Shown here: one piece after another, positions 1 through 64,000 of the stretch | Layout: each line of letters begins with the position of its first letter | Numbering within the stretch: the stretch's first letter is position 1 | Assembly (NCBI GenBank): GCA_964036045.1 | Contig: OZ038379.1 | Span: forward strand, 24,304,001-24,368,000 | Source of the DNA: Eutreptiella sp. 'Long Island Sound 2002' | Taxonomy: Eukaryota > Protista > Euglenida | Length of the DNA stretch: 64,000 bases | Direction: 5' to 3' | Program-made: the position numbers and the translations under genes | The notes under the pieces: model-generated | The model's input: the letters and a program-made list of their open reading frames with translations, nothing else | Database searches by the model: none | What the model was told of the DNA's origin: nothing

Positions 1-1
1 T

Positions 2-1951
2 TTGCCCAAAGCGAAGGTTCACGACCTGCTGGGAGTGGGTGCACGGGGGGAAAGGGGGCGAGGAAGAGGGGACGGACAACGTCCCCGACTGGCAGGCGAG
101 GAGCTGAAGCGTCTGGACAGGTTGGCGGAACAAGTGTCCCTTCTGCCAGGCGTAAAGTGTCTCAGGCGTGAGATGGTGCACAAAATGATCTTGGGAATGG
201 GCGACGCTATGTGCGGATTGGAGGGCAGGGACGAGGGGCTGCGAGTTCTGTCTAGTACTCTGAGCAGGGTAGTGGACGGGGGGGACTTAGACGAGGAGGA
301 TGACGGGTATTATAGCAGCAGTGACGAGGAGGGGGAAGTTACAGATGCCATGGCGGCCAGGGGAGTAGGGGAGGCGGGGAGGGTTGTGGTCTCGCGGTCG
401 ATCTGGAATAAGGTTGTCCCCCCCGACCTCCTGAAGGTCTACAAAAGAGCCCAAAAGGAGAAGGGGGAGGGGGGAGACAGTGAGTTGGGCGGACGCCCGG
501 GGCCAGTGGACAAGATGCTGGAGTCCCTGCGCGTCACTACAGGGGGACTGCACAGGACATCCGCCCCCCCTACAGCTTGCATGTTTCTAACGTGGAAAAA
601 TGCACTACACTGTAGGGCAATCCTGGACGCCAGGCGAGTTAACGAAGGTGACCCTCGCCGCCCCCCGAGGTTCCGGCTCCCTGCTCTGGAGGACATCAGA
701 AACTGGATGGGCCAGACGAAACGGGGTATGAAGCGGGGTCGTGTGTTCCTCGCCAAGCTCGACCTCCAAAATGTCTACTGGAGCATCCACCTCCCGACTG
801 CCTGGAGGAGAATCTTTGTGGTGCAGGGGGGATCGGGGAGAAAGTTTTGGTATTCGCGACTGCCTTTCGGGTGGAGTTATAGTCTAGCTATCTGTCAGAG
901 GCTGGTGCAGGCTATTATTCGCCGCGTGCTATCCCGTCATGGGGTGAGGGGGTGGGTGTACTTGGATGATATCCTGATCTCTTGTCAGCGTCGGGGCAGG
1001 CTGAGGAGGGCGGTGCGTAATTGCAAGACTCGCCTCCGCAAGGCTGGATTTATAGTGGGAGACAAGAGTGAGACTACGCTGACGGAATGTTTGGGGTTTG
1101 TTGGAAAAACCCTAGACACACGTGCCGGCACTGTAAGCAACTCGGTGGGGGCACTGGTGGGCGCCTTTCGGGCCTGGGTCAGGGGGGTGGGCAGGGGGAA
1201 ACTCCCCACTGTTGCACTACGACGGCTGCTGGGAAAGCTCTGTTGGCTTGGCAGGCCGAACGCGGGACTGGCGTCATTTCTGGCGGGCGCCTACCGCTGC
1301 CTGCAGCGAGGTCTTGGGCACTTCAGTCGGGGGGTGGCTAAAGGGATCGCCACAGTCTTGACATTCTCATGTGTACCGCCGAGGGCAGATGTGCTTGGGG
1401 ATCGTGGGGCTGGGACCTGGGAAGTGTTTGCCGATGCGGCCCCAGAGGGTGAGTGTTTCCGAGTCGGGATTGTGGGGGAAAAGGGGTTTTATCGCTCCTC
1501 AATCTGCCCTGAGTGGGTTGCCTCTCTGCAACAGGCAGAGCTGTTCGCTGTTTATGCTGTTGCTAAGCTGGCCTCGTACCGCGGTTTTCAATCGGTGCGC
1601 ATCGGCTCGGATAGCAACGTGGCGCGCGCACAAATCAACTCACTGCGTGCCTGTGTGTGTGCGGGCCCCCAGCAGCGTATCCTCTGGCGCCTATTTTGGC
1701 TCCGCTGCTGGAGTGGCTGTTCCATCAGTTCCTTTAGAGTGAGGTCGGCGATCAACCCAGCTGATCCTCTAAGCAGGGTAGTCAGCTTCCAATCACGTGC
1801 ACAGGCGGTGGCAGATGCCGAGGGCCGTCGCGTGATGTGGGATAAGCAAACCGATGGAAAGTACGAGGGACTGGCGGAGATGATCCGGCCCCCCTGGAGA
1901 TTCGTTCTGGTGAAGGGGGGTGTGGGGCAGGGCGCGAGGAGGTGGCAGTGA
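2..1951 (+). CDS. Reverse transcriptase-RNase H (pol) of a tyrosine-recombinase retrotransposon (DIRS/Ngaro/VIPER group); 5'-partial but uninterrupted
   Basis: 649-aa open frame with KLDLQNVY, RLPFGW and YLDD (959-970), then DIRS-type RNase H (FADA...QAEL...GSDS...NPADPLSR). No C-terminal Dam methylase. Confidence 0.92.
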   Translation: MPKAKVHDLLGVGARGERGRGRGDGQRPRLAGEELKRLDRLAEQVSLLPGVKCLRREMVHKMILGMGDAMCGLEGRDEGLRVLSSTLSRVVDGGDLDEEDDGYYSSSDEEGEVTDAMAARGVGEAGRVVVSRSIWNKVVPPDLLKVYKRAQKEKGEGGDSELGGRPGPVDKMLESLRVTTGGLHRTSAPPTACMFLTWKNALHCRAILDARRVNEGDPRRPPRFRLPALEDIRNWMGQTKRGMKRGRVFLAKLDLQNVYWSIHLPTAWRRIFVVQGGSGRKFWYSRLPFGWSYSLAICQRLVQAIIRRVLSRHGVRGWVYLDDILISCQRRGRLRRAVRNCKTRLRKAGFIVGDKSETTLTECLGFVGKTLDTRAGTVSNSVGALVGAFRAWVRGVGRGKLPTVALRRLLGKLCWLGRPNAGLASFLAGAYRCLQRGLGHFSRGVAKGIATVLTFSCVPPRADVLGDRGAGTWEVFADAAPEGECFRVGIVGEKGFYRSSICPEWVASLQQAELFAVYAVAKLASYRGFQSVRIGSDSNVARAQINSLRACVCAGPQQRILWRLFWLRCWSGCSISSFRVRSAINPADPLSRVVSFQSRAQAVADAEGRRVMWDKQTDGKYEGLAEMIRPPWRFVLVKGGVGQGARRWQ

Positions 1952-1984
1952 GGAGGCCACCAGACGCGCAGTCGCGCGAAAAAT

Positions 1985-2299
1985 GTGCTGTCCGTGGAAT
2001 GTGAAACGAAGCGTCTCATGTCTTGGTGCAGGGTGTAGGGCTGGGGCAGGCAGAACCGCAGTTAGTTTAGCGAAGCGGGGTAACGCAGGTTGTGCCACCG
2101 GGGACCCCAGCACTACTTCCCCCCCCCTCCTGACATGTCCATTGCTCCCTTCCCACCTACCCCAACCCAGTCTTTTGTTTATTCTGTGCCTGTGGCGGGT
2201 CATCGGGCCACCCACCCGCCGAGGGTATCTCTGTTCCAGCAAGGTCTGGAGTGTTGTTTGGACGGCGATCATACTTTCATCCGTGCTGTCCGTGGAATG
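1985..2299 (+). repeat. Exact 17-bp direct repeat bracketing 281 bp just downstream of pol
   Basis: GTGCTGTCCGTGGAATG at 1985-2001 and 2283-2299. Confidence 0.8.
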
Positions 2300-5200
2300 C
2301 ATGAAAAAACAATTTCTTCATCCGGTTGGTCAGTTCAAGTTGTAGGGGAAGCGGATTGCAAAGAACAGTTTAACAACGTGCACCCGTGAACATCGACACA
2401 ACACATGCGTGAGGCGGCCGCTTGGCTGCGAAAGCGATGCCGTTGGTGGGCAGCCATGTTAGGTTGGAGCATTCGGTCAGAAACACACTTCCCATTTTTG
2501 GAGCGTCGCTTCCCATGATTGGTCGCAATCAACCTAACCACATTTTAGGAGCACTGCTCCCAAAAGGGTATGGGTAAATGCTTGGATTTCCAAGGAGCTG
2601 TGATTCCAAAACTGCTTCCCCTATCCCATGGTGATCCCATGAGTTTTCGCAAAAAAGTCTCAATCCTACCAGTTGTACTTGCCCCCCCCCCCCCGCCCCC
2701 CCACACATGTCTCCGTAGTGCTCATGGTATAAGAAAATGGTGCGTTGTACTGTTGCGTTATACTTGCTTGCTATCGTACCATTGTGCCCCAACCTCTCCA
2801 CCCCGTCCCTTCCGATTTCATTTTTCCAAAGTGAGGAAAGTGAACTCTTTAGGTCCGACCGCCATGCCCCTTTTCGTGAAGTCAAATGTCATCTCCACTC
2901 GCGTAGGATCTTTTCACTGTTCTACCCGACTAAATTGTGACATACACACCATGATGACCCCTGCCCCCCAAACTCTTGAATGGGAGATGACAAAATCTTT
3001 TGTTCTTTTTTTATGTTCCTTTTTTTTGGCTGACCACCAACCCACCTCTTTGCGAAAAGCAGTCCGTAGAGCCCCGGTGGCGCGGCTGATCTCTTGGGAT
3101 GCTAGGAGGGAAGAGCGACATGCGGACTGGTGTGGTCAGCCAAGGACATGACCAACAACCGCCTTTTTGTGCAAAATGGAGTGAATTTCATTCTCTCTAT
3201 GGGGATTTGCTTTGTTATGTTTCGTGCTGTTGCTGGTGCTCGTTGTACAAGGTTGGAGACACAAGCCACGTGGGACCATGCAAATTGGAGTTGATGCCCT
3301 ATACATCTGCCGTCTTTCCTTTGCCTCTTTTCGTGCCGCATTTTGCGCTCCAAGGTACCACAATTTTGAATTGGCACATAGAAAGAACTACTTCTTTCTC
3401 CAGCACACCATGCTTGACACGGGGCATGATGGCAGCACCCCCCCTAGGAGGTGCAATCTGATTACAGGGGCCCCAGACCAGCGGTGCCGTCAGAGTGGCA
3501 GGGCACTGGTGCGGTTTTGTGCGGACCATGTTACACTCAAAGGAGGCCCCCCAACTGTTCGTCCGTGTCATCGTGCCGCCGCATGCAAGGCCCAGCAACT
3601 AATAGGTAAGTAAGCCATGCCCCAGGCACATAGCTGCTTCCTCTGTTGTCTATATGCAGCACTTTGGTTCGGCGCTTCTCTCAAGGAGGCAATGGCGGAA
3701 CACATTTTTAATCTGTTGAAAACATTGCCTTTTCATCTTCATCTTTGGCGCCCCCCTTCCCTAAAGTGCTGCAGTTCGGCGACGAGCAGTCCAACCTCCA
3801 AGTCCTCCAACTGGTCAGAGTGGGAGGTCCCCGAGTTGCAGCTGCTAGGAGATGCCCTTCCGTCCCCTTGGAACAAGGACACCGAGAAACCCCTCTCGCA
3901 ATTGGTTTGCCCGCAAACACCCATTCTGACACTCCCTCCCTCAGCTCCATCCCCATGCTATGTGCCCTCACCACGTCGAATTCCCCCACCTACCACCAAA
4001 GCTCGTACCAGCAGATGCTGAATCGCCCCCCTCTTGTCAAGGCCACCGACCCCATTGCCCCCCCGAGCAGAGTAGTCGTTGGGCCAAACCCTCGAGTGGG
4101 TACTTCAACATGGGGTGGCCATGGAATAACTTTGCTATGTGCCTGTGAGCTTCATCGCTATGTCACTACTGTTGCACTGCGATGCAAACTGGCGGGCATT
4201 CTTGTTGACACTAAACAATACCGTAGCCTTGTCTGCCGCCGCTTTTGCAGTGGCGTTTTGTTCACTGGGCGTGAAGCCTGCAGATTTTCAGCTCTGGCAG
4301 CCCGGGGTTGTAAACTCCCCTGCCCTTTCATCTCCTATTTTTATCTTATTGCAAGGTTGTCACGCTCTCGCACAGCTTTGACACTGGCTTCCCCCAAGGG
4401 GTATGGGAGGCATGGGGCAAAATACATGTGTTTTTGATCCATCTCATTTTGGAATGTGTAGAAAGTGGGTCAACGGCCACATTTTACCTACATGGCCTGT
4501 CCCATGCTTTCGCTCAGCTGCCCCTCCAATTTAGCGATGAGGCAGGCAAATGTGATTTGCGAAGTGGAAAGACGTTTGTCACCCCAACCACTACCTGGGG
4601 GCGTGTTGCACGCTGTGCGTGCGCTATGCACAACGTTTGTCCAAGAATGTGCCCAACCTACATAGCAGTGTTTAGTACCAATGACGAATAGCCTTGTTGT
4701 GCATTTATATGAGTTCTTTGCATGCCTAGCCCTCATTTTTGTTGCATTTGTGCGTGTTGTTGTGCATGTCACTCTAAAAGGGTACCTGATTCGGTGCTAT
4801 GGTGAAACATTCGGGTACCCTATTCGGCAGCCTCCATTACTCTGCTGTCTCTCAGACCTTCATGTCCACATCAATGGAAAGGGACGGCCGCGTGCGGTCC
4901 CCTTCACTGCCCCCCTCCTGGGCAGCCCGCCGTTAGTCTCCTCGCATCACTAGAGGCTAAGCGGCGCGATCCCCCGCCATTGCAGTGACCGAATACACCG
5001 TGTACATTGGTGTCACAGCCATAGTCGGCACGGCCCCCCTCCGCCTCGACCGCCGGTACCCCCTCTTCAGCGGCGCGATATGTATTTATGCCAATTGCGT
5101 GCACACAAGGAAACTTCAGAGTGCTGCCAATGCCCTCTGTTTTTGTGCCATAAATGCATGGCTGATCACTCGTGTGACTTGCCAAATGATGAGCCCTTAT

Positions 5201-6711
5201 AATACTGTACAGTTTCTTACGTTCAGACATTGAGAAAAACCGCGTATTTCAAATAATTTCACTTTAGATGTGTTCATTGTGCATGTGCTTCTCATTCTGT
5301 TGTAAGGTGCCGTTGAGGATGCAATGTGCGGCCTTGGCTGGCTTGGGGAGGGGGGTATGGGTGAAACATCAGGTTGTACAACATTGTGGTGCTCTTGAAT
5401 GGTGTATAAAGACAAAAATATTAGCAGTAGTAACAAAAACCCCATTTTCTCCATGCAATAGCCGCGCTGTGCAGTAACGCCCCCCCCCCCCTTGTCTTGA
5501 GGCCAGGTTTAGGGCGACCCTGAGCCATGAGCAAGATATGAAATTTAAAGACCGTAAGCTCGGACGGTCGGAGGCGCATCTATAGAAGCCTATTCACAGG
5601 GGCGTGGTCTTGGAATAGTATGTGCTCAGTGCCTTCCTTGAGTGGCGTGCCATTGCTGAGTGCATCATCCGTGCACTACTGGACCTACCGTCGGTGAGAG
5701 TTCTCTGTCACGGTCTAACCCAGCACCCTGCAAGAACATAATGTCTATTGCATCTGCGGACGGTGCGGTAGGGAAAGCATTGGGCTACGGGAGTGGGTTG
5801 CAATCCGAATGGAAACCCTGCAAGGGTGGCCCCCCATTCTCGTACCTGCCAGTTGGTGCGTTCTTGCTGCATAGGGAACGCAAGGTAGAGACCAAGGCTC
5901 ACAGAAATGAGCAGAGAAAAGGGAGGGCTGTGGTTGTGGAGCCCCATCTCTCCCCTCTCGTAGTTGTCCGTGACCTAAGCCGCGCGGACTCGTCTGTCGA
6001 GTATGTGCCACCGGGGCATGCGTAGAGGCAGAGAGCTCCACCAGACGCATTCATTCCATTTGCACAGCAAAGCAACATCGGCGCATCGTGGTTGATGTTG
6101 AGGATGCATCAGGCGCTAACCCAGATGACCCATCTCACCGCGGGGGGATCGTTAATGGATGGCAATGACAGTGGGAGCTAGAGTGGCAATGGTCACTCCA
6201 CTGACAGCGATGCAACCAACACTGGTGTCACTGTCAGCAATTCAGAAGCCGAGGCTGCCCCACCTCCCCCACCAGCCAAGAAACGTTCCGCCGGATAGGT
6301 TCGTGTTCAAGCCAGAGTGCAATTTTGCCACTAATGCCATTGATGTGCATGCGGAATCTGTTTCATCCCGGTGACCCATTTGCTAACTGAGGGAATTTTT
6401 TTGTGACAGACACCGAGGAAGCACTTTAAAAAAAAGAAAAGAAATAATAAGGAACGGCGAGGGAGGGCTAACCTTTTCCGGGGGGTGGGGGGCTAGGGCG
6501 GGGGAGTGCTATGTGAGTCGTTCCTACGATTAGGGACTTGTGATTGGCCATGCCTAGCCATGGCAGCTGGGGCAGCTTCTTGTTGAGGAGTGGCAGAGTA
6601 GGGTAGAGTAGCTTCCGGTGTCTCGGGCCGGGGGGTGGGTGGGGTTTTTTTGTTCAAAATCAATTTGTGTGTGTGGGGGTGGGGTCAATTGTTCTGTCAT
6701 GCTTAACGAGT

Positions 6712-6830
6712 TAGTCGGAAATCCCGCCTGAAAACACGTCCGATGTTTTTGCATCCCACGGGATTTTAGACAGTTTGGTTGGAGTTTCCGTTGGGGTTTC
6801 GGTCAGGATTTTGTTTGCGTGGCACGTGGG
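6712..6830 (+). repeat. Diverged dispersed repeat shared with ~33700-33855
   Basis: GTCGGAAATC...GAAAAC...TCCGAT.TTTTT.CATCCC..GGGATT followed by GGGGTTTCGGTC at both loci. Confidence 0.55.
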
Positions 6831-8211
6831 TTGGAAAATCTACACTTGGGGGTGCAAAGTTACCTCGGAAATGGTAACCTACTCACGGGCCCAAAATGCC
6901 ACTTTGGCGAAACAGTCTCTCAGGAGTGTGCACAGAAAACCAATTTGAAAAATGTTTGACACAAGCCATTCCATGGTACCGATAGCAATTTATTCTTCTG
7001 CTGGCAGTAGAACAAAGGCGGATCAAGGCACTATGTCCAACCGTTTCAAAGGTGTGTTTCCGGCGCTGTTTCAAGGGGGGGGGGTTGGCGCAGGGTTATG
7101 CACATGCACATGGGTTTATTTCCTGCCGAATAGCGGTCACACACATGTCCTGTGCCTATTACGGTAGTGAATATTGCCCTCTAGGCAGGTAAAAAAGGGG
7201 GTACTCATTGGCACCGTCTATTTCTTTCCATCTATAAGGCTCATACTACCGACTACACCTCGTTATGCATTGCTGGGGGCGCATCACATCGCTACCGGCG
7301 TTGCAATTAGTAGCTCAACAGGCTTCCTCCCATTTTTGCTGTCTTTTTTTGCTGCCAGCAGCAGAGCTGCTATAGTGCAATACATGGTACGTAATACATG
7401 TCGTATGTCCAGAAAACTATGGACTATGCCCCCAGTGTACCCCGCATTTCTCGGCTATATGCCCCTTTAGTGGGGGACCATGTCGTGGTGCGATATGCAC
7501 CTGCAGGTGGTGTTGACGGTGTTGGGCATGGAAACTACGCCCACCATTCGACGATCCACCATGCATACCGTTGCCCTAGATGACCGGGTACCAGTTTTCG
7601 GGTTTCCATTTTTTATCAATTTTTTCCGCTCAAAAAAACGCTATTTCCTGCCTCATATGTGTCAAGTACAAGACTTCACGGGTCATGGGCCACTCTCTAA
7701 TTAATGTACTTCACCCCTCACGCACATTTCTTTACAATTCCCCCTGCTGTAGGCGTGCAAGAGAACTCCCACAATGATTCTATTGTTGGCAGTAGAATAG
7801 GTCACGGTGTCCATCAAGGGTCACAACGTGGTGCTGCGCTCTACTGTTGCCTCATGGATACCTATGGATCTGGCCTTGTCTGTTCATGTCATCACCATAC
7901 CGTGATTGTTTCACGACATAGGCCTTGTCGATGTATGGTTCGCGTCCCATTGTACACATACTTGTCCTATTGTCTTCTGATCAGCATACACTGAAGAATG
8001 TAGCCACAGGTGCTTGTATGCTGTCCTCTGCATTAGTATCCTGTTTCGGAAACGTTGGAACATAGATCAATGTCCACCCTATTGGGGTACCGTTCTGTAG
8101 TGTCCGTTGAAACTGAGGTTTAATGCATTTCCTAAAAATGCCTTTGTCTTAGCATGTATGCAGCAATGCACATGTTTCACTTTTGCACTTAGTCAATTTT
8201 CATAATCGGGG

Positions 8212-9440
8212 ATGGAGGGTGCGCCGCATGGGTTGGACGCCCTCATCAATGTCTCAGCCGAACATTGGGAAAAGTGGTCAGACCATGTCGGTAGGAAACA
8301 GGTGCTGGACCTGTGCCAATGTAGAGTGGAACAGGATAAATCAAGGACACGGTTGGGTGGCCAGAATCGAGCATGCGATCCAACAGGTAGTGCCTACAGT
8401 GCATGACGTCAAGGAACAATGGAACGTGGTGATGGCGTACGAGCTCTACATAGGGACACTCCTGAAGGTGCCAGAACTAGTGTTCATGCCCGGAGCGCTG
8501 GAGAAGGACAAGCCTGAGATCTGGGTCAAAAGGCTGGACCAGTACAGGATGGCCGACATGAAATTGCTATCGGACAAGCGACAGAAGGTGGAGAATTTTG
8601 ACGGAGGAGGACGTAGTCCAGGAGCCCACAGTGGGAGGCAGGCGGGGAACGCTAAGATCCTGGACTCCGGCGGCGGGACACCTAAGAAGCAGATCATGGG
8701 GCCTGGAGGTAATGAAGGAGCAGGAGCAACCCCGCCCAAGGACATGACTGGCAGGGTGGTTGCGCCGATGGATGAGGATAGGACGACAGCCGGTATGGAG
8801 TTGCTCATCCTACAGGAGGAACCACTGGGCCTAAACAGAGACAATGTGCGTCGAGTCAGGAAACGAAAGAGGCCCCGAAGTGGGTGTGCAAGCTGTCAAA
8901 AATGGTGGAGACAATGGCAAAAGACAGTGCAGGACGTGCCAATGGGTGTGATCGCACAGGTGTGGGACATTATCATGGAGCTCGAAAAGGATGATAGACG
9001 GCTCCACAAGGACGACGCCAAAAGCAAGAGGCAACGCGAACGAGAGAGGAGAAAGAAAGCAAAGGCGAAGACAAAGAAGTGAGGAAAGAACGAACATAAG
9101 CGCCGGAAAAGCGAGAGCCGAAAGAAGTCCAAAAGGGCGAAGACGGATTTGACAGATGACTCCAGGTCGACCAGCGCCTCCTCCGATACCACAAGTTGAG
9201 ACCCATCGCGCGACTCCCCGTCCGACTCCGACAGTTCATCTAACAAGGACAAGAAGAGCAAGTCACGGGATGGGGGGGGCCACGACAGAAGGCTAAAGCC
9301 GAGGAGAGGACGCCCAGAAGATTTCGAGGTAAGGTGGATCAATGGCCGCAACCTCTTTCACACCAACAAGGGCACCTGGCAGGACTGCACCAACCCGCCC
9401 TCATGACCATGCACGTTTTGTGGCAACCGCCCCTGGGCGT
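8212..9440 (+). pseudogene. Gag-like ORF1 of YR retrotransposon, frameshifted
   Basis: Starts MEGAPHGLDAL (MQGVPHGLDAL in the 59968 copy). Has a basic coiled coil, a Ser/Asp tract and a C-terminal Cys/His cluster (WQDCTNPPS-PCxFC). Several frameshifts and stops. Confidence 0.65.
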
Positions 9441-9499
9441 TCTAGAGTGCCGAGTTCGGAGGCCGCTGAGGCGTCCCAGCGGACCCCCGTGTCCCAAGG

Positions 9500-10400
9500 G
9501 GGCGGTTGCTGGCAAACCATTGGACTGGCGAACGTGACAAGCAGGCGATTCGGGTCAGGAACACGCTGGCGGCCTTCGTGGAGGAGGCAGAGCGCAAGAT
9601 CAGCGGCTCATATGAGGCTACACCATGGCGGAAAGTGGTGGATGGCACCAGAAAGGCGTGCATTGGGGCAATGTACAAGTTCTTGCGGTGTAGGAGGATT
9701 AAGGGCCTCCTATCACCACGTGAAGCGCTCAAGGGGCGCATGCCACAGGTGGCCATGGATGGCCAGTACGAGTCACCGGTTACCGCCTTGCGGTTAGGAC
9801 TACGCTGCGGGGAGAAGATGTCCATCATTCTAGCCATTGTGGTGCCAACAAACTGAGTCGCTGGAGAGACTCAGGATATTGAAAAACTCGCGGAACATCC
9901 GATGGGCTGAAGGTAACATTATTTGCAGGATTGCCAAGACAAAAGGCACGTGGGATTGGAAGGAATCGAATGCCTTGGAATTGCCGTCCTATCGCTGACA
10001 AACTTGCTGCGCATCGGCGAAGCATGGGTGGTGTCCTCACCTGGAGCTGGCAAGCTCGGCTTCATAGCGGAGAAGTCACGGTGTGGAGAACATGAGCAGG
10101 ACCTCGGATCCTAGCCATTGTGTTGGATGCGATTCATCAGAGAGGAGCGTCAAAAACGTGGGGTGGCAGAAGGCCGTCCACATGGGTATCGGTCACCAGT
10201 GGACTTGGAAGAAGCTTGGGTGGCGCTCGTGGCAGGCACCTAGCCCGAGCACTACAAGTGGTACAGTCAGCCTGGAACGCCGCTTTGGCTGTTTGGCTGT
10301 TGAGCGGGTGTGATGGGCCAATGAAGGGGAGGACACCACCACTTCCCCCGCCCGGAGAGGGGGGGAGGGTTGCCAGAGCCAAGACCCCGATTGCCTTGGT
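9500..10400 (+). pseudogene. Tyrosine recombinase remnant
   Basis: N-terminal segment YEAT-WRK-GTRKA, box-I-like LLRIGEA (10004-10024), EKSR, and a degenerate box II (YKWYS...). Broken by stops and frameshifts. Confidence 0.7.
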
Positions 10401-11789
10401 TTCTTTGTTGGCAGCCATGGAGCACCGCGGATGATGGGCGCTCAGGGTTGACACGTGTTCCCGTCGTGATTGCTCGTGTCCGCTTAATTTCAGTGCAGGC
10501 GTCAGGATATCACTTGGTCCAGCTTTTAGTTGGATGCACACATATTACGATGTTTTTATTTCTTGACGAGATGTTCCCGTTTTTTGCGTTTACCGGCGCA
10601 GGGTCCAAGGGGAAAATGATTTCCTCTCGAAATAGGGCCCCAAGTGGACCGGTAGCTGTTTTGTTTGGCATGCATTGCACAGAGGAAGGGAGTGTGAACT
10701 GCGGTTTGCGTAGAAACTAAAGTTTAATGTATTCCTTGAATCTGCTACTATCTTAGCATGTATGCAACATGCGCATGTGTTCCCATTTCCGCTTAGTCGG
10801 TTTTCATAATCGAGGATGGAGGGTCCCACCCACTCGCCCTTCGGACAGTGTCTACCCCTTGAGATAAGGGACTTCGAACTCGACCAACGCCGCTACGAAA
10901 AGTGCTACAGGGCCCAAGTGGACCGGCAACCATTTTGTTTCGCATGCATTGCACGGAGGAAGGGAGTGTAAACTGCTGCTGGCGGTAGAATACGCTGCGA
11001 TGGGTTGTGTCCTATCATTAGTGCATACTACATCTGTGAAACCCTACCAACATGCAACACATTCTGCATGCTGGTGTACTACGCCCGGGCCACCTCGCCA
11101 CAAGGTGCGACTTGTTCTAATGCTGACAGTAGAAGCTCCCCTCACGCTGTGGCCCATGTCCTACACCACGCCCTCCGGTGCCATTGACTTAGACATGTTG
11201 TGTAGTCTCCTTAACACAGAGACCCCATATCAATCCGCCGAGCATCTATATGGGGATGCTGCTGATGGTGGTCAGGCAGATTTCTTGGTGGACTTCTGCC
11301 TGCAGCCGCGCATCAACCCCAAGGCCCGCCAGCAGAACTCTTTGAACAACTTCAAGGAGGACGGAGGTCGATACCAACCATCTGTATGGTACACCGTACC
11401 GTGCTCAAGCTTAGTCATCCAGGTACGGCCCGTGCAAGCGTGCCTCAAGACACATCAAGGGTTAGAAACGGGTTCGTGTTCAGCTTGCCGTGTTTGCTGT
11501 CAGGCCATCAGGCGCCTGTGGCGACCCGGGTAGATGTTAGTGAGAAGGAGGTTCTACGGATGTCGCAACACAAGGGGGGAACACTTGTTGCCTGTGCAGA
11601 TAAGTTCCACAAAGCCCGGTACTCCAAAAACTCGGCCACTCGACGCGACACTCTGCACAGCCTAGACCAGTTGTGTAAGTCATTTTAGGCTCCAATCTTA
11701 CACATTTTAGTTTTCTGGGCTCAACAGAGCCCAGGCTACAAGTTATTCCCTGTGTGTCAACCCCCGTTACAACAATTGGCTCACATATA

Positions 11790-12500
11790 CAGTGATCAAG
11801 TGGCCGCGCGACATGGCCCTGGTTGAAGTGGTATACCTTTCTCGCCGCACTAACATAGTCAACCAAAACATTGTTCCCGATCCGGTCAGCAAGAACATGA
11901 ATCAAGGATACAACTCCTGCATACATGATTGGAGGGCAATGATCAAACACACTCGCCACACGAGGCACCACATCATCTAGATGGAAATGCCAAAACCACG
12001 CCCATTGTGTACTTCAGCGCTGTGTGGGTCTACTCGTTGACCTTGCCGGTCCAGCTGCAGCGAAAATGCACTATGTCCGCACCATATGCTGCGCACTTTC
12101 GTACAATACGCAATGGCACGACCACACACGCGGTGCCGCCCATGTGGAGGAATGTTGTGAGGCCTTGCCCGCAAAATTGCGGGCACGGTGTAAGCAACAC
12201 CCCGACAAGCACATGGCGGATGAGGCTGGTGACCTTTTCCGCACCATGCCCCCCCGTCAGCGGGTACGTGCAACGGAGTCCCTCTCCGAAAGTGTGTGTG
12301 TAGAGGTGCGGGACAGCGTATGGGCACTAATGCGTGGTGCAGGATGGGAGTAGCATCCCACTGCGCGATGGTCCTCGGGTCCAGTCAGTGGCACACAACA
12401 TATGCGTTGCCCAAAAAGGGAACCGGGGGTACGCTAATTGTTGCGTTTATGAATTCTATTCTAAGCTCCGCGATGATGCCATAGATTACATACGGCAACT
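11790..12500 (+). pseudogene. Possible Ulp1-like (clan CE) protease remnant
   Basis: Fragments NHAHCVL..GLLVDL..KMHYV and VAQKGNRGYANCCVY loosely fit H...D...Q..C spacing. Heavily degraded. Confidence 0.22.
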
Positions 12501-13540
12501 TATCTCACTCAGGCCACCTGTGAACCGCCGTGAGGCCCGGGCATTTGTAGAAACAGTTGGGTCCATACCAGTTGCAATGGAGCACATTGTTCCGTCAGTG
12601 CCCCCAGTGCCATATGCAATTTTTATTTATAATTTGCCCCCCCCCGCCCCCCCAAGGATGGTGTACCTGTGATCCGGGCCAAGGATGCCGTAGATGTTGA
12701 CGCCCTCTCTGATGGCCTTGTACCTGCTGTGCTCAGTGAGGAGTTGCGTGAATTTGACCTGATAGATTTAGACTGAGCAGGAGGGGCGTGGCAATGTCCC
12801 CCCCCCCCCTAGACAGCCCAATAAGCATTTTGATGTGTACTCCCCTATTATTGCGTTCCCCCAAATGTCTGTGCTCTGCGGAGCCCAGCTTTGTCGGAGA
12901 CTGAGTTTTGAGGGGTTGTATGACTGGTTCTTGTTGCTCTAGGCCCTCTCACGATTGCCCAATATGTACCCACATTTGGTCATCTTGTGTTTCTTTCTCG
13001 GGGCCGGGCCAGTCCTAGAGCATGCCATCACCATGCTTTGATCTGTGCACACATCTCCCTATTTTCGTAATGTACTGTGCACCTGCTGCGTCAGCCTGCG
13101 TGACCCTAGAAGAGGTGTGCCTGGCACTGCTTCACTGGTATGCCGTTACGATGTCTGACGGTAAATTGCCATAGGCAGGTTTGGCTCTGTTGTTGCAGGC
13201 CATTTGGACATGCCCAATTTTACTGTTACTCTGTACCTGTGTCAACGAGGGACGTTTTGGTGGGCGTGTTTGATGGTGTGACCATCAGCGTGCACTGGAC
13301 ATCGTATTGGAGATGCCTCTGCAGTGATTAGGTGTTTTGGAGACAACTTTGCCTATTTCAACCTTTGTGGGTGCCGAATTGAATACATTGTTCCGGCTAA
13401 TTTGCTATCCAAATTCGCCGTGGCTAATTTGCTGTCCAAATTCGCCGTAAGCCATCTTTGATGCTTGGAACTGTGTGATTGTTGTGCTGTTTTTACTGCT
13501 GTCATTTGTCCTGTAAAGTCCGTGTGTTTCTAAGACATGT

Positions 13541-14767
13541 GTGACAAACGGCATTGCCATGGATGGCAACCTTGGTGAGACACTAGCGATGGAAACATGG
13601 GAAGCCGAGAAAGTGGGCGCACTGCAGCCAGAGCCCTCCATGGGGGAAGCTGTACAAGGCAGCAATGTTGCTGGGGCCAGCCAAGCTAGTCAATCCCCCT
13701 CTCAAATGGGGAACAAGTCTCGTGTCACACGGAAAATGGGTAGTATCAAGGACTCGACAAGGGTACCGGCCATTGCAAATTACGTGGAGTTGCGCCGGAC
13801 CAAGGCGAGTCACAAGGAATTGAAGATTGACAGGACCATGGAATATGGGCAATCACGGCTCATCGATTGGGACCACGTGGCAGAGGTAAAGAAGGACCTA
13901 CTTGCAAACCCCCCTGATGGCCGACTGCGGCTTCTGGTCTAGGACAACAAAGGTATGGGAATGTTGCAACGCAATTCGATTAGCGTAACGGGCTACTTTG
14001 TCTGCCCTGTGTGATGTGCCATGCTATTTTATTTGGTGGGAGCCCTGTGGGCGATCGGAGGCCAACACGGCGTTGCGGCATGTGATTAAATTTGCAAGGA
14101 TGTGACAGCAAGGATGGGCGAGGTCGAGGACTGGATGAACAATTTTGAGGTGCGCATCATCAAGTGTGATACATCCGTTGAAATTTCGGGAAAGCTGGCC
14201 ACACAACACAATAGGGCGCAACAAAGTGGACGTGAGAGTAGTGTACCCCAACTGTTGAACAATTTCCTACAACTAGCGGCCGAGGACACGGGGTGCAAGA
14301 ACACAGTTGTCACCTTGATGTGCGAGGCAATCGTGGAGGCGGGGCTGACCGCGACGTCCGGCAACACGGAGACAATCGTCAAGCAAATGAGGCCAACAGC
14401 CCATATGGTCCTAACGTGGGGTACCACTTTCACGGACGCACTCACCAAGATGGTGGAGCGCAAGCAGGTGATTGCCCTTTTTACAATGCGGTGGTTCGCT
14501 GGCATGCAACCCGAGAATTTGTGGCGCGTATTCAACTACATGGCCTCGCCGAAGAGTACAATACGAGGCTTCCAGAAACTGTCGAAGGAGCTCCGCGCTT
14601 GGGAATTTTGGTGGTTTCACTTTGGTCATCCCGGCATGCCGGTGAGCGCATCCACCCTTCAAGACGTATGCTATTGCCTTGTAAGCATGTTCGTTTTGTT
14701 GCGAGACATAGCAATGCAACACCGATTCAATGGGTCGCTGCGAGGGAGGCTAGATGAAGTGCAGTGA
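13541..14767 (+). pseudogene. ParB/sulfiredoxin-like domain protein (paralog 1), spliced pseudogene
   Basis: GQSRLIDWDHVAEVKKDLLANPP...[phase-1 GT-AG intron 13953-14042]...WAIGGQHGVAAC (14048-14068)...LATQHNRAQQ. In-frame stops at 13940 and 14087. Confidence 0.7.
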
Positions 14768-14804
14768 CCAATTTCAGTATGACACCAAGCAATTTTACTT
14801 TGCT

Positions 14805-15296
14805 GGGCTCTGCAAAGCCCAGGATCCCATGGGATGCAAAACCACTGGATCTATAGAGACACTGTGCTTCTTGGAACTTCCGCAACTTGACTGATGTTGA
14901 CTGGTGCAACCTTGCGTGATGATGTCCAAGGACCCCCCCGGCCCCCTAGACACCCCCTAATTCTCCATTTTGTTCATGATGGGCTCTGTAGAGCCTAGAT
15001 CAAGCATATTACCAATTGGAGAGTACTGGGCTCTGCATAGCCTAGGATCCCATGGGATGCAAATTCACTGGATCTACAGATACGCTGTGCATGTTGGAAC
15101 TTCCGCAACTTCACTAATGTTGACTGGTGCAACCTTGCCTGATGATGTCCAAGGACCCAAACACCCCCTAATTCTCCATTTTGTTCATGCTGGGCTTTGC
15201 AGAGCCCAAATCAAGCACATTGACCGATTTAAGCCGTCATATTACCAATTGGAGAGTACTGGGCTCTGCAGAGCCCAGGATCCCATGGGATGCAAA
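14805..15296 (+). repeat. ~225-bp tandem repeat (about 2.2 copies) rich in palindromes
   Basis: Units start at 14805, 15028 and 15261 with GGGCTCTGCA.AGCC.AGGATCCCATGGGATGCAAA. Confidence 0.85.
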
Positions 15297-15379
15297 TTTA
15301 TGTTGTGCCAAATCACTGTGACTTGGTGGATCGCTAGAACCTGTTGCAACGTGCTCTCCTCTATGGCCCTTGTGCACAC

Positions 15380-16357
15380 AGGTACTAAGACTGAAGTGGC
15401 TCGCATCTCAAAGAAGTTTAGTCACCGTCTGGCGAATTTTGGTGCATTGCAGGGGAGCTAGGAGTACAGCGAGTCCACGCCGTGGCCACTGCTCGAGGCA
15501 GTGTTGAAGGCAGGTTTGTGGGTCAGCGATCAGGAAGATGTCGAAGCACATTGCAGACTGCTTGGGAGACCAGTGTCGAACCCGGCTGTTGAAGTGTCTG
15601 GTGGGGAGGTGGCAAAGGTCAATGTCGGCAAGGGCCCGGAATGTGGAGAATTTTGGGTGTAAGATGGTCAGTGACCGTAGTGCTCAATGAGATCAAAGTG
15701 CCGAAGTACAATCTTGTCGTCGTCGAAGTCCCCTGGCGAGGAGGGTGCAGTTCTAGTGCGCAAATCGTGCGTGTGCTTTGTCAAGGGGTACTTGGCGCCT
15801 TTCATGGACACCATGGGGATGTGGTCGCTGTGCAACAACACTTATGTTTGCAATTGGAAGATTTGTACCCAACAGCTTTGTGCATGGCTGTCTGCCATCT
15901 AGGAAGCAGAGAAGAACCGTATTTGTTCGAGCAGTCAACTCTGTTGCTTGTGAAGACCCATGATCTGGGCCGTGCCGTGCCGCACTTCCTCACGCAAAAG
16001 TTGTTCACTGAAGGTCTATGGCTGGGTTTGGCTATCCTGTGGTGGTTGGTGAATTTGCCGGAGGACCCCAACGACGACACGGACGACATGCACATGGATG
16101 TTGATGCAGCGCGTTGCCTGTGGGCACTGTACTACGGCTGCCGCCCCGACCTGATGAGTATGGGCTGTATCCACTTGCCTGTCCCGTTGAATTGCACATG
16201 GGGTGTATTATCTGAAGGTCCCTACAATGCAACTGATGTGGTGAACCTGGTGAAGACAAGCGTCCGGAAAGGGGACATGGAGGAAGATGTTGAGTGGCGG
16301 AGTGATGCATTGGGCAAGCACGGGCCATCCGCTGTTCCAACAGCAGGAGTCCCCTGA
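15380..16357 (+). pseudogene. Degraded coding segment downstream of ParB-1, possibly N6/N4 DNA-methyltransferase-like
   Basis: EFWV*DG [frameshift] VLNEIKVPKYNLVVVEVPW resembles the GD...DLIxTDPP(Y/W) start of beta-class MTases. No motif I was found. Confidence 0.3.
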
Positions 16358-17561
16358 CCAGGCAGGTGACGCGGACAATAGTGAGGAAGAAGTCGCTGGT
16401 GTCTACCCGCTGGTTGTAACCTCGGTTGTGGGGGGCGCATGGGGGGGGGGGAGTGTGGGTGGAACACCCAGGGGAAAAAGAGATGTTTCGGGTTGAGAGG
16501 CATCTGTTGTATGCCTCTCATGCTGCAGCAGTGACCCATTGGGAGTAGCAGAAGGCTGCAGCTGGGGGTAAGAAGGCCGCCAAGGCCAAAAAGAAGCCTA
16601 ACCCGAAACCGGACGCCGACCCGCCGGCTGAGCCGGCCCCCAAGCCAGTCAAGCCTGAACCCAAGCGTGAGGACCTCCTACAGCACATATAAAGGTGTTT
16701 ACAATTTGCGTGCTTTGTTTTCCGTGTGTCTGCGCTTCATACTTGTCGACTAGTATGTATGGTGCTTCAATGCCTTGTCTATGACCGGTGCTATGGTGGT
16801 CTTTCGCATATGTAGGGACTGCTATTTTGGGGCGGGGGGGGGGGGGGGCATACACTACGCCGCTTATGGTATCCATTACCACATTGGTGGTCTGGCGTGT
16901 TTATCATTATCGTAATTCATGGGTGCTTTGTGTTGTGTCTATTGATCTGGTGCAGAGCCCAACCAGTAGGAATTCCCTACTTTAGGCCCTGTTACGACTT
17001 GTTTGCCTATACATTGTTGTGTTGGTACACATCCCTGTAATATTACCCTTGTTTTTAGTGAATTTCCTTGTTTTGGGCTGTGTAGAGCACAACTTGTCAA
17101 AAATGCTTGTTTGCACGCTCCTTTCACACAGGTGTTGTTATTTGTTGTTCTAGGGTACACCTTCTTCACAGGTGGTCGATGTATGGTCATCATTGGCATC
17201 ACAATACGACGATTGCTAAGACGACCGCGCCACGTGCCGTTCACAAATACGTGCTCCATTTGTCATATCAGACCGCGAGACATAGTTTTATGGCGGTGCT
17301 GGTCCATTTTCCGTATTTCATACCTCCAAAATGGGAAACAACAGCGGCTGCGCTCATATGTCGTGGGGGCACAAAAATGCTGCTTTTTTGCTGCTTCGCA
17401 CCCCTGAATCGCGCGTCACCGCTCCTCCCCATTCACCCTGGCTGGGAACAGCCCCTCCATTATGCTTGGCTATGCAGTAGAGAGACTAGGCTCTGTGCAC
17501 AACATCAATTTTTTTTTGAAAAAAACGATAGGGGGCACTATGCGCCTCCTAAGACCAGGCC

Positions 17562-18599
17562 ATGTATGTTGTGCTTCAATTGGCTAACAACTCTTCGGCA
17601 CCAGTCTTACCGAAGTTATGCGACATCACCATGTACTACGGCTACTTGAAAATGTTGTACAGCTACTGGATGCAGCCACTCCCACTGTGCCATGTGTATG
17701 GCTCCGTTTCTCCCTTGTTCGGTATCCGGCGTCCATATAAGTACTATGTTGATCACACGTACGATGCTTTCCTATTCATGGTGGCACTTGAAAACGAAGG
17801 GTTCCTTCAAAACCCAGCGGAAGGACAACTGTATGCATGTCCTTCCCTTATTGTTAAGGAGCGTCTTATTTTCGCTATATACCTCTCCATACCAGCTATA
17901 CGTGCTCACTTACGTTCTATTGCTGGCAGTAAAACACTTAAAGATAAGTTGTTAGCAGGGCTATACCGTCTTGTTTGCCAATATGCCTCAGCCTTACTTT
18001 GTCTTTGCATTATGGTGCGTGATTGTTCTTACCGTACACCACTTACGGGTGAAGCAGCCAGGCGGTGCTTGCAGGTTTCTCTTTACTTGATTCAGAAGTT
18101 GAACCCACAGCACAGAGACGGTGGTTACAAGCGAGCTTTGCACTTAGCGCTACGAATGTGGTACCCATACCACTCTTCCCTTCCTGCCTGTGCCTTCGTG
18201 GAGGAGAAGGGGAAGGACCTGTTGTCCCGTTTGGCAAGGGCAGTGGCCGAAGACCCAAGCATTACCAGCAGTGATGACTACCACGACGTTTTTGTTACGT
18301 GATGCCACCAGCAGTCCGGTACTCGGAAGCCCCTAACAAGCCCCCACATAACCCGCGATTCAGTACGAGCTGTGAGCATGCATCTTGCACGGTTGCTAGC
18401 ATGCATTCCTGCCGGTATTGTGCCGGTTGTAAAAAAGATGGCTGCTCGGCCACGGCCGGGTGCCCGGGCTGCCAATACCCTGCAGGCTACTATGGAGTGG
18501 CCGGAGGACCCTGGCTTTCCACCTTGTTTCAACACCCAGGTTGCGGATGCAACCTTGCTGTATGGTGCATACCATTCGCTGGATGTGTTGTTTTTTTAG
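17562..18599 (+). pseudogene. Putative DDE-type (RNase H-fold, helical insert) DNA transposase remnant
   Basis: 246-aa ORF plus continuation. LFGI(RR)PYK is two transitions from GIWHPYK; also MVRDC, YKRALHLAL and AFVEEKGxxLLSRL near a possible catalytic Glu. Confidence 0.4.
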
Positions 18600-19658
18600 T
18601 GAGACAAAGGTAGAAAGTCACCCTAGGTTTGATGCAGCAAGGGCGCATCTACCTCGCGATGTGGCCGAGGTACCTGTGCACCATGCGTCCTGCAAGTTCA
18701 AGCAGCGGTTCATAAACTTCTGTGCCCATTTTGGGTATGCAAGCCCACACCCCTTCCCCGCTGACGGGGATGCTCTGGGGGATCCGGCCCCCCCGGACGC
18801 ACCGGCAGGGGGGGGGTCCCTGTCCCCCCCCCCCCCCCCAAGGTTGTACCCGGGCTTGTTGCGGCAGAGCCTGCACCACGGAACCCCGTGGGTCCTATTG
18901 TGGATGGTGATGATGCCACCAGCACTAATGCATCATCATCCGATGTATCGAGCTCGACGTCTGCTATTGTGAACAATGACAGCTCGGACGGGGTCCACAG
19001 TGTGACTGTTATCGATTAGCCCCACGGTTTTATTGCCAACAATAGAAGACCATGACCGTGCTTGTAAATACATGGCATGCATATGCGGTGGCAGTGTGCT
19101 TTGCTTTCGTGTGTTATGTGCATGGAGTTTGCAGAGTGTTTTACTGTACAGTAGAAGGTACTGTGGGTAACTGGCATGTACACCAATGTCTGTTGCGTCG
19201 TGCGACATCCCTTTCGTACAACACCCGTTCAGCATGGAGTGATTATGTGTTCCGCAGAAAGTGACTGCCTGATGTTCTGCTGTGAGCAATACAATGTACT
19301 GCAAATGAGCAAGGTATAAAGGGATTTCCGGCTCTGAGATGTAGGTTCTTGCCTGGGTTATGAGTCTTGTGAACCGTGTTTCAGCGAAACGCTGCAGGCC
19401 TCTTTTGCTGCACAAGCAATAAGGACTGTGACATTTCAATTCTTGGAAGCAGCGCCTAGGGTTGCCGTGTGTGGATACACGTGATGCACGGAAGTCTGAA
19501 TGTGCAGGGTCTAGCCACGTAGGGGAGAGGCCAAGTGACTGCATGAAGCAATGGGCCAAAACATAGTCTGTACAGTGCCAAATTTGCCTGTAACTCAGGC
19601 CATTTCAGCCTTTTTTTGATTTCTTTGCGTATCTATCCATGGGACCACTTGTAGTGAA

Positions 19659-21095
19659 ATGGTTTTTGATGATGGCAGTGCTCGCGGGGGTGCGCAGGAT
19701 ACAGGGCCGCCTGCAGGAGCAGCCCCGCCCTCAGAGACTGCCCTTGCCCCAACCGTTCCGTTGCTTGATCCTGCCGCGGACCTCTCCGACGACGACATAG
19801 AGGAAGTGCGCATCGGTGCACCACCGGACCCTGGCAGTGGCACATGATAGGACCTGGATGCGGAGCTAGCAGGCTATGACTATGAGGAGGAGGAGGAGGA
19901 GGAGATAGACAGTGGCGGTGAAGAGACAGTGGACGCAACACAACATTGGACGGACGAAGAGGCCAAAGCAGCGTTGACAGAGGTCCGCAAATGGATTGCA
20001 CGGCAGGGGTACGTACCACTAAAGCAACTAGGTTGGTGTGGAGCGCGATGCCGTGGACATTCACGTCCGTTGAGCAGCAGGCGACTGGACAAGATCAGGG
20101 CAAGCTTGCGACTCAGAGGCCTGGTGATGGAGGTGCTGACGTACTTACTTGACCTGCAAGGTATTTGCCACCGCAGTGCAGCAATGTCGTTTGCCTTTTA
20201 CTGCTGACCGTAGAAATCATGTCCGATCTGTGCACTGTTGATGGGAGGCAGCCAGCAAGTGGCTGCTACCAATTTTTTTTGGAGACAATAAAAATATGTG
20301 CTTTGTTTGTCCACAGACTCCATGTACTTCCCTAGTGCGGGTCAGCACATTTCCACCGGCGTACGCGAGATCTTCAACCAGAAGACGGCACCAGTGGCAC
20401 AAGGGGGGGTAGGGTTTGATGAAGCGGACCTACCGAAGCCCTACACACAGACACAGGCCATGGTGATGAAACCAGACACCCCCACAGCTGTGCTGAGGAT
20501 GGCCGGAGGCCTCCACCAGTGAGCCCAACGGAGTCATGAGGAGACCACCTTCAGCGAGATCATTGGAAGCGTGGCAGAACTGTGCCAGCAGCAAAGAGGA
20601 GGGAAGAGCTAGAAAAAGGTGACACTCGATGGAGATGAGATGTGGAGCATCATTCAAGATTTGGGTTTGGAGTACCAGGATTATGAGACACCAGAAAAAA
20701 CGGTATGTTCTACCACTAGCAATAGAAAGTTTCATGGTACCCTATGTGTTGTATGCACACCGCGGCGATGTGACCGTCGGTATTGAGCCAGAAACATGCA
20801 TTACCATTATTGTTGTCACAGCAAGAGCGGGCAGTAACGCAGTGGCGGGGAGTCGCAAACTTTGTTGGCATGATGTATGGCTATCCCGATCTTGTGCCGG
20901 CAATCGAAAAATTCTACGAGTCAAGGGTCCTGGGTCCAGCACCGTTCAAAGAGTCCGCTGGGAACATGTAGTACTGGTACTGCAAGGAGTTCATGGAATG
21001 GTTGACAAATCCGTTGACGAAAAAGGTCACGGTGAGCTCGGTGAATTGTAAATTGAAGGAGTTGCGCCAGCTGCAGGGCATCTACACCCATGTAT
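19659..21095 (+). pseudogene. ParB/sulfiredoxin-like domain protein (paralog 2), spliced pseudogene
   Basis: Acidic N-terminus, GHSRPLSSRRLDKIRASL...[phase-1 GT-AG intron 20161-20316]...YFPSAGQHISTG...GGLHQ*AQRSHEE. In-frame stops. Confidence 0.65.
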
Positions 21096-21334
21096 ACCAC
21101 CTAGACTTGCCGATTCATGACTCGCAACGTATGTCATGCATGTTCTGTGGGCAATCTACTGTCTTGTACACCGGTTTTATTGCCGGCAGTAGAACTGAGT
21201 TCCGAGTGATTTTTCGGACCATTTCGATGCGACAGGCTTGGTGCATACAAATGCAGGTGCCTTTTACTGCTGGCACTAGAACACTGTGTCCAATTGGAAC
21301 CCTGTTGTCTTATTTTCTTAGTCACCGAGAGCAC

Positions 21335-22569
21335 AGTGAAACGTTTGATGGCTTTGGACAACCGGTTGTGGAGTTGGGGACTGCAAGGACGAGCAGCAGC
21401 ACTTTGGAGAGTGGAACGATTGCAGGTGAAGGCAAAGGATTTACTGAAGGCCAAGTTCTGGACACAAGCAGCACCAGGGGTTGAGGAAGAGTCTGTTGGC
21501 AGACATGACTACACAAGGTACTGTGAGCACGGATGCCGCACAGGATGGAGTGGTCGAGGTGGTGGTGAACAACAAGATGCAGACAGTGCGATGTTGCAAG
21601 GACAAGATGGGAATTGTGAGTGTTGCCCACCTGGTAAACATTGAGTTTGGGCTTGAGGAACCGATGGACACAATCCCTGTGGTGCCAGGTGGTAAGTTGG
21701 TGGTTGATGGGACCCCCTGCATTGTGTATGGCCCGAACGCAAGGGAGCAGGCAGCATCCCTACAAGAGAGGCAACCTGTACTGGCAATGTGGCAGAAGAC
21801 TGAGATTGCGGTGTAAAGTACAGGGGAAACGGGCATGGTTGTGAAGGCCAGTCGGACTAAGTTCACATGCAGTGTTCTGTATAATGTGTTGCTCCAACCC
21901 AAGAAATTCATCTTGCATCCTCCATACATGGTTGTGAATTACCCATGGCGCACCTCAATGTTCGGGTGGTATGAACTTCTGGTGCCATCGATGAATATGC
22001 CAGCAGATCCAGCACAACCCATGCTGTTGGTGTTTCCTGCGTCCTGCCGCTCTGCACAACAAATTTTGAAGACAGTGTGAGCCCTTTTGGTGTTTTTTGT
22101 GCGATGGACCATCCGCTTCTGGGATTGCACGGGCCTGCCACCCAAAAGCATGCAGAAGGAACTGTCGGAGGAGGTGAGCACCACGCAAGGCCTGCCACCC
22201 AAAAGCATGCAGAAGGAACTGTCGGAGGAGGTGAGCACCACGCAAAACACATTGCCGCCAAACTTTGAAGGTGAGTTGTCGTTGTTCGCCAATGGCACCC
22301 CCGTGACCCTGGCTGCGCCGAAGGCCCTTGACAAGCGCTTCGAGGAGACAGCGAAACAGGCAAAGAAAATAGACAAGCAGGTGATGAAGCAGGAGGCCAA
22401 GCAGGAGGCCAAGCAAGCTGCCAGGGCAGCCAGTACGCAACCAGTATCCACGGGGGGGGGGGGTTTACTGCCAGCAGTAGAACACCAGCATGCATCAGAC
22501 TATGTGATTACTTCTTCTTCCCCTTACCCCCGGTCTTCTCCAAAAACTTCTGCATGTCCTATGCAGTAG
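21335..22569 (+). pseudogene. Degraded coding segments continuing ParB-2 locus, ending in Lys/Glu/Ala-rich coil
   Basis: Successive protein-like frames (21294, 21481, 21835, 22087) separated by stops and frameshifts. Confidence 0.35.
22132..22245 (+). repeat. Exact 57-bp tandem duplication (19 codons, in frame)
   Basis: GGCCTGCCACCCAAAAGC...CACCACGCAA twice (GLPPKSMQKELSEEVSTTQ x2). Confidence 0.95.
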
Positions 22570-24169
22570 GGATCTTGGTGGCTGCAGAGGTGGAAGTGTT
22601 GGAGCGTGTTGCCGGGCCTGTCTATGCTTTCTCTTGCGTATTAACGGGAGGCCTTGGCCTCTTCAACCCGCGGGTCTTTCGCTGAACCTCTCCACTTGCA
22701 GCTGTGGCCTCTAGAACAGGAGCAGACTGGGAGGCACTGGCAGACGGCGAGGCTGCAGGGCTGGCCTTGGACTGTGATGCCTTACTCTTTGGAGTACCAG
22801 CAGCAACTGGCCCTGTCGTGTTGTGCCCAGGGTTCTCATCCGGGGCAGGCAAGAGAAAGGGGCTCTCCATCAGACGTGACGGTTGGGATGATGCGCTGGT
22901 CCTCTTGCCGGCTGCCTGCTTGGCACAGCGATGGGTTGGTGCCCTGTGTGTGGGGCAAACAGCGTTGCTTTGCATTGGGCCCTTGCTGCCTGTCAGTGTG
23001 CAGCTGTGCTCTATTGCTGGTAGTAAAAGAAAATTTGTATGTGCCTGTAACTTCTGTTACCCGGTTTGCAACACCCTGCACGCGCACTGCCCATGATGTC
23101 CTGGACCTTCCGGGCTTATTTCTGACACTGTAACAGTATTGTTCTGGTCAGTTCTACTGCTGGTAGTAGTACCCTCATATTGCTATCCTTCAGCATATGT
23201 GTTCACTTATAAGCCACACAGTGTGCCGCTTGCACCACCAGCGAGATGCAGCTGGCAGACCTGCTTAGCAACATGCAGTCCCACTACAATGGAGACAGAA
23301 AGGAGGCGAATGCCCGGGCGTGGGGTATATAGGATTGGCCCAGCAGCCGGCCCAAGGTGGTGCTGTTCCTTGGAGTGCTCGGAATGTCTGTTCCGATGAA
23401 GGCAGTGCTGCTGTCGGTGAGCAAGATGGTCAGGAGCCAGGAGGAAGCATTTGGACATGGAAGGGGGGGTGTTGCAATGCCAAGGTGTGGTTGAGTGTGT
23501 GGGTTTTGTGTTTGGGCGCGATTGCCGGATGGTGGTGTTTAGTGCCATGTGCTGGAGGCTACGGGCCTGTAGTACTTCCCTTCGGGATGTTATTTTGATG
23601 TGTGTGTGGGGTGGGGGGACTCAGTTGTACAGCGGCTTGAGGATTGCATTCGACAATTGTGATGCCATTGGCTTTTGGTGTTGCCTTGTTAGGGAAACGG
23701 AACCACCATGACTGAGTTCTGATTTTTGCCCATTTCGTGCGTGCTTGCCGTTCCTTGCTTGCCGCTGAAAAAGGGTAAGCCCCACCCTACACCCTAAATA
23801 GGGTTATACAACCTGACTGGTCTCACTAGCTCGGTGACCCTAACTGAACCCATAGCAACGGGGGGTTTGAGGGATGCTTTGCGGGACAGCTGTTGATGAA
23901 AAATTTTGCAGTTTGGTCTGTCTGATGACTGCTATACAATCATAGTGAGTGCGTTCGGCTTTACGAACGTGAACGGTGCGATTGGATTTGGATGGACTCC
24001 TCCACCCAACTCCACCTCCGTTTTTCTCATTGTCCCATGATCCACCCCTTTGTTTGTTTTCCTTGGTTACAAAGGAACATGAATTGGTTGCTATTGCAGC
24101 AGTCTGGGAACCCGTGAAACAGATTCCCCCTCCTGCCATCCTCCTTTTGCTGCCTCTGCCTGCATCCCA

Positions 24170-24643
24170 GGTACAAGCACTCCGTCATGACCTGGCAGAT
24201 GCGCGCCAACAAGCAGACAATTTGGCATACATGTTGAACAATTTGAAGGTATGGCTTTGCATTGCTTGTTGCTAGGTCAACGCTTGCTGACTGTTCGTTT
24301 GATTCGCAGCGACAACTGTGCTCACCCCACCAGTGCGTGTGACACTGGGCTACACCAATGTATCACCTGCCTGGGGGGTTCCTCCTGGGTACCACTTGAC
24401 GAAACCCCAGCCGTCCAATCGCTTCTATAGTGTGCAGTTGCTTTGTATGTGGAGGCCCCTCAGCTTTTCAGCTTGTATCTTAACCTTCATCTGCAGCTTG
24501 TCAACGAAAATGCGGGCTGTCATAAGGGAGCAGCAGCATTGATGGAGGATATGCTGTCCACTGCCACAGGTAGATTCAAGCAAATGCAGGCTGCTGAACT
24601 CCGTGACAGGCTTCTCAGCCTGATAGGACCCGTGAATGTTCAG
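24170..24643 (+). CDS. Two exons of a coiled-coil protein (partial)
   Basis: VQALRHDLADARQQADNLAYMLNNLK|GT (24249)...CAG|LVNENAG...LIGPVNVQ|GT (24644); phase-0 GT-AG joins. Confidence 0.4.
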
Positions 24644-24944
24644 GTGTATGTAATTCCTACTCTGACCCCAACTTGTGTTCTGAGGAGTGCAGCAAAAGGC
24701 TGGTGATAGCAGTTTGTGGGCGACCTCACCACCCTTCAGCCAAGTTGCGACCTTGAAACTTGAAACGGTATGCTGGGAGGAGGAAGTACAGGGGGGGGCT
24801 GATTTCGTGATGGGATTTTTCGCTCTAGGATATTTTGCGTTTCAAATTTGTGCCAAAGTTCCCACGCAATTTTCCAGGCCGCCGTGCGCAATAAACTCGA
24901 AATTTAGCAAAATTATCAGTTGTACAGGTGCTTTTGCCATAATC

Positions 24945-24954
24945 GAGAGAGAGA

Positions 24955-25038
<84 letters not shown>
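24945..25038. repeat. (GA)n microsatellite, ~47 units
   Basis: Pure GA run with one GT interruption at 24959-24960. Confidence 0.99.
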
Positions 25039-25040
<2 letters not shown>

Positions 25041-25749
25041 TGGCGATATGGCATACAATGGAAGCAAAAATTACCAAAGGCAAATATTACCCAAAAAAAT
25101 TAACAAAAAATTAAGGTTGTTTTGGTAATTGTGGTTTCCCCCCGATTCCTGGGCCCCAAGATCTTTATCATTTGTTCCCCTGCACCCCCCCCCCCCCCCC
25201 GTTTACAGCCTTTTTTTTGGCATAGGCGATTTTGGCACCCAGATTGGAATGTTGACACCCACATGGGGCCCCATCCCCCCTTCAGCTGCATCGTGCAGCC
25301 TACAACCTGCAGCACTGAAAACCCTGAATCAGCCGACTTGTTGGCCTCACACAGCCTTCCCACTGTCTCGGATTTGCAAAATTCCCTTTTTTAGTGTGTT
25401 CGGCACGTCCAAAATGGGGGGCAGGGGGTGCCTTCATTGACAAACATAGCCCCATGTGTGCACACATATGCCCCATGTACACACACATGTACCTCCATAT
25501 GCACAAGTCCTTTTGTTAACCCCTTCACGCGGTGGGACCGTTGGGAACAGACCGTTAACAGCAAAGAAGACCGGAGCAGCGCCCGAGGCCACAGACCAGC
25601 GCACCGCTGGATCCACGGCACTCCCTTATACGGCCCCTCCCCCGGGCCACACAAAATGACGTCCACGGCCCCCACCATAGATGTGAAGGCCATCACGGCC
25701 TTGGTGATCGAGAGCCTGCGGAACGACGTCGCGGCAGCCGTTGCAGCAG

Positions 25750-26944
25750 CCCTATGGTAGCAGTAGGAGGACGGAACGACTGCCCAGAGGGGAAGAACCC
25801 AAAGCGCAAACGGGCCCAACCGAGCGGCCCCACGATAGGCATCGGGACACGGCAGCGACAAAGCCCCCGTGAATGGGAGCGGCGGTAAAGCGGCTCAGAA
25901 ACAGCGGGAAGGCCGACCGCGGAGCCCGGCAGCAGTCGGGCATGCGGAGAAGCGCGAGACGGCGACCGAGAGCGCCCTGCTCGCGACGATAGCGGAGCGG
26001 CAGGGCACCATACGAGACCTGCGGTTGGAGATAGCGGTCCTTCGGAAGCGCGAATCGGCGAAGGAGAAAGCGGCGCCGGCATCGTAGCGCCAGAGGGAGA
26101 CACGGCACGGCACCGGTGGCGACCGCGATGCCACACAGCCCACTCAGCTGGCACAGCCTATGACCGGGCCCAGTTATGCGTAGGTGGCACAAACGAGGGT
26201 GCGGACCAAGGTCCCGCGAGGAAGGAAGTACCGACGACAGGTATCCCACTCCAACTTGTGGCGGAAGAGCTCCAGAGGACGGCGGAGAAAGGGGAATAAG
26301 GCGCAGTCCTACCTGCCTGCCCGTACAGGGACAGGGACCTCGCAGACACCGGCATGGTGCAGCTAGCTCTGGTAGCGCCCCCGTCGCAGTGGCCCCCAAC
26401 ACTCAAAAAGGTGTTGCTGGTAGGCAAGAACACGGAGGACTTGTGGGCTGCAGCCTCGGAAGCGCCCACGACCCACAAAGGACTCCAGGAAATTGCGGCT
26501 ATCGTGAACGTGGGACAACCTGGTGCGGTGCCGGCCATCACAGGCCTGCTGAAACTGACAGGCTGGAGCCGAGACGACGTAGCCCTGACAGAGGCTGCCG
26601 GCGGAACTGCTGAGGGTGGCGGAACGCACGGGACGGTGGCCCGAACGAGTGGCGGAGGGCTTCACTTCATTGGTGCCCAAAGGGGAAGGGGAAGGCAACC
26701 CCATGAAGCTCAGACCGCTAACAGTGTTGTTGACGATATACAGGATCTGGCAGGGCTGCGGATGGAGGATGCCCTGCAATGGCAAGAGCAGTGGATCCAC
26801 CGGGAGTCATACGGCTTCAGGCCGCACAAGGGAGCCATGGATGCGGCCACGGTGACGCTGCTGGTGGAGCTGGCGCAAGTGCCGGACCCCCGCTGGTGGG
26901 GGCGGGAACAGATTATACCAAATGTTTCGACTTACTACCGCAGG
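25750..26944 (+). mobile_element. Internally deleted non-LTR retrotransposon (LINE copy A)
   Basis: Coiled-coil ORF1-like pieces, then RT N-terminal blocks GRWP...SLVPK...LRPLTVL...YRIW, YGFRP..GAMD and DYTKCFDLLPQ, then truncated. Confidence 0.8.
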
Positions 26945-29900
26945 GGGGCAGCTGGGCCTGCCCAGCCGCCCCCCCCCCCCCCCCACCGCCGAGCAAGCAA
27001 TGATCGCATTGGTACAACGCCAAATTGCGTCCCTCGAGGGCGTAATCAACAGCCTCCGCCGTGAGCTGGTGGCGTCAAGGGGCGAAGTAGCCCCAGCCCG
27101 GTCCCCGGCGACCACAGGGGCGCTGGCCGCGATGATGACGATTGCGACGACGACGAAAACAGCGGCGGCCGCCAAGAAAGCCGCCCCCACGACCCGGGCG
27201 GCGCCCGGCTGGCAGTTGGCGGGGGGGGGGGGACCCAGCAGGCGTCCCCGGAACGCCCAAGCACAACAAGCTGCGGCTTCGCCCCAGCGCTCCCCCCCCC
27301 CCCCCTCCCCAGTCTCCATGCGTGTGGACGGGGAAAGGTAGCGGCGAGCGGAGCTTGGAGCACCGCGATGGGTGCATTTGCCGGTCGGGTCATCTCCCCG
27401 CTCACCCCTTTTGCCTCTTGGCAGCCTGGTTGGGCGCACGAGGACATCAAAGTAGCCTGGGTCAACATCGTCCTCGAGGGGTTGGGGGGTGTCGAGGACG
27501 GCTCTGCCCCCCCCCCCCCCCCCCCACGGGCGAGCCTAGGCGGCGTGAGCTACACCTCGGCGACGCGGTTTGCGGCCCGGGGATCCCGACCGGGTGCGGT
27601 GCGGGTGGTGGTGACCGCTAGCCATGCTAAAGCAGCGCCTCGGCCTATATAGCCCACAGCGGCTGCCCTCTGGGCCCTCTTGCCTTCGATGACGGCGGTG
27701 CAGCCGCACCGCCTTTACCAGGGTGAGTCCCGGGACACGGTCCGGGCTTGGGGAATCACCCAAATCACGCCGGGGCGCCACCCGGCGGAGTGGAAACAAC
27801 CCTCCCAGGAGGGGGCCTTGCGGTGCGTGGCCCTGGGCCCGCCTTGCGGCCGCGGCCGCCATCGCGGCACATGACGGCGTCTAGCGAGTCACAGCGCCAA
27901 TGCACGTCCAAGGGGGCAGCAAAGCGGCCCCCACAGTGGCGACCTTGCTTCAGGCCCTGCCGCTCGAAGACCAGCCTCGCGGTGCCGGGCTCGTCCCTGC
28001 AAGGTGTGGTTTCGACCGAGCGCCAACCTGGGAGACAGCCAGCCCGGAGGTGGTGGACCCCGCTCCGCCGGGGCACGTACTGCAGCTCGTCTGGGAGCGT
28101 CTCCCGGAGGATGACAAGCGGGAGGCGGCCGAGCTCACAGATGTGGACCCCGTGCCGTTGTACCCCTGCCGTCCACGGTCCGGGTTGTCTGTGTCGTGGA
28201 CCCGGCAGTTCTGGCGGACGCCGACTTGCGCCGGCTCCATGTGGGTTCTTTCGGCAAGGACCACGCTTGGCGGCACATCAAGCCGCTAATGGGGGCGGAC
28301 TTGCCTCACCCCCCGCCCATGCAGTTGGCGGTCAGGGGGTCGATGGTCGAGGTCTCTGCCGACCTCCGGACAGAGGTGGCGCCGCTGGTTCTCCGCGCCA
28401 GTGGCAAAGCCCGGGGGGTCCACTTCCGGCTGTGGATAGTCACGGGCTCCGCCTGCCAACATCCCACGTATGTGTTGTGCTACAAGCAGCCACCGGAGCG
28501 CCGCATGCCCTCCCCGGAGGTCTGGATGACCTTCGCCGAGGATCAGGAGCACCGGACGCTATTCGCGGAATTCGTGGACGGGGGTGCCCCCGGCAACGCG
28601 GGGGTACACATTTGGGGGACCAAGCCGGCGAGCCCCGCGGTGGTGGCGCACATCGCCAGCCTACTGGGCGCGCTGGCCTGGTCACAGACGACCTCTGTGC
28701 GGGTTCGTGGCTACCCGCCACAACTGGGTCTGGCGGTGGATGAGTATGCGCAGCTCTGGCGCCACGCCGAAGAGGATTTTGGGTTGGAGGTGAACTTTCG
28801 CGTCCACCGCTGCACCCAGTTGGCCCACAACACCCACCACCGGCCGGTTTTTTGACCTGGAGCTGGAGGGGGTGCCTGAGGATTGGCAAGGAGTCCGGCT
28901 GGGGGCGCTCGACATCCGCCTGCCCGACCGCCTCCGGGAGCGGACAACCCGCAGCTCCCGCCGGGGGCACTACCAGCCCGTGGGCCCGAGGGCCCGAATT
29001 ACGCGCCCGGAGGGGTCGGGGGGCTACTGCGGTTGAGGCCCCGGACCACACGGGGGACCTGGCACCGCGGAGTCGGCGGCAGGCGACGTGGATGAGGACG
29101 ACGAGGACATTCTTCAATGTTCTTAGCCCTCTACATCCCGACCCTCTGCGTGTGTATGGCGGCTTGCCCGCGGTGGTTGACAGGGGCCCGAATGGAGACC
29201 CGCGGGGGAACGCCAGCGCGACTACGGCCCTTGGCCCCTTACCGGTCACGCCCGGGGTTGGTGGAGGTGTAATGGCGGCGGCTCCAGCACTGGCGCCCCC
29301 CCCTTGGGGCGGCGCTAGTGACCGGACTCCCTCCCCGGCAGTAGGGTGTCTATATGCCCATAGCCTAGGACGGCGCCCCGGGGCGAGGCGATGACCCTGA
29401 GTCCCCTCCGGGGGGGGGGGGGGGGGGGGCACCCGGGCGGTGGCAAGGGGCCCCACACCGGGGTGGGGCGGTGGTGGTATGGCAGGGGCACAACCGCCGC
29501 GGCACTGCGGCTGCCCCTCGCGCCGAGCGTGACCGGGAACGTGCCAAGGGGCTCCTCCGCTCCCCCCCCCCCCTTGGTTGGGATCGTGTCAGCACACCAG
29601 GTGGACAACGAGCGCTGCTTAACGTGCAAGCAACTGGAGTGGGATGTGCAACGCTTGTGGGCGGTAGCCTGCCCACGGAGACCAACGCAGGCGCCAGTGG
29701 CGCCTAGGCAAGAGGACGTGGAGAGGGCGGCACCATGAGCAGGCTCCCTGGCACCCCACCGGCTGCGCCTAGGGCTGGTTGTTAGTGGTAATGGCGGTGT
29801 TCCCAGCACTGGTGGACACCCCAATGGGACGGGCTCAGGAACCGGACCCTCTATGGGGCATGAGGGTGTCTATACGCCCACAGCCCACGAGGGCGCCCTG

Positions 29901-31458
29901 CGGCGAGGTGATGGCCTTGAGTCCCTCCTTGGGGGGGGGGGGGGGTCGCACCTGGGCGGTACCAAGGGCCCCACTTCAGGGTGTGGCCGGTGGCGGGATG
30001 GCACGGGACCCGGCCGCCGGAGCGCTGCGGCTATCCCTCACATTGGGCGTAGCTAGGGGCGTGTCAGGGAGCCCCCCCCCCCCCCCCCGGAAAGGGCAGT
30101 GGCCGCGGTCCGGGCCGACGGGGTGCACCGCCTAACCAGGGAATGGCTGGAAGGGAGCATGGGGCAGTTGGGTGCAACCCCCCACCACCATCCCCCCCCC
30201 CCCCCTGCCCCCTACACTGGCCACCCTGCGGCCCGCCACCGGTTTCTTTTGCCCATGGCACGGGGACCACGTGGTCGGGGCCGAGGGCGAGGGTGCAGGC
30301 ACCCCGGCCCGCCCTCCTCACTCCCCTGGAACTGGCGGCGGCACCACGGCTTCGCCCTGTTGCGGTGGTGGTACGGCCAGGCTGCCCGGGTGTTCCCCGC
30401 CCTCCACCAGCGACAAGGGTGGGCTAGCACCACCTGTGCCCTCGCCCCCCTTGAAGGGCTATGCCCTGGGGTCGTGCGCCTGTAGGACATCCTTGCCGGG
30501 GCGCGGACGGCCCCGTCTTCGCTGTCCGCCGTCCAGGGCCCCGCTGGCCCCGAGTTCGGGACCAAGGGGGCCATCGTTGGCCAGGCGCTGCAATGGAGGT
30601 ACCCTAGCGTCCTCTTTGCGCGCGCCCCCGCCCCGACGACTAGAGCGCCCGTCTTTTCTACACGTGGCGATGGTACTTGGCGCCACTGTGGCAGGACGTG
30701 ACAGGCGCGCCGATGTGGTGGCCAACCCGCAATGGCCGGGTGGAGCGTTGGTAGCCCCCCGACTGTTGGCACCTCCGCCCGCCCCGCCGCCTCACCCCCT
30801 TCCAAGGGGAGACGGCAGGCCCCATGCTGTGGCGGTGGATTGGTGGGGCCGGGTGTGGGACAATGACCCTGCCCGCCAGCCCCCCCCCCCCCCCGACCCT
30901 GACCCCTCGGCAACCTGGCAGGAGGTGGCCGCCGAGGTGCACGCCCTCCTCCCCCGGCTCACCGACGTCTGCTGGGCCGCCCTGCTGGAGCCGGGAGAGG
31001 TGTGGGCCACCTCCCAGTGGCCAAGCGTCCTCCGCCGCGTCCCCCCCGGCCCTCATTGGGACCTCTTGCACGAGGTTGCCCAAGAGGCCGATCGCCTCAC
31101 CGAGGGATGGGAGCACGGTCGCCCCCCGCGCACCCTACCCCCCCCCCCCCGCCTGTCGCCGGCAGACCGCCCCCTCCTCCCACGCCGCCCCCCGCCCCCC
31201 GCCTCCCGGCACGCCTACCTTGGGCCGGTGACCTCTGCCGCCTACCTGGCCTCGGTGCAGCGGGCTGGTCTAGCCCAGGAGCAACGGCTGACCTGCAGGC
31301 ATGCCATGCTGCCCTCCCTCTGACCCCTCCCCTCACGCCCTTTGGCCGCCGGCAGTTGAGTTTGTGGGTGGGCTGTGTACTCCCCCCCCCCCCCCGCTGG
31401 GGTGACCGTGGCTCTGCCCCCCCCCCCCTTGATAGGATGGCGATGGGACCCCCCCCCC

Positions 31459-31503
31459 CTCCTGCTGCTGCGTTGCGGTGGCGTACACCCCCACCCAGGG
31501 CCA
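31459..31503 (+). other. 2A/StopGo-like motif LLLLRCGGVHPHPGP directly upstream of APE
   Basis: Direct translation. Degenerate relative to the D(V/I)ExNPGP consensus; GGC is one base from GAC (Asp). Confidence 0.55.
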
Positions 31504-32280
31504 CTGCGCGTGGCGCAAGCCAATGTCACGTCCCTGCACATGCAGTGGCACACGGTCGCTGAGTGGCCAGCGGACGTGGTACTGCTCTCCAAGACCCGCC
31601 TCACGGTGGTCGCGTAGCAAGTGATGCGTGCCCAGGCCGCGGCCTTGGGGCGGCAAACTTTCTGGGGCGCCCCGGGGGCGGGGGGGGGGGGGGGGGGGGC
31701 ATCTGGGATGCGCCGGCCGGGGGGCTGGGGATCTTGGTGCGCCAGGGCATTCCCGCAAGACACGTCCTCCCCCCCAAAGGGGTGCCCCGGAGCGAGGCAG
31801 ACTCGCTCACCCCGGCCATGTGGCACTCTACCCGATGGTGCCAATTCCTGGTTGGCCTGGGGCGGGGATCGGAGTCTCTGCATGCCCAGGCGGCCTACAG
31901 CGTCTCCTCGCAGCCCGCCCTAAATCGGCCCTTCTAGGACCAAGCCACGTAGTACGTGGCGTGTCACGGGGCGGCCCCTGAGCTGTTCGGGGGGGGGGGG
32001 GGGACTTCGACGTTGACCGCCTGCTGCGCCCCCCCCCCCCCCATCCGTCCTGACGTCCCTCCCGGTCCAACGGCTGGTGGACGCGGATCTTGAGCTGGCG
32101 TCCGCCTTTGGGCGGGACCCCCTGTGCTCGTATCAGGGCCCGGAGGGTACGCGCCCCTCGCGCATCGATGGGATGCTGGTCGACACGCGGCTTGCGGCGC
32201 TGCTCCACGCAGCGGAACTGCTCCCGCGCGGGGCCATCCCGGGCCACACCCTGGTGCGATTCGACTTGCACCTGAAGGGT
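31504..32280 (+). pseudogene. Apurinic-like endonuclease (APE/EEP) domain of LINE B
   Basis: ANVTSL, VVLLS(K)TRL, GGLGILVR, GDFDV, SRIDGMLV and PGHTLVRF across frameshifts. Confidence 0.8.
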
Positions 32281-33230
32281 GCATCTCAGCGGGTGGTGAA
32301 GTTCATCCGCCCCAAGCCCGTTGAGGTGGCGCCGTGTGGGGAACGTGAGCAGCTCCTCCTCGTGCACCGCCTCCCCGACCCTCTGGAGGCCAGCTGGCGA
32401 GCGGCCCTATCCACGGGTGACGTGGACCAGGCCTGGGCCTTCGGGCCCACGGCCGGCAGAGGAAACCCTCCTCGCCCTCTCCTGCCCGGATATCGCCCCG
32501 GACTCCCTTCTGACCGGGGCCGCCTTGCCGCTGGCCCCACCGCACCTGCGCCGGGGCAGGGGGACCGACCAGCTGCTTCGTGAGGTGCGCATGTGCCCAA
32601 AGCAGCGCAGGGACAACGGGGGGCCGCTCACCTGCCCAGGTGGCTCCGGGAGGTCCACTGCTGCTTGGAGCGACTGGCGTACGGCGTGGGCGCCATACTG
32701 CGTAGGGTGCAACAGGCCTGGGCAGCGTTCCGGCGCTGCCTTGGCAAACTCCGCGCACTGGGCTCGGAGTATGCCGGCCTGGAACCGGGCGGCACACACC
32801 GGCTGGCCTCGCTGGAGTCGCTGCGCCGCTTCCGTACGGCGCTAGCTGGCAAGGTTCGGGCCACGCTGCGGGCAGAGGACGAGGGCCGGCTTCGCGAATG
32901 GCGCGCCTGGTTGGAGGAGGGCTGGACCTCCGACCATGGGGCAGTGTACCAGTGGCTCAAGGATGAGTCCTACGCCCCGCCGGTCACCTTCCTCTCCAGG
33001 CCGGATGGCACAGCCACGGCCGACTTGGCGGAAATGGATGGCCTCTTGCAGGATGCCTAGCGGCCAATAAACTGCAAGAATGCGGCAGACCCCGAGCCAG
33101 ATCCCACGGCCTTCCTCCGCCGGTATGGGCACCATGTTCGGCGAGTCCACATGATTGCCTCGCGGCTGGATGGCTCCCGCCTGCGCAAGGGGCTCTCCCG
33201 CATGAAGCCCTCGGCACTGGGACTGGACGG

Positions 33231-33626
33231 GTGGAGCCTGGCTCCCTCCCCGACATGCTGCTAGGTTGGCTGGCAGACCTCCTGCGTGAAGTGGAGCGCC
33301 TGGGCAGGTGGCCCGCCCGCCTGGCCAAGGGCTACACCGCCCTCATCCCCAAGGAGGGCCCGCCAGGACCCCTGAACACCCGCCCGCTCACGGTCCTGTC
33401 CATGGTCTACAGGCTGTGGGCGGGCGTGCGCCTGGCGGATGCCATCGCGTGGCAGGAGTCCTAGGCCCACCCAGCGGCCTTTGGCTTCTGCCCGGCCAGA
33501 AGCGCTCTGGACGGGGCGGCGGTGATGCAAGTCCTTTTGGAACTGTGTCGCCTCCGGGGGTGGGCAGTGGCGGGAATGACCATCAACTATGTCAAGTGTT
33601 TCCATCTCATGCCCCAGGCGGTCATA
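33231..33626 (+). pseudogene. RT N-terminal blocks of LINE B
   Basis: GRWP..LAKGYTALIPK..RPLTVLSMVYRLW, FGFCPARSA and NYVKCFHLMPQ. Confidence 0.88.
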
Positions 33627-35410
33627 TGGGTCAAATTGCCCAAAAATGCTCAAATACGTGTGTGGGGGGGCGGGGTCGATTGTTTCTTCATCCTTGGCGT
33701 TTTGGTCGGAAATCGCCCCCGAAAACGCTTCCGATATTTTTTCATCCCTAGGGATTTCGGCTCCCTCCCGGCTTCGGCCGGGGTTTCGGTCGGGGTTTCG
33801 GTCGGGGTTTCGGTCGGAAAAACGCTTCCGATATTTTCGCATCCCTAGGGATTCCAGGAGCGATTGCCTGGCATGTCGGCTGGAAAATTTACAGGTCGAT
33901 CGTCAGCAACGCTGGGAATCATGCCAAGATTTTCGGTCCCAAAATAAAAATTCTACGCTTTGCGTTTGAGCGACATGTGTTGTCAAAAAGTGAACCGAAA
34001 AAAGAATGAGCTTTGGCTCATTCCTTTGGCCGAACATGGAAATACAGCCTGGTATTTTGCAATTCTTCCGAAAGAATGAGCCATGGCTCATTATTTCGAC
34101 AAAACATCATTGGTCACGCCTACATAGCACATACACATGTACAAGTAATGTTGGGGAAACAGGGGCTTAACAAATACATGGGCAAAATCATGGAAACCGT
34201 TCAACAACATGCCATTTTGGAAGGGCAGAGCAAGGCAACGCATGGGAAGGTAGGGCATGGGATGGCAGGGCATGGCAGAGTAGGGCAATGAAGATGAGGC
34301 AGGCAGAGCAGGGAAGGCATGGTAGAGCAAGGTTGGCAGAGGGTGCAAGGCATGGTAGAGCAGAGCAGAGTAGGGCAAGGCATGGCTGAGCGGGGCAAGG
34401 CAGAGCGGGGCAGGAGGCCTATGCACATGGGGTTACATGATCCCAGGACGGTTCATCTCGTCCTAGCTTCCTGTAGGGTATGTGTCCGACACGACTATCC
34501 TCCTATATCGTCCTATAGAAGAAGGCCAACATGACTAGCACCAACATGACATCCTTGTACATGCATATGCGCTATGGCGGGGTTGAAAAGTAGTAGTTTT
34601 TCGAAAGAATTTGCCATGGCTCATTTTCTCAGAAGAACCAACAAATACCACGTGGTATTTCAAGGTTGCGTGAAAAGAATTAGCCATGGGTCATTCTTTT
34701 CGAAGAACTCCTGACTGCCATGCTGTAATTCTATGTTTGGACCAAAGAATGTGCCAGACAGACATCAAGATAAGGAGCCAAAGGATGACAGTGGTAAGGC
34801 GAAGCTGAGGGCTGGGGCGGCCCCCTTCTTGGGTTGCGTCAGGACTGTTGCTGGTAAAAAGTGAGTTGTACCGTGTGTGATTGTTGAATTTAAGCGTATT
34901 TATCTTCCGGTTCGGCTCGAAGAATGAGCCAAAACTCATTCTTTTTTCGGTTTACCGTTTTTAGCCTACCGTATACACGACGCGATACTGTATGGTTTAG
35001 TACTACTGTCATGTCGTATTGCTGCCATGTGTGCCCTGCATGCTGTGTTCTTCCACCCACATGTTTTGTAGATGTGCTGCTTGCTGAACAGCACACACAA
35101 TTATTGGCCAGGGTTTGTCATGTGTAGTAGTGGGGAAACAAGTTTGTGACAAATATGCCCCAAAACTCCTCGGAAAAGGTTTAAAAGCGTGCCATTCCGG
35201 CGTCTCATCTGCCTATTCTTGCACTGCCCCCCCTGCTCAACCCTCCCCGAAAAACACATTTCCCCTGTTTTTTCGGGGGTCCGGGACCCCCCCCCCCCCC
35301 CGAAGTACTGCAGCCAAGTCAAAATGCCCCCTTTTTTGTGGGTTTACAAAACCAGGTGTTTATGACACTTGCCAGAAAATGGGGCGGTCGGTCAGGGCCG
35401 CCCCATGCCC
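33627..35410. mobile_element. ~1.8-kb lower-GC non-coding insert interrupting LINE B RT
   Basis: Abrupt composition change between RT block 3 and block 4. Contains internal direct repeats, (GGGGTTTCGGTC)3 and five hairpin motifs. No clean TSD or TIR found. Confidence 0.55.
34223..34414. repeat. Degenerate pentamer simple repeat (GGCAN/AGGCA)
   Basis: Runs of GGCAG, GGCAT, GGCAA and GAGCA. Confidence 0.8.
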
Positions 35411-35935
35411 AGACCAATGGCATCCTCCAGTGCTGCCCCGTGTCGGTGATGATGGGAGGTGGACTCCCTACGCCGACAGGTGTGCGTGCGGACGGCCCAC
35501 TCAGGACAAGGACGCGGGGGCTGACGTGGAGGCGGGGGCCCAACTCCCCCTCATGGACGCGGGTCCCGGCTACGCCGCGCTAGGGTCGCCGGGATATGTA
35601 GACGACACTCAGGCAGTGGCCCTGGGCGCGGCCTCCCTGCAGGGGACGGTCCCCACGACGGAGGAGTGGCTGCAAGTCACGGGCCAAGACGTGCGCGCGG
35701 ACAAGTCGTGCTCCTGGGTCCAGGGGGAACAGGGTGCCCCAGCGGTCTTGCTCCGGGGTGTCCCGATCCCGCTGGCGGATACCTTCCGCCAACTTGGCGT
35801 CGACGTCGCCATTGGGGGCTCCAAGGTGACGAGGCCGGTGCTGTCCCGGCTCTTGGAGGCGGGCTGGAGCGCCCTCCGCCGCCTCCCCCATCTCTCCACC
35901 TATGACCGCCAGGAACGGGCCATCAGCACGCTACC
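35411..35935 (+). pseudogene. RT catalytic and C-terminal blocks of LINE B
   Basis: TNGILQ(C)CP, YVDD (35595-35606), KSCSW and RQLGVD; truncated after RAISTL. Confidence 0.88.
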
Positions 35936-36292
35936 CCCAATCCCAGTTGGGCAATTAGCGGGAACAACAGCGGAAATCCACAACAGAAGTGCGACAACGG
36001 GCAGAGAGAAGAACAAGCAAGACAACAATACCTGCTGTGTTCTCCCACAGGACTAGAGCTACACTGGCACAAGGGGAAATTGCGCAGCACCAAGTTCGCC
36101 CCTGCCACACTCTATTTTCCTTAGGTGGACCATTGCCATGGTTCCCCAGGGGTACCTCTGCAAGCAAGTACTCCCTGTTGCCCACAAACCACAGATGCCG
36201 TTGACGACGACAAGGCCGATGTTGCTCTCTGCCTCGTAGGGCAGTCATTGGGCCGGGCCTGGCAGTGCACCCTCCGACTGTGGCGGGGTTGG

Positions 36293-36344
36293 CACCCACC
36301 CACCCACCCACCCACCCACTCACTCACTCACTCACTCACTCACC
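36293..36344. repeat. Compound (CACC)n(CACT)n tetranucleotide repeat
   Basis: Direct reading. Confidence 0.95.
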
Positions 36345-36794
36345 CCCAACCCCACCTGCCATTCCCAGGTGCACGAGCATGGGTAAATGTTGCTATTGGG
36401 CTATTTTTGTGAAAGGTCCCTTCCTTAATATTGTCCGCTCACGTCTACAATATTCCGACAGTGTCTACAATTAGCCGACTGCTTCCAGTTGTAGCAGACA
36501 TTGTTGACAAATTACAGAAGGTGTGATCATCCCCCCCCCTCCCCCCTCACCCTCACCCCTGCACCTGGAAGGTGTGTGTTGGGGGCGGGGGGGGGGGGGG
36601 GTCATGGTGTATGTTTCAAAGGTTGGGTTGGTTTGGTGTGGTTGGTTGGTTGGTTCCCTTTTGTGGTGCCTTCTGAGAATCCTTTGTATTGCGTAGCTTC
36701 ATGCAATCTTCTGCTTCTGCCAGTGGATGCATGGTGATGGGACCTTCACTTTGTGCTGCGCCCCCACCCCCCAAACGGATGCTGAGCCCAACCC

Positions 36795-37577
36795 TTGTCC
36801 GTCTCGCAGGTGGCCAAGTTGCGACTGGGCTTCACTGACATCCGCGTTACCATCCAGAACAAAATGGCTGCATTTCAGGATATGCTGCGCCATGAGAGCT
36901 CTGTGCTGCAGTACACCGCTGATGTGTGCAATGCTCAATCAGAGGCGGCAAGACTGGATCTGCAGGAGACACTAGACCACGTGCAGGCCCGTGAAAAGGC
37001 AGCTGATGAGCGGGAGGAGGCCCTGCAGCATGTGGAGAAATATGGGGACTGCCAAGAGCCGCATTTGACAGTGAAAATGGTGTCGGATTTGGAGGATTGC
37101 ATGGTCAAGCTCATCACCACTGTCAACCGCCTTATAGTTGATTATGACTTACCAGTTATCCCGGCCCACAGAATGGATTTTCATGAGAAGTTGGACAATC
37201 AGTTCGCACACGTGCAAATCACGATGGCCGACCTGAGTGAGGTCCTGGACAGGATTTGTGAGAAGATGGAGCAGAAGTTTGGGGTGCTGCATGCTAAGGC
37301 GACGGCAGTGGGCGATGACGCTGCCCGCAAGGACCAGGAACTCAGGGATCTGGAGGGAAAGCAGGAAAAGCTGCAGGCGCAGGTGCTGCAGTTGGCTGAG
37401 CTGCTGATGCAGGCACAGGGGTTGAGGTCCCCGTCTTCGCATTCACAAGCTGCTGTTGAAGCCCTGGTATCTTCAATTCTCCCACATCTGGATTCCACGG
37501 GGGTGCTGCTCACAGCTTCAGCGAGGAAAACAGCCACAAAGCGTAACACAGGCATATCATGCGCGAGCACAGCGTGA
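36795..37577 (+). CDS. Coiled-coil protein of unknown function
   Basis: 260-aa open frame with heptad-like L/E/Q/K composition and GC3-rich codons. Confidence 0.55.
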   Translation: MSVSQVAKLRLGFTDIRVTIQNKMAAFQDMLRHESSVLQYTADVCNAQSEAARLDLQETLDHVQAREKAADEREEALQHVEKYGDCQEPHLTVKMVSDLEDCMVKLITTVNRLIVDYDLPVIPAHRMDFHEKLDNQFAHVQITMADLSEVLDRICEKMEQKFGVLHAKATAVGDDAARKDQELRDLEGKQEKLQAQVLQLAELLMQAQGLRSPSSHSQAAVEALVSSILPHLDSTGVLLTASARKTATKRNTGISCASTA

Positions 37578-40574
37578 CACAGCACGGCACCACCAGACAC
37601 ACACCACCACAGGAGAGCCCACGCCTCCAGGGTAGGAACACATAGCAGGAGTCTGTGGCGGATGACAAGCACAGAGACAGACAGACCATTGGAAGGTCCT
37701 TGCCAGTGGCCACTGAAAGCCAAGGAAAACATTCACACACTAAGGATGCGCCAAACCGCGCGATGCTCATACTACACCAGCCCAAACACTGCATACCAAC
37801 AAAACCACACATACCACCGGCACAGCACTGCACCAGGACCATACACAAGGGAGACAAAGCGGCCGGAACTTCTCAAATTTTGGTGCACTGTTCTTTTGGG
37901 AGCACCCCCGCCCCCCCTCTGGTTCCCAAACTGGTGGTTGTTGTCCCTGGGGCCAGGGATGGATGTAAATCTGCCACAATTATTTTGGTGGGGGTGGGGT
38001 GGGGGGGCTGAGGACCCCTGAAATGACGAAATGATGATTACAAAATTGCATTTTTCCACTGCTTTTTCCTTTGTAGGTCTGCCTCACCGTTGCACAAAGT
38101 GCCGCTGTGAACGTCCCATGAATCTTCCAGAATAGGGTCCCCCAGGTTATGCACTCGTTCCACAGCATTGTGATCACCTCTGGGCACTCAGGTCTTTGCA
38201 CTTTTGCCCTTGTTGCTGCAGGATATTCATCTGCCAGCTCTGTTTTCACAGTCACAGGGTCAGCAATGGTCCCTGGACATCAAGTGAGTCTGTTTGTCAT
38301 GTACTGTTCTCATCTCCTTTGTTGCCTGCAGGAAATGAAAATGTTGTGCCCCTTTGGGCTTGCTTCTGTGAAATGTGGCTGTAATAAGTGACAGGGTATT
38401 GTTTTGTTGTGTTCCAATTTCTGTTGTTGTAGGTCTGTTTTGGTACTGTGCTTGTTTTCCCAAAATGGATGCAACGCAAAAAGTAGGCAGGAAACTATGG
38501 ACACCAGATCGTTGTCCATATCCTGCACCCAAATGTCAAACAAGGGCGGCTTGCAACAGCCGCAACCAATGCGACAAGAAGAAGGCTGCTGCTGCTGTAC
38601 CTGCTGTGCCTGCAACTACACCACAGCAGCAGAGGCAAGCAAATGTGACAGCATTGGCTGCTCTCGCTGCTGCATTCATTGCCCATTTGTGGGGCACAAA
38701 ACGGGTAGAGCCAGTCTTCTTTACATCAGCCGTACTCAGAAAACACTGCACCAGTTGTTCAACCAGACTCCACCGACCGCACCGCCTATAGCACCCACTG
38801 TCACCCACCAAGCTGTGACTGGAGCTTTTTTTTGGTTCAGTGGGTACACAACCCTGAAAGGCATCCCTGACAACGTGTACAACACGGGGCAGAAGTTGAC
38901 CTCCCAATTGATGAAGGAGGCGCCCATGTCCCAGTTGGTGGACTGTGTTCGAAGCGCCACAACACAAGAGCACAACGAATAGGAACCGTGTGTGCCTACT
39001 AAGCACCAGGGGCTGATGATAGGGGTGGTCCGCAATCCCCAAGCACCCACCATAGAACCAGTACCAGTACCAGTACAACGTACCACCCTGAAGTTCGAGT
39101 GCGCAAAATGGTTGTTGCCCCGCCTTGAACGAGCACATAATGACAGAAATTAAACAGATTTTTCAAAATCCAACATTCCAAATCATGGCTGTGGCTGACT
39201 GTAGGTATTGGACCTCTGCGATGGTGACTAAAAACGAAAAAAAAAAAAGCCGCTGATCACAGTGGAGAATTTGTGGGGCAGAGTGGTCCCTGGTATTGTA
39301 GGGGCCTGGCAGTTTTTTTGGTCTGGCAAAAGAACTTTTTTTTTTTGCAGGCAACAAGGAATAGCAGGAGGCTGCTTGTACTGTGCAGGGTTTTTTCAAT
39401 TTGTGGTGTACAATAGTGGCAAACAAAAAGTTTCAGCTGTCCTTGGTTGTTTGGCGTAGTTATTGTATTGTCCTGTCCTTCCAGTGCTGATGCAGAGCAT
39501 GCAATTTCTGCACCGAACAGCATTGCAACAGCACTGAGACACTTGATGTCCTGGGACAGCATTCACAAGCACCTTGATTGGAAAACAGGACACCCTTGCT
39601 GCAGGCTGTTGCGTGTGCAGCTTCTGCATGGGCAACAGCTGCCTCTGGGGACCGCAAGCGCTTTTGAGGTAGCAAGCACAAGGTTCGCAACGACAAGTGC
39701 AAAAAGCGCAAGGTGCTTTTCTCAGTTGTGATGACAATGCCTTGGAGGAGATTGTCAGGCCTGGTGCCCCTCCTGATGCAGATTCATCATCCAGCAGCAG
39801 CCAGTCATCTAGTTCGTCCACTGACTCATCGAGCTCTGAGGATGAGGCTGAAATGGAACACATTTTGGGAAAATGCGTCAAAAAGAATGTGTAAAGCACT
39901 GTTCACATTGTTTTTTGGGTTGCAGCAATGACCTACGTCCAGTGCTTTGTCTTGTGTCTCAGAAAGGAGGGACGCAGGGCTGTGACTGCACTGTACTTTG
40001 GTTGGCTGGCATTTCGTAATCGTCATTTTGTCATCAGGGGTGGGGGGTCCCCCCCCCCCCCCATTATATCCATCCCTGCCTGGGACAGAAGTCACCAATC
40101 TGAGACCTGGGCAGGGTGTACCTGAGAGGCAGTCCTACAAAAAGCAGGTTGGATTCCCCGATGTTGCGTCAAAGTCTCCAGGTTGGGAAATCAGGATGGG
40201 GTTCCTCCGCACACAAAAATTTGAGAATCGGAGAATGTTGCCTTCATGCAGCTCTCATTGTTTGGCATGATGCTCACAGAGGGGGTCACGCCCTTCAGGT
40301 TCCCACCTGGTGGAATCTGACTCAGGGTGTGAAAATTCGAGTCTCAGCCATGGAAATTCTGTTGAAAGCTTGGGGCATTCAGTGATTCTGACAACCACAG
40401 AGCACAAAGCAGCGGTGGTGGTGGGATGCGGGATAAACTACTGTCACTTATTTTGAGTGTATTGTAGTGGAAGCTGCGGACATACAGAGCGAGCTGAAAA
40501 GGAAAAAAAGCACAGGCCCCAGTTCTGGCTGTCTACAGAGATAGAATATTCGGGTTGCTGCCTCGGGAGGGCGC

Positions 40575-43262
40575 GTGTTAGTGCTTTCTAGCCCCCACAA
40601 ACGTCCCCAGAGGGCCCATGGAAGCAGGTGTGGAACAGGATCTGCTGCAGCAAAAGCAATGGCCATGGGAGATGCTGGTCTCTCTGTCCCTGCACCACAA
40701 CGCGACACTTCACTGTCACATGATGGAATCTGGCCGAGTCAAAAAGGGCCTGTGAGACCCACTCCCCTGTGCAATTCCGCCAACCTGCATCCAGACCTCC
40801 GATTTGTTCTGCAGGTGCAGTTTGGCCAAGGCAGCATCGCCAGCCCCAAGGCCGATGCCCAACTGTTGTCCCAAGGACCGGCCACTGCCCCTGCTCTGGG
40901 TCCCAGTCCGCTTTCTGTCGTTTTTGGATCTCCCTCCAGCCCAGGCTCCGTGTGCGCTGCTGCCTTACTCTCCCATTCCACTCCTCATTTGCCTCGTCAA
41001 CTTGACGTCACAGGCCCTCAGGCTTTGCTGTCCACCGGTGCTGCTGTTTCCACCGCATCAGCAGCAGCTTTTCCTTCTGGCGGTGATCATTCAGCAGCCC
41101 GCCTCCCTACGCCCGTACTGACCGGCCCTGGGCCTACCCCTGACGCTGACCTTCAGGACTCCAACACTGTCCTAATTCTTCGCACCAAGTCTAACTCTAG
41201 CCCAGACCTGAACCCGCGGAGTCAATCGAATCCTCCTTCAATGAAATTGAACGCCAGCCCAGAGCGGAGCTGTCGTGCTGAATCAGATCTCACAGCGTCC
41301 AGCCCCCAGCCCCCTGCAGAGCAGGCAGCAGGAGGACCGCTCTATTCCCAAGTCAAGCCCCTCGGGCCTGGGGCTGCCAGGAATTACTCAGCCTCGGATC
41401 TTAGCACTCGCGTGATGTCATCAGATCCTTTGTACTGCACCGCTTGTGGGGCGGCCTTTCAAGGCTGGGATGGTATATGGAGACCCCAGTCCGACCCTGG
41501 TCCCAATTCGAATCCAACCGTCAGCCAGACCTCAAACACCAGCACGAACCCGAGCCATAACACAATGCACCCCGGTGCCACTGTCAACACCACGCAACCT
41601 GCTCAGTCTGAGCCATATCGAAAGCCTCAGCTGAACCGTCAGCTTTTCGCCGAGCCAAAACCCAATGCAGATCTCGTGAGCTCCAACTCCACATCCCATT
41701 TGCAGCCGGTGCCCGCACCGGCCCAGAAGCCCAACAGCAGACCCAGCGCGAGCCCACCAAGTGCCCTGCAGCCTCAACCCATGTACACAAAAGGCCTTCG
41801 CCCCGTCCCTGCTTTAGGGGTGACCCCTATACCCAGTTCCCATGGCCCAGACACCCTCAGCCTGACCCCCGACCTCATGAGCCCCCCCGCAGCCCTCCCG
41901 AGCAGTGCCGCGGTGCTGCCTGTGCGCCAGACCTTTTCCGACACAATGGGGTCGCTTGAGAAGCTGGTGGCCCGGTCCCCTATGAAGGGGGAGTACCGGG
42001 ACCAGCTCCAGCAGCTCCTGGAAGGCGCCCAAGGCCTACTCCCCGACGAAGCCCCCCCTCCCGTCGAGGCCCCCAACAAAAGAGGGGCTGGCGCGAAGCC
42101 TGTCGGCAAGTTCAAGGGGGACGCCAAGGCTCTGGAGCGGTTCGAGAAGTGGAAGGCCAAGCGGAAGGGGCTCTTGGCCAAGCGGCAGAAGATGCTGGAG
42201 GAGGTGCAGACAGTGCTGAAGGGGTGGCTGATTGACGTGCGGGAGGCCCCGGCCCCGACACCGGCCCCGGACCCGCAGCCTCAGCCCTCCCGCTGGGACA
42301 GTGCGGTGGCTGTGGAGGCCCGCGGGGTCGAGGGGAGTCCCCAGGCGGTGGCCAGGTTTGCTCGCATCGCCAGGTCCCTCACGCCCCCCCTGTGCCACCC
42401 CCGACGGACCCCCAGCCCCCAGCCACAGCCTGAGCGCATGCAGTGCTTTGCCGCAGATCTGGGCCCCATCAGCGCCGGGGCCGTGGAGGGGGCGGCCAAG
42501 GGCCGCGCCCCGGCGCAGGCGCGCGTCGGCAGTGCGCTGGGCACGAAGGGCGATGCCCCGCAGCTCCGCTGCAGCAGCGCCCCCAGCAAAGCGCACGTGC
42601 AGAAGCCCTACGCCGGGCCGGACGCCGCGACCCGAGCCCTTTCCTCCCCGCGATTTTCTGCCGCCGTCACGGCGGCGGTGGGGTCCCCAGGGTCCGCATC
42701 GCTCATGGATCTGCCCAGCGCATCGCGCCTGTACCCCTTGACCAGAGCTGTGAGGCTGCCGCCCCGCAACTGCCACACGCCCCCTCCTGCAGTGGGCGGG
42801 GGGGAGGGTGGGATCTTGGACCTGCCCCTGGGGCCCGTGCTGCGCCCGGACGACAGTCCGGGGCGTGCGAAGAAGCGCAGCCACAGTGCGGGGGTGTCGT
42901 GCGCGAGGCTCGCCGCGGCGAGCCCGGGGCGGAAACTCCGCCCGGGCTGCGGCCCTGCGCACACCTCCGGCATCGGCGCCCCATCTTGTGATCTTGCGGC
43001 CCCGTGTCCCTCTTCACTGCAATCCCGGGAGCCTGTGGGCGGACCGGACGGCGGCGCCCGTGTCCTTCCGCCAGGGTCCCCGTTGTTCAGCTGGGTCGAT
43101 GTGCGCGGCCCGCGGGAACCGCAGAAGCGGGTCTCCTTGCCCTCGATTGAGACGAGCCCTGGGGGCACGACGGACTCGGATATGGGGTCCGGCGGCCTTT
43201 TGGAGTCGAATTTGGATTTAAGTCCGGATAGTCCTCCCGCCCAAGGCCTTGCGAGCCCCTGA
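40575..43262 (+). CDS. Large Pro/Ser/Ala-rich, mostly disordered protein (probable host gene or exon) with central helical segment
   Basis: 895-codon open frame containing YCTACG and a helical block (SLEKLVARSP...EKWKAKRKGLLAKRQKMLEEVQTVLKGW). Start uncertain. Confidence 0.6.
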   Translation: MLVLSSPHKRPQRAHGSRCGTGSAAAKAMAMGDAGLSVPAPQRDTSLSHDGIWPSQKGPVRPTPLCNSANLHPDLRFVLQVQFGQGSIASPKADAQLLSQGPATAPALGPSPLSVVFGSPSSPGSVCAAALLSHSTPHLPRQLDVTGPQALLSTGAAVSTASAAAFPSGGDHSAARLPTPVLTGPGPTPDADLQDSNTVLILRTKSNSSPDLNPRSQSNPPSMKLNASPERSCRAESDLTASSPQPPAEQAAGGPLYSQVKPLGPGAARNYSASDLSTRVMSSDPLYCTACGAAFQGWDGIWRPQSDPGPNSNPTVSQTSNTSTNPSHNTMHPGATVNTTQPAQSEPYRKPQLNRQLFAEPKPNADLVSSNSTSHLQPVPAPAQKPNSRPSASPPSALQPQPMYTKGLRPVPALGVTPIPSSHGPDTLSLTPDLMSPPAALPSSAAVLPVRQTFSDTMGSLEKLVARSPMKGEYRDQLQQLLEGAQGLLPDEAPPPVEAPNKRGAGAKPVGKFKGDAKALERFEKWKAKRKGLLAKRQKMLEEVQTVLKGWLIDVREAPAPTPAPDPQPQPSRWDSAVAVEARGVEGSPQAVARFARIARSLTPPLCHPRRTPSPQPQPERMQCFAADLGPISAGAVEGAAKGRAPAQARVGSALGTKGDAPQLRCSSAPSKAHVQKPYAGPDAATRALSSPRFSAAVTAAVGSPGSASLMDLPSASRLYPLTRAVRLPPRNCHTPPPAVGGGEGGILDLPLGPVLRPDDSPGRAKKRSHSAGVSCARLAAASPGRKLRPGCGPAHTSGIGAPSCDLAAPCPSSLQSREPVGGPDGGARVLPPGSPLFSWVDVRGPREPQKRVSLPSIETSPGGTTDSDMGSGGLLESNLDLSPDSPPAQGLASP

Positions 43263-44523
43263 ATTGTCTGGCCCCTTCCCTTAGCCCCCCCCCCCCCCCT
43301 GGACAGCCTTTGGACCGTAGATATGCTTTGTGAATGATTTGGAGTCATGGCCGCTGTACTTAGTGGATGCAGTTCGGAAAGTTCACACCCTTTATTGAAC
43401 TAGTGGCCGAAAGTGCCTGTGGCGGGGGCATTCAGTTGATCAGAACCGACCATTGCTCTCTGTGCCCTTGCCCCCCCTCCCCCCCCTCAAGGGCTGCTGA
43501 TGTCAGGGATTGCAGGTGAAGAGGTCACAGCAGACCTAAGCTGGACTCCTGAGGGCATAGGAGGGTCGGGTGGTCAGGATGAGGGTGCGTCTTGAGCTGA
43601 ACACTGACTTGACAGGGAGGGGACTCACCATCGAGGGGTGTCGGACAATGCCCAGAGGCGTGCCCACGGCTGTGCCCAGCGGTGTGCCCAGCAGCATGGC
43701 GAGCACAATGCACTGATGGTTTGCTGTATTCGGTTGGAGCCCTGCCCTTTGAGCAGAGACCGAATGGTTTCATTGCCCCTCCACCCCCCAAGGGGTGCTT
43801 TCTGATTGGTCCCCAGCCCCCCGCCGCATCCCCCAGACCCCATTTCCTTAGGATTCTGGGTTAGGGAGGCACTTACACCCTCACAACGTCCCGTAACTTT
43901 TATGCCTGGCTCAGGGGATACGGTGTTAGGGCTACTGACCAGGATGGCCTGTAACCTTAGCCGAGGCACCCCGACAGAAGGTGTGTAGGCCAGCAAATGA
44001 TGTATCATGTGTGGCAGATTTGCCTGCCCCCGCGCCCGCCCCCTTCTCTGGCCCCGCTCTGTTGAATGCTGTGAATTTTTTTTTGCTGCGAGCCCTCTGC
44101 GCATTGGACATTGTTGTCGGGGATTTCAGGCACCTGAATGACGCAACAGGGGCGAGCAACTGATGCCCTTTGTATTTTGGAGGGGTTATCAGGTTTGCGT
44201 GGCCATTCTTCTGATCCCTTCCACAGGCAAAGCTCTCTTTTTCAGACTACATGCCACATTCATGTTTCCCACAGCCGCATGCATACAACGTTGTCTTGCC
44301 TTCAGCACAATCGGTGTACGGACCGCATGCATTGGGGACCTGAGCATACTGTGCGGCAAGGGCAGGGCGTTCGTTCAGGCAAATGATTCCTAACGCTGCC
44401 TTGATCTCCAAACTCCGCCGCACCAGCACCAGCCTCATGAAGTTAACGCTTTCCTGCTTTGCTTGTGCTGTATTTGCTGTGTGCCCTCTGCTGCCGCCAC
44501 CACCCGGTTAACATGCATTTTAG

Positions 44524-44750
44524 TCACCCATGACCCCCAGACCAGGTGTCCCCAGGTCCTAGGCCGTCGGAAGACCGCTTGTCGTCCAGCTCAGTGGAAA
44601 GGGTCTCTTGCATGGGAACCATAAGAGTCTGCCCGTCCTTGTGTTGGGAGCAGGGCAATCGGGAGTACTTGCGCTGCGCACACAGCGTGCTCGCCGTGCG
44701 CACCGTTTGTCCCTGGAACAGTTGGAAGATTATCAGGATGGTATCCCTGG
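44524..44750 (-). CDS. Possible terminal exon of an unidentified gene
   Basis: GC3-rich minus-strand frame (ILIIFQLFQGQTV...) ending in TGA at 44524-44526. Confidence 0.25.
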
Positions 44751-47200
44751 TGAGGGCACGCACTTCCCACTACACTCTGCCCTTTCTATTTCTGCTGGGT
44801 TGCTCCCAGTTGCCCTCATTTGTTCACCGCGCATGCACCGCATCCCGTGCCTCTCCAATCATGACGACTGACCAATGCCAGTGAACAGTAGTGGGGAGGG
44901 AGCCAGCCTCATCACTTGACAACTCCTGACGCATTGCCCCACATCTCACGTTACTGAACCAGCGGGGTTGACGGTATTTCATGTTCAGTTTCACGTGTCA
45001 CCCTTGAGCGCGTGTGAATGAATGTGTGTGCGCAGAAGTGATACATTACGGATTGCGGCACCATTTGTATGCATCACGTGTGGTAAGGAGTAGGAGTCGG
45101 CTACACCACATCGTCTACTGTATCCCTCTATATTCTTTTCTAACCTCTACCCCGATATTCAAGTCATTTTCGGTGTGGTCAGAGTCGTGCGATGCATAAA
45201 CGTCCCCAGGGCTTGTTCGGTGCAAACCGACAAGAAGCTATCAAATCTCAATGTGGGTTTGCCCCCCCTTGTCAGTGCATTCAGCCCGGGGTTCGCTGCT
45301 TCTCGTTTGCCCTGATCCCACCTGCTCTCTCCTCAAATGTTGTGGCGGTGAAAACCGTTTCCAAACACAAACCAAACAGCGCCTTCGCATCCCTAGAACC
45401 TTCTGTGTCCCATTGGTTGGCTAATTGTTACTCTATGAAATGCAACACCATGGTTGCTGTTGCATAAAATCAGGGTGGGGTAGCAGTGCTCTGCGAGATT
45501 CCTGGTGGCAGTGCATGCAGTGCACCCTGTCGTGCCGTAACGGCACATTGACCAAGGTGCTGCTGCTCTGAGGATTGCTGTCAGTTTGAATTGACTTCCT
45601 GCAGTGTGACAAAACCCGTGGCTGTATACACCTTTGTGGTGATGGTTGAATTTTCGGCTAGAATCATCACCCTTGGGCAAGATGGGGTGGGAGTCGGCCG
45701 AGCCTGGGGTAAGGTGACCAAGGAAACTGACCCCCCCCCCCCCCCAGTCAGCGCACGAGGTTGGCACTGCCATGGAACCGGTTTCTGGAACTTTGTGCGT
45801 CACCCTACCCCTGCACCACACGCGCTCTTTATACCTACCAATTTTACCTACCAATATACCTACCAAAGATCTCCATTGCTGCCCAAACAACTCTTTTAGG
45901 TGTTGTTGCTGCCAATTTCGAAGCATTCCATCATTGACTGGAATCGAGACAGCGGTGTTGGTTGCGTTGTGGGCTGATACATTACCCAGGATGAGAATTG
46001 GCACATAGAGCTGGAGAGGGTAGAAGGGTGGTTGCTCTTCATCTTTTCACAGAACACCACAAAATTGGGACAAGGGACAATTGGAGTGGTGATGGCAGTG
46101 TTACCAAACCCCTCGCGGACATCGACCTTTTCCAGCTCAGTATTGATTTCTCTTTGAGGTATGGCTTTCTCTGTGCATGGCACAGCGCTGTTTTACTCAC
46201 CCTTCAGTCTTTCTTGTGCCCCAGTAGCACATTGGGATGCCTATGGGCGATCAGATTCAGCTTATCCTCACTACCTGTTCTGTCCGCTACCACATTGCTT
46301 TGTGGTACAATCGTAGCATGGGACAACTCTCCGAGAGATTTCTGAAGTGCCTTGTGGTGAGCGGACTTCACCAGCTTGCCATGGCCTGGACCCCCCCCCC
46401 CCAAAAGAATGCATTACCTAGGAGGAGAATTTTGGTTGCGTTGGATGTGTGTTTGTCTGTTTACAATCTGTGCCAGCCCGCAGAGGCAGCGCTCGCTGCT
46501 GCGAACATTGGAAAAGATGTGTACCATACCGGCGCGCGTGTTTTCCCTGCATGCACCTGGAGCGATTGGAGGCATGGGGAGGGATTGACCGAGGAGAATT
46601 GTGGCATGCATCATGTGACATTGGGGGAACGTTAGCGCGCCGGGCACACGCCGGGCATCTTTTGTGACCCATGCCCCACCCGTGGCCTTCTAGGGGGTGC
46701 ACTAAGGGGGCGCACTTAGCGCAGCTAGCTGTGTTACTTACGTCTAATGGCCCGTATCATGTTCCGGTAGACATATATAATTCTACTTAAGTCTAGCGGA
46801 ATAAGTGTTACGCGTAGCGGAATATTATCACCAGACCGAATTTAACATTACAATGTTCCGCTAGACGCATCGCAACGTACATCTTACATATGTGTCTTCA
46901 TGCGATAATTGAACAAACCTAGGAGCTTGCAAGAACTCTGGCAAAGTATTTTTTTCACTACTTCTTCTGGTTGTGGGGCCGAAGTGTTGAAGTGCCAAAA
47001 GGCCGACTGTCGGCATTGCTTTCCTGTTGTCCGTCATTCACACCCCATATCATAGTGAGTGCGCTAGCGTGTGCAGCTATTTGGGCGTCTGGCTGTACTA
47101 GAGACCCATACTTTGAGATACTAGGTGACCCCTAGAGTAGGTTTTGACTTCTGATTTTGTCCCCTTTGTTGGGGGCCCCTGAGAATGCACGGGTGACGTA

Positions 47201-47858
47201 CCCCCCCCCCCCTTGTCGTTCCCCACCCCTTGTTGTTACCTAGGGGGGGGGGTGGGGGACTGTCACTTGGTCAACCCAAAATTTTTCGTTGCGGCTCATT
47301 GTGTTGTTGTGTGGGTGACTGTGTTGTGGGGCACTGCCACTTGTATCCCTTGCACTCATGGCAGGACATTTTGCTTACTTTCGCTGAAATGGAACTTGAT
47401 AGCACAACCATGTTTCCCCCTGGGACAATTGTGACGGATGATGATAGTGACCTGAATTCTGACACGGAGGTTGTGTGGGTGAAGAGTGCCCGTGGTATAT
47501 GGGGTATGGGACACAGTTTTGGGAACAAGTTGTATTTCACAAGGGACATTCCCGAAGGGAAATGGGTTCCCAAAAATCTGCTTGCGCTTGCCAAGCCTCC
47601 TACCAAGAAGGCAAAACCACTACCCAAGGGTGCTGTCCAAAGCATTCCAGTGGAAAGTGGAGAGCATGTGCAAGATTTCAAGGTGAAGTGGAGCAGGACC
47701 AAGAAATTTTCCGCCGAGCCCGTCAAGGAGTAGGTCTCCGTACATTGGCAGCCCTTTGAACGTATCTTATGCTGAATTCTTTACGGTGGTAGTGCGGTCC
47801 CCCAGGGGGTGGTGGGGGACCGTCTTCCCTGGGGTGGGGAATGACAAGGGGGGGGGGG
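47201..47858 (+). mobile_element. TA-flanked TIR element nested in element 1
   Basis: TA|C12-TTGTCGTTCCCCACCCC...GGGGTGGGGAATGACAA-G11|TA; ~29-bp TIR with one mismatch. Confidence 0.88.
47410..47733 (+). CDS. Small ORF of ARG(I/V)WG...RDIPE...GEHVQxF family, carried by the TA element
   Basis: Homologous to 61789-62150 and partly to 58310-58567. GEHVQ at 47659, 58460 and 62053. Confidence 0.55.
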   Translation: MFPPGTIVTDDDSDLNSDTEVVWVKSARGIWGMGHSFGNKLYFTRDIPEGKWVPKNLLALAKPPTKKAKPLPKGAVQSIPVESGEHVQDFKVKWSRTKKFSAEPVKE

Positions 47859-47925
47859 TAGCATTTCCGCCCTCTTTTGGGCCCCAACCTTCCGGTGCTA
47901 TTGAGGAAACCTGGGACAATCTCTG

Positions 47926-48070
47926 AATCCACGCTTTGTTGCGTGGCCCCTTGAGTTGGGGTTAGGGGGTTGCAATCCACGCTTTGTTGCGTGGCCCCTC
48001 GAGTCGGGGTTAGGGACTCGCAATCCACGCTTTTTTGCGTGGCCCCTCGAGTTGGGGTTAGGGACTCACA
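47926..48070 (+). repeat. 48-bp tandem repeat x3 containing GGGGTTAGGG
   Basis: Units start at 47926, 47974 and 48022 (AATCCACGCTTTGTTGCGTGGCCCC...). Confidence 0.95.
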
Positions 48071-48697
48071 ATTGCTTTATTATGCAACGTGCTTTGTAGG
48101 GAAGGTGTGCAGTGTAACGTGGTCTACTTGGGGGGCTTCTCCATGAGAGGGTGAATCCCGGGCTGAAGTCGGGATACTTAATAGAAAAGTAGCGCGCCGG
48201 GGGCGCGCCGGGCAGAATTCCCCCATTGGTGCCACACTGAACGGTAACGCAAGTCCTTCCTCAGTGGCAGGGGAATGGTGTCAACAAGGGATTGCGGGAT
48301 GCGCAATTTGTCATCAGATCCTCTAGGGACGTAGAATGAAGCCACTGCTGGGCTAGGTCAGCCCAGGGGCCGCAAATGCGTACCCAATCGTGCATAAACA
48401 CCTAGCGCTAGGCAGCACAGTGGATAAGGGGAGCGTGCGGCGTGCTGGAGTGTTTGCCAAAACAGACCGCGCACTGGATCTTTGTCTTCTCCCATGGAGG
48501 AGAGCATCTGTGCCACGGGACATTGCCCCACAGCCATTGGAGCCATGCTTGGTGGCGTTGTGCACATAGGGGGAGCCTCAAGCGCAGTGCGCGCGCAGTG
48601 CAACTATTTGGGCGTCTCGCCGTACTAGAGACCCATACTTAGAGATACTAGGGGCCCCTAGGGGCATCATGGTGACCCCTAGCGGAGGTTTTGCAAG

Positions 48698-49433
48698 GGG
48701 GGTGTTGCCTGAACCGTGCGCGCACGGTGCGCGCACCGTGCGTCCTTTTGCGTATTCTGTGTCCACCAGATCCACAATGCCTGAATCTAAGCTGCCCTGG
48801 CTTGTCGCCGGACTGCTTGTGTACTACCACCGCTCCAACGGGGATAGGGTGTCGGCCACTGTCGTTGACCCTTCTCCAAGAGGTGGGCGTCGTGTCTCTA
48901 TTCGGTACGAATTGGGTGGTGAAGAGCGGTTGGAGCGGTTGGAGTTTGCAATTGTGACTGCTGAGAGCCCCGATTCCCCCCAACCTGTGCACCATGAGGC
49001 GCCGATGGACGCTTTGCTGGAGCCCCAATTACCTGAAGTGGAAGCTGAAGCCCCTAGAATTGATGATCATGAGCTAGAAGCCCCCCGCCTGTGTTGTCGC
49101 GTGTGCATGGTTTGTTACGGAGGTGCGTGCAAAGTGCAGAAATTGGGAGCCTGGAACCTGTGACAAGCATCAGATTCAAAAAGAAAGTTCCCGGTACGCC
49201 AATAGGGGCTGCAGGGTGCATAAAATAGGACCCTGGAACCTGTGCCAAGCATGAGACTAAAAATTGAAGAATCTTGGTATGCCAGTATGGACTGCAAGGT
49301 GCAAAAATCAGGACCCTGGGTGTGTTTCTATGGGGGCCATTCAACGGGGTACAAGTTGGGCAACCATCCCAAAAACATTGAACCGTGCGCGCACCGTGCA
49401 CGCACCGTGCGCGCACCGTGCGACAACGCCCCC
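48698..49433 (+). mobile_element. Non-autonomous TIR element 4, nested in element 3
   Basis: AAG|GGGGGTGTTG...CAACGCCCCC|AAG. ACCGTGCGCGC repeats at both ends. Confidence 0.82.
48777..49163 (+). CDS. Tudor/SH3-barrel-like domain + acidic linker + Cys cluster
   Basis: GLLVYYHRSNGDRVSATVVDPSPRGG..VSIRYE...CCRVCMVC. Confidence 0.5.
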   Translation: MPESKLPWLVAGLLVYYHRSNGDRVSATVVDPSPRGGRRVSIRYELGGEERLERLEFAIVTAESPDSPQPVHHEAPMDALLEPQLPEVEAEAPRIDDHELEAPRLCCRVCMVCYGGACKVQKLGAWNL

Positions 49434-49593
49434 AAGGTGTAGCACGTTTGGGTCAAGGCATGGCAAGGCGTAGCATGGTTGTGTCAAGGCATGGTAAGGC
49501 GCAATGCTCGTGTGCACACATTGATCTATCGTGCTTGCACATATGCTACAAGACTTCATACCCCCCTCCTCCTTTCTTAGAAACACTTTCTTC

Positions 49594-49761
49594 ATGGATT
49601 TGAGTCTTGGCGATCGGGTGTTCTACACCCGCTCCAACGGCGTGCGAGTTCCTGCCACGGTGGTAGGGATGGCGGGAGATGGGCTCATCCACTTGGAGTA
49701 CTACCAAGATGCACTACGGGTGGTAAATCGCCAATGCAAGATGGAGTCCATGTGTACTTAG
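49594..49761 (+). CDS. Tudor/SH3-barrel-like domain fragment
   Basis: GDRVFYTRSNGVRVPATVVGMAGDGLIHLEYY; a paralog of 48777. Confidence 0.5.
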   Translation: MDLSLGDRVFYTRSNGVRVPATVVGMAGDGLIHLEYYQDALRVVNRQCKMESMCT

Positions 49762-49984
49762 TAGACAATGGAACAGAAAGACAGTTGTGTGTTCTTGAGG
49801 GTGGCGACCAATGCGCTGTTCATGGCTTTTCCAATTGTGCATGGGGGAATGTTTGCCCGGCGCGCGCCCGGCGCGCTACTTTTAGACTATGTTCCCCCCG
49901 AAGAGCCCCCAAGCACACCCCTTGGAAACGCCCTTAGAATTAGGTGACCCAAACTGCCCCAGTTCAAGAAAGTTGCAAACCGGG

Positions 49985-50130
49985 GTACACAGTACCACTC
50001 TCGCTCCTTTAAGGGCGATCTTGGTCAACACCTTAGCAAGTTGGGAGAATGGGGGGTTAGGATAGCACAACCGCATCGATCTCCAGTAGAAGCGATAGGC
50101 GTTATTGAGGTATCGCGAACAGTAGAGGTG
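49985..50130 (-). pseudogene. N6-adenine DNA methyltransferase fragment (DIRS-associated Dam-like motif IV)
   Basis: NAYRFYW...CYPNPPFSQLAKVLTKI...ARVVLCTP; NPPF at 50047-50058. Confidence 0.75.
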
Positions 50131-50149
50131 CATCATAACATTGGTCCCA

Positions 50150-50243
50150 CAAATGTGGGTGTCAATACATTCAGTACAATAGTGCTCCTTACACTCATCA
50201 CAAACTGCGACGGTGGAGCACTTCTGGCAACACAACACACACA
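50150..50243 (-). pseudogene. B-box-like zinc finger fragment
   Basis: C-x2-C-x5-C-x2-C-x4-C-x2-C-x3-H (CQKC..CDEC..CTECIDTH). Confidence 0.55.
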
Positions 50244-50266
50244 CTTCTGCCTCATCCTCTGCCTCA

Positions 50267-50575
50267 TCTTGCGTGCCACAACCGAGCAAACAGCTGCTCA
50301 ATGCGTGCCCTATACCACCCGTGCAAGTCATTGTAACATTGTTGGTGGGCTATCAAAGTGCCATTCTTTCTTCCAATGAATGGCACAATGACATGAATCC
50401 GCCCCTTATAAGCACCATCATGGCCCCCAACTTCGAAATCAAAGAAATCACCTCGGGTATGACAAGGTCCATACCCATCCCAAATCAAAACATCTGCTGA
50501 TGTCCCGGGGGCCAAGGGGCAAATCCATATAATGTTGCCCAACATATCAACGGCAACAGTCCACCGGTAGGGCAC
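50267..50575 (-). pseudogene. PIF/Harbinger/ISL2EU-type (DDE_Tnp_4, HARBI1-like) transposase fragment
   Basis: VAVDMLGNI..PGTSAD..DGAY (50408-50419)..IVPF..YNDLHGWYRARIEQLF. Confidence 0.85.
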
Positions 50576-51239
50576 GGGTCACAAAAGATGCCCGGCGCGC
50601 GCCCGGCGCGCTAACGATCCCCCCATGATGTGTGTTATGTGAAGGGAAGGTAGTTTGCAACTTTCTTGAGCTAGGGCAGTTTGGGTCACCTAATTCTAAG
50701 GGCGTTTCGAAGGGGTTTGCTTGGGGGCTCTTCGGGGGGAACATAGTCTAAAAGTAGCACGCAGTGCAGCGCGCAGTGCGCGCGCAGTGCAAAGATTCCC
50801 CCATAGTGGGATCCACGTGGCTCAGTGCACCGCGCCTGATCAAGAACAGCGCCCTGTGACCCAGTACGCCATGCACTATGTTGCCCGCGCCCACCGCATG
50901 TGGAACGCTGCCCGACAGGACCTGGCAGCTGGTATCTGGGCTCACTGTCACTTCACCACGGGAGCACATCGGATGACCCAATGGTTCAAGAAAGTTCTCA
51001 CCGCATGGCACACCACCAAGCTAGGCATGTGTTTGTGGTTCCAACACTCCGTCCCCATATGGCCTTGGTCCTAAGTGAACAGTTTGCAGCCTCCTTGCTG
51101 TGTCTCCACTCCTACGCACACTCATACCTCCCCACACTGTCCCTGCATATGCAGCTCTATGTGGTCTCGTGCATGGGAGGTCCTTGAGCCAAGGGCCTAG
51201 TCAAAGGCCTTTGGTTGGTTTGCTGCCTTCAAGGAGCGG

Positions 51240-51564
51240 GTGGACAAATATGATCCCACCATGTCACCAAAGCCCCATTGGTGGCAGTGTTCGTTTTTTG
51301 TGACGAATAGCAATTGTTCGTCTGGGGTCCATTTGTTTGTCTTGGTTGTAGTTATTGAGCCCTCCATGCATGTGTATTTGTGGGATGCCAAGGGAAGTGA
51401 GTTGTCCATATGGCCTCTTATTCAAGAACTTCGCGACAAAGGCATCCCATTAACCGCCAAGCTTTTGGATTACCAACGATTTGATGGTTGGACTTGCGGT
51501 TACTTGCCTAAGTTTGTTGCAGCAATTGTTGCAGACGGACCCTCGCCCCCCACCCCCATGTCTA
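51240..51564 (+). pseudogene. Clan CE (Ulp1/adenain-like) cysteine protease domain
   Basis: N..SSGVH(L) with H at 51330 (TTG is one base from TGG, Trp), VYLWD (D 51384), YQ (Q 51474) and WTCG (C 51495), all in one frame. Confidence 0.65.
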
Positions 51565-52098
51565 CCCCCCCCCCCCCCCCTTCCACCCCCCCTTGGGGGG
51601 CGTCACTGCCTAGTTCCAAAAAAAAAGTGTTGCTGCCATATTGCACAGGATTGTGCCACCGAGACACCTCGTTGTCTGAGATTATGGTCACCTCCTTTGT
51701 TCTGACCCCTTGCACTCCTCAGACCTCTGAAAATGTTCCCTCAAGGCACTGTTGTGCGCTATGTCCGTTCCACAACGGACCCTGTGTTGGCTGTTGTCCA
51801 AGGCCCTTCTCCGCATGGTGAACAGTATAGAACCATCACGTACAAACGTGGTGCTGCTGAAGTTGTGCATCACCGCACTGATGAGTGGATGCTGTGCATT
51901 GAGAATTCCGCTTATTTGTATTGTGTGCATGGCATGACTGGCCATGAATTCTGCAGAGTATGCGCCGCTAAATGGTTTGTCGGGAGTGGTGCCCACCCCC
52001 CCGGGGGGAGGGGGGGGTGTCATTTGGTGACCGTCCCCCCTGGGGTGGGGGGGGACCGTCGTCCCTTGGGGGGGGGCTGGATATTGGGGGGGCGAGGG
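51565..52098 (+). mobile_element. Probable degenerate TA-flanked poly-C-tipped element carrying a Tudor-like ORF (51733-)
   Basis: TA|C-run-TTCCACCCC at the left; degenerate complement ending GGGTA at 52100. ORF MFPQGTVVRYVRS...YRTITY...CVH..HEFCRVC. Confidence 0.4.
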
Positions 52099-52129
52099 TA
52101 TTGATTTGGGCAAGTTCACCGCTGAACGC

Positions 52130-52996
52130 ATGCCACTAGTCAAGGACCAGGACTGCCGCAACCCAAGCTGCGAGAACGTCACGTCCAGGAACCACCTAGT
52201 ACGCTGGACCCCCGGACACCCTGAGCTACGAAACACCACCACCTACCAAGATTACTTGGACATATAGGGAAACAACGACTCGGGCATCCTGGCCAACATG
52301 GGTGACAACCTGCCCATGGACCTACCACCGCCCAAACCTCATGTCGTAGTGCTCCACGGGCACATAATGCCCACCCCCCGCCCAATCATGGATAATGCAA
52401 CTCCGACGGCAAAAACAAACGGCGGGCGTACGCTGGGTTAGCTGGATCCCGTTAAAGCATTACCGATGAACCGCATGCCTCCCATGCTTGTGGGTCAAGT
52501 ATGTGGGGCCATGGCGCGCCCTGGGAACACATCCCGACACTCTGCGGCTCCCGCGCCCCACAACACGGGGGGTCGGTGCAAATGCGTCCGGCCCTGTGTA
52601 ACACATGGTCCGCCTTGTGGACGGAATGGCACGCTTAGTGGAACGAATGGGCACCACACACCCAATTCTAGCTGCGCACCATGTCGGACCACGAAAAATG
52701 GTTGTGCACACACCTCCTCGTCCCCACGTCACTATTGGACGCCGTCCCCCAACAGGAGCGCCACAGGCTCACCTCAGTGGTTGGCCTTTTTCACGTCTGG
52801 GCGATACAAGGCGTTCAGGAGCTCCGACGTAAAGTGGTGGACCCTCCACACGACTTGCCACCGTCACCCCTATGGATCACACGGTTCACTGCACAGCACT
52901 ACACACCACGAGAAACGCCACAAAACGTGCGTCACCAGGTAGAGGCTCCATGCGGAACCTCCCGGAAGCGCAAACGGACCGAAGGACACAACCAAG
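52130..52996 (+). pseudogene. A/C-rich coding remnant (probably retroelement C-terminal region), continuing at 56294-56390 and 58776-59700
   Basis: Removing the two TIR insertions restores one frame: ...EGHNQ-DLPVIDVDTW...WFTSTIL-HEPATTAPSCKNPRAL. Confidence 0.45.
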
Positions 52997-53000
52997 TTCA

Positions 53001-56000
53001 GGTGCACTGTGCGCACGCGTAGCGTAGCCGTAACCGTGGGGCGTGCAGGTGTGAAAAGTGCCGTAAACACCACGGAGGTTTCCATTAAGTGTAGAGAAGT
53101 GTTCGGATAGTAGGCCGTTTGGCGCATTTCTAACGTAAGCATTTGCGGTGCCAACACAGCAAATGTTTACAACGCTGGCGCCGGAAATAGCCAAGAGTAT
53201 TAGAGGGGAAGCTTTCAGGAAGTAGGGATATTCGAACCCCTAGAGACTACACCCCTCCTTGGATCCCTGTGTGACGGAGAAGGGCAGAGATGGACAAATT
53301 TTGAGGAACGTGCGTAGTCCTCTTGTTGCATTATGCTGATATGGGGGTGAACTCAAAAGCTTTCCATACAAGCCTAACGGGACACACCAGTGAACACCAC
53401 AAATGGGCAACGCGGGATCATTCCGTAGTGGGTACACATTTACGGCGCCGGCGCCATCAAATGAGAGGGGGTAATTTCTGATTATTATCGCGACAATGGG
53501 GTTTTTGTGGCAGTGCCCTTCACTAGCACCAGCTAGAAACTTTCCGCGTGCCTCTAAACACGGTGACAAATGTTAAAACTGCAAACTGCACAAACAGCCA
53601 TATGCAGGGGTCATGAAACTATGGGGGTCATCTCAAAAGGTTTCCACACCAGCCTAATAGAGGATCCAACAGTTGAAACTGTTAGGTTTTCTTTTTTGGG
53701 GTGGCTCGCAATAGGTTGTAACAGCCAGAAATTCTTCCAAGTGGGGAGCCCCCAAGCCTCACTGTAGTGCACCACCTTGCCGGACCTCTTGGTTCCAACG
53801 ATTGTTGTGACAATGGTGTTTTTGTGGCACTGCTCGTCATCAGCACCAATGACAAATGTGACGCGCATGTCATTGGCCCATGTGTGCTGCAATCGTGTGT
53901 GTGTGCAGTCTAGCGGAACCTGGCGGAGCTGGGAGGGGAAATCCATGAAGACCATAAAAATGTTGCAAAAAATGCAATAGTTATAGCAAAATGTGTCCTT
54001 GCACGGGGGCATCCTATAGCATTTTTGCAATCACATGTGGCGATGTTACAACAATTGACGCACCTCCATTGCCACCCGGCGGCGCCGCATCATCGCCTGC
54101 GGCACCAAAGGACTCTTCTCCTTGACTACTATGACACACTGATGCAAATGTGTCACACAAACAAAGAAATTTTTTGGCTCCAGTTCCTACGTTCCTTGAG
54201 GCATCGATCCATGGAGGGACTTACACAAGTTGCTGTCGACTACCATGGGAAAATTGGTCCATTGTGGAGGACCTGTTCCGAGCTGCTGTTGCCATCGTAC
54301 ATTGCCTGAAAAAGTGCTTCCCACCCGGTGACCCTGCACACTCCAACCCAAAACGGATCTGCATGCCTCGCACTCCCCCACAACCTCAGATCCAGAGTCA
54401 GAGTGACAGTGTGATCCAGGGCCTGAAGGCAGTGATCTAATCCTCTACAAATTTGACATCTGAAGTTCCCTACACTCGGCGCTGGTGTCGGCAGTGTGCC
54501 AGCTACTATTTTTTCACCAACCCATGGCAGGTTGGCAATTCTGTGGCGTCCTCCCTTTTTCATTTTTCTCCCCCACAGGTGTGGGATGCCACTCCTCAGC
54601 GCGCGGTAACCCTGCTTGTGTTTTTCCTGCCTTCTTAGTCCTCTCTTGTGTGTCACCGACCACCCCACAACAGAACTCCCTGCCCCAAGCAAATAATGAC
54701 CAGCTGTGCCTGGATTTTCTTTTTCTACCTCTCTGATATTGTATCAAATGCAACAAGCTGGATCTCTTGGTTACGACGATTGTTGTGACAATGGTGTTTT
54801 TGTGGCACTGCCCGTCATCAGCACCAATGACAAACGTGACCAGCATGCCGATGGGTGCACCCTGGCCCATGTGTGCAATCGTGTGTATGCGGTCTAGCTG
54901 AACTTGGGGGGGCTGGCAGCTCAGAATTTTGATTGCACTCCGTGCAATGACGCTTTTTTTGTGGCTCAGACCAAGATGAGCTGTGTAGCCTGCTCACTTT
55001 ACACTACTCGAGGTGACCCCTCGGAATCAAGGTTCGGTGCGGTCCAGTGCTACGATGCTCCCACAAATGACTGTGGTAGCGGATCTGACAGGTAGTGGGG
55101 ATTCGCTGAGTTTGTAACTAGGATATGTAGTGGGAGACTGCTACGCCTGAAGGCTTCTCAGTATGCTTGAGGCACAATGGCTGTAGGCTGAAGAAAGCAG
55201 CGGTGTGAAGATGGAAGGCCGAGATGATGGTGGTGCACTGCAGTGAGACTAGGGGGCTCCCCACTTGGAAGAATTTCTGGCTTTTACAACCCGTTGCAAG
55301 CCACCCCCAAAAAGAAAACCTAACAGTTTCAACTGTTGGATCCTCTATTAGGCTGGTGTGGAAACCTTTTGAGATGACCCCCATAGTTTCATGACCCCTG
55401 CATATGGCTGTTTGTGCAGTTTGCAGTTTTAACATTTGTCACCGTGTTTAGAGGCACGCGGAAAGTTTCTAGCTGGTGCTAGTGAAGGGCACTGCCACAA
55501 AAACCCCATTGTCGCGATAATAATCAGAAGTTACCCCCTCTCATTTTACGGCGCTAGCGCCCAAAATGTGTACCCACTGCAGAATGATCCTGCATTGTCC
55601 ATTGGTTGAACTGGTGTGTCCAACTGCCATAGGTTATGACGGGGATCACATGGCACATGTGGATTACAGTGGATTATGGAGGTTCCTCCCAATTTGTCCA
55701 TCTCTACCCCAGCCCTGTAGTGAGTAACAATATTTGCACGACATTCTGCTTTTTTCCAAGCTCTTAAGAGCCGTCACTTTTTACGGCGCTGGCCCCGTAA
55801 ACATTGTCACAGAGAGACTTCAATGGAAGCAAAATTTCAACACCGAAAATTACAAAGAGGCACTTTTTTGATAGGCTGTTTGAACTGCAGAGATCAATAT
55901 TCCTTGTAGTTGTCCAAATAGCTAGAAGCCTTGCCTATGGTTCGCAATTTAGATCTTGCACCTATGCTTCTCTTTTTCGTTTCTTGTTCTAAATTTCTCC

Positions 56001-56293
56001 GGGGCTGCCAATGACGTTGTACCACATGTAAACAAGGCCTAGGGTTTGACATATTGGTTCAACATGTTGCTAGACTTGTTTTTTTTTAGGTCAATTTCGG
56101 TGTAGAGAAAACGGAAAATTTGACGGAGATTCGTCAATGTTTACGGCGTCGGGGCTAGATATTTTCCGTTGGTTCCCCATTGGTGATTGAGGGGGTTCAG
56201 AGCCGTCTCACGCACATGTTGTCCAAAAGTGTGTTTTTTTTACGGCACCCGAGGTTTGGGCGTTTACGGCTGTATCTGTGCGCGTAGTGCACC
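53001..56293. mobile_element. ~3.3-kb foldback-like element with long modular inverted repeats
   Basis: IR 53390-53776 vs 55230-55622 (central ~220 bp near-identical). Tips GGTGCAC...GTGCACC; recurrent GCCGTAAA; CCAAG at both flanks. Confidence 0.75.
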
Positions 56294-56481
56294 CCAAGAC
56301 CTACCCGTCATAGACGTTGATACATGGCTACAGGAAGCACAACAAGCCAACGACGAGGGCACACTGTGTTGGTTCACGAGCACCATCCTACCCCCCCCCC
56401 CCCCGGTATAAGCTACGCCCTTGTCCAAGCTACAATAGGGTATGGGTGGGTGTGTTGGAAATCTAGAGGGGGGAGCGCAAC

Positions 56482-57432
56482 ATGTCATGCAATCGAGTCG
56501 ACCTGCGCCATTTGATAGCTCAACTCCACAGCTGGGCGGACCATAAGACGATGTTCCACAGGGCACCCCAAGCCCCCACGACGGCCAAGCTGCCGTCAGC
56601 GCGACCAGACCTGCCGAAGTTAAAGGAGGAAAAGTGGGGTAGCCACAAACGATCTTTGTTGGCGGAGCTGGAGAGAATGTCGGGTGAGGGGTGGGTGGTA
56701 GTGTACACGGATGGCTCGGCGGAACGCGTCCGGGGTTGGATGCAAGCGGGGTACGGGGTCTGGTTCGGGGACAACATTAGTCGTAATTTTCGGGCGCACG
56801 TGCCAGCTCATGAGCGACAGAGTATCAGCACGGGGGAGTTGCGAGGGGTGCTACATGCGATGCTCAGTCGGGAGGCGGGGGAGCGGATGGTGGTGTGGGT
56901 GGATTCCGAATATTTTTTTAAGGCTGTCACAGTGTGGACAGACAAGTGGAAGAGGCACGGGTGGCGCACGTTGTCAGGGGAGGTAGGGCACAGAGACTTG
57001 TGGGACCACATTGATTGGCTTCGCGGGGAGGCGGGTGTCCGGTGGGTGCCATCGCACCTCGGAGTGGCCGGTAATGAGGCAGCCGATGAACTAGCGGGGC
57101 AGGGCCGGGAACTACACCCCTATAACCTGCTGCCCCTGTCTAAACGACGCCGAGTCATGGAGTGGGATGCGTTGGGGTTGGAACCCATGGCAGAAGTGTC
57201 CGACTTGGACCTGGGGTCAGAGGTGTACTCTGGGGGGACGTCAGGCGGCAGTTCGGCCGCGTCGTCAACGTCGGGCGACGAAGACGTTTTTCTGTCCAGT
57301 TCCGAAGACATGTCATTTAGTACCGATGTCAGTGACACGCGGTTGCGGGGGGCGTGGGACAGTGACAGTGATGGGTTCAGTACAGACGTGAGTGAGAGCA
57401 GGAAGAGGCGGCGGGGGGGGATCGAGTCCTGA
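56482..57432 (+). CDS. RNase HI-like domain with acidic/Ser tail and basic C-terminus
   Basis: VYTDGS, GELRG, DSEY, WKRHGW, HRDLW and WVPSHLG..GNEAADELA; catalytic DEDD residues intact in an open 316-aa frame. Confidence 0.9.
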   Translation: MSCNRVDLRHLIAQLHSWADHKTMFHRAPQAPTTAKLPSARPDLPKLKEEKWGSHKRSLLAELERMSGEGWVVVYTDGSAERVRGWMQAGYGVWFGDNISRNFRAHVPAHERQSISTGELRGVLHAMLSREAGERMVVWVDSEYFFKAVTVWTDKWKRHGWRTLSGEVGHRDLWDHIDWLRGEAGVRWVPSHLGVAGNEAADELAGQGRELHPYNLLPLSKRRRVMEWDALGLEPMAEVSDLDLGSEVYSGGTSGGSSAASSTSGDEDVFLSSSEDMSFSTDVSDTRLRGAWDSDSDGFSTDVSESRKRRRGGIES

Positions 57433-57480
57433 GGCGGAGGGGTGCCAGTGGCGCCTCTGGAGCATGGGGCCACAACGGGG

Positions 57481-57840
57481 GAGGAGCATACCAGAAACAC
57501 GCGTGGCTCACAAGCCACGGTCGGTGGCGAAGGCGGCGGACACGCAGCCGGGCATTGGAGCCTTGAAGGTCTGCACTAAGTGCACACCGCAGCAGCAACC
57601 GCAGGGGCTGGCGGGGGGGGAGAGACCTGGTGGTTCCTGCGGTCGGTACCAATCACGTTGGACGGTGACATGTAACAGGGGAGGAGCATACCAGCAACGC
57701 GTGTGGCTCCCACGACGTGCCACGTTTGGTGGCAAAGGCGGCGGACACGCTGCCGGGGGTCGACCTCCACGGTCGATCTGGGTTTTGAAGGTCTACACTA
57801 AGTGCAAACCGCAGCGTCAACCCTGGGGCTCCACGGGGGG
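57481..57840 (+). repeat. Diverged ~200-bp-period direct duplication
   Basis: GAGGAGCATACCAG...AAGGCGGCGGACACGC...TTGAAGGTCT.CACTAAGTGCA at 57481 and 57681. Confidence 0.8.
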
Positions 57841-59865
57841 GATGACTTGGTGGTTGAAACGGCCGGTACACAGCACATCGGACAGTAGCATATCTTAAAC
57901 ACGCTTGTCTCCCACGTCATGGGTCGTGGGTTCGAAACCCGGCGGACAGGCCGCTGGGGGTTCATCATAGTGGTCGACACGGGGGGTGGTTTTATTTTTC
58001 GTCTCGGAGGTACCTGTCAGCTCTACCCAGTTCCTGCTGAGGGTAGGGAGGGCGACCTGACCTATCCTGACGAACAGTGGCGGCGCCTCCGGCGCCGTAT
58101 CTGAGGAAGAGCTGTGGCGCTTCGCTGGACAGATGGGACAATGTTTGCCGCGGCTCCGCCGCGTGATACTTGCAGATTGAGGGCATAGGTCTGTCGGTGG
58201 GGACCTATTGCTGAACTTTCCACTGTTCTATGGCCAAGCTACAGTAGGCACAAGGACCGTAATAATTGTGTACGTAATTTTAATTGCATACGAAATGTAG
58301 TGCGGCCACATGAGACATGGGTGTGTCGTCGCATTTGCCAATTACATGGAGCCATGGACACACACAACATGCCACATGCAAGGCAATTTGATTTCCAGGA
58401 ATTTGAAGTTGCCCGACCCCAAACCAGCCCCTAAGCCTCAGCCAAAGGCATCTTCAAGTGGTGAGCATGTGCAATTGTTCTTTATGGTGTATGATTGCAA
58501 GAAGGGTTTCCAAGCCAAACATTTGCAGGCGTCGCATTCTTCATTGCTTGTGCCAAGATGGGTGTGAACCTGAAATTTTCATGTTCCCAAGGCTTTCGTT
58601 TGCATACACTTCGAAATGCGGGCAGAGGTCAAGGTGCGCTCATACCATGCGTGCGCGCACGTGTATGTCGGTAGTTGTATGTGTTGGGCGCAAGCTACGC
58701 CCTTGTCCAAGCTACAATGGGCGTAGGGACCGTAAAAACTGCACATTGGCGTAGCTTATACAAGGGGGGGGGGTACATGAACCCGCCACCACGGCACCAT
58801 CATGTAAGAATCCAAGGGCTCTCAACGTGCTCCACATGTGTTGGGCAGGCCTCCTCTCCCGCGTGGAAGGCCTCGCCGGGAGGCACTTGCACACAGCGAC
58901 ACACTCCTACTAGTACTCCTTCTCCTGTGCACACACCATGTCACACTGAAAGACCTCAGATCACTCTACGACCGTGCCCTTGCGGAGAAACGGGCTTATC
59001 ATGCCCTACTCTCATCGCTCCCATAGGTTGAGATCAAAATCGCCCACATGAACCACCTCGTGCAATAACATAATTGAACTGTGACCGAGACCTCCTATGC
59101 CGCAAAACACATGGTCCAATCACTCTAAACGGAGAGTGCGGTGGCGGTTGGCCTTACCCGATGATACTCAACACACCTGCTACGACTACTGACACTAAAG
59201 ACGCGCGCCAACACTACACCAAGCAACCCATCCACCACGCACAAGCTTGGGCCTACTGCTGGCGTCTTGAATACCACGCATACTAGGCCCTGCACTCACT
59301 CTGCAAAAGTGAAACACAACAAGTACCACTTTGGCTTTACCTGCACCGAAAACGCCCAAGAGACCCAAGGGACGCTGCCATGTTGGAGATTCCCCTCAGT
59401 CGTGCCTAAGCGACACAAAGCACACTGGGACCCCAACGAGTGGGAAATCCACTTGCATTAACGTGCACCAGACCAACACCCATCCACCGGGGGTCAAACG
59501 GTGACAGATGGCCGCACACAGCCTGCCCTTAGCACCCATCTGAAGGTCATAGGTCGCAAACCGATGCCGACACAACCCACAAGCGGACAACATACCACAG
59601 GACTATACAACTACATACAAACGATGACACCGCCCCACTAACGCTAAAAACAAGAAGGGTCCAGCGACAACACACACCACAGGGGACCCATGGGGGACTA
59701 ATCATGAGCTGAATCCGTTTTGCAAACTCAGGCACTGCCAAAATCTGTACGATGATGACCCTGGCCGATGGGCCCTGGCACTTTCTTGTCTGCCAATTTG
59801 ATCAAAAAACAATGAACGCATGCCAGTGGCCTTTGTAATGCACGTTCAAGACTTTAGTTTCCGTT

Positions 59866-61655
59866 GAAACTGAAGTTTAATGTGTTCCCTGGAACTGCCG
59901 CTGTCTGTGCATTTATGCAGCATGCATATGAATTTCTGTTCTCGCTGAGTCGATTTTCATAATCGAAATGCAGGGTGTGCCGCATGGATTGGACGCCCTG
60001 ATCAAATTTTCCACGGAACACTGGGAAAAATGGTCAGACCATGTAGGAAAGAAGCAGGTATTGGATCTTGCCAACTCGGAGTGGAACACGATCAAGGAGC
60101 AATCTGAGTCACGGATACTTGTCCCCACAGGCGTCCTAGATGGACGTGCATAACCCGCACGAAGCCTGTGGTTATAGTTACTACGGCTGGACTGATGCTA
60201 GGCAACCTGCCTATGAGTGCCTCGCCTTTGTTCACAGCGAGGCTTTGAACTTCGAACTTATGTGGCGCCGGAAGTATAAAAAAAACAATCTGAGTCACGG
60301 TTGGGTGGCTCGCTGCATGACGTCCGCGAGCAGTGGAACTGCTGGCAGCGTACGAGCTCTACACAGGGGTAGTGTTGAAGGTGCCAGACTTGGTGTTCAT
60401 GCCACGTGAGCTGGAGACGGACAAGCCTGAGATCTGGGTCAAGCGGCTGGAACCAGTACAGGGTGGCCTACATGAAACTGCTGTCAGGCAAGCGCCATAA
60501 GGTGGAGAACCCCGACTCAGGAGGAGGCAGTCCAGGAGCCCATGGTGCGACACAGGCGGGGGAACGCCAAAATCTTGGACTCCAGCAGCATGACGCCGTT
60601 GAAGCAAGTCATCCGAGCTGGCGGAAATGAAGGAGCCGGGGCAACCGCGCCCCAGGATCTGGGTGGCAGGACGGATGTGCCAATGGATGAGGATGGAACA
60701 ACGGGCGGTATAGAGTTGCTTTCCCTGCAGAAAGAACCTCTGGGTCAGAACAGGGACAACTTGCGCCGAGTCCGGAAACGAAAAGGGTCCCCGAAGTGGG
60801 TAGGCAGGCTATCAAAAATGGTGGAAACCATTGCAAAAAATAGCGCAGAAGAGGTACCCATGGGTGTGATCGCGCAGGAGATCTGGGATGTCATCATGGA
60901 GGTGGACAAGGACGGCATACGCCTCCTGAAGAACCAAGTCAAGAACAGGAAGTAACGAGAGCGGGAAAAGAAGAAAAAGGCAAAGGCCAGGGCGGAAAGG
61001 CGAGCCAAGAAGGAGCAAAAGCGCCGAAGCAGGAGAGTCGAAAAAAGGCCAAGCCGGCGGACATGGACTCATCGGACGAATCCAGCTCGTCAAGCACCCC
61101 CTCGAACACCACAAGTTCAAATTTGTCGAGCGACTCCTCCTCCGTCAGCGACAGTTCATCCGACACGGACCAGAAAAGCAAGTCACAGGATGGTGGTAGC
61201 CGAGATGGGACGCTGAAACTTAGGAGAGGACGCCCGGAGGATTTTGAGTTCCAGCGGACCAACGGACGCAAGCACTTTCGCACCAATGAAGGAACCTGGC
61301 AAGACTGCACCAACCCGCCCTCTCGACCGTGCAAATTCTGTAGCAACCGCCACTCGGTGTTCCAAAGTGCCGAGTCCGGATGCTGTTGAGGCGGCCCAGC
61401 GGACCCCCACGTCCCGGGGGGGGGGGATCACGGGCCGACAATTGGATAGGAGAGCGCGACAAGCAGGCACTGCGGGTCAAAAACGCACTAGGGGCTTTTG
61501 TGAAGGAAGCAGAACCAGAGATTGGCAGCTCATACGAAGCTACTATATGGCGTAAACCGGCGAATGGCACAAGAAAGGCCTATGCAGGGGCCCTGCAGAA
61601 ATGGTACTGCAGGATCAATGGATTCATGGCGCCGCGTGAAGCGCTCAAGGGGCGC
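59866..61655 (+). mobile_element. Second, diverged and 3'-truncated copy of the gag-like/YR retrotransposon
   Basis: Same 5' repeat A, MQGVPHGLDAL start, WQDCTNPPSRPCKFCSNRH knuckle and YR N-terminus (WIGERDKQA..YEATIWRK..GTRKAY). Confidence 0.8.
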
Positions 61656-61657
61656 AT

Positions 61658-62326
61658 TTCAAACGTTCTGGTGGCACTACTGCGTCTGCCAACATTCTGG
61701 ACCCCTCAGAGCGCGGTGTTGACTACCGGACCATCACATATGAGCGCTCTGGCACTATGGCGACGCATGACTGTGCCCCTATAGCGCGGATGTCCATGCG
61801 CGTGGTGTATGGGGACTGGCAAATGTTTTTGCCATTGCCGACGGAAAGTTGTACGTCAAGCGTGATATTCCTGAGGAAAACTGTTTGCCACAGGGGCTGG
61901 AGCCCCCTGTCAAGCCCCCTGCCAAGCCTGCTCCCAAAGCTGCCAAACCTCGTGCCATACCCTCAACCAAGAGTGCAGCCAAACCTGCTGCCCAGGTGGC
62001 AGCCAAGGCTGCAGCCCAGCCTGCAGCTGGAGAGCCCCTTCCTGTGGCCCCTGGTGAGCATGTGCAGCTCTTCAGAGTCAAATACTCCTGCCAGAAAAGT
62101 GGCACACAGAGCCTATTTCTCAGTAGAGCTGAACATGCATCCCATTTCCGGGCTCGTTTTGTTGTTCATGTGCCTTTGTGTTTGCGCGTCTTGTTTCGTG
62201 TCGCGCGCCCTTTGCAGAGTAATTGGGGGTGCAAGGGAACCGTCACTTGGGGTATTTTGGGGTATGTTCCCTCCGGGGTGCGAGGAAACCGCCGCGCACA
62301 ATTGCTGACTATGCAAGGGGGGGGGG
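61658..62326 (+). pseudogene. Tudor-like domain + ARGVWG/RDIPE + Lys/Pro/Ala linker + GEHVQLF, ending at a G10|TA element end
   Basis: KRSGGTTASANILDPSERGVDYRTITYE, a frameshift, then ARGVWG..KLYVKRDIPE..PGEHVQLF. CAAG10TA at 62314-62328. Confidence 0.55.
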
Positions 62327-62829
62327 TAGGATGCCCAAGCAAGTGCTTTTTTTACCCCATTGTCAGTCCGTTTTGAGCCCATTTTGAACTGTTTTGGCCC
62401 TCCACATGTCTAAGAAGCCTTGTAAATGGGCCATTGTGGGACCACAATAGGGTCAAATAAGGGTAAACAATGTATTTAAAACTGAATCTACACTATTTTG
62501 GTCCCGACAGGTGTTTTCAGCAATTTTAAACCCATGGTGAGCTGGTTTGACCCTCCAAAGATCTCAAAAATCTTGAAAAAAACGGGCCGTTTTGGCCCCT
62601 GAATGGGCCACAACTGAAAATCCACCTTTCCACTAGTGATTTGAGATCACATGCTCATACATGTGTTTTGGCCCAGCTTTAGCTCATGGTGTGCTGTTTG
62701 GAGCCTGAAAATTTCTCAACACAACCATACTGCCTTTAGAAAAATGTCCAGAAGCTTTGGCAAACAGACGACCCACTTGGAAAGAGGGGACCTGTTCGCA
62801 TCTGCCGTTGATTTAACTCTCTTTTGACC

Positions 62830-63360
62830 TTGGATATGTCCTTGTTCCTCACGAGAGTGACCGTCGTATACCCCAGGCGCACCGCCAGGCGCACTCCCTA
62901 GATAAGGGCCTGCTATTCTACCAACTGTTGGCTCTGGGCGCGCAGCCGCCGGGCTACCTCTGATCGGACTCCCAGAAACGCCGAAAAACCGCCTACTCTC
63001 CAGGACGAACTGTCATGTGCACCATCAACGAAAAGCACCAGCCCAGGCCCCTCCCACCACCTCCCCAGCAGGACCGGGTCTAATCTGTGTAATCCCAGCT
63101 CCAGACACAAGGTCTGGACTCCAGGCAGGGGCGGGCGCCACGGCTCAGCAGCCATGGTCTGAAGAACGGCAAGAGACTCCAGGACCGCCACAGGAGTATG
63201 GCCAGCCTGTTCCCTGTTGACCCAACAGTAGGCCCCCGTAGCAAGAGGGCACACCACGCCTAGCGGCCGTACCTGCCAGTGAAGGAAGCCCAAAAAAGAT
63301 TGCATTACTCGCTTTTGCGACCGCCAGACTGCCAACTTGGGCCGGGCCACCAACATTTGC
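62830..63360 (-). pseudogene. RT-thumb/RNase H fragment of a YR retrotransposon
   Basis: QSFLGFLHWQ..LFVDGA..SQQLVE*QAL is colinear with RRLLGKLCW..VFADAA..LQQAELFA of ORF 2-1951. Confidence 0.7.
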
Positions 63361-63366
63361 AGGTGG

Positions 63367-64000
63367 CCACCTTGCCCACTTGTGGGCCACCTCTGATTCT
63401 GCCCCCTGCTCTGAAGCGGTGGGGACCCCCCTAGGCGGTAGGGGTTATGTAGCCACCTTGCCCGCTTGTGGGCCACCCCTGATTCTGCCTCCAATCTGAA
63501 GTGGTGGGGACCCCCCCGCGGCAGGGGTTACGTAGCCACCTTGCCCACTTGTGGGCCACCTCTGATTCTGCCCCCCGCTCTGATGCGGTGGGGACCCCCC
63601 AGGCGGCAGGGGTTATGTAGCCACCTTGCCCACTTGTGGGTCACCTCTGATTCTGCCCCCACTATGAAGTGGCGGGGACCCCCCAGGCTGGAAGGGTTTT
63701 GTAGCCACTTTGCCCGCTTGTGGGCCACCTCTGATTTTGCCCCCTGCTCTGAAGCGGTGGGAACCCCTCAGGCGGCAGGGGATATGTAGCCAGCTTGCCC
63801 GCTTGTGGGCCATCTGATTCTGCCCCACTCTGAAGCAGTGGGGTCCCCTCGGGCGGCAGGGGTTATGTAGCCACCTTGCCCACTTGTGGGCCACCTCTGA
63901 TTTTGCTCCCCGCTTTGAAGCGGTGGTGACCCCCTCAGGCGGCAGGGGTTATGTAGCAACCTTGCCCACTAGTGGGCCACCTCTGATTCTGCCCCCCACT
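63367..64000. repeat. ~85-bp tandem satellite, >=7.5 diverged units, running off the window
   Basis: Units at 63367, 63453, 63536, 63621, 63705, 63790, 63871 and 63957 (CCACCTTGCCCACTTGTGGGCCACCTCTGATT...GGCAGGGGTTATGTAG). Confidence 0.97.

Follow-up and report, generated by a model that had tools for sequence, protein, structure and literature searches.

Dead copies of a ParB-like accessory gene in two adjacent DNA transposon families of the euglenid Eutreptiella

Two ParB-like loci in a transposon-rich window

The two ParB-like loci in the window (the whole 64,000-nucleotide stretch of Eutreptiella DNA that we analyzed) each hold a dead copy of an accessory gene that is found in two related families of cut-and-paste transposons. 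In our judgement the gene probably serves these terminal inverted repeat (TIR) elements as an accessory function, encoding a ParB-fold protein that recognizes the palindromes of its own element. Red, brown and green algae were already known to have transposon-borne ParB proteins; the variant found here is new. A preliminary description had read the loci as two genes: they are indeed ParB-like coding remnants, but both are pseudogenes, and the gene runs beyond the span then described into a third exon. The GQSR and GxH-type motifs and both GT-AG intervals were recovered at the positions it gave, both intervals are in phase 1, and the proposed link to a transposase-like ORF is present in both element families.

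Two transposon copies lie end to end

Element 1 was delimited by comparison with full-length copies of its family (Table 1). It lacks the first ~110 bp, including the 5' TIR, leaving the 3' TIR as the only one located in the window, and carries two internal deletions, one of about 3.3 kb that removes the N-terminal half of the transposase, among others, and one of about 1.4 kb between positions 16395 and 16671. The full element of this family (family 1) has 33-bp inverted ends (CTTAGGAGGCCCATAGTGCCCCCTATCGTTTT) with termini CTTAGG..CCTAAG, and codes for a putative transposase of 734 aa; downstream of this ORF lies a gene with introns and a product of about 850 aa. TIRs and 5-bp target-site duplications (TSDs) were found in 5 of 5 full copies, and copies are 95-98% identical to each other. 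More than 1000 exon matches were found in the 2.28-Gb genome (1465 and 1166 candidate exon matches, with at least 150 genomic matches of the 1166 for exon 1). Family 1 thus has the inverted ends, the TSDs and the many dispersed copies of a TIR cut-and-paste transposon.

Element 2 belongs to a second family, distantly related to the first and numbering about 100 copies; compared with the others, it has the segment 22437-22917 in reverse orientation. The gene order is common to both elements, a large putative transposase followed by the ParB-like gene, and the two transposases share 28% identity (BLASTP, E 6e-18).

Table 1. Features of the two elements in the window (positions counted from its first nucleotide)
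Feature	Position	Strand	Details
Element 1, decayed copy (~80% identity) of an 11.3-kb TIR DNA transposon	about 11651-17553	+	blastn against full-length copies
Putative transposase ORF remnant of element 1	12000-12758	+	tblastn 58% identity, E 1e-77
Exon 1 of copy 1, with GQSR motif	13541-13952 (conserved part 13700-13952)	+	in-frame TAG 13940-13942
Intron 1 of copy 1, 90 nt, GT..AG, phase 1	13953-14042	+	
Exon 2 of copy 1, GGQH and QHNRAQ motifs	14043-14641	+	in-frame TAA 14087-14089; GTGAGC donor at 14642
Inferred intron 2 of copy 1	14642-15389	+	donor, acceptor and frame only
Tandem array, ~250-bp, in inferred intron 2 of copy 1	14803-15298		units with palindromes GGGCTCTGCAGAGCCC and ATCCCATGGGAT
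Exon 3 of copy 1, C-terminal domain	15390-16354 (approximate)	+	TAG 15459-15461; frame change before 15641
3' terminal inverted repeat of element 1	17521-17553	+	TIR defined on full copies
Element 2, decayed 5'-truncated copy of the second family	17554 to about 23238	+	
Putative transposase fragment of element 2	17562-18302	+	BLASTP to element-1 ORF; tblastn
Exon 1 of copy 2, with G[HQ]SR	19659-20160	+	two stops at 19845-19850
Intron 1 of copy 2, 156 nt, GT..AG, phase 1	20161-20316	+	
Exon 2 of copy 2, AGQH and LHQ(R)AQRS	20317-20702	+	TGA 20520-20522; TAG 20610-20612; GTATGT donor at 20703

An intron-bearing gene under constraint

Splicing is predicted from the conserved GT..AG, the in-frame intron stops and the reading frame. 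In family 1, intron 1 keeps its length and GT..AG in all 22 locus entries and contains an in-frame stop in 20 of them, with flanking exons open. Together with the match of this interval to a 30-residue insert that is absent from unsplit relatives, this bears out the earlier placement of an intron just before the GxH motif. The intron position common to both copies held in part: the positions are equivalent within two codons but not identical, the split codon preceding the GQH histidine by 8 residues in copy 1 and by 10 in copy 2.

Copy 1 reads ...YGQSRLIDWDHVAEVKKDLLANPPDGRLRLLV(TAG)DNK, intron 1, ALWAIGGQHGVAACD(TAA)ICKD...QHNRAQQSGRE, with 2 in-frame stops in exons 1-2 and a third exon that is broken too. 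Copy 2 reads ...RGHSRPLSSRRLDKIRASLRLRGLVMEVLTYLLDLQ, intron 1, DSMYFPSAGQH...GGLHQ(TGA)AQRSHEE, with at least 4 stops. BLASTP detected no similarity between copies 1 and 2. Using hhalign, the exons 2 of the two copies matched each other over 89 columns (probability 64%, E 6.5e-5), and exon 1 of copy 2 matched the N-terminal profile of the family (probability 82%, E 1.1e-5), so that the homology of the two copies is visible by sequence profiles only.

Exon 1 of copy 1 is 27-34% identical to the N-terminal half of unsplit relatives. Exon 3 forms a 489-aa open frame in young copies and is colinear with an ORF downstream of the relative P0137 (23% identity). Searching exon 3 and the C-terminal ORFs of relatives against Pfam gave no match, including to 2OG-dependent oxygenase, and the AF2 model of exon 3 (pLDDT 33) was unusable. 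Because dN/dS is 0.22-0.27 across the three exons (0.27 for exon 2 against young copies, 0.23 for exon 3) and the exon frames are open in most young copies, we regard this as a real gene. The sequencing runs found either looked like DNA or were too sparse to show splicing; one RNA contig from an estuary contains the last 15 nt of intron 1.

A predicted ParB/sulfiredoxin fold

A profile search yielded 94 relatives, mostly from environmental assemblies and including unsplit ones. The fold was modelled on one unsplit environmental relative (P0137, residues 140-314; 24-34% identical) rather than on the broken protein of the window, giving an AF2 model with pLDDT 89.3 and pTM 0.81. With this model as a query, the top Foldseek matches were all ParB, Noc, KorB, Srx, PadC or SerK (E 4e-5, probability 1.00), in line with the fold first proposed from the motifs. 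VIA-align placed M. xanthus ParB at Z 10.4 (rmsd 2.5 Å over 94 residues, 26% identity) and 32 chains of the ParB/Srx family at Z 6.8-10.4, followed by a drop to 3.5. ESM-atlas neighbours of the family carry PF02195. On this model, the N-terminal ~125 residues of the family are predicted to adopt the ParB/sulfiredoxin fold. The model has three helices after the fold, and KorB and pNOB8 ParB-N align over 124-146 residues; the remaining structural matches reach model residue 111-126 only.

An aligned motif, [LI]GGQH[IGL]xxA, occurs in nearly all of 57 members, its G and H being more than 90% conserved. Among these members the GxRRxR arginines that hold the CTP phosphates in ParB are absent, with GGQH[I/G/L] in their place, and because of this loss a CTP-switch mechanism appears doubtful.

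Palindromes and the proposed role of the protein

A 16-bp palindrome occurs 24 times in the full element of family 1 and not once in 8.7 kb of flanking sequence. All 24 lie in non-coding parts, mostly paired ~70 bp apart, and nine form a tandem array inside the second inferred intron of the ParB-like gene. Their positions are conserved across copies, including those of a divergent subfamily (L042). The window contains seven, against an expectation of 0.1, and all are within element 1. The part of element 2 that was sampled showed no repeated palindrome.

In the explanation we favour, the ParB-like protein would bind the DNA of its own element through these parS-like palindromes, and its C-terminal domain of ~300 aa would then aid transposition or shield the element from silencing. 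This proposal of self-recognition draws on two precedents, En/Spm TnpA, which binds subterminal repeats, and what has been proposed for red-algal PAG3.

A less probable but serious alternative is that the protein is real and the palindromes are sites for the transposase, as in the subterminal repeats of many TIR elements, while the protein acts elsewhere, e.g. as an NTP-dependent enzyme, as a nuclease, or on chromatin via its C-terminal domain. Transposase sites are expected in the subterminal regions, and both of these contain palindromes as well (element positions 109, 488, 558, 10722 and 10852); no array was seen in what was sampled of element 2; and many ParB/Srx-fold proteins are enzymes and not DNA clamps, the structural matches including Srx, SerK and SbnI. 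Yet the densest array, with 9 copies, is found within the ParB-like gene and not at the ends, inverted-repeat arrays and ParB-domain accessory genes are reported to be associated across red-algal families too, and the helices that follow the fold can be aligned with DNA-binding regions in KorB and pNOB8 ParB.

Captured genes of unknown use are common in giant algal transposons (PMC12477816), and the ParB-like gene could likewise be a captured host gene with no function for the element. We consider such a passenger improbable: two families with transposases as diverged as these keep the gene in equal position and with an equivalent intron, the low dN/dS holds between subfamilies, and every copy examined lies inside an element.

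Lower still stands the duplication of two paralogues inside one eukaryotic mobile block, put forward at the outset as a candidate undescribed system. The two loci do share a strand and fit within 7 kb, and a transposase-like ORF precedes each of them, but they belong to two separate, adjacent transposons, the one carrying copy 1 ending with its own TIR at 17553, and each gene falls in its own genome-wide repeat family (more than 1000 and about 100 matches). The proteins are too diverged for BLASTP, and comparable systems, with ParB-domain accessory proteins beside inverted-repeat arrays, have been published for algal DNA transposons (bioRxiv 10.1101/2025.02.11.637652; PMC12477816; PMC4738411).

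It is most improbable that the R...GxH pattern is a chance resemblance without a ParB/Srx domain: although Pfam (including ParB_N, PF02195, searched with every exon, natural read-through ORF and relative), NCBIfam, PADLOC and PDB profile searches all gave no match, the P0137 model is of high confidence and matches ParB/Srx-family chains with nothing else above Z 3.5, and exons 1 and 2 of the window are both in register with it.

The putative transposase

The remnant in element 1 matches residues 399-663 of the 663-aa protein P0034, and the 734-aa frame is intact in many copies. We designate this protein a putative transposase by its position, size, conservation and language-model features only. 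In ESM feature space its nearest clusters were DUF6589 (PF20231) in 27/30 and 29/30 cases, with scores of 0.94-0.95. An hmmscan of three diverged members gave no Pfam match, including to the DUF6589, Plavaka and KDZ models, and searching the genome with the DUF6589 Pfam model found nothing. Conserved WxDNW, LLxDxN and PKLxVIEK motifs are visible in the protein; assigning them a catalytic role would be a guess.

More speculatively, the 734-aa protein may represent an unclassified eukaryotic cut-and-paste superfamily (DUF6589-like, with a 5-bp TSD and relatives possibly in molluscs and basidiomycetes) each of whose members has a ParB-parS-like module of its own, in which a ParB-fold protein and dozens of cognate palindromes dispersed along the element would serve to mark, bridge or protect transposon DNA. 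We hold this to be possible but rather unlikely; if true, the centromere-binding principle of bacteria would here have been reused in eukaryotes.

Relation to known systems

The closest description is that of PAG3 (Plavaka accessory gene 3) in DNA transposons of the red algae Bostrychia moritziana and Chondrus crispus, for which self-binding of the element was proposed (bioRxiv 10.1101/2025.02.11.637652). Both are accessory genes of high-copy DNA transposons whose products combine a ParB-like domain at the N-terminus with a larger C-terminal one, and both have tandem inverted-repeat arrays, next to the gene in PAG3 and within inferred intron 2 here. The family described here differs, as judged by description and not by sequence comparison, in that Pfam searches detected no 2OG-oxygenase domain and the partners PAG1 and PAG2 were not seen. 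Its host is a euglenid and not a red alga. Its carrier is also not Plavaka/EnSpm, for which the rules are a 2-3-bp TSD and CA..TG-type termini (PMC12730594): the TSD is 5 bp, the termini are CTTAGG..CCTAAG and the transposase has no Pfam match.

Bacterial ParB, Noc and KorB clamps share the modelled fold, and bacterial ParB/parS also has multiple 16-bp palindromes on the DNA encoding the protein. The helices after the fold may correspond to the DNA-binding regions of KorB and pNOB8, with which they align. The gene described here is instead eukaryotic, intron-bearing and transposon-borne, with GGQH[I/G/L] replacing GxRRxR, no ParA partner and no recognized C-terminal dimerization domain. The strand-turn-helix motif resembles those of sulfiredoxin (FGGCHR) and of DndB-type DGQHR proteins, with GGQH corresponding to GGCH(R) or DGQH(R). 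It differs from the former in having Gln in place of the catalytic Cys, and from the latter in that most members lack the final Arg and that NCBIfam and PADLOC gave no match; 9jfl_B, the only solved chain of a DndBCDE-DndI defence system among the matches, scored Z 2.9. En/Spm (CACTA) TnpA and VANDAL VANC are likewise second proteins of TIR transposons, which bind the repeats of their own element for end assembly or anti-silencing. Their folds are unrelated to that of the ParB-like protein, and the analogy would be a functional one.

Surveys of the ParB-CTPase fold have relied on Pfam thresholds, among them one in PNAS in 2025 (PMC12704722), which names sulfiredoxin as the most common representative in eukaryotes and says nothing of transposons. 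The present family is invisible to Pfam, yet a single genome has more than 1000 copies of the gene, and public assemblies have about 90 representative sequences, most of those checked being environmental. It adds euglenids as a fourth algal lineage, after red, brown and green algae, with a transposon ParB-like protein beside palindrome arrays, and from this recurrence self-recognition of transposon DNA by ParB-like proteins looks like a recurring strategy. With its 16-bp site and its young intact copies, the family offers a concrete system for testing this.

Outside the red algae, comparable proteins are the ParB-DNA methyltransferase accessory protein of Sola1-1_Ec32 in Ectocarpus (PMC12477816) and the ParB-HTH/Dam fusions of chlorophytes and chytrids (PMC4738411). 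These large eukaryotic proteins, transposon-borne or lineage-specific, likewise carry a prokaryote-type ParB-like DNA-binding domain at their N-terminus; in the present family no methyltransferase domain can be detected, the transposon superfamily is different and the gene lies on the strand of the transposase. Reading by eye, we noted a weak resemblance of EVP[WR] to DPPW.

Host transposons of the two ParB-like genes

The window lies in a genome of 2.28 Gb, across which the exons of the first of its two broken ParB-like genes (copy 1) have 1465 and 1166 candidate matches, the best of them mostly with intact frames of 266 and 185 aa. Using five full-length young copies with a mutual identity of 95-98%, we defined the element carrying this gene (family 1), which is 11.3 kb long, ends in 33-bp terminal inverted repeats (CTTAGGAGGCCCATAGTGCCCCCTATCGTTTT) and is flanked by a 5-bp target-site duplication in all five copies. 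Element 1 of the window is an old member of this family. Copy 2 lies beyond the end of element 1, in a separate repeat family (family 2, with about 100 copies and ~85% identity across 3.2 kb or more) that extends to ~23238 in the window, and the ORF ahead of it is distantly related to the large ORF of intact family-1 elements (see table). The window therefore contains two distantly related transposons side by side, each ordered large ORF then ParB-like gene, and not the duplication inside a single mobile block put forward in the preliminary description; the linkage to a transposase-like ORF proposed there is found in both families.

Coordinates of elements and related loci (window positions, or positions in genome G000)
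Feature	Location	Remarks
Element 1 (old family-1 copy, ~80% identical)	window ~11651 to 17553	5' end and two internal pieces lost
3' inverted repeat of element 1	window 17521-17553	retained
ORF ahead of copy 2	window 17562-18302	28% identical (E 6e-18) to the family-1 large ORF of intact elements
Third-family loci, examples	C3:177306786-177306968; C7:33072611-33072793; C8:19894048-19894230	
701-aa putative-transposase subfamily loci, examples	C11:7063761-7065668; C3:162385500-162387407	

A segment of ~480 bp within element 2 (window 22437-22917) is inverted in orientation relative to more than 25 other family-2 copies. Within an interstitial telomere-like array of (CCCTAA)n repeats sits one of the full-length copies, c9, whose target-site duplication is TAGGG (locus entries L043:7220-7260 and L037:8590-8654). 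A 120-bp insertion private to one element copy (L037:4725-4844), with C/G runs on its flanks, is very abundant in DNA-like read runs and in estuary RNA contigs, where both of its ends are loose; the insertion probably represents a MITE of a Harbinger-type GGGGG..CCCCC family. Upstream of the transposase, in the 5' portion of the full-length element, lies a possibly coding, proline-rich open frame of 344 aa (L043:8265-9299) with no match in Pfam. The G+C content of the window is 66-72% at 26001-34000 and 42001-44000, against ~52% in the remainder.

Predicted exon-intron structure and coding constraint

In copy 1, a frame ending ...YGQSRLIDWDHVAEVKKDLLANPPDGRLRLLV-TAG-DNK is followed by a 90-nt GT..AG interval (13953-14042) and resumes as ALWAIGGQHGVAACD-TAA-ICKD...LATQHNRAQQSGRE; copy 2 reads ...RGHSRPLSSRRLDKIRASLRLRGLVMEVLTYLLDLQ, then a 156-nt GT..AG interval (20161-20316), then DSMYFPSAGQH...GGLHQ-TGA-AQRSHEE, so that both genes are interrupted by stops. 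Both intervals are in phase 1, and the codon they split precedes the His by 8 residues in copy 1 and by 10 in copy 2: the intron described as shared before the GxH motif keeps its phase, at equivalent and not identical positions. Copies 1 and 2 have no similarity by BLASTP and are linked through their exons 2 by profile comparison (hhalign probability 64%, E 6.5e-5, 89 columns). Overall, the earlier observation is partly confirmed and its interpretation partly supported. Immediately 5' of exon 1 of copy 1 lies a tandem duplication of a 27-bp unit (window 13395-13448).

We examined 22 family-1 locus entries, several of which represent one and the same copy; the GT..AG interval and its 90-nt length are kept in all 22, and an in-frame stop falls within the interval in 20, with the exons on either side remaining open. 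Unsplit relatives run continuously through the point of intron 1, without the 30 extra residues. The presence of a GTGAGC donor 3' of exon 2 and of an acceptor 5' of an open frame of 489 aa points to a further intron, about 1.4 kb long, and to a third exon; a relative on an environmental contig has an ORF in the corresponding place, after its ParB-like ORF, with which this exon aligns colinearly (23% identity). Intron 1 of the family-1 gene is predicted from its GT..AG interval, the frames and the unsplit relatives, and intron 2 from its donor, acceptor and frame. Comparing the young subfamily with the old copy of the window, we obtained a dN/dS of 0.22 in exon 1, 0.27 in exon 2 and 0.23 in exon 3. 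The preliminary description had called for intact, expressed copies: intact 266-aa and 185-aa frames occur genome-wide, and of the read runs containing the sequence three are DNA-like and one is RNA, an estuary metatranscriptome with eight short contigs, none of which includes a splice joint and one of which includes 15 nt of the 3' end of the intron.

The AlphaFold2 model of the exon-3 domain (8-row alignment) had a pLDDT of 33, and neither exon 3 nor the C-terminal ORFs of relatives matched Pfam. An assignment as a TET/JBP-type oxygenase was rejected, since the HxD-like "HGD" of family 1 is not conserved in the relative L049. A possible degenerate MT-A70/DPPW-like motif could be read by eye from the sequence, as EVPW for the copy in the window and as EVPR for the young ones.

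Evidence for a ParB/Srx fold

Searches with any exon piece or ORF against Pfam, and with the ParB-like family against PDB profiles, gave no match, and NCBIfam and PADLOC models gave only noise against 57 family members. Every protein retrieved by word-index searches was an ORF of the same genome or near-identical to one, and the family alignment as a query added none. We searched 1.84 billion representative proteins with a profile that combines the two exon 2 sets (E up to 1e-3), yielding 94 matches. Most are short ORFs starting at or just before GGQH, many of them ending in "..VC", the appearance that exon 2 takes in ORF predictions from genomic DNA that continue across a GTNTGY donor. Both halves occur within one frame in P0137 (an unsplit environmental relative), P0087, P0110, P0140 and P0114. 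The shared pattern of the family is P.eqL ... GQSR.ld..hV ... L..nPP ... v.vW ... y.[LI]GGQH[IGL]..A ... v.a.vLk..TP..v.R.aAG.HQ..Q. Exon 1 of copy 1 shares 27-34% identity with unsplit relatives over their N-terminal half, and exon 1 of copy 2 matches the N-terminal profile with a probability of 82% (E 1.1e-5).

Exons of the window families were analyzed separately and the fold was modelled on P0137; joined readings were restricted to natural open frames (L024:1258-2145, through the intron, and L039:3006-4106). AlphaFold2 (P0137:140-314, 57-row alignment) gave a pLDDT of 89.3 and a pTM of 0.81. The top PDB matches of this model with Foldseek were ParB, Noc, KorB, PadC, sulfiredoxin and a serine kinase (E down to 4e-5, probability 1.00), and VIA-align superposed it on Myxococcus ParB with Z 10.4 (rmsd 2.5 Å, 94 residues, 26% identity), with 32 chains of the ParB/Srx superfamily at Z 6.8-10.4 before a drop to 3.5. 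Its closest structural neighbour in the ESM atlas belongs to an unnamed eukaryotic, mollusc-dominated cluster (TM 0.70), and the next ones carry PF02195. Together with the profile links, these comparisons support the ParB/Srx fold anticipated earlier, as modelled on this relative. Where ParB has the arginines of its CTP pocket (GxRRxR), the family has GGQH, which looks closer to the signatures of sulfiredoxin (GGCHR) and DndB (DGQHR) but lacks their Cys and Arg.

The putative transposase

The large ORF encodes 734 aa in intact copies and has no match in Pfam or among PDB profiles; two diverged relatives come from public assemblies, P0051 with 34% and P0050 with 46% identity. Using two members 34% identical to each other as queries in the ESM atlas, 27/30 and 29/30 of the nearest clusters were DUF6589 (PF20231) proteins of basidiomycetes and molluscs. 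The Pfam model of DUF6589 had no match in the whole genome, and we treat this assignment as a lead and not as membership. The two genes may likewise be paired in the organisms that encode the mollusc-dominated ParB-fold cluster and the mollusc and basidiomycete DUF6589 proteins. Plavaka/EnSpm elements have 2-3 bp duplications and CA..TG-type ends and Zisupton has 8-bp duplications (PMC12730594), and the 5-bp duplications and CTTAGG..CCTAAG ends found here fit neither of these groups.

Palindromes and proposed role

The palindrome GGGCTCTGCAGAGCCC occurs 24 times in the full-length element (at most 2 mismatches, 13 perfect), mostly in pairs ~70 bp apart and always in non-coding sequence: in both subterminal regions, on both flanks of the large ORF, 3' of exon 3, and in a ~251-bp tandem array within the inferred second intron, which holds nine copies. 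Positions are kept across all element copies, the divergent subfamily included, and none was found within 8.7 kb of flanking DNA. The window contains seven, all within element 1, against 0.1 expected. Going beyond the observed transposon structure, copy number, gene order, coding constraint, family fold and palindrome distribution, we propose that the ParB-like protein may bind the palindromes carried by the element that encodes it and could, by means of its C-terminal domain, aid transposition or counter silencing. The main rival reading is that the palindromes are transposase sites and that the ParB-fold protein acts in another way.

Comparison with known systems

The genes had been suggested to form an undescribed system, which is not supported, as comparable accessory genes are published. 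Giant Plavaka transposons of the red alga Bostrychia moritziana carry Plavaka accessory gene 3 (PAG3), with an N-terminal ParB-like and a putative 2OG oxygenase domain, and the same preprint cites PAG3 homologues in Chondrus transposons (10.1101/2025.02.11.637652). The Ectocarpus Sola1 element encodes a ParB-like/DNA-methyltransferase accessory protein (PMC12477816), and ParB-HTH/Dam fusions were noted in chlorophytes and chytrids in 2015 (PMC4738411). Transposon accessory genes with ParB domains are therefore of a known, recently described kind. The present genes differ in host lineage, in carrier transposon and in their strong sequence divergence (no Pfam match), and their C-terminal domain is recognizable neither as an oxygenase nor as a methyltransferase.

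Tandem arrays and further families

At G000:C4:106231520-106254064 (minus strand), at least 12 matches to family-1 exons 1-2 are spaced by ~1965 bp, and at G000:C6:90039619-90046051 at least 5 matches to family-2 exon 2 are spaced by ~1560 bp; these tandem arrays are amplified truncated element fragments with ParB-like exons. The genome also contains a third family, in which open frames of 231 aa are intact at many loci and which is 33-36% identical to exon 2 of copy 2, and a separate putative-transposase subfamily with 701-aa open frames, equal in length to the environmental relative P0051.

Follow-up and report, generated by a model that had tools for sequence, protein, structure and literature searches.

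Clustered and nested non-autonomous copies of a probable PIF/Harbinger-type transposon family with GGGGG/CCCCC tips and subterminal 11-bp units

TWA (TAA/TTA) is the typical, though not the defining, target preference of PIF/Harbinger transposons, and the extended palindromic target of maize PIF is CWCTTAGWG, in which the triplet is flanked by C and G, as in the family described here; searching the literature for this target sequence gave no match. CACTA/EnSpm is the other main superfamily with 3-bp target-site duplications (TSDs), and ISL2EU elements carry 2-bp TSDs. PIF/Harbinger elements themselves combine a 3-bp TSD with a two-protein system (PMC2836001). Four elements, named E1, E2, E3 and E4, were analysed in a window of 64,000 nt (the whole stretch of DNA, to which positions refer unless a locus is named). 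They are very probably non-autonomous copies of one diversified PIF/Harbinger (DDE_Tnp_4)-type cut-and-paste family, and were located as follows:

46620-46622, no strand: left copy of the TSD ATT of E1, read directly from the sequence (right copy at 48225-48227)
46623-48224, + strand: E1, 1602 bp, TSD ATT, CGGGC subfamily, non-autonomous deletion derivative
48569-50802, + strand: E2, 2234 bp, TSD ATA at 48566-48568 and 50803-50805, AGTGC subfamily, non-autonomous
48698-49433, + strand: E3, 736 bp, TSD AAG, ACCGT subfamily, non-autonomous, nested in E2
49843-50623, - strand: E4, 781 bp, TSD CAT, CGGGC subfamily, non-autonomous, inverted and nested in E2

By direct reading, 4/4 elements started with GGGGG and ended with CCCCC, and the coordinates, tips and perfect 3-bp TSDs (ATT, ATA, AAG, CAT) assigned to them in a sequence-only reading were recovered in every case. 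The nesting and clustering described there were also borne out: E3 and E4 both lie within E2, E1 lies 344 bp from E2, and three family copies are found within 6.6 kb at another locus (L010). Without E3 and E4, E2 measures 711 bp. E2 was inserted earlier, and E3 and E4 later into E2. The locus is a clean, internally dated transposition record, and the cluster itself is ordinary transposon biology.

Each end consisted of a 12-bp terminal inverted repeat (TIR) starting with GGGGG (8-11 of 12 bases matched), followed directly by one to four tandem 11-bp units. The unit is near-palindromic and consists of GCGCGC plus 5 nt that vary by subfamily: CGGGC in E1 and E4, AGTGC in E2, ACCGT in E3, and also AGAGC and TGTGC in the family. 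Both ends of any one element carried the identical unit in the same orientation (direct matches 22/22 and 32/33 vs inverted matches 21/33 and 25/29). In the whole 64-kb window, GC-rich tandem arrays of period 11 were confined to the ends of E1-E4, and the arrays of each element matched. No 'solo' ends, the expected product of recombination between direct arrays, were found in 204 kb. The ends of E1 were arranged as follows:

46623-46656, + strand: 5' end of E1, 12-bp TIR (46623-46634) and two 11-bp units (46635-46656)
48192-48224, + strand: 3' end of E1, two 11-bp units (48192-48213), then an 11-bp terminal repeat ending in CCCCC

Public-run contigs were searched for joints that skip an element. 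For E3, contigs (6 in X2, 1 in X6) joined 48693 to 49433 and skipped 739 bp (736+3); for E4, contigs from four public runs (14, 2, 2 and 2) joined 49839 to 50624 and skipped 784 bp (781+3). These joints are paralogous empty sites, and a 760-bp E2-type copy (L003:7890-8649) runs uninterrupted across the E4 site. The empty-site check proposed earlier was thus exact for E3 and E4; none was recovered for E1 or E2 themselves. Boundaries were also compared with an independent assembly: where E1 and E2 have homologous copies at other loci, the similarity broke off precisely at the G5/C5 tips; both ends of E2 were 94% identical to L003:7890-8649, with the tips as homology limit.

TSDs were tabulated for 12 well-bounded copies, comprising E1-E4 and eight from loci of ENA assembly ERZ25074135 (ATA, CTT, TGA, AAA, TAT, TAT, TCT, TGA). 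In three older copies (L003:7521-10982, L005:9774-10862, L010:12537-13947) TSDs or tips were unclear. The 3-bp length held throughout, with a perfect TSD in 12/12 copies. TSD bases were A/T in 30/36 (P 2e-6), C stood at -1 in 10/12 copies (P 9e-5) and G at +1 in 12/12 (P 2e-7). The target is an A/T-rich triplet between C and G (C-WWW-G). The relaxed target choice suggested from the window was correct insofar as TAA or TTA served as TSD in 0/12 well-bounded copies, but the choice is not simply relaxed.

Four exact TSD matches had been held unlikely by chance, an argument that failed when the window was counted: among 1218 G5...C5 pairs 300-3000 bp apart, 21 had identical 3-bp flanks vs ~19 expected. 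This random rate favours a reading in which tips and TSDs are accidental matches in G-run-rich DNA and no mobile element is present. That reading retains practically no probability, as it is already refuted by the exact empty sites; the arrays are matched within each element, homologous copies elsewhere have other flanks and their own TSDs, and depth within the elements exceeds that of single-copy flanks by a factor of 1e3-1e4. The elements are taken to be real on account of three independent results (empty sites, matched period-11 arrays and homology limits), and not of TSD statistics in the window alone. The C and G around the triplet allow most insertions to be read equally well as a 5-bp repeat (CNNNG) with GGGG/CCCC tips, which would remove the family from those with 3-bp TSDs, and 4-5 bases are shared at the empty-site joints. 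However, perfect 3-bp repeats are still found at E4 (G at -1) and at the young intact copy L010:7351-9387 (T at -1), and symmetry of the 12-bp inverted repeats requires five G and five C; a 5-bp duplication is very unlikely.

Intact copies measured 1.7-2.0 kb and carried a single ORF; the transposase has 396-422 aa in intact copies of 1.9-2.0 kb. These proteins scored 27.7-42.4 bits against DDE_Tnp_4 (PF13359; Pfam cutoff 24.8), and the intact ORFs above the cutoff include P0408, P0411, P0154 and P0199 (30-42 bits). From N to C terminus the protein has a helical region, a DDE core and a Cys finger; TD..PI, HDGAY and RxE motifs were conserved in the alignment, as was the finger (CxxC...CxxC...CxxCxxxHxC). 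The family was assigned to the PIF/Harbinger type on this DDE_Tnp_4 transposase with its C-terminal finger. Intact relatives that pass the domain threshold, with 3-bp TSDs in all 12 copies, uphold the Harbinger-like family first proposed. Among PIF/Harbinger traits, the DDE_Tnp_4 domain, the 3-bp TSD and short TIRs were present, and TWA preference and a Myb/SANT second ORF, which in canonical members encodes a DNA-binding protein needed for transposition, were not found. By its sequence features, the family appears to be a previously unnamed PIF/Harbinger branch whose ends and target preference are both unusual.

An autonomous transposase with a Myb/SANT partner had been anticipated. The former was found as the intact 396-422-aa ORFs; for the latter, Pfam detected no Myb/SANT-like ORF upstream in the 3.25-kb L007 element and no domain in the P0199 N-terminus. 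The CGGGC subfamily lacks the N-terminal module seen in P0199 and P0163. A divergent functional equivalent of the Myb-like partner may be present, and transposases of PIF/Harbinger type may be able to act with no recognisable partner. A PDB sequence search with the transposase gave no transposase match, and the finger gave only weak ZZ/B-box-like matches. AlphaFold models reached pLDDT 36 for P0154 (7 sequences) and 45 for P0411 (87 sequences), too low to be of use. Transposase relatives found by search were all unnamed ENA metagenome proteins. Exact-pattern scans of JGI metagenome contigs (22-mer of the E4/E2 inner end; 23-mer of the 5' end) gave no match, and extra copies therefore all came from protein-matched contigs (11/12 look-ups). 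The E4 transposase fragment had 363 relatives at E<=1e-3, and the E4-type ORF cluster had 266 members. The family is very abundant and recently active; recent activity follows from two near-identical copies with different TSDs (L010a and L010b, 99.15% identical) and from several ORFs being intact.

Internal regions of E1, E2 and E4 were compared with intact copies. The features recovered were:

46725-47070, no strand: secondary insertion in E1, unrelated repeat of 346 bp, absent from the L006 and L002 copies; contigs skip from 46723 to 47071
47201-47858, no strand: insertion into E1, at TA (47199-47200 and 47859-47860), of an unrelated element tipped by poly-C/poly-G
49531-49761, + strand: Tudor/SH3-like mini-ORF in E2 (SH3_12, E 0.012, weak)
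49769-49842, + strand: remnant of E2's own transposase gene, C-terminal tail, split by E4 and resuming at 50627; matches ORF L003:8039-8452(-)
49882-50331, - strand: E4 ORF joining the family's C-terminal Cys finger to a foreign piece of retrotransposon pol that contains NPPF
50264-50575, - strand: E4 transposase fragment with second D and E of the DDE triad (DDE_Tnp_4 20.8 bits, E 3.3e-4)

E1 aligned with intact copies L006 and L009 on either side of the ORF, which is missing as a whole; the 5' region, repeats and 3' UTR are retained, with no transposase ORF and no coding cargo. The poly-C/poly-G element in E1 has an inverted repeat, contig joints skip 661/678 bp, and L006 has the empty site. 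An E2-type element nested in E1 was considered and dropped, since the GGGGG-bearing stretch 46693-46723 belongs to the 5' region that CGGGC-subfamily copies normally have. The E2 mini-ORF had a 76% DNA match to L010:13467-13674, in another AGTGC-type copy. E4 was 95.4% identical to L007:3105-3884 (TSD AAA). The DDE_Tnp_4 fragment reported in one element is that of E4 and was 91% identical to intact P0411. E4 also holds ~253 bp of foreign DNA absent from the intact element, including a 52-aa NPPF-containing piece whose source is a retrotransposon pol with an aspartic protease upstream and RVT_1 downstream.

The elements had been described as Pack-type carriers of gene fragments; in the strict form of this reading, captured host gene fragments are their main content. 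The foreign segment of E4 speaks for this, as does a copy at L004:9383-11089, in which a 484-bp foreign segment carries a Tudor/SH3-like mini-ORF fused in frame to the DDE half. The presence of foreign DNA thus stands. The gene capture is largely unsupported: the DDE and Cys-finger pieces of E4 come from the gene of the family itself, which has undergone two internal deletions there (91-94% identical to intact copies), E1 carries no coding cargo, and no captured host gene came to light, the one traced foreign piece being retrotransposon pol. Deletion derivatives from abortive gap repair usually contain filler DNA of about this size. A mainly Pack-type nature is unlikely, and apparent 'cargo' in such elements should be treated with caution, as most of it is left over from the gene of the element itself. 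Placement in a neighbouring DDE_Tnp_4-related superfamily such as ISL2EU, rather than in PIF/Harbinger proper, was also weighed. The single ORF, the missing Myb-like partner, the non-TWA target and the unnamed status of all relatives found are compatible with such a placement, which is nevertheless unlikely given a 3-bp TSD in 12/12 copies vs the 2 bp of ISL2EU, and the maize PIF target also has C and G around its triplet. CACTA/EnSpm was ruled out, since the tips are GGGGG, not CACTA, and the transposase is of DDE_Tnp_4, not EnSpm, type.

For the PIF/Harbinger-type family, the cognate transposase would bind the 11-bp units, cut at the G/C tips and insert, presumably with a 3-bp stagger, into C-WWW-G to leave the 3-bp TSD. 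In E1 an internal deletion removed the entire ORF, and two unrelated insertions followed. E2 is a deletion derivative of 711 bp into which E3 and E4 subsequently inserted. E4 belongs to a multi-copy derivative of ~780 bp that has two internal deletions and contains ~253 bp of filler DNA. Mobilisation of all four would be in trans. With tips, 3-bp TSD, C-WWW-G target and single-ORF master fixed as family rules, thousands of copies could be annotated genome-wide.

More tentatively, the 11-bp unit might act as a private recognition code, each transposase lineage reading only its own unit and movement needing equal units. The transposase lineages are mutually 50-65% identical. E4 is chimeric: its units are CGGGC but one inner end is of AGTGC type (94% identity over 115 nt), and both its ends still carry an equal unit; such chimeric elements support a matching-unit requirement. 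If the code is real, divergence of five variable bases would have split the Harbinger population of one genome into lineages that do not cross-mobilise. The odd central base of the unit, on the same strand at both ends, would mean non-equivalent ends in the synaptic complex. Several lineages with matched subfamily-specific units offer a natural experiment on the evolution of transposase/end specificity.

One further feature of the window was recorded:

4597-5484, + strand: probable fifth family member of another subfamily, with units GCACGCTGTGC and GTGCGCTATGC and a Cys-finger remnant at 5068-5181

At the right end of this copy the tip merges into a poly-C tract and the TSD is unreadable. An Rfam scan and a search for the dinoflagellate spliced leader gave no match, and an atlas search with a neighbouring UBA gene pointed to no taxon. 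Sequence of the source genome, which is large, repeat-rich and eukaryotic, occurs in estuarine metagenomes.

Among known systems, ISL2EU elements have, like this family, a eukaryotic relative of IS5-type DDE transposases, and many of them carry just one ORF; they differ in TSD length. E1, E2 and E4 keep their ends and lose coding sequence as do Tourist-like MITEs, mPing from Ping and Ds from Ac, and the ~780-bp E4-type copies have been amplified to hundreds or more, as in Tourist-like MITEs; unlike in these, several derivatives keep translatable chimeric ORFs (finger plus retroelement; Tudor-like plus DDE half). As in Pack-MULE and other Pack-type elements, some copies enclose between their family ends DNA that the autonomous element lacks, but the foreign pieces identified are short, those that could be traced derive from another transposable element rather than from host genes, and most 'gene fragments' are the family's own transposase. 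The likeness to PIF/Harbinger (maize PIF, rice Ping/Pong with mPing, zebrafish Harbinger3_DR) lies in the DDE_Tnp_4-type transposase, short TIRs, 3-bp TSD and plentiful short non-autonomous derivatives, which in the present family would likewise be mobilised in trans. The family departs from PIF/Harbinger in its A/T-rich triplet, never TAA/TTA in 12 copies, in its single ORF with no detectable Myb/SANT-like ORF1, in its GGGGG/CCCCC tips, in a transposase that ends in a B-box/ZZ-like Cys finger, and in subfamily-specific, near-palindromic 11-bp units that adjoin the TIR in equal orientation at both ends.

Direct reading of the window sequence bore out four elements (E1-E4) with the claimed coordinates, tips and 3-bp target-site duplications (TSDs); all four begin with GGGGG and end with CCCCC (4/4).

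Elements in the window, by direct sequence reading
46623-48224: E1, 1602 bp, TSD ATT
48569-50802: E2, 2234 bp, TSD ATA
48698-49433: E3, 736 bp, TSD AAG, inside E2
49843-50623: E4, 781 bp, TSD CAT, inside E2

The sequence-only reading had called four TSD matches unlikely by chance, an argument that fails as stated: G runs and C runs are abundant in the window, and among all its G5...C5 pairs 300-3000 bp apart identical 3-bp flanks were counted in 21/1218, with ~19 expected. E1-E4 are instead accepted as real because of period-11 arrays, empty sites and the ends of homology. GC-rich tandem arrays of period 11 were found within the 64-kb window only beside E1-E4 tips, and each element carries one and the same 11-bp unit at its two ends. 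Homology of E1 and E2 to copies at other loci stops precisely at the tips. Logan contigs from four sequencing runs were aligned to window 46000-51400. The E3 empty-site joint (48693 to 49433; 739 bp skipped, 736+3) was present in 6 contigs of run X2 and 1 contig of run X6, and the E4 joint (49839 to 50624; 784 bp skipped, 781+3) in 14, 2, 2 and 2 contigs across the four runs. Such contigs represent host-element (E2) copies without E3 or E4, and the sites are exact, the triplet being present once. In L003:7890-8649, an E2-type copy of 760 bp, identity to E2 was 94-97% either side of E4 and the E4 site was uninterrupted. The proposed nesting is thus supported by exact empty sites for both inner elements, and the locus is an ordinary though neat case of nested insertion; empty sites for E1 and E2 were not recovered. 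Depth in run X2 was ~46-56 in single-copy flanks and 1e4-1e6 within elements; all four are therefore high-copy.

The DDE fragment of E4, used as query against 1.8 billion representatives, returned 363 relatives at E<=1e-3. Relatives found for the family are all unnamed proteins of ENA assemblies. Protein-to-contig look-ups yielded ten loci from assembly ERZ25074135 and one from ERZ27267618, with eight further well-bounded copies, their boundaries defined solely by end homology.

Well-bounded copies outside the window
L002:5833-6985: TSD ATA
L003:7890-8649: TSD CTT
L004:9383-11089: TSD TGA
L007:3105-3884: TSD AAA, 95.4% identical to E4 across 769 nt
L007:4057-7308: TSD TAT, tips degenerate
L009:7573-9476: TSD TAT
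L010:7351-9387: TSD TCT
L010:10333-12013: TSD TGA

A perfect 3-bp TSD flanked 12/12 well-bounded copies (4 in the window, 8 elsewhere), a count that leaves out three older copies with unclear tips or TSDs. The suggested non-TWA target held, with TAA or TTA in 0/12 TSDs. Triplets were 83% A/T (30/36; background 45%, P 2e-6), preceded by C in 10/12 copies (P 9e-5) and followed by G in 12/12 (P 2e-7), which defines the target as C|WWW|G. Since the tips consist of G and C, a 5-bp duplication, CNNNG, fits most insertions equally well, but the base at -1 is G in E4 and T in the young intact copy L010:7351-9387, both favouring 3 bp.

Several other arrangements were observed at these loci. L010:7351-13987 holds a second cluster resembling that in the window: three family members in 6.6 kb and, directly adjoining the third, 40 bp from the end of a fourth. 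An identical 16-nt string on either side of a 5'-truncated transposase-bearing copy (L006:5060-5080 and 7148-7165) suggests rearrangement or segmental duplication, not normal insertion. At L003:830-3713, beside the Harbinger copies, a Phage_integrase (tyrosine recombinase) gene adjoins an RVT_1 gene, indicating a DIRS-like retroelement.

Ends were compared with elements oriented by transposase. The 5' end reads 12-bp TIR, units, ATCTTTT, and the 3' end AAAAGTA, units, 12-bp TIR. Each unit is GCGCGC plus CGGGC (E1, E4), AGTGC (E2) or ACCGT (E3); a variant at locus L008 has AGAGC. As three of the units are self-complementary at 10/11 positions (e.g. GCGCC-G-GGCGC), their orientation can be read only from the central base and the junctions. 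Direct matches between ends (22/22, 32/33) clearly exceed inverted ones (21/33, 25/29), and units are same-oriented at both ends. The inner 3' end of E4 is 94% identical to that of E2 across 115 nt, yet their units differ and E4's own two ends match, which suggests that matched units may be needed for mobility. We infer that the units are putative transposase binding sites.

A probable fifth member (4597-5484), 41 kb from the cluster, has a different unit (TGTGC/TATGC), a Cys-finger remnant nearest the P0155/P0156 lineages and a right tip running into a 12-C run. Reverse-transcriptase (RVT_1, 61 bits) and RNase H (82 bits) ORFs were found at 2-1951 and 56482-57432; the window therefore consists largely of transposable elements.

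Given the internal-deletion structure of the copies, the proposed Pack-type character is largely unsupported: for the most part, deletion derivatives were misread as such, though filler DNA is present. The alignment of E1 with intact elements starts at the 5' tip, covers the 5' region and the repeats, then resumes at the 3' UTR and runs to the 3' tip; the transposase ORF is missing altogether. E2 minus E3 and E4 is 711 bp; its two ends are retained, together with a Tudor/SH3-like mini-ORF and the terminal codons of the transposase gene of its own subfamily, codons that E4 interrupts. E4 bases 64-350 (sense) correspond to intact-element 1089-1375 and 349-487 to 1550-1688 (94% identity), and its ends also match; bases 488-740 (sense) are foreign and include 52 aa with an NPPF motif. 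This segment recurs in proteins with retroviral-type aspartic protease domains adjoining an RVT_1 gene, so that the foreign piece is a retrotransposon fragment. E3 is a short derivative of a third subfamily.

In a retrotransposon pol (L011:7001-9298; P0301, P0380, P0348), a Dam-like methyltransferase-like NPPF segment lies between aspartic protease and reverse transcriptase; E4's foreign fragment originates there. Small Tudor/SH3-like ORFs (window 48669-49163 and 49531-49761; L004:10001-10200, fused in frame with the DDE half; L003:10984-11394) occur repeatedly, in various subfamilies as well as immediately outside an element; they may be element-encoded, captured or independently mobile.

Later insertions in E1
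46725-47070: 346 bp, A/T-richer, moderately repeated, missing from other copies, ends CTAGC...GCTAG
47201-47858: unrelated poly-C/poly-G-tipped element with TA duplications; 167-aa ORF at 47230-47733 without Pfam match; similar tips at 51547-51595 and beside 5480

E1 also holds a 48-bp tandem repeat (x3, 47921-48072), which intact elements carry immediately 5' of the transposase ORF (L006:5880-5965). Its summed contig depth of ~5e6, against ~50 for unique DNA (X2), ranks it among the genome's most abundant sequences.

Intact transposase ORFs
P0408: 422 aa
P0411: 396 aa
P0154: 375 aa (open frame 489 aa in L007)
P0199: 656 aa

All four matched DDE_Tnp_4 above the Pfam threshold (30-42 bits). In the transposase alignment the N-terminal helical region is conserved, the motifs TD(S/A)MPI, HDGAY and R(V/I)E are consistent with a DDE triad, and a C-terminal finger (CxxC...CxxC...CxxCxxxHxC) has weak ZZ/B-box-like matches. 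At least 8 lineages coexist at 50-65% pairwise identity. Copies L010a and L010b are 99.15% identical across 1177 bp with different TSDs, which shows recent activity. The Harbinger-type assignment is supported. A Myb/SANT-like partner was not detected for the family's transposase; canonical PIF/Harbinger requires ORF1 and transposase (PMC2836001), whereas intact CGGGC-subfamily elements (1.7-2.0 kb) carry a single ORF.

Follow-up and report, generated by a model that had tools for sequence, protein, structure and literature searches.

The 781-bp unit described here is an ordinary chimera, in which two internally deleted remnants of one transposase are joined to a DAM-like methylase piece and a 115-nt module. 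It lies in the window, by which we mean the whole stretch of 64,000 nucleotides of DNA that was analysed. Our analysis suggests that the unit is very probably a non-autonomous, MITE-like element of the PIF/Harbinger type that combines transposase remnants with a scrap of a retroelement DAM domain, and that would have been assembled stepwise, moved in trans, amplified and left inert. The features and their coordinates are given in Table 1. In the following, P-numbers denote public proteins, L-numbers denote loci of the same genome, and G000 denotes genome positions.

Table 1. Features of the 781-bp unit and of the two related elements beside it in the window.
Feature	Position	Strand	Basis or remark
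Whole non-autonomous Harbinger-type element	49843..50623	minus	781 bp; genomic copies match the exact span, 95-99% identity
Target-site duplication, 5' side, ATG (minus-strand reading)	50624..50626	minus	sequence reading and script
5' terminus: GGGGGATCGTT, two 11-nt GCGCGCCGGGC, leader to ...CCGGTGG	50563..50623	minus	repeat analysis
Transposase remnant, DDE_Tnp_4-like	50273..50560	minus	Pfam, tblastn, P0061 alignment
Internal deletion junction ...LWH / TQDE...	50256..50284	minus	~57 transposase residues gone, frame shifted
Acidic DEAEDEAE linker and Cys-rich B-box-like finger, cut after ...CGTNV	50137..50274	minus	HMMER, BLASTP E=3e-23
52-residue retroelement DAM-like piece (MMHLYCSRYLNNAYRFYWRSMRLCYPNPPFSQLAKVLTKIALKGARVVLCTP), motif IV only	49981..50136	minus	71-81% identity to retroelement DAM
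149-aa open frame	49882..50331	minus	ORF list; out-of-frame DDE DNA, finger, DAM piece and 3' module
115-nt 3' subterminal module, non-coding	49866..49980	minus	inverted match to outer-element end 50653-50767, 94% complementary
3' terminus: two 11-nt repeats and ...AAACATTCCCCC	49843..49878	minus	repeat analysis, alignment of copy ends
Target-site duplication, 3' side, ATG (minus-strand reading)	49840..49842	minus	sequence reading and script
Outer G5...C5 element	48569-50802		TSD ATA; different 11-mer (GCAGTGCGCGC)
Sister element	46623-48224		TSD ATT; termini as in the 781-bp unit (first ~60 nt, last ~45 nt)

The span of 49843-50623, which had been proposed from the letters of the sequence alone, proved to be exact, and the copy matches, the termini and the target-site duplications (TSDs) mark it as a real mobile-element unit. 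On the minus strand the element begins with GGGGGATCGTT at 50623 and finishes with AACATTCCCCC at 49843; the tips have the form GGGGG...CCCCC, and 11-base subterminal repeats stand next to them. The 5' leader of ~60 nt is common to sister elements, one copy of it being found at 46623-46682 with divergent sequence beyond. We searched the window's own assembly (2.28 Gb in 2,317 contigs) for copies at the DNA level and sampled 42 distinct ones, in 38 of which both termini were found. A perfect 3-bp TSD flanks 34 of these 38 copies, and the duplicated sequences are varied and A/T-leaning. The sampled copies range from 741 to 804 bp in length, which is largely accounted for by differing numbers of the 11-nt GCGCGCCGGGC repeats beside each tip, while two of the shortest sampled copies have internal deletions in addition.

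The unit resembles the Tourist-like MITEs of PIF/Harbinger in its DDE_Tnp_4-type remnant, its 3-bp TSD and its short terminal inverted repeats, as well as in its internal deletions and in being one of hundreds to thousands of near-identical copies. It differs from them in its targets: PIF/Harbinger elements usually insert at TWA (TAA/TTA), whereas TAA makes up only 3 of the 34 TSDs and TTA none of them, so that no TWA preference is seen. It also differs in the organization of its ends, where 11-nt GC-rich repeats, oriented alike at the two ends, come after the G5/C5 tips, and in its parental transposase, which has a C-terminal Cys-rich finger. The features expected of a non-autonomous deletion derivative are all found, i.e. 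an incomplete transposase, termini common to transposase-bearing relatives, and many near-identical copies. The sister element at 46623-48224 has both termini, and a relative at L018 has the 3' terminus together with other parts of the same transposase. Because the N-terminus of the transposase, its first catalytic Asp and all of the DAM domain except motif IV are absent, we would expect the unit to move only in trans, through the transposase of relatives that have the GGGGGAAYGTT tip and the 11-nt GCGCGCCGGGC repeats, and its frames to be relics.

The unit is a nested insertion in the outer element at 48569-50802, and the stretch to its right (50624-50802) lies outside the unit and forms the end of this outer, related element. 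A single element at 49841-50804 with 150-nt inverted arms was considered and rejected, as its left arm is the end of the outer element. Because the outer element and its insert have only the 115-nt subterminal module in common, in inverted orientation, the families seem to exchange modules. The outer element also holds small Tudor/SH3-like frames, e.g. 49531-49761 on the plus strand. A TA-flanked element whose tips are poly-C/poly-G interrupts the sister element at about 47204-47860; three ~55-nt tandem repeats lie within the latter at about 47930-48070. Elsewhere in the window, a block at 26000-34000 has a G+C content of 66-72% against a window background of ~52%. A search of the whole window against Rfam gave no match.

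The Harbinger assignment of the DDE fragment, as made in the sequence-only reading, was borne out by tblastn against those transposases in the same genome which score above the Pfam cut-off (25-30% identity, best E=5.5e-7). The match of the remnant to Pfam DDE_Tnp_4 (PF13359) has an E-value of 3.3e-4 and 20.8 bits, below the cut-off of 24.8 bits, and covers profile positions 34-127 only. The remnant is 85% identical to the public protein P0061 (E=5e-45). Homology to DDE_Tnp_4-type transposases is supported by these alignments. By the usual motifs of Harbinger transposases, PGTSAD in the remnant would mark the second catalytic Asp region and RARIEQLF the Glu motif; the N-terminus and the first Asp are lacking.

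The parents of the remnant are hidden from a direct search. Protein searches of the own genome with both fragments returned only near-identical 781-bp copies, and the distant parents were reached by querying with the stretch missing from the unit and with public proteins. In the alignment with P0061, residues 158-214 of that protein are absent from the unit; the deleted stretch is retained at L057 (about 1250-2328) and at L018 (2316-2976). The 29-mer across the deletion junction has 1,670 matches in the genome with at most 2 mismatches, while its control has 0. At L058-L072 we found other Harbinger-type families, with intact transposase frames of 290-375 aa that end in ...LCNIQNM..C..VPY.PYT and have no Cys-rich finger. 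Some of these families have a second long frame after the transposase (432 aa at L060, position 1945; 481 aa at L061), which might be a helper gene.

The Cys-rich finger next to the remnant has the spacing C-x2-C-x9-C-x2-C-x4-C-x2-C-x3-H-x-C. We searched 1.84 billion representative proteins with HMMER, using a 97-residue query of the finger plus the NPPF piece, and obtained 192 matches. These matches form two classes with a common border at query residue 45/46, immediately past ...CGTNV. In the first class, which covers the acidic stretch and the finger, the matched segment is always the extreme C-terminus of the protein: P0061, P0014, P0019, P0027 and P0020 end in ...CGTNVVC or ...CGSNVVC, and P0012 ends in ...CGTNVFC. 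The locus L018 has a stop codon right after ...CGTNVFC. In P0061, the DDE half, ~57 residues (RGLVRNIWRGGPNE...LLHFTQFCIRRQ...WTDQS.SAA), the acidic stretch and the finger follow each other in one frame. This protein is 100% identical to G000 C6:96807838, and over 100 genomic relatives span its residues 86-262 stop-free, in frames of up to 760 aa. Long frames among the relatives lie at G000 C24:33172519 (760 aa), C14:36069663 (673 aa) and C17:30363986 (629 aa). Other Harbinger families of the same genome are without the Cys-rich tail. These alignments show that transposases of this clade natively have the finger as their C-terminal tail.

The label "B-box" that had been given to the finger could not be confirmed, as only the Cys/His spacing fits. 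Neither the 46-residue tail nor P0061 matches any Pfam family at E<=10, the B-box family PF00643 included, and against PDB sequences the finger has only non-significant matches (PHD, FYVE-like and TRIM28; E 0.1-2). The likeness to B-box zinc fingers lies in the spacing, which resembles B-box 1 and makes two zinc sites plausible; the difference lies in the missing profile match and in PDB matches that are mixed and non-significant.

The nativeness of the finger bears directly on the number of sources. The earlier proposal of sequential capture from three sources corresponds to independent captures of a transposase, a B-box gene and a methylase gene, and the unit does show three protein-like segments one after another, separated by two breaks in frame or sequence. 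We nevertheless regard this as extremely unlikely: the DDE half and the finger form one frame in P0061 and in its more than 100 genomic relatives, and the break between them in the unit is a simple internal deletion, the missing stretch being preserved in L018 and L057. By these comparisons the three-capture reading is refuted for the finger and would hold only for the DAM piece. Since the finger is native to the transposase (P0061, P0014, P0019, P0027 and P0020), the 781-bp chimera has two sources and not three.

The second class of HMMER matches covers the NPPF segment only, at places internal to other proteins. The NPPF piece carries motif IV (D/N-P-P-Y/F) as NPPF at residues 92-95 of the open reading frame, where it aligns with NPPFS of retroelement DAM domains. 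Its match to Pfam Dam (PF05869) is weak (E=0.012-0.028, 14.5-15.8 bits, against a cut-off of 28.1 bits) and corresponds to positions 30-79 of the 169 in the profile. The matches to public proteins are much closer: the piece is 71% identical to P0015 (E=7e-26), 81% to P0017, 81% to P0009 and 69% to P0022. All four proteins extend on both sides of it, through ...LQVDLNEVQVELFASKEQH and through ...DWG..GE..YW..LLD, and these extensions are missing in the 781-bp unit. The piece likewise lacks the ELFAS start and the PDW...YW continuation found in retroelement DAM domains, and it falls short of a complete DAM domain able to bind cofactor and DNA. The retroelement family concerned is large. P0015 is 99% identical to G000 C3:152017499, and its relatives, for which a first look at the genome gave 17,812 candidates, have frames that reach 1,595 aa, e.g. 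at C7:85818170.

The NPPF context had been ascribed to the Dam-like domain of DIRS-type retroelements. An element of the DIRS type would have a tyrosine recombinase and neither a protease nor an integrase. The DAM-like retroelement part of this ascription holds, at the 71-81% identity of Table 1, but the source looks LTR-type rather than DIRS-type, because an aspartyl protease is found upstream of DAM in relatives of the piece (by Pfam in P0149, and by alignment in P0044, P0143 and P0083) and because an integrase zinc finger is found in L073, which belongs to a more distant DAM family. The locus L073 (G000 C8:59949500-59958500) has an intact retroelement frame of 1,768 aa on the minus strand (L073:316-5622), which contains a DAM-like domain at 489-558, a reverse transcriptase at 749-931, an RNase H at 1041-1189 and the integrase zinc finger at 1538-1599. 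Upstream of this frame is a second, gag-like one that contains a CCHC knuckle. DIRS1-type elements have the order RT-RH-MT; in L073, unlike in these, the DAM domain precedes the reverse transcriptase. L073 itself was ruled out as the source of the NPPF piece, with an identity of 33% over 39 residues and a more distant DAM family.

Several further searches with this part of the unit found little. A tblastn search of the window and of all 73 loci, with the DAM piece as query, found copies of its own family and no other relatives. In a PDB sequence search, a profile built from the DAM region of the retroelements gave nothing at E<=1, and the finger plus DAM stretch had no usable match in the ESM Atlas.

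An attractive possibility was that the unit derives by deletion from an autonomous Harbinger-like element with an adenine methylase of its own, either fused to the transposase or beside it. The finger and the NPPF piece are indeed in one frame in about 940 copies, and in relatives the transposase runs on into the finger. However, the independent finger proteins that we read (P0061, P0014, P0019, P0027, P0020 and P0012) stop 1-2 residues past ...CGTNV, and L018 likewise has its stop after the finger. All proteins matched across the finger/DAM junction are short (60-153 aa), and the four that were read are chimeric fragments and not transposases. Retroelement pol sequences with a protease upstream match the DAM piece at 71-81% identity, and in a sister family the deletion junction recurs together with the native end. 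With the transposase protein stopping after the finger and the relatives of the DAM piece lying in retroelement pol, an autonomous Harbinger element encoding an adenine methylase is not supported, and we hold it to be highly improbable.

The order of the parts on the minus strand is as first described, with the DDE fragment first, after which the Cys-rich finger and the NPPF piece share a single frame, the 149-aa ORF. The chimera is amplified in the genome, as the 29-mer across the finger/methylase junction occurs 943 times with at most 2 mismatches (control 0). Simple capture had been expected to leave a methylase piece that maps to an unrelated retroelement in a chimera unique to this locus; the piece does map to a retroelement, but the chimera, with this number of junctions, is not unique. 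Among them, 20 exact matches form a small sub-group, which includes the window copy and in which His replaces the ancestral Gln at MMQLYCS. The four junction-spanning proteins read (P0001, P0003, P0005 and P0008) are chimeras of the MITE type or of the P0005 type described below. We also observed, at G000 C11:68231699-68241495, five finger plus DAM copies spaced about 2,383 bp apart, in a tandem array that contains the element. Separately, the right flank of the copy at L008 (G000 C5, near 65254190) carries CTTTCTGAGTGTGTATTTTTTTTCGG, one mismatch away from the Euglena spliced-leader. The exact 24-nt spliced-leader sequence of Euglena gracilis has 3,309 matches in the assembly, dispersed over both strands, and its control has 0. 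This count speaks for a Euglena genome, at the level of the genus only.

The 149-aa frame is most likely not a gene. Across the 43 copies sampled for this purpose, diversity is ~2.3% throughout. In the finger-DAM frame it is 0.018, 0.023 and 0.021 at codon positions 1, 2 and 3, and in the DDE frame 0.017, 0.029 and 0.027, with no excess at the third position in either; this test of selection is a rough one, the copies being the best-scoring ones and not a random sample. The coding fragments look like neutral relics, given that no codon-position bias is seen among the copies. No methylase should be obtainable from motif IV alone, and we infer that the coding fragments are inert.

One could still imagine that the frame is expressed as a functional small protein, for instance an interfering factor that acts on the transposase or on retroelements with a DAM domain. 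Most copies do keep the frame open (155-156 aa are stop-free in most of 150 matches), and the finger retains all eight zinc ligands. But the copies are only about 2% diverged, and open frames are then expected by chance. The third codon position shows no excess, the frame begins in out-of-phase DDE DNA and finishes in translated terminal-repeat DNA, and everything of DAM but motif IV is missing from the piece. We consider such a protein very unlikely. A broader version of the same thought, in which a modular "Pack-Harbinger" system exchanges its ends and takes up cargo and a finger-DAM protein of ~150 aa is made from about a thousand loci, interfering with the transposase or with DAM retroelements, seems to us very improbable too.

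The neutral, trans-mobilised chimera that we favour could have formed in three steps. In the first, internal deletions would have produced a DDE-finger derivative with the native end, similar to P0014, which shares the unit's deletion junction and keeps the native VVC end; a further 7-nt deletion in P0014 is indicated by its protein sequence. In the second step, the 3' part would have been replaced, through recombination or template switching, by that of an older small element of the P0005 type, a donor that would already have held a longer DAM piece beside the same 3' module. In the third step, the product would have spread to roughly a thousand copies. Going by the counts and the protein-level relatives, deletions, 3' exchange and amplification would be the simplest order.

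The P0005/P0048-type family, with an element at C25:15336008 for example, has a longer DAM piece, which starts at VDLNEV, and an identical 3' junction (LCTP/VCNF) into the 115-nt module. Its copies are only 81-90% identical to the representative P0005 at the protein level, and this suggests a family older than the 781-bp unit. An element of the P0005 type fits as the donor because it combines the same 3' junction, a longer DAM piece and more diverged copies. Alternatively, a retroelement could have contributed the DAM piece to the finger junction without an older carrier element in between, e.g. by a nested insertion followed by a deletion. Elements often insert into one another, three nested or adjacent members being present in the window, and retroelement DAM copies are very abundant. 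This route appears unlikely against a P0005-type family in which the LCTP/VCNF junction and the 115-nt module are identical, the DAM piece reaches further in the 5' direction and the copies are more diverged.

Two groups of known elements invite comparison with the chimera. With Pack-MULEs and Pack-CACTA elements it has in common a foreign coding piece that lies between transposon ends, is co-amplified with them and is in frame with neighbouring sequence. It differs from them in that the cargo is a scrap of retroelement pol and not of a host gene, and in that the carrier is of the Harbinger type. The second group comprises the DAM-carrying LTR and DIRS elements described in Euglena gracilis (preprint 10.64898/2026.05.21.726589). 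The 52-residue piece belongs to the same DAM-like family (ELFAS...NPPFS...PDW...YW) as theirs. In contrast to these elements, the 781-bp unit has only motif IV and its flanks, inside a DNA transposon, and it has no reverse transcriptase, integrase or recombinase.

These results remove an attractive lead, as nothing in them points to an adenine methylase encoded by a DNA transposon. For annotation, they mean that DAM-domain or B-box matches of ~50 residues in this genome are not to be counted as genes. The unit is a clean, datable example of how a defective Harbinger-type element is assembled, by internal deletion and by module exchange with other elements. For the transposases themselves, our data support a conserved Cys-rich C-terminal finger in this clade, which the other Harbinger families of the genome do not have.
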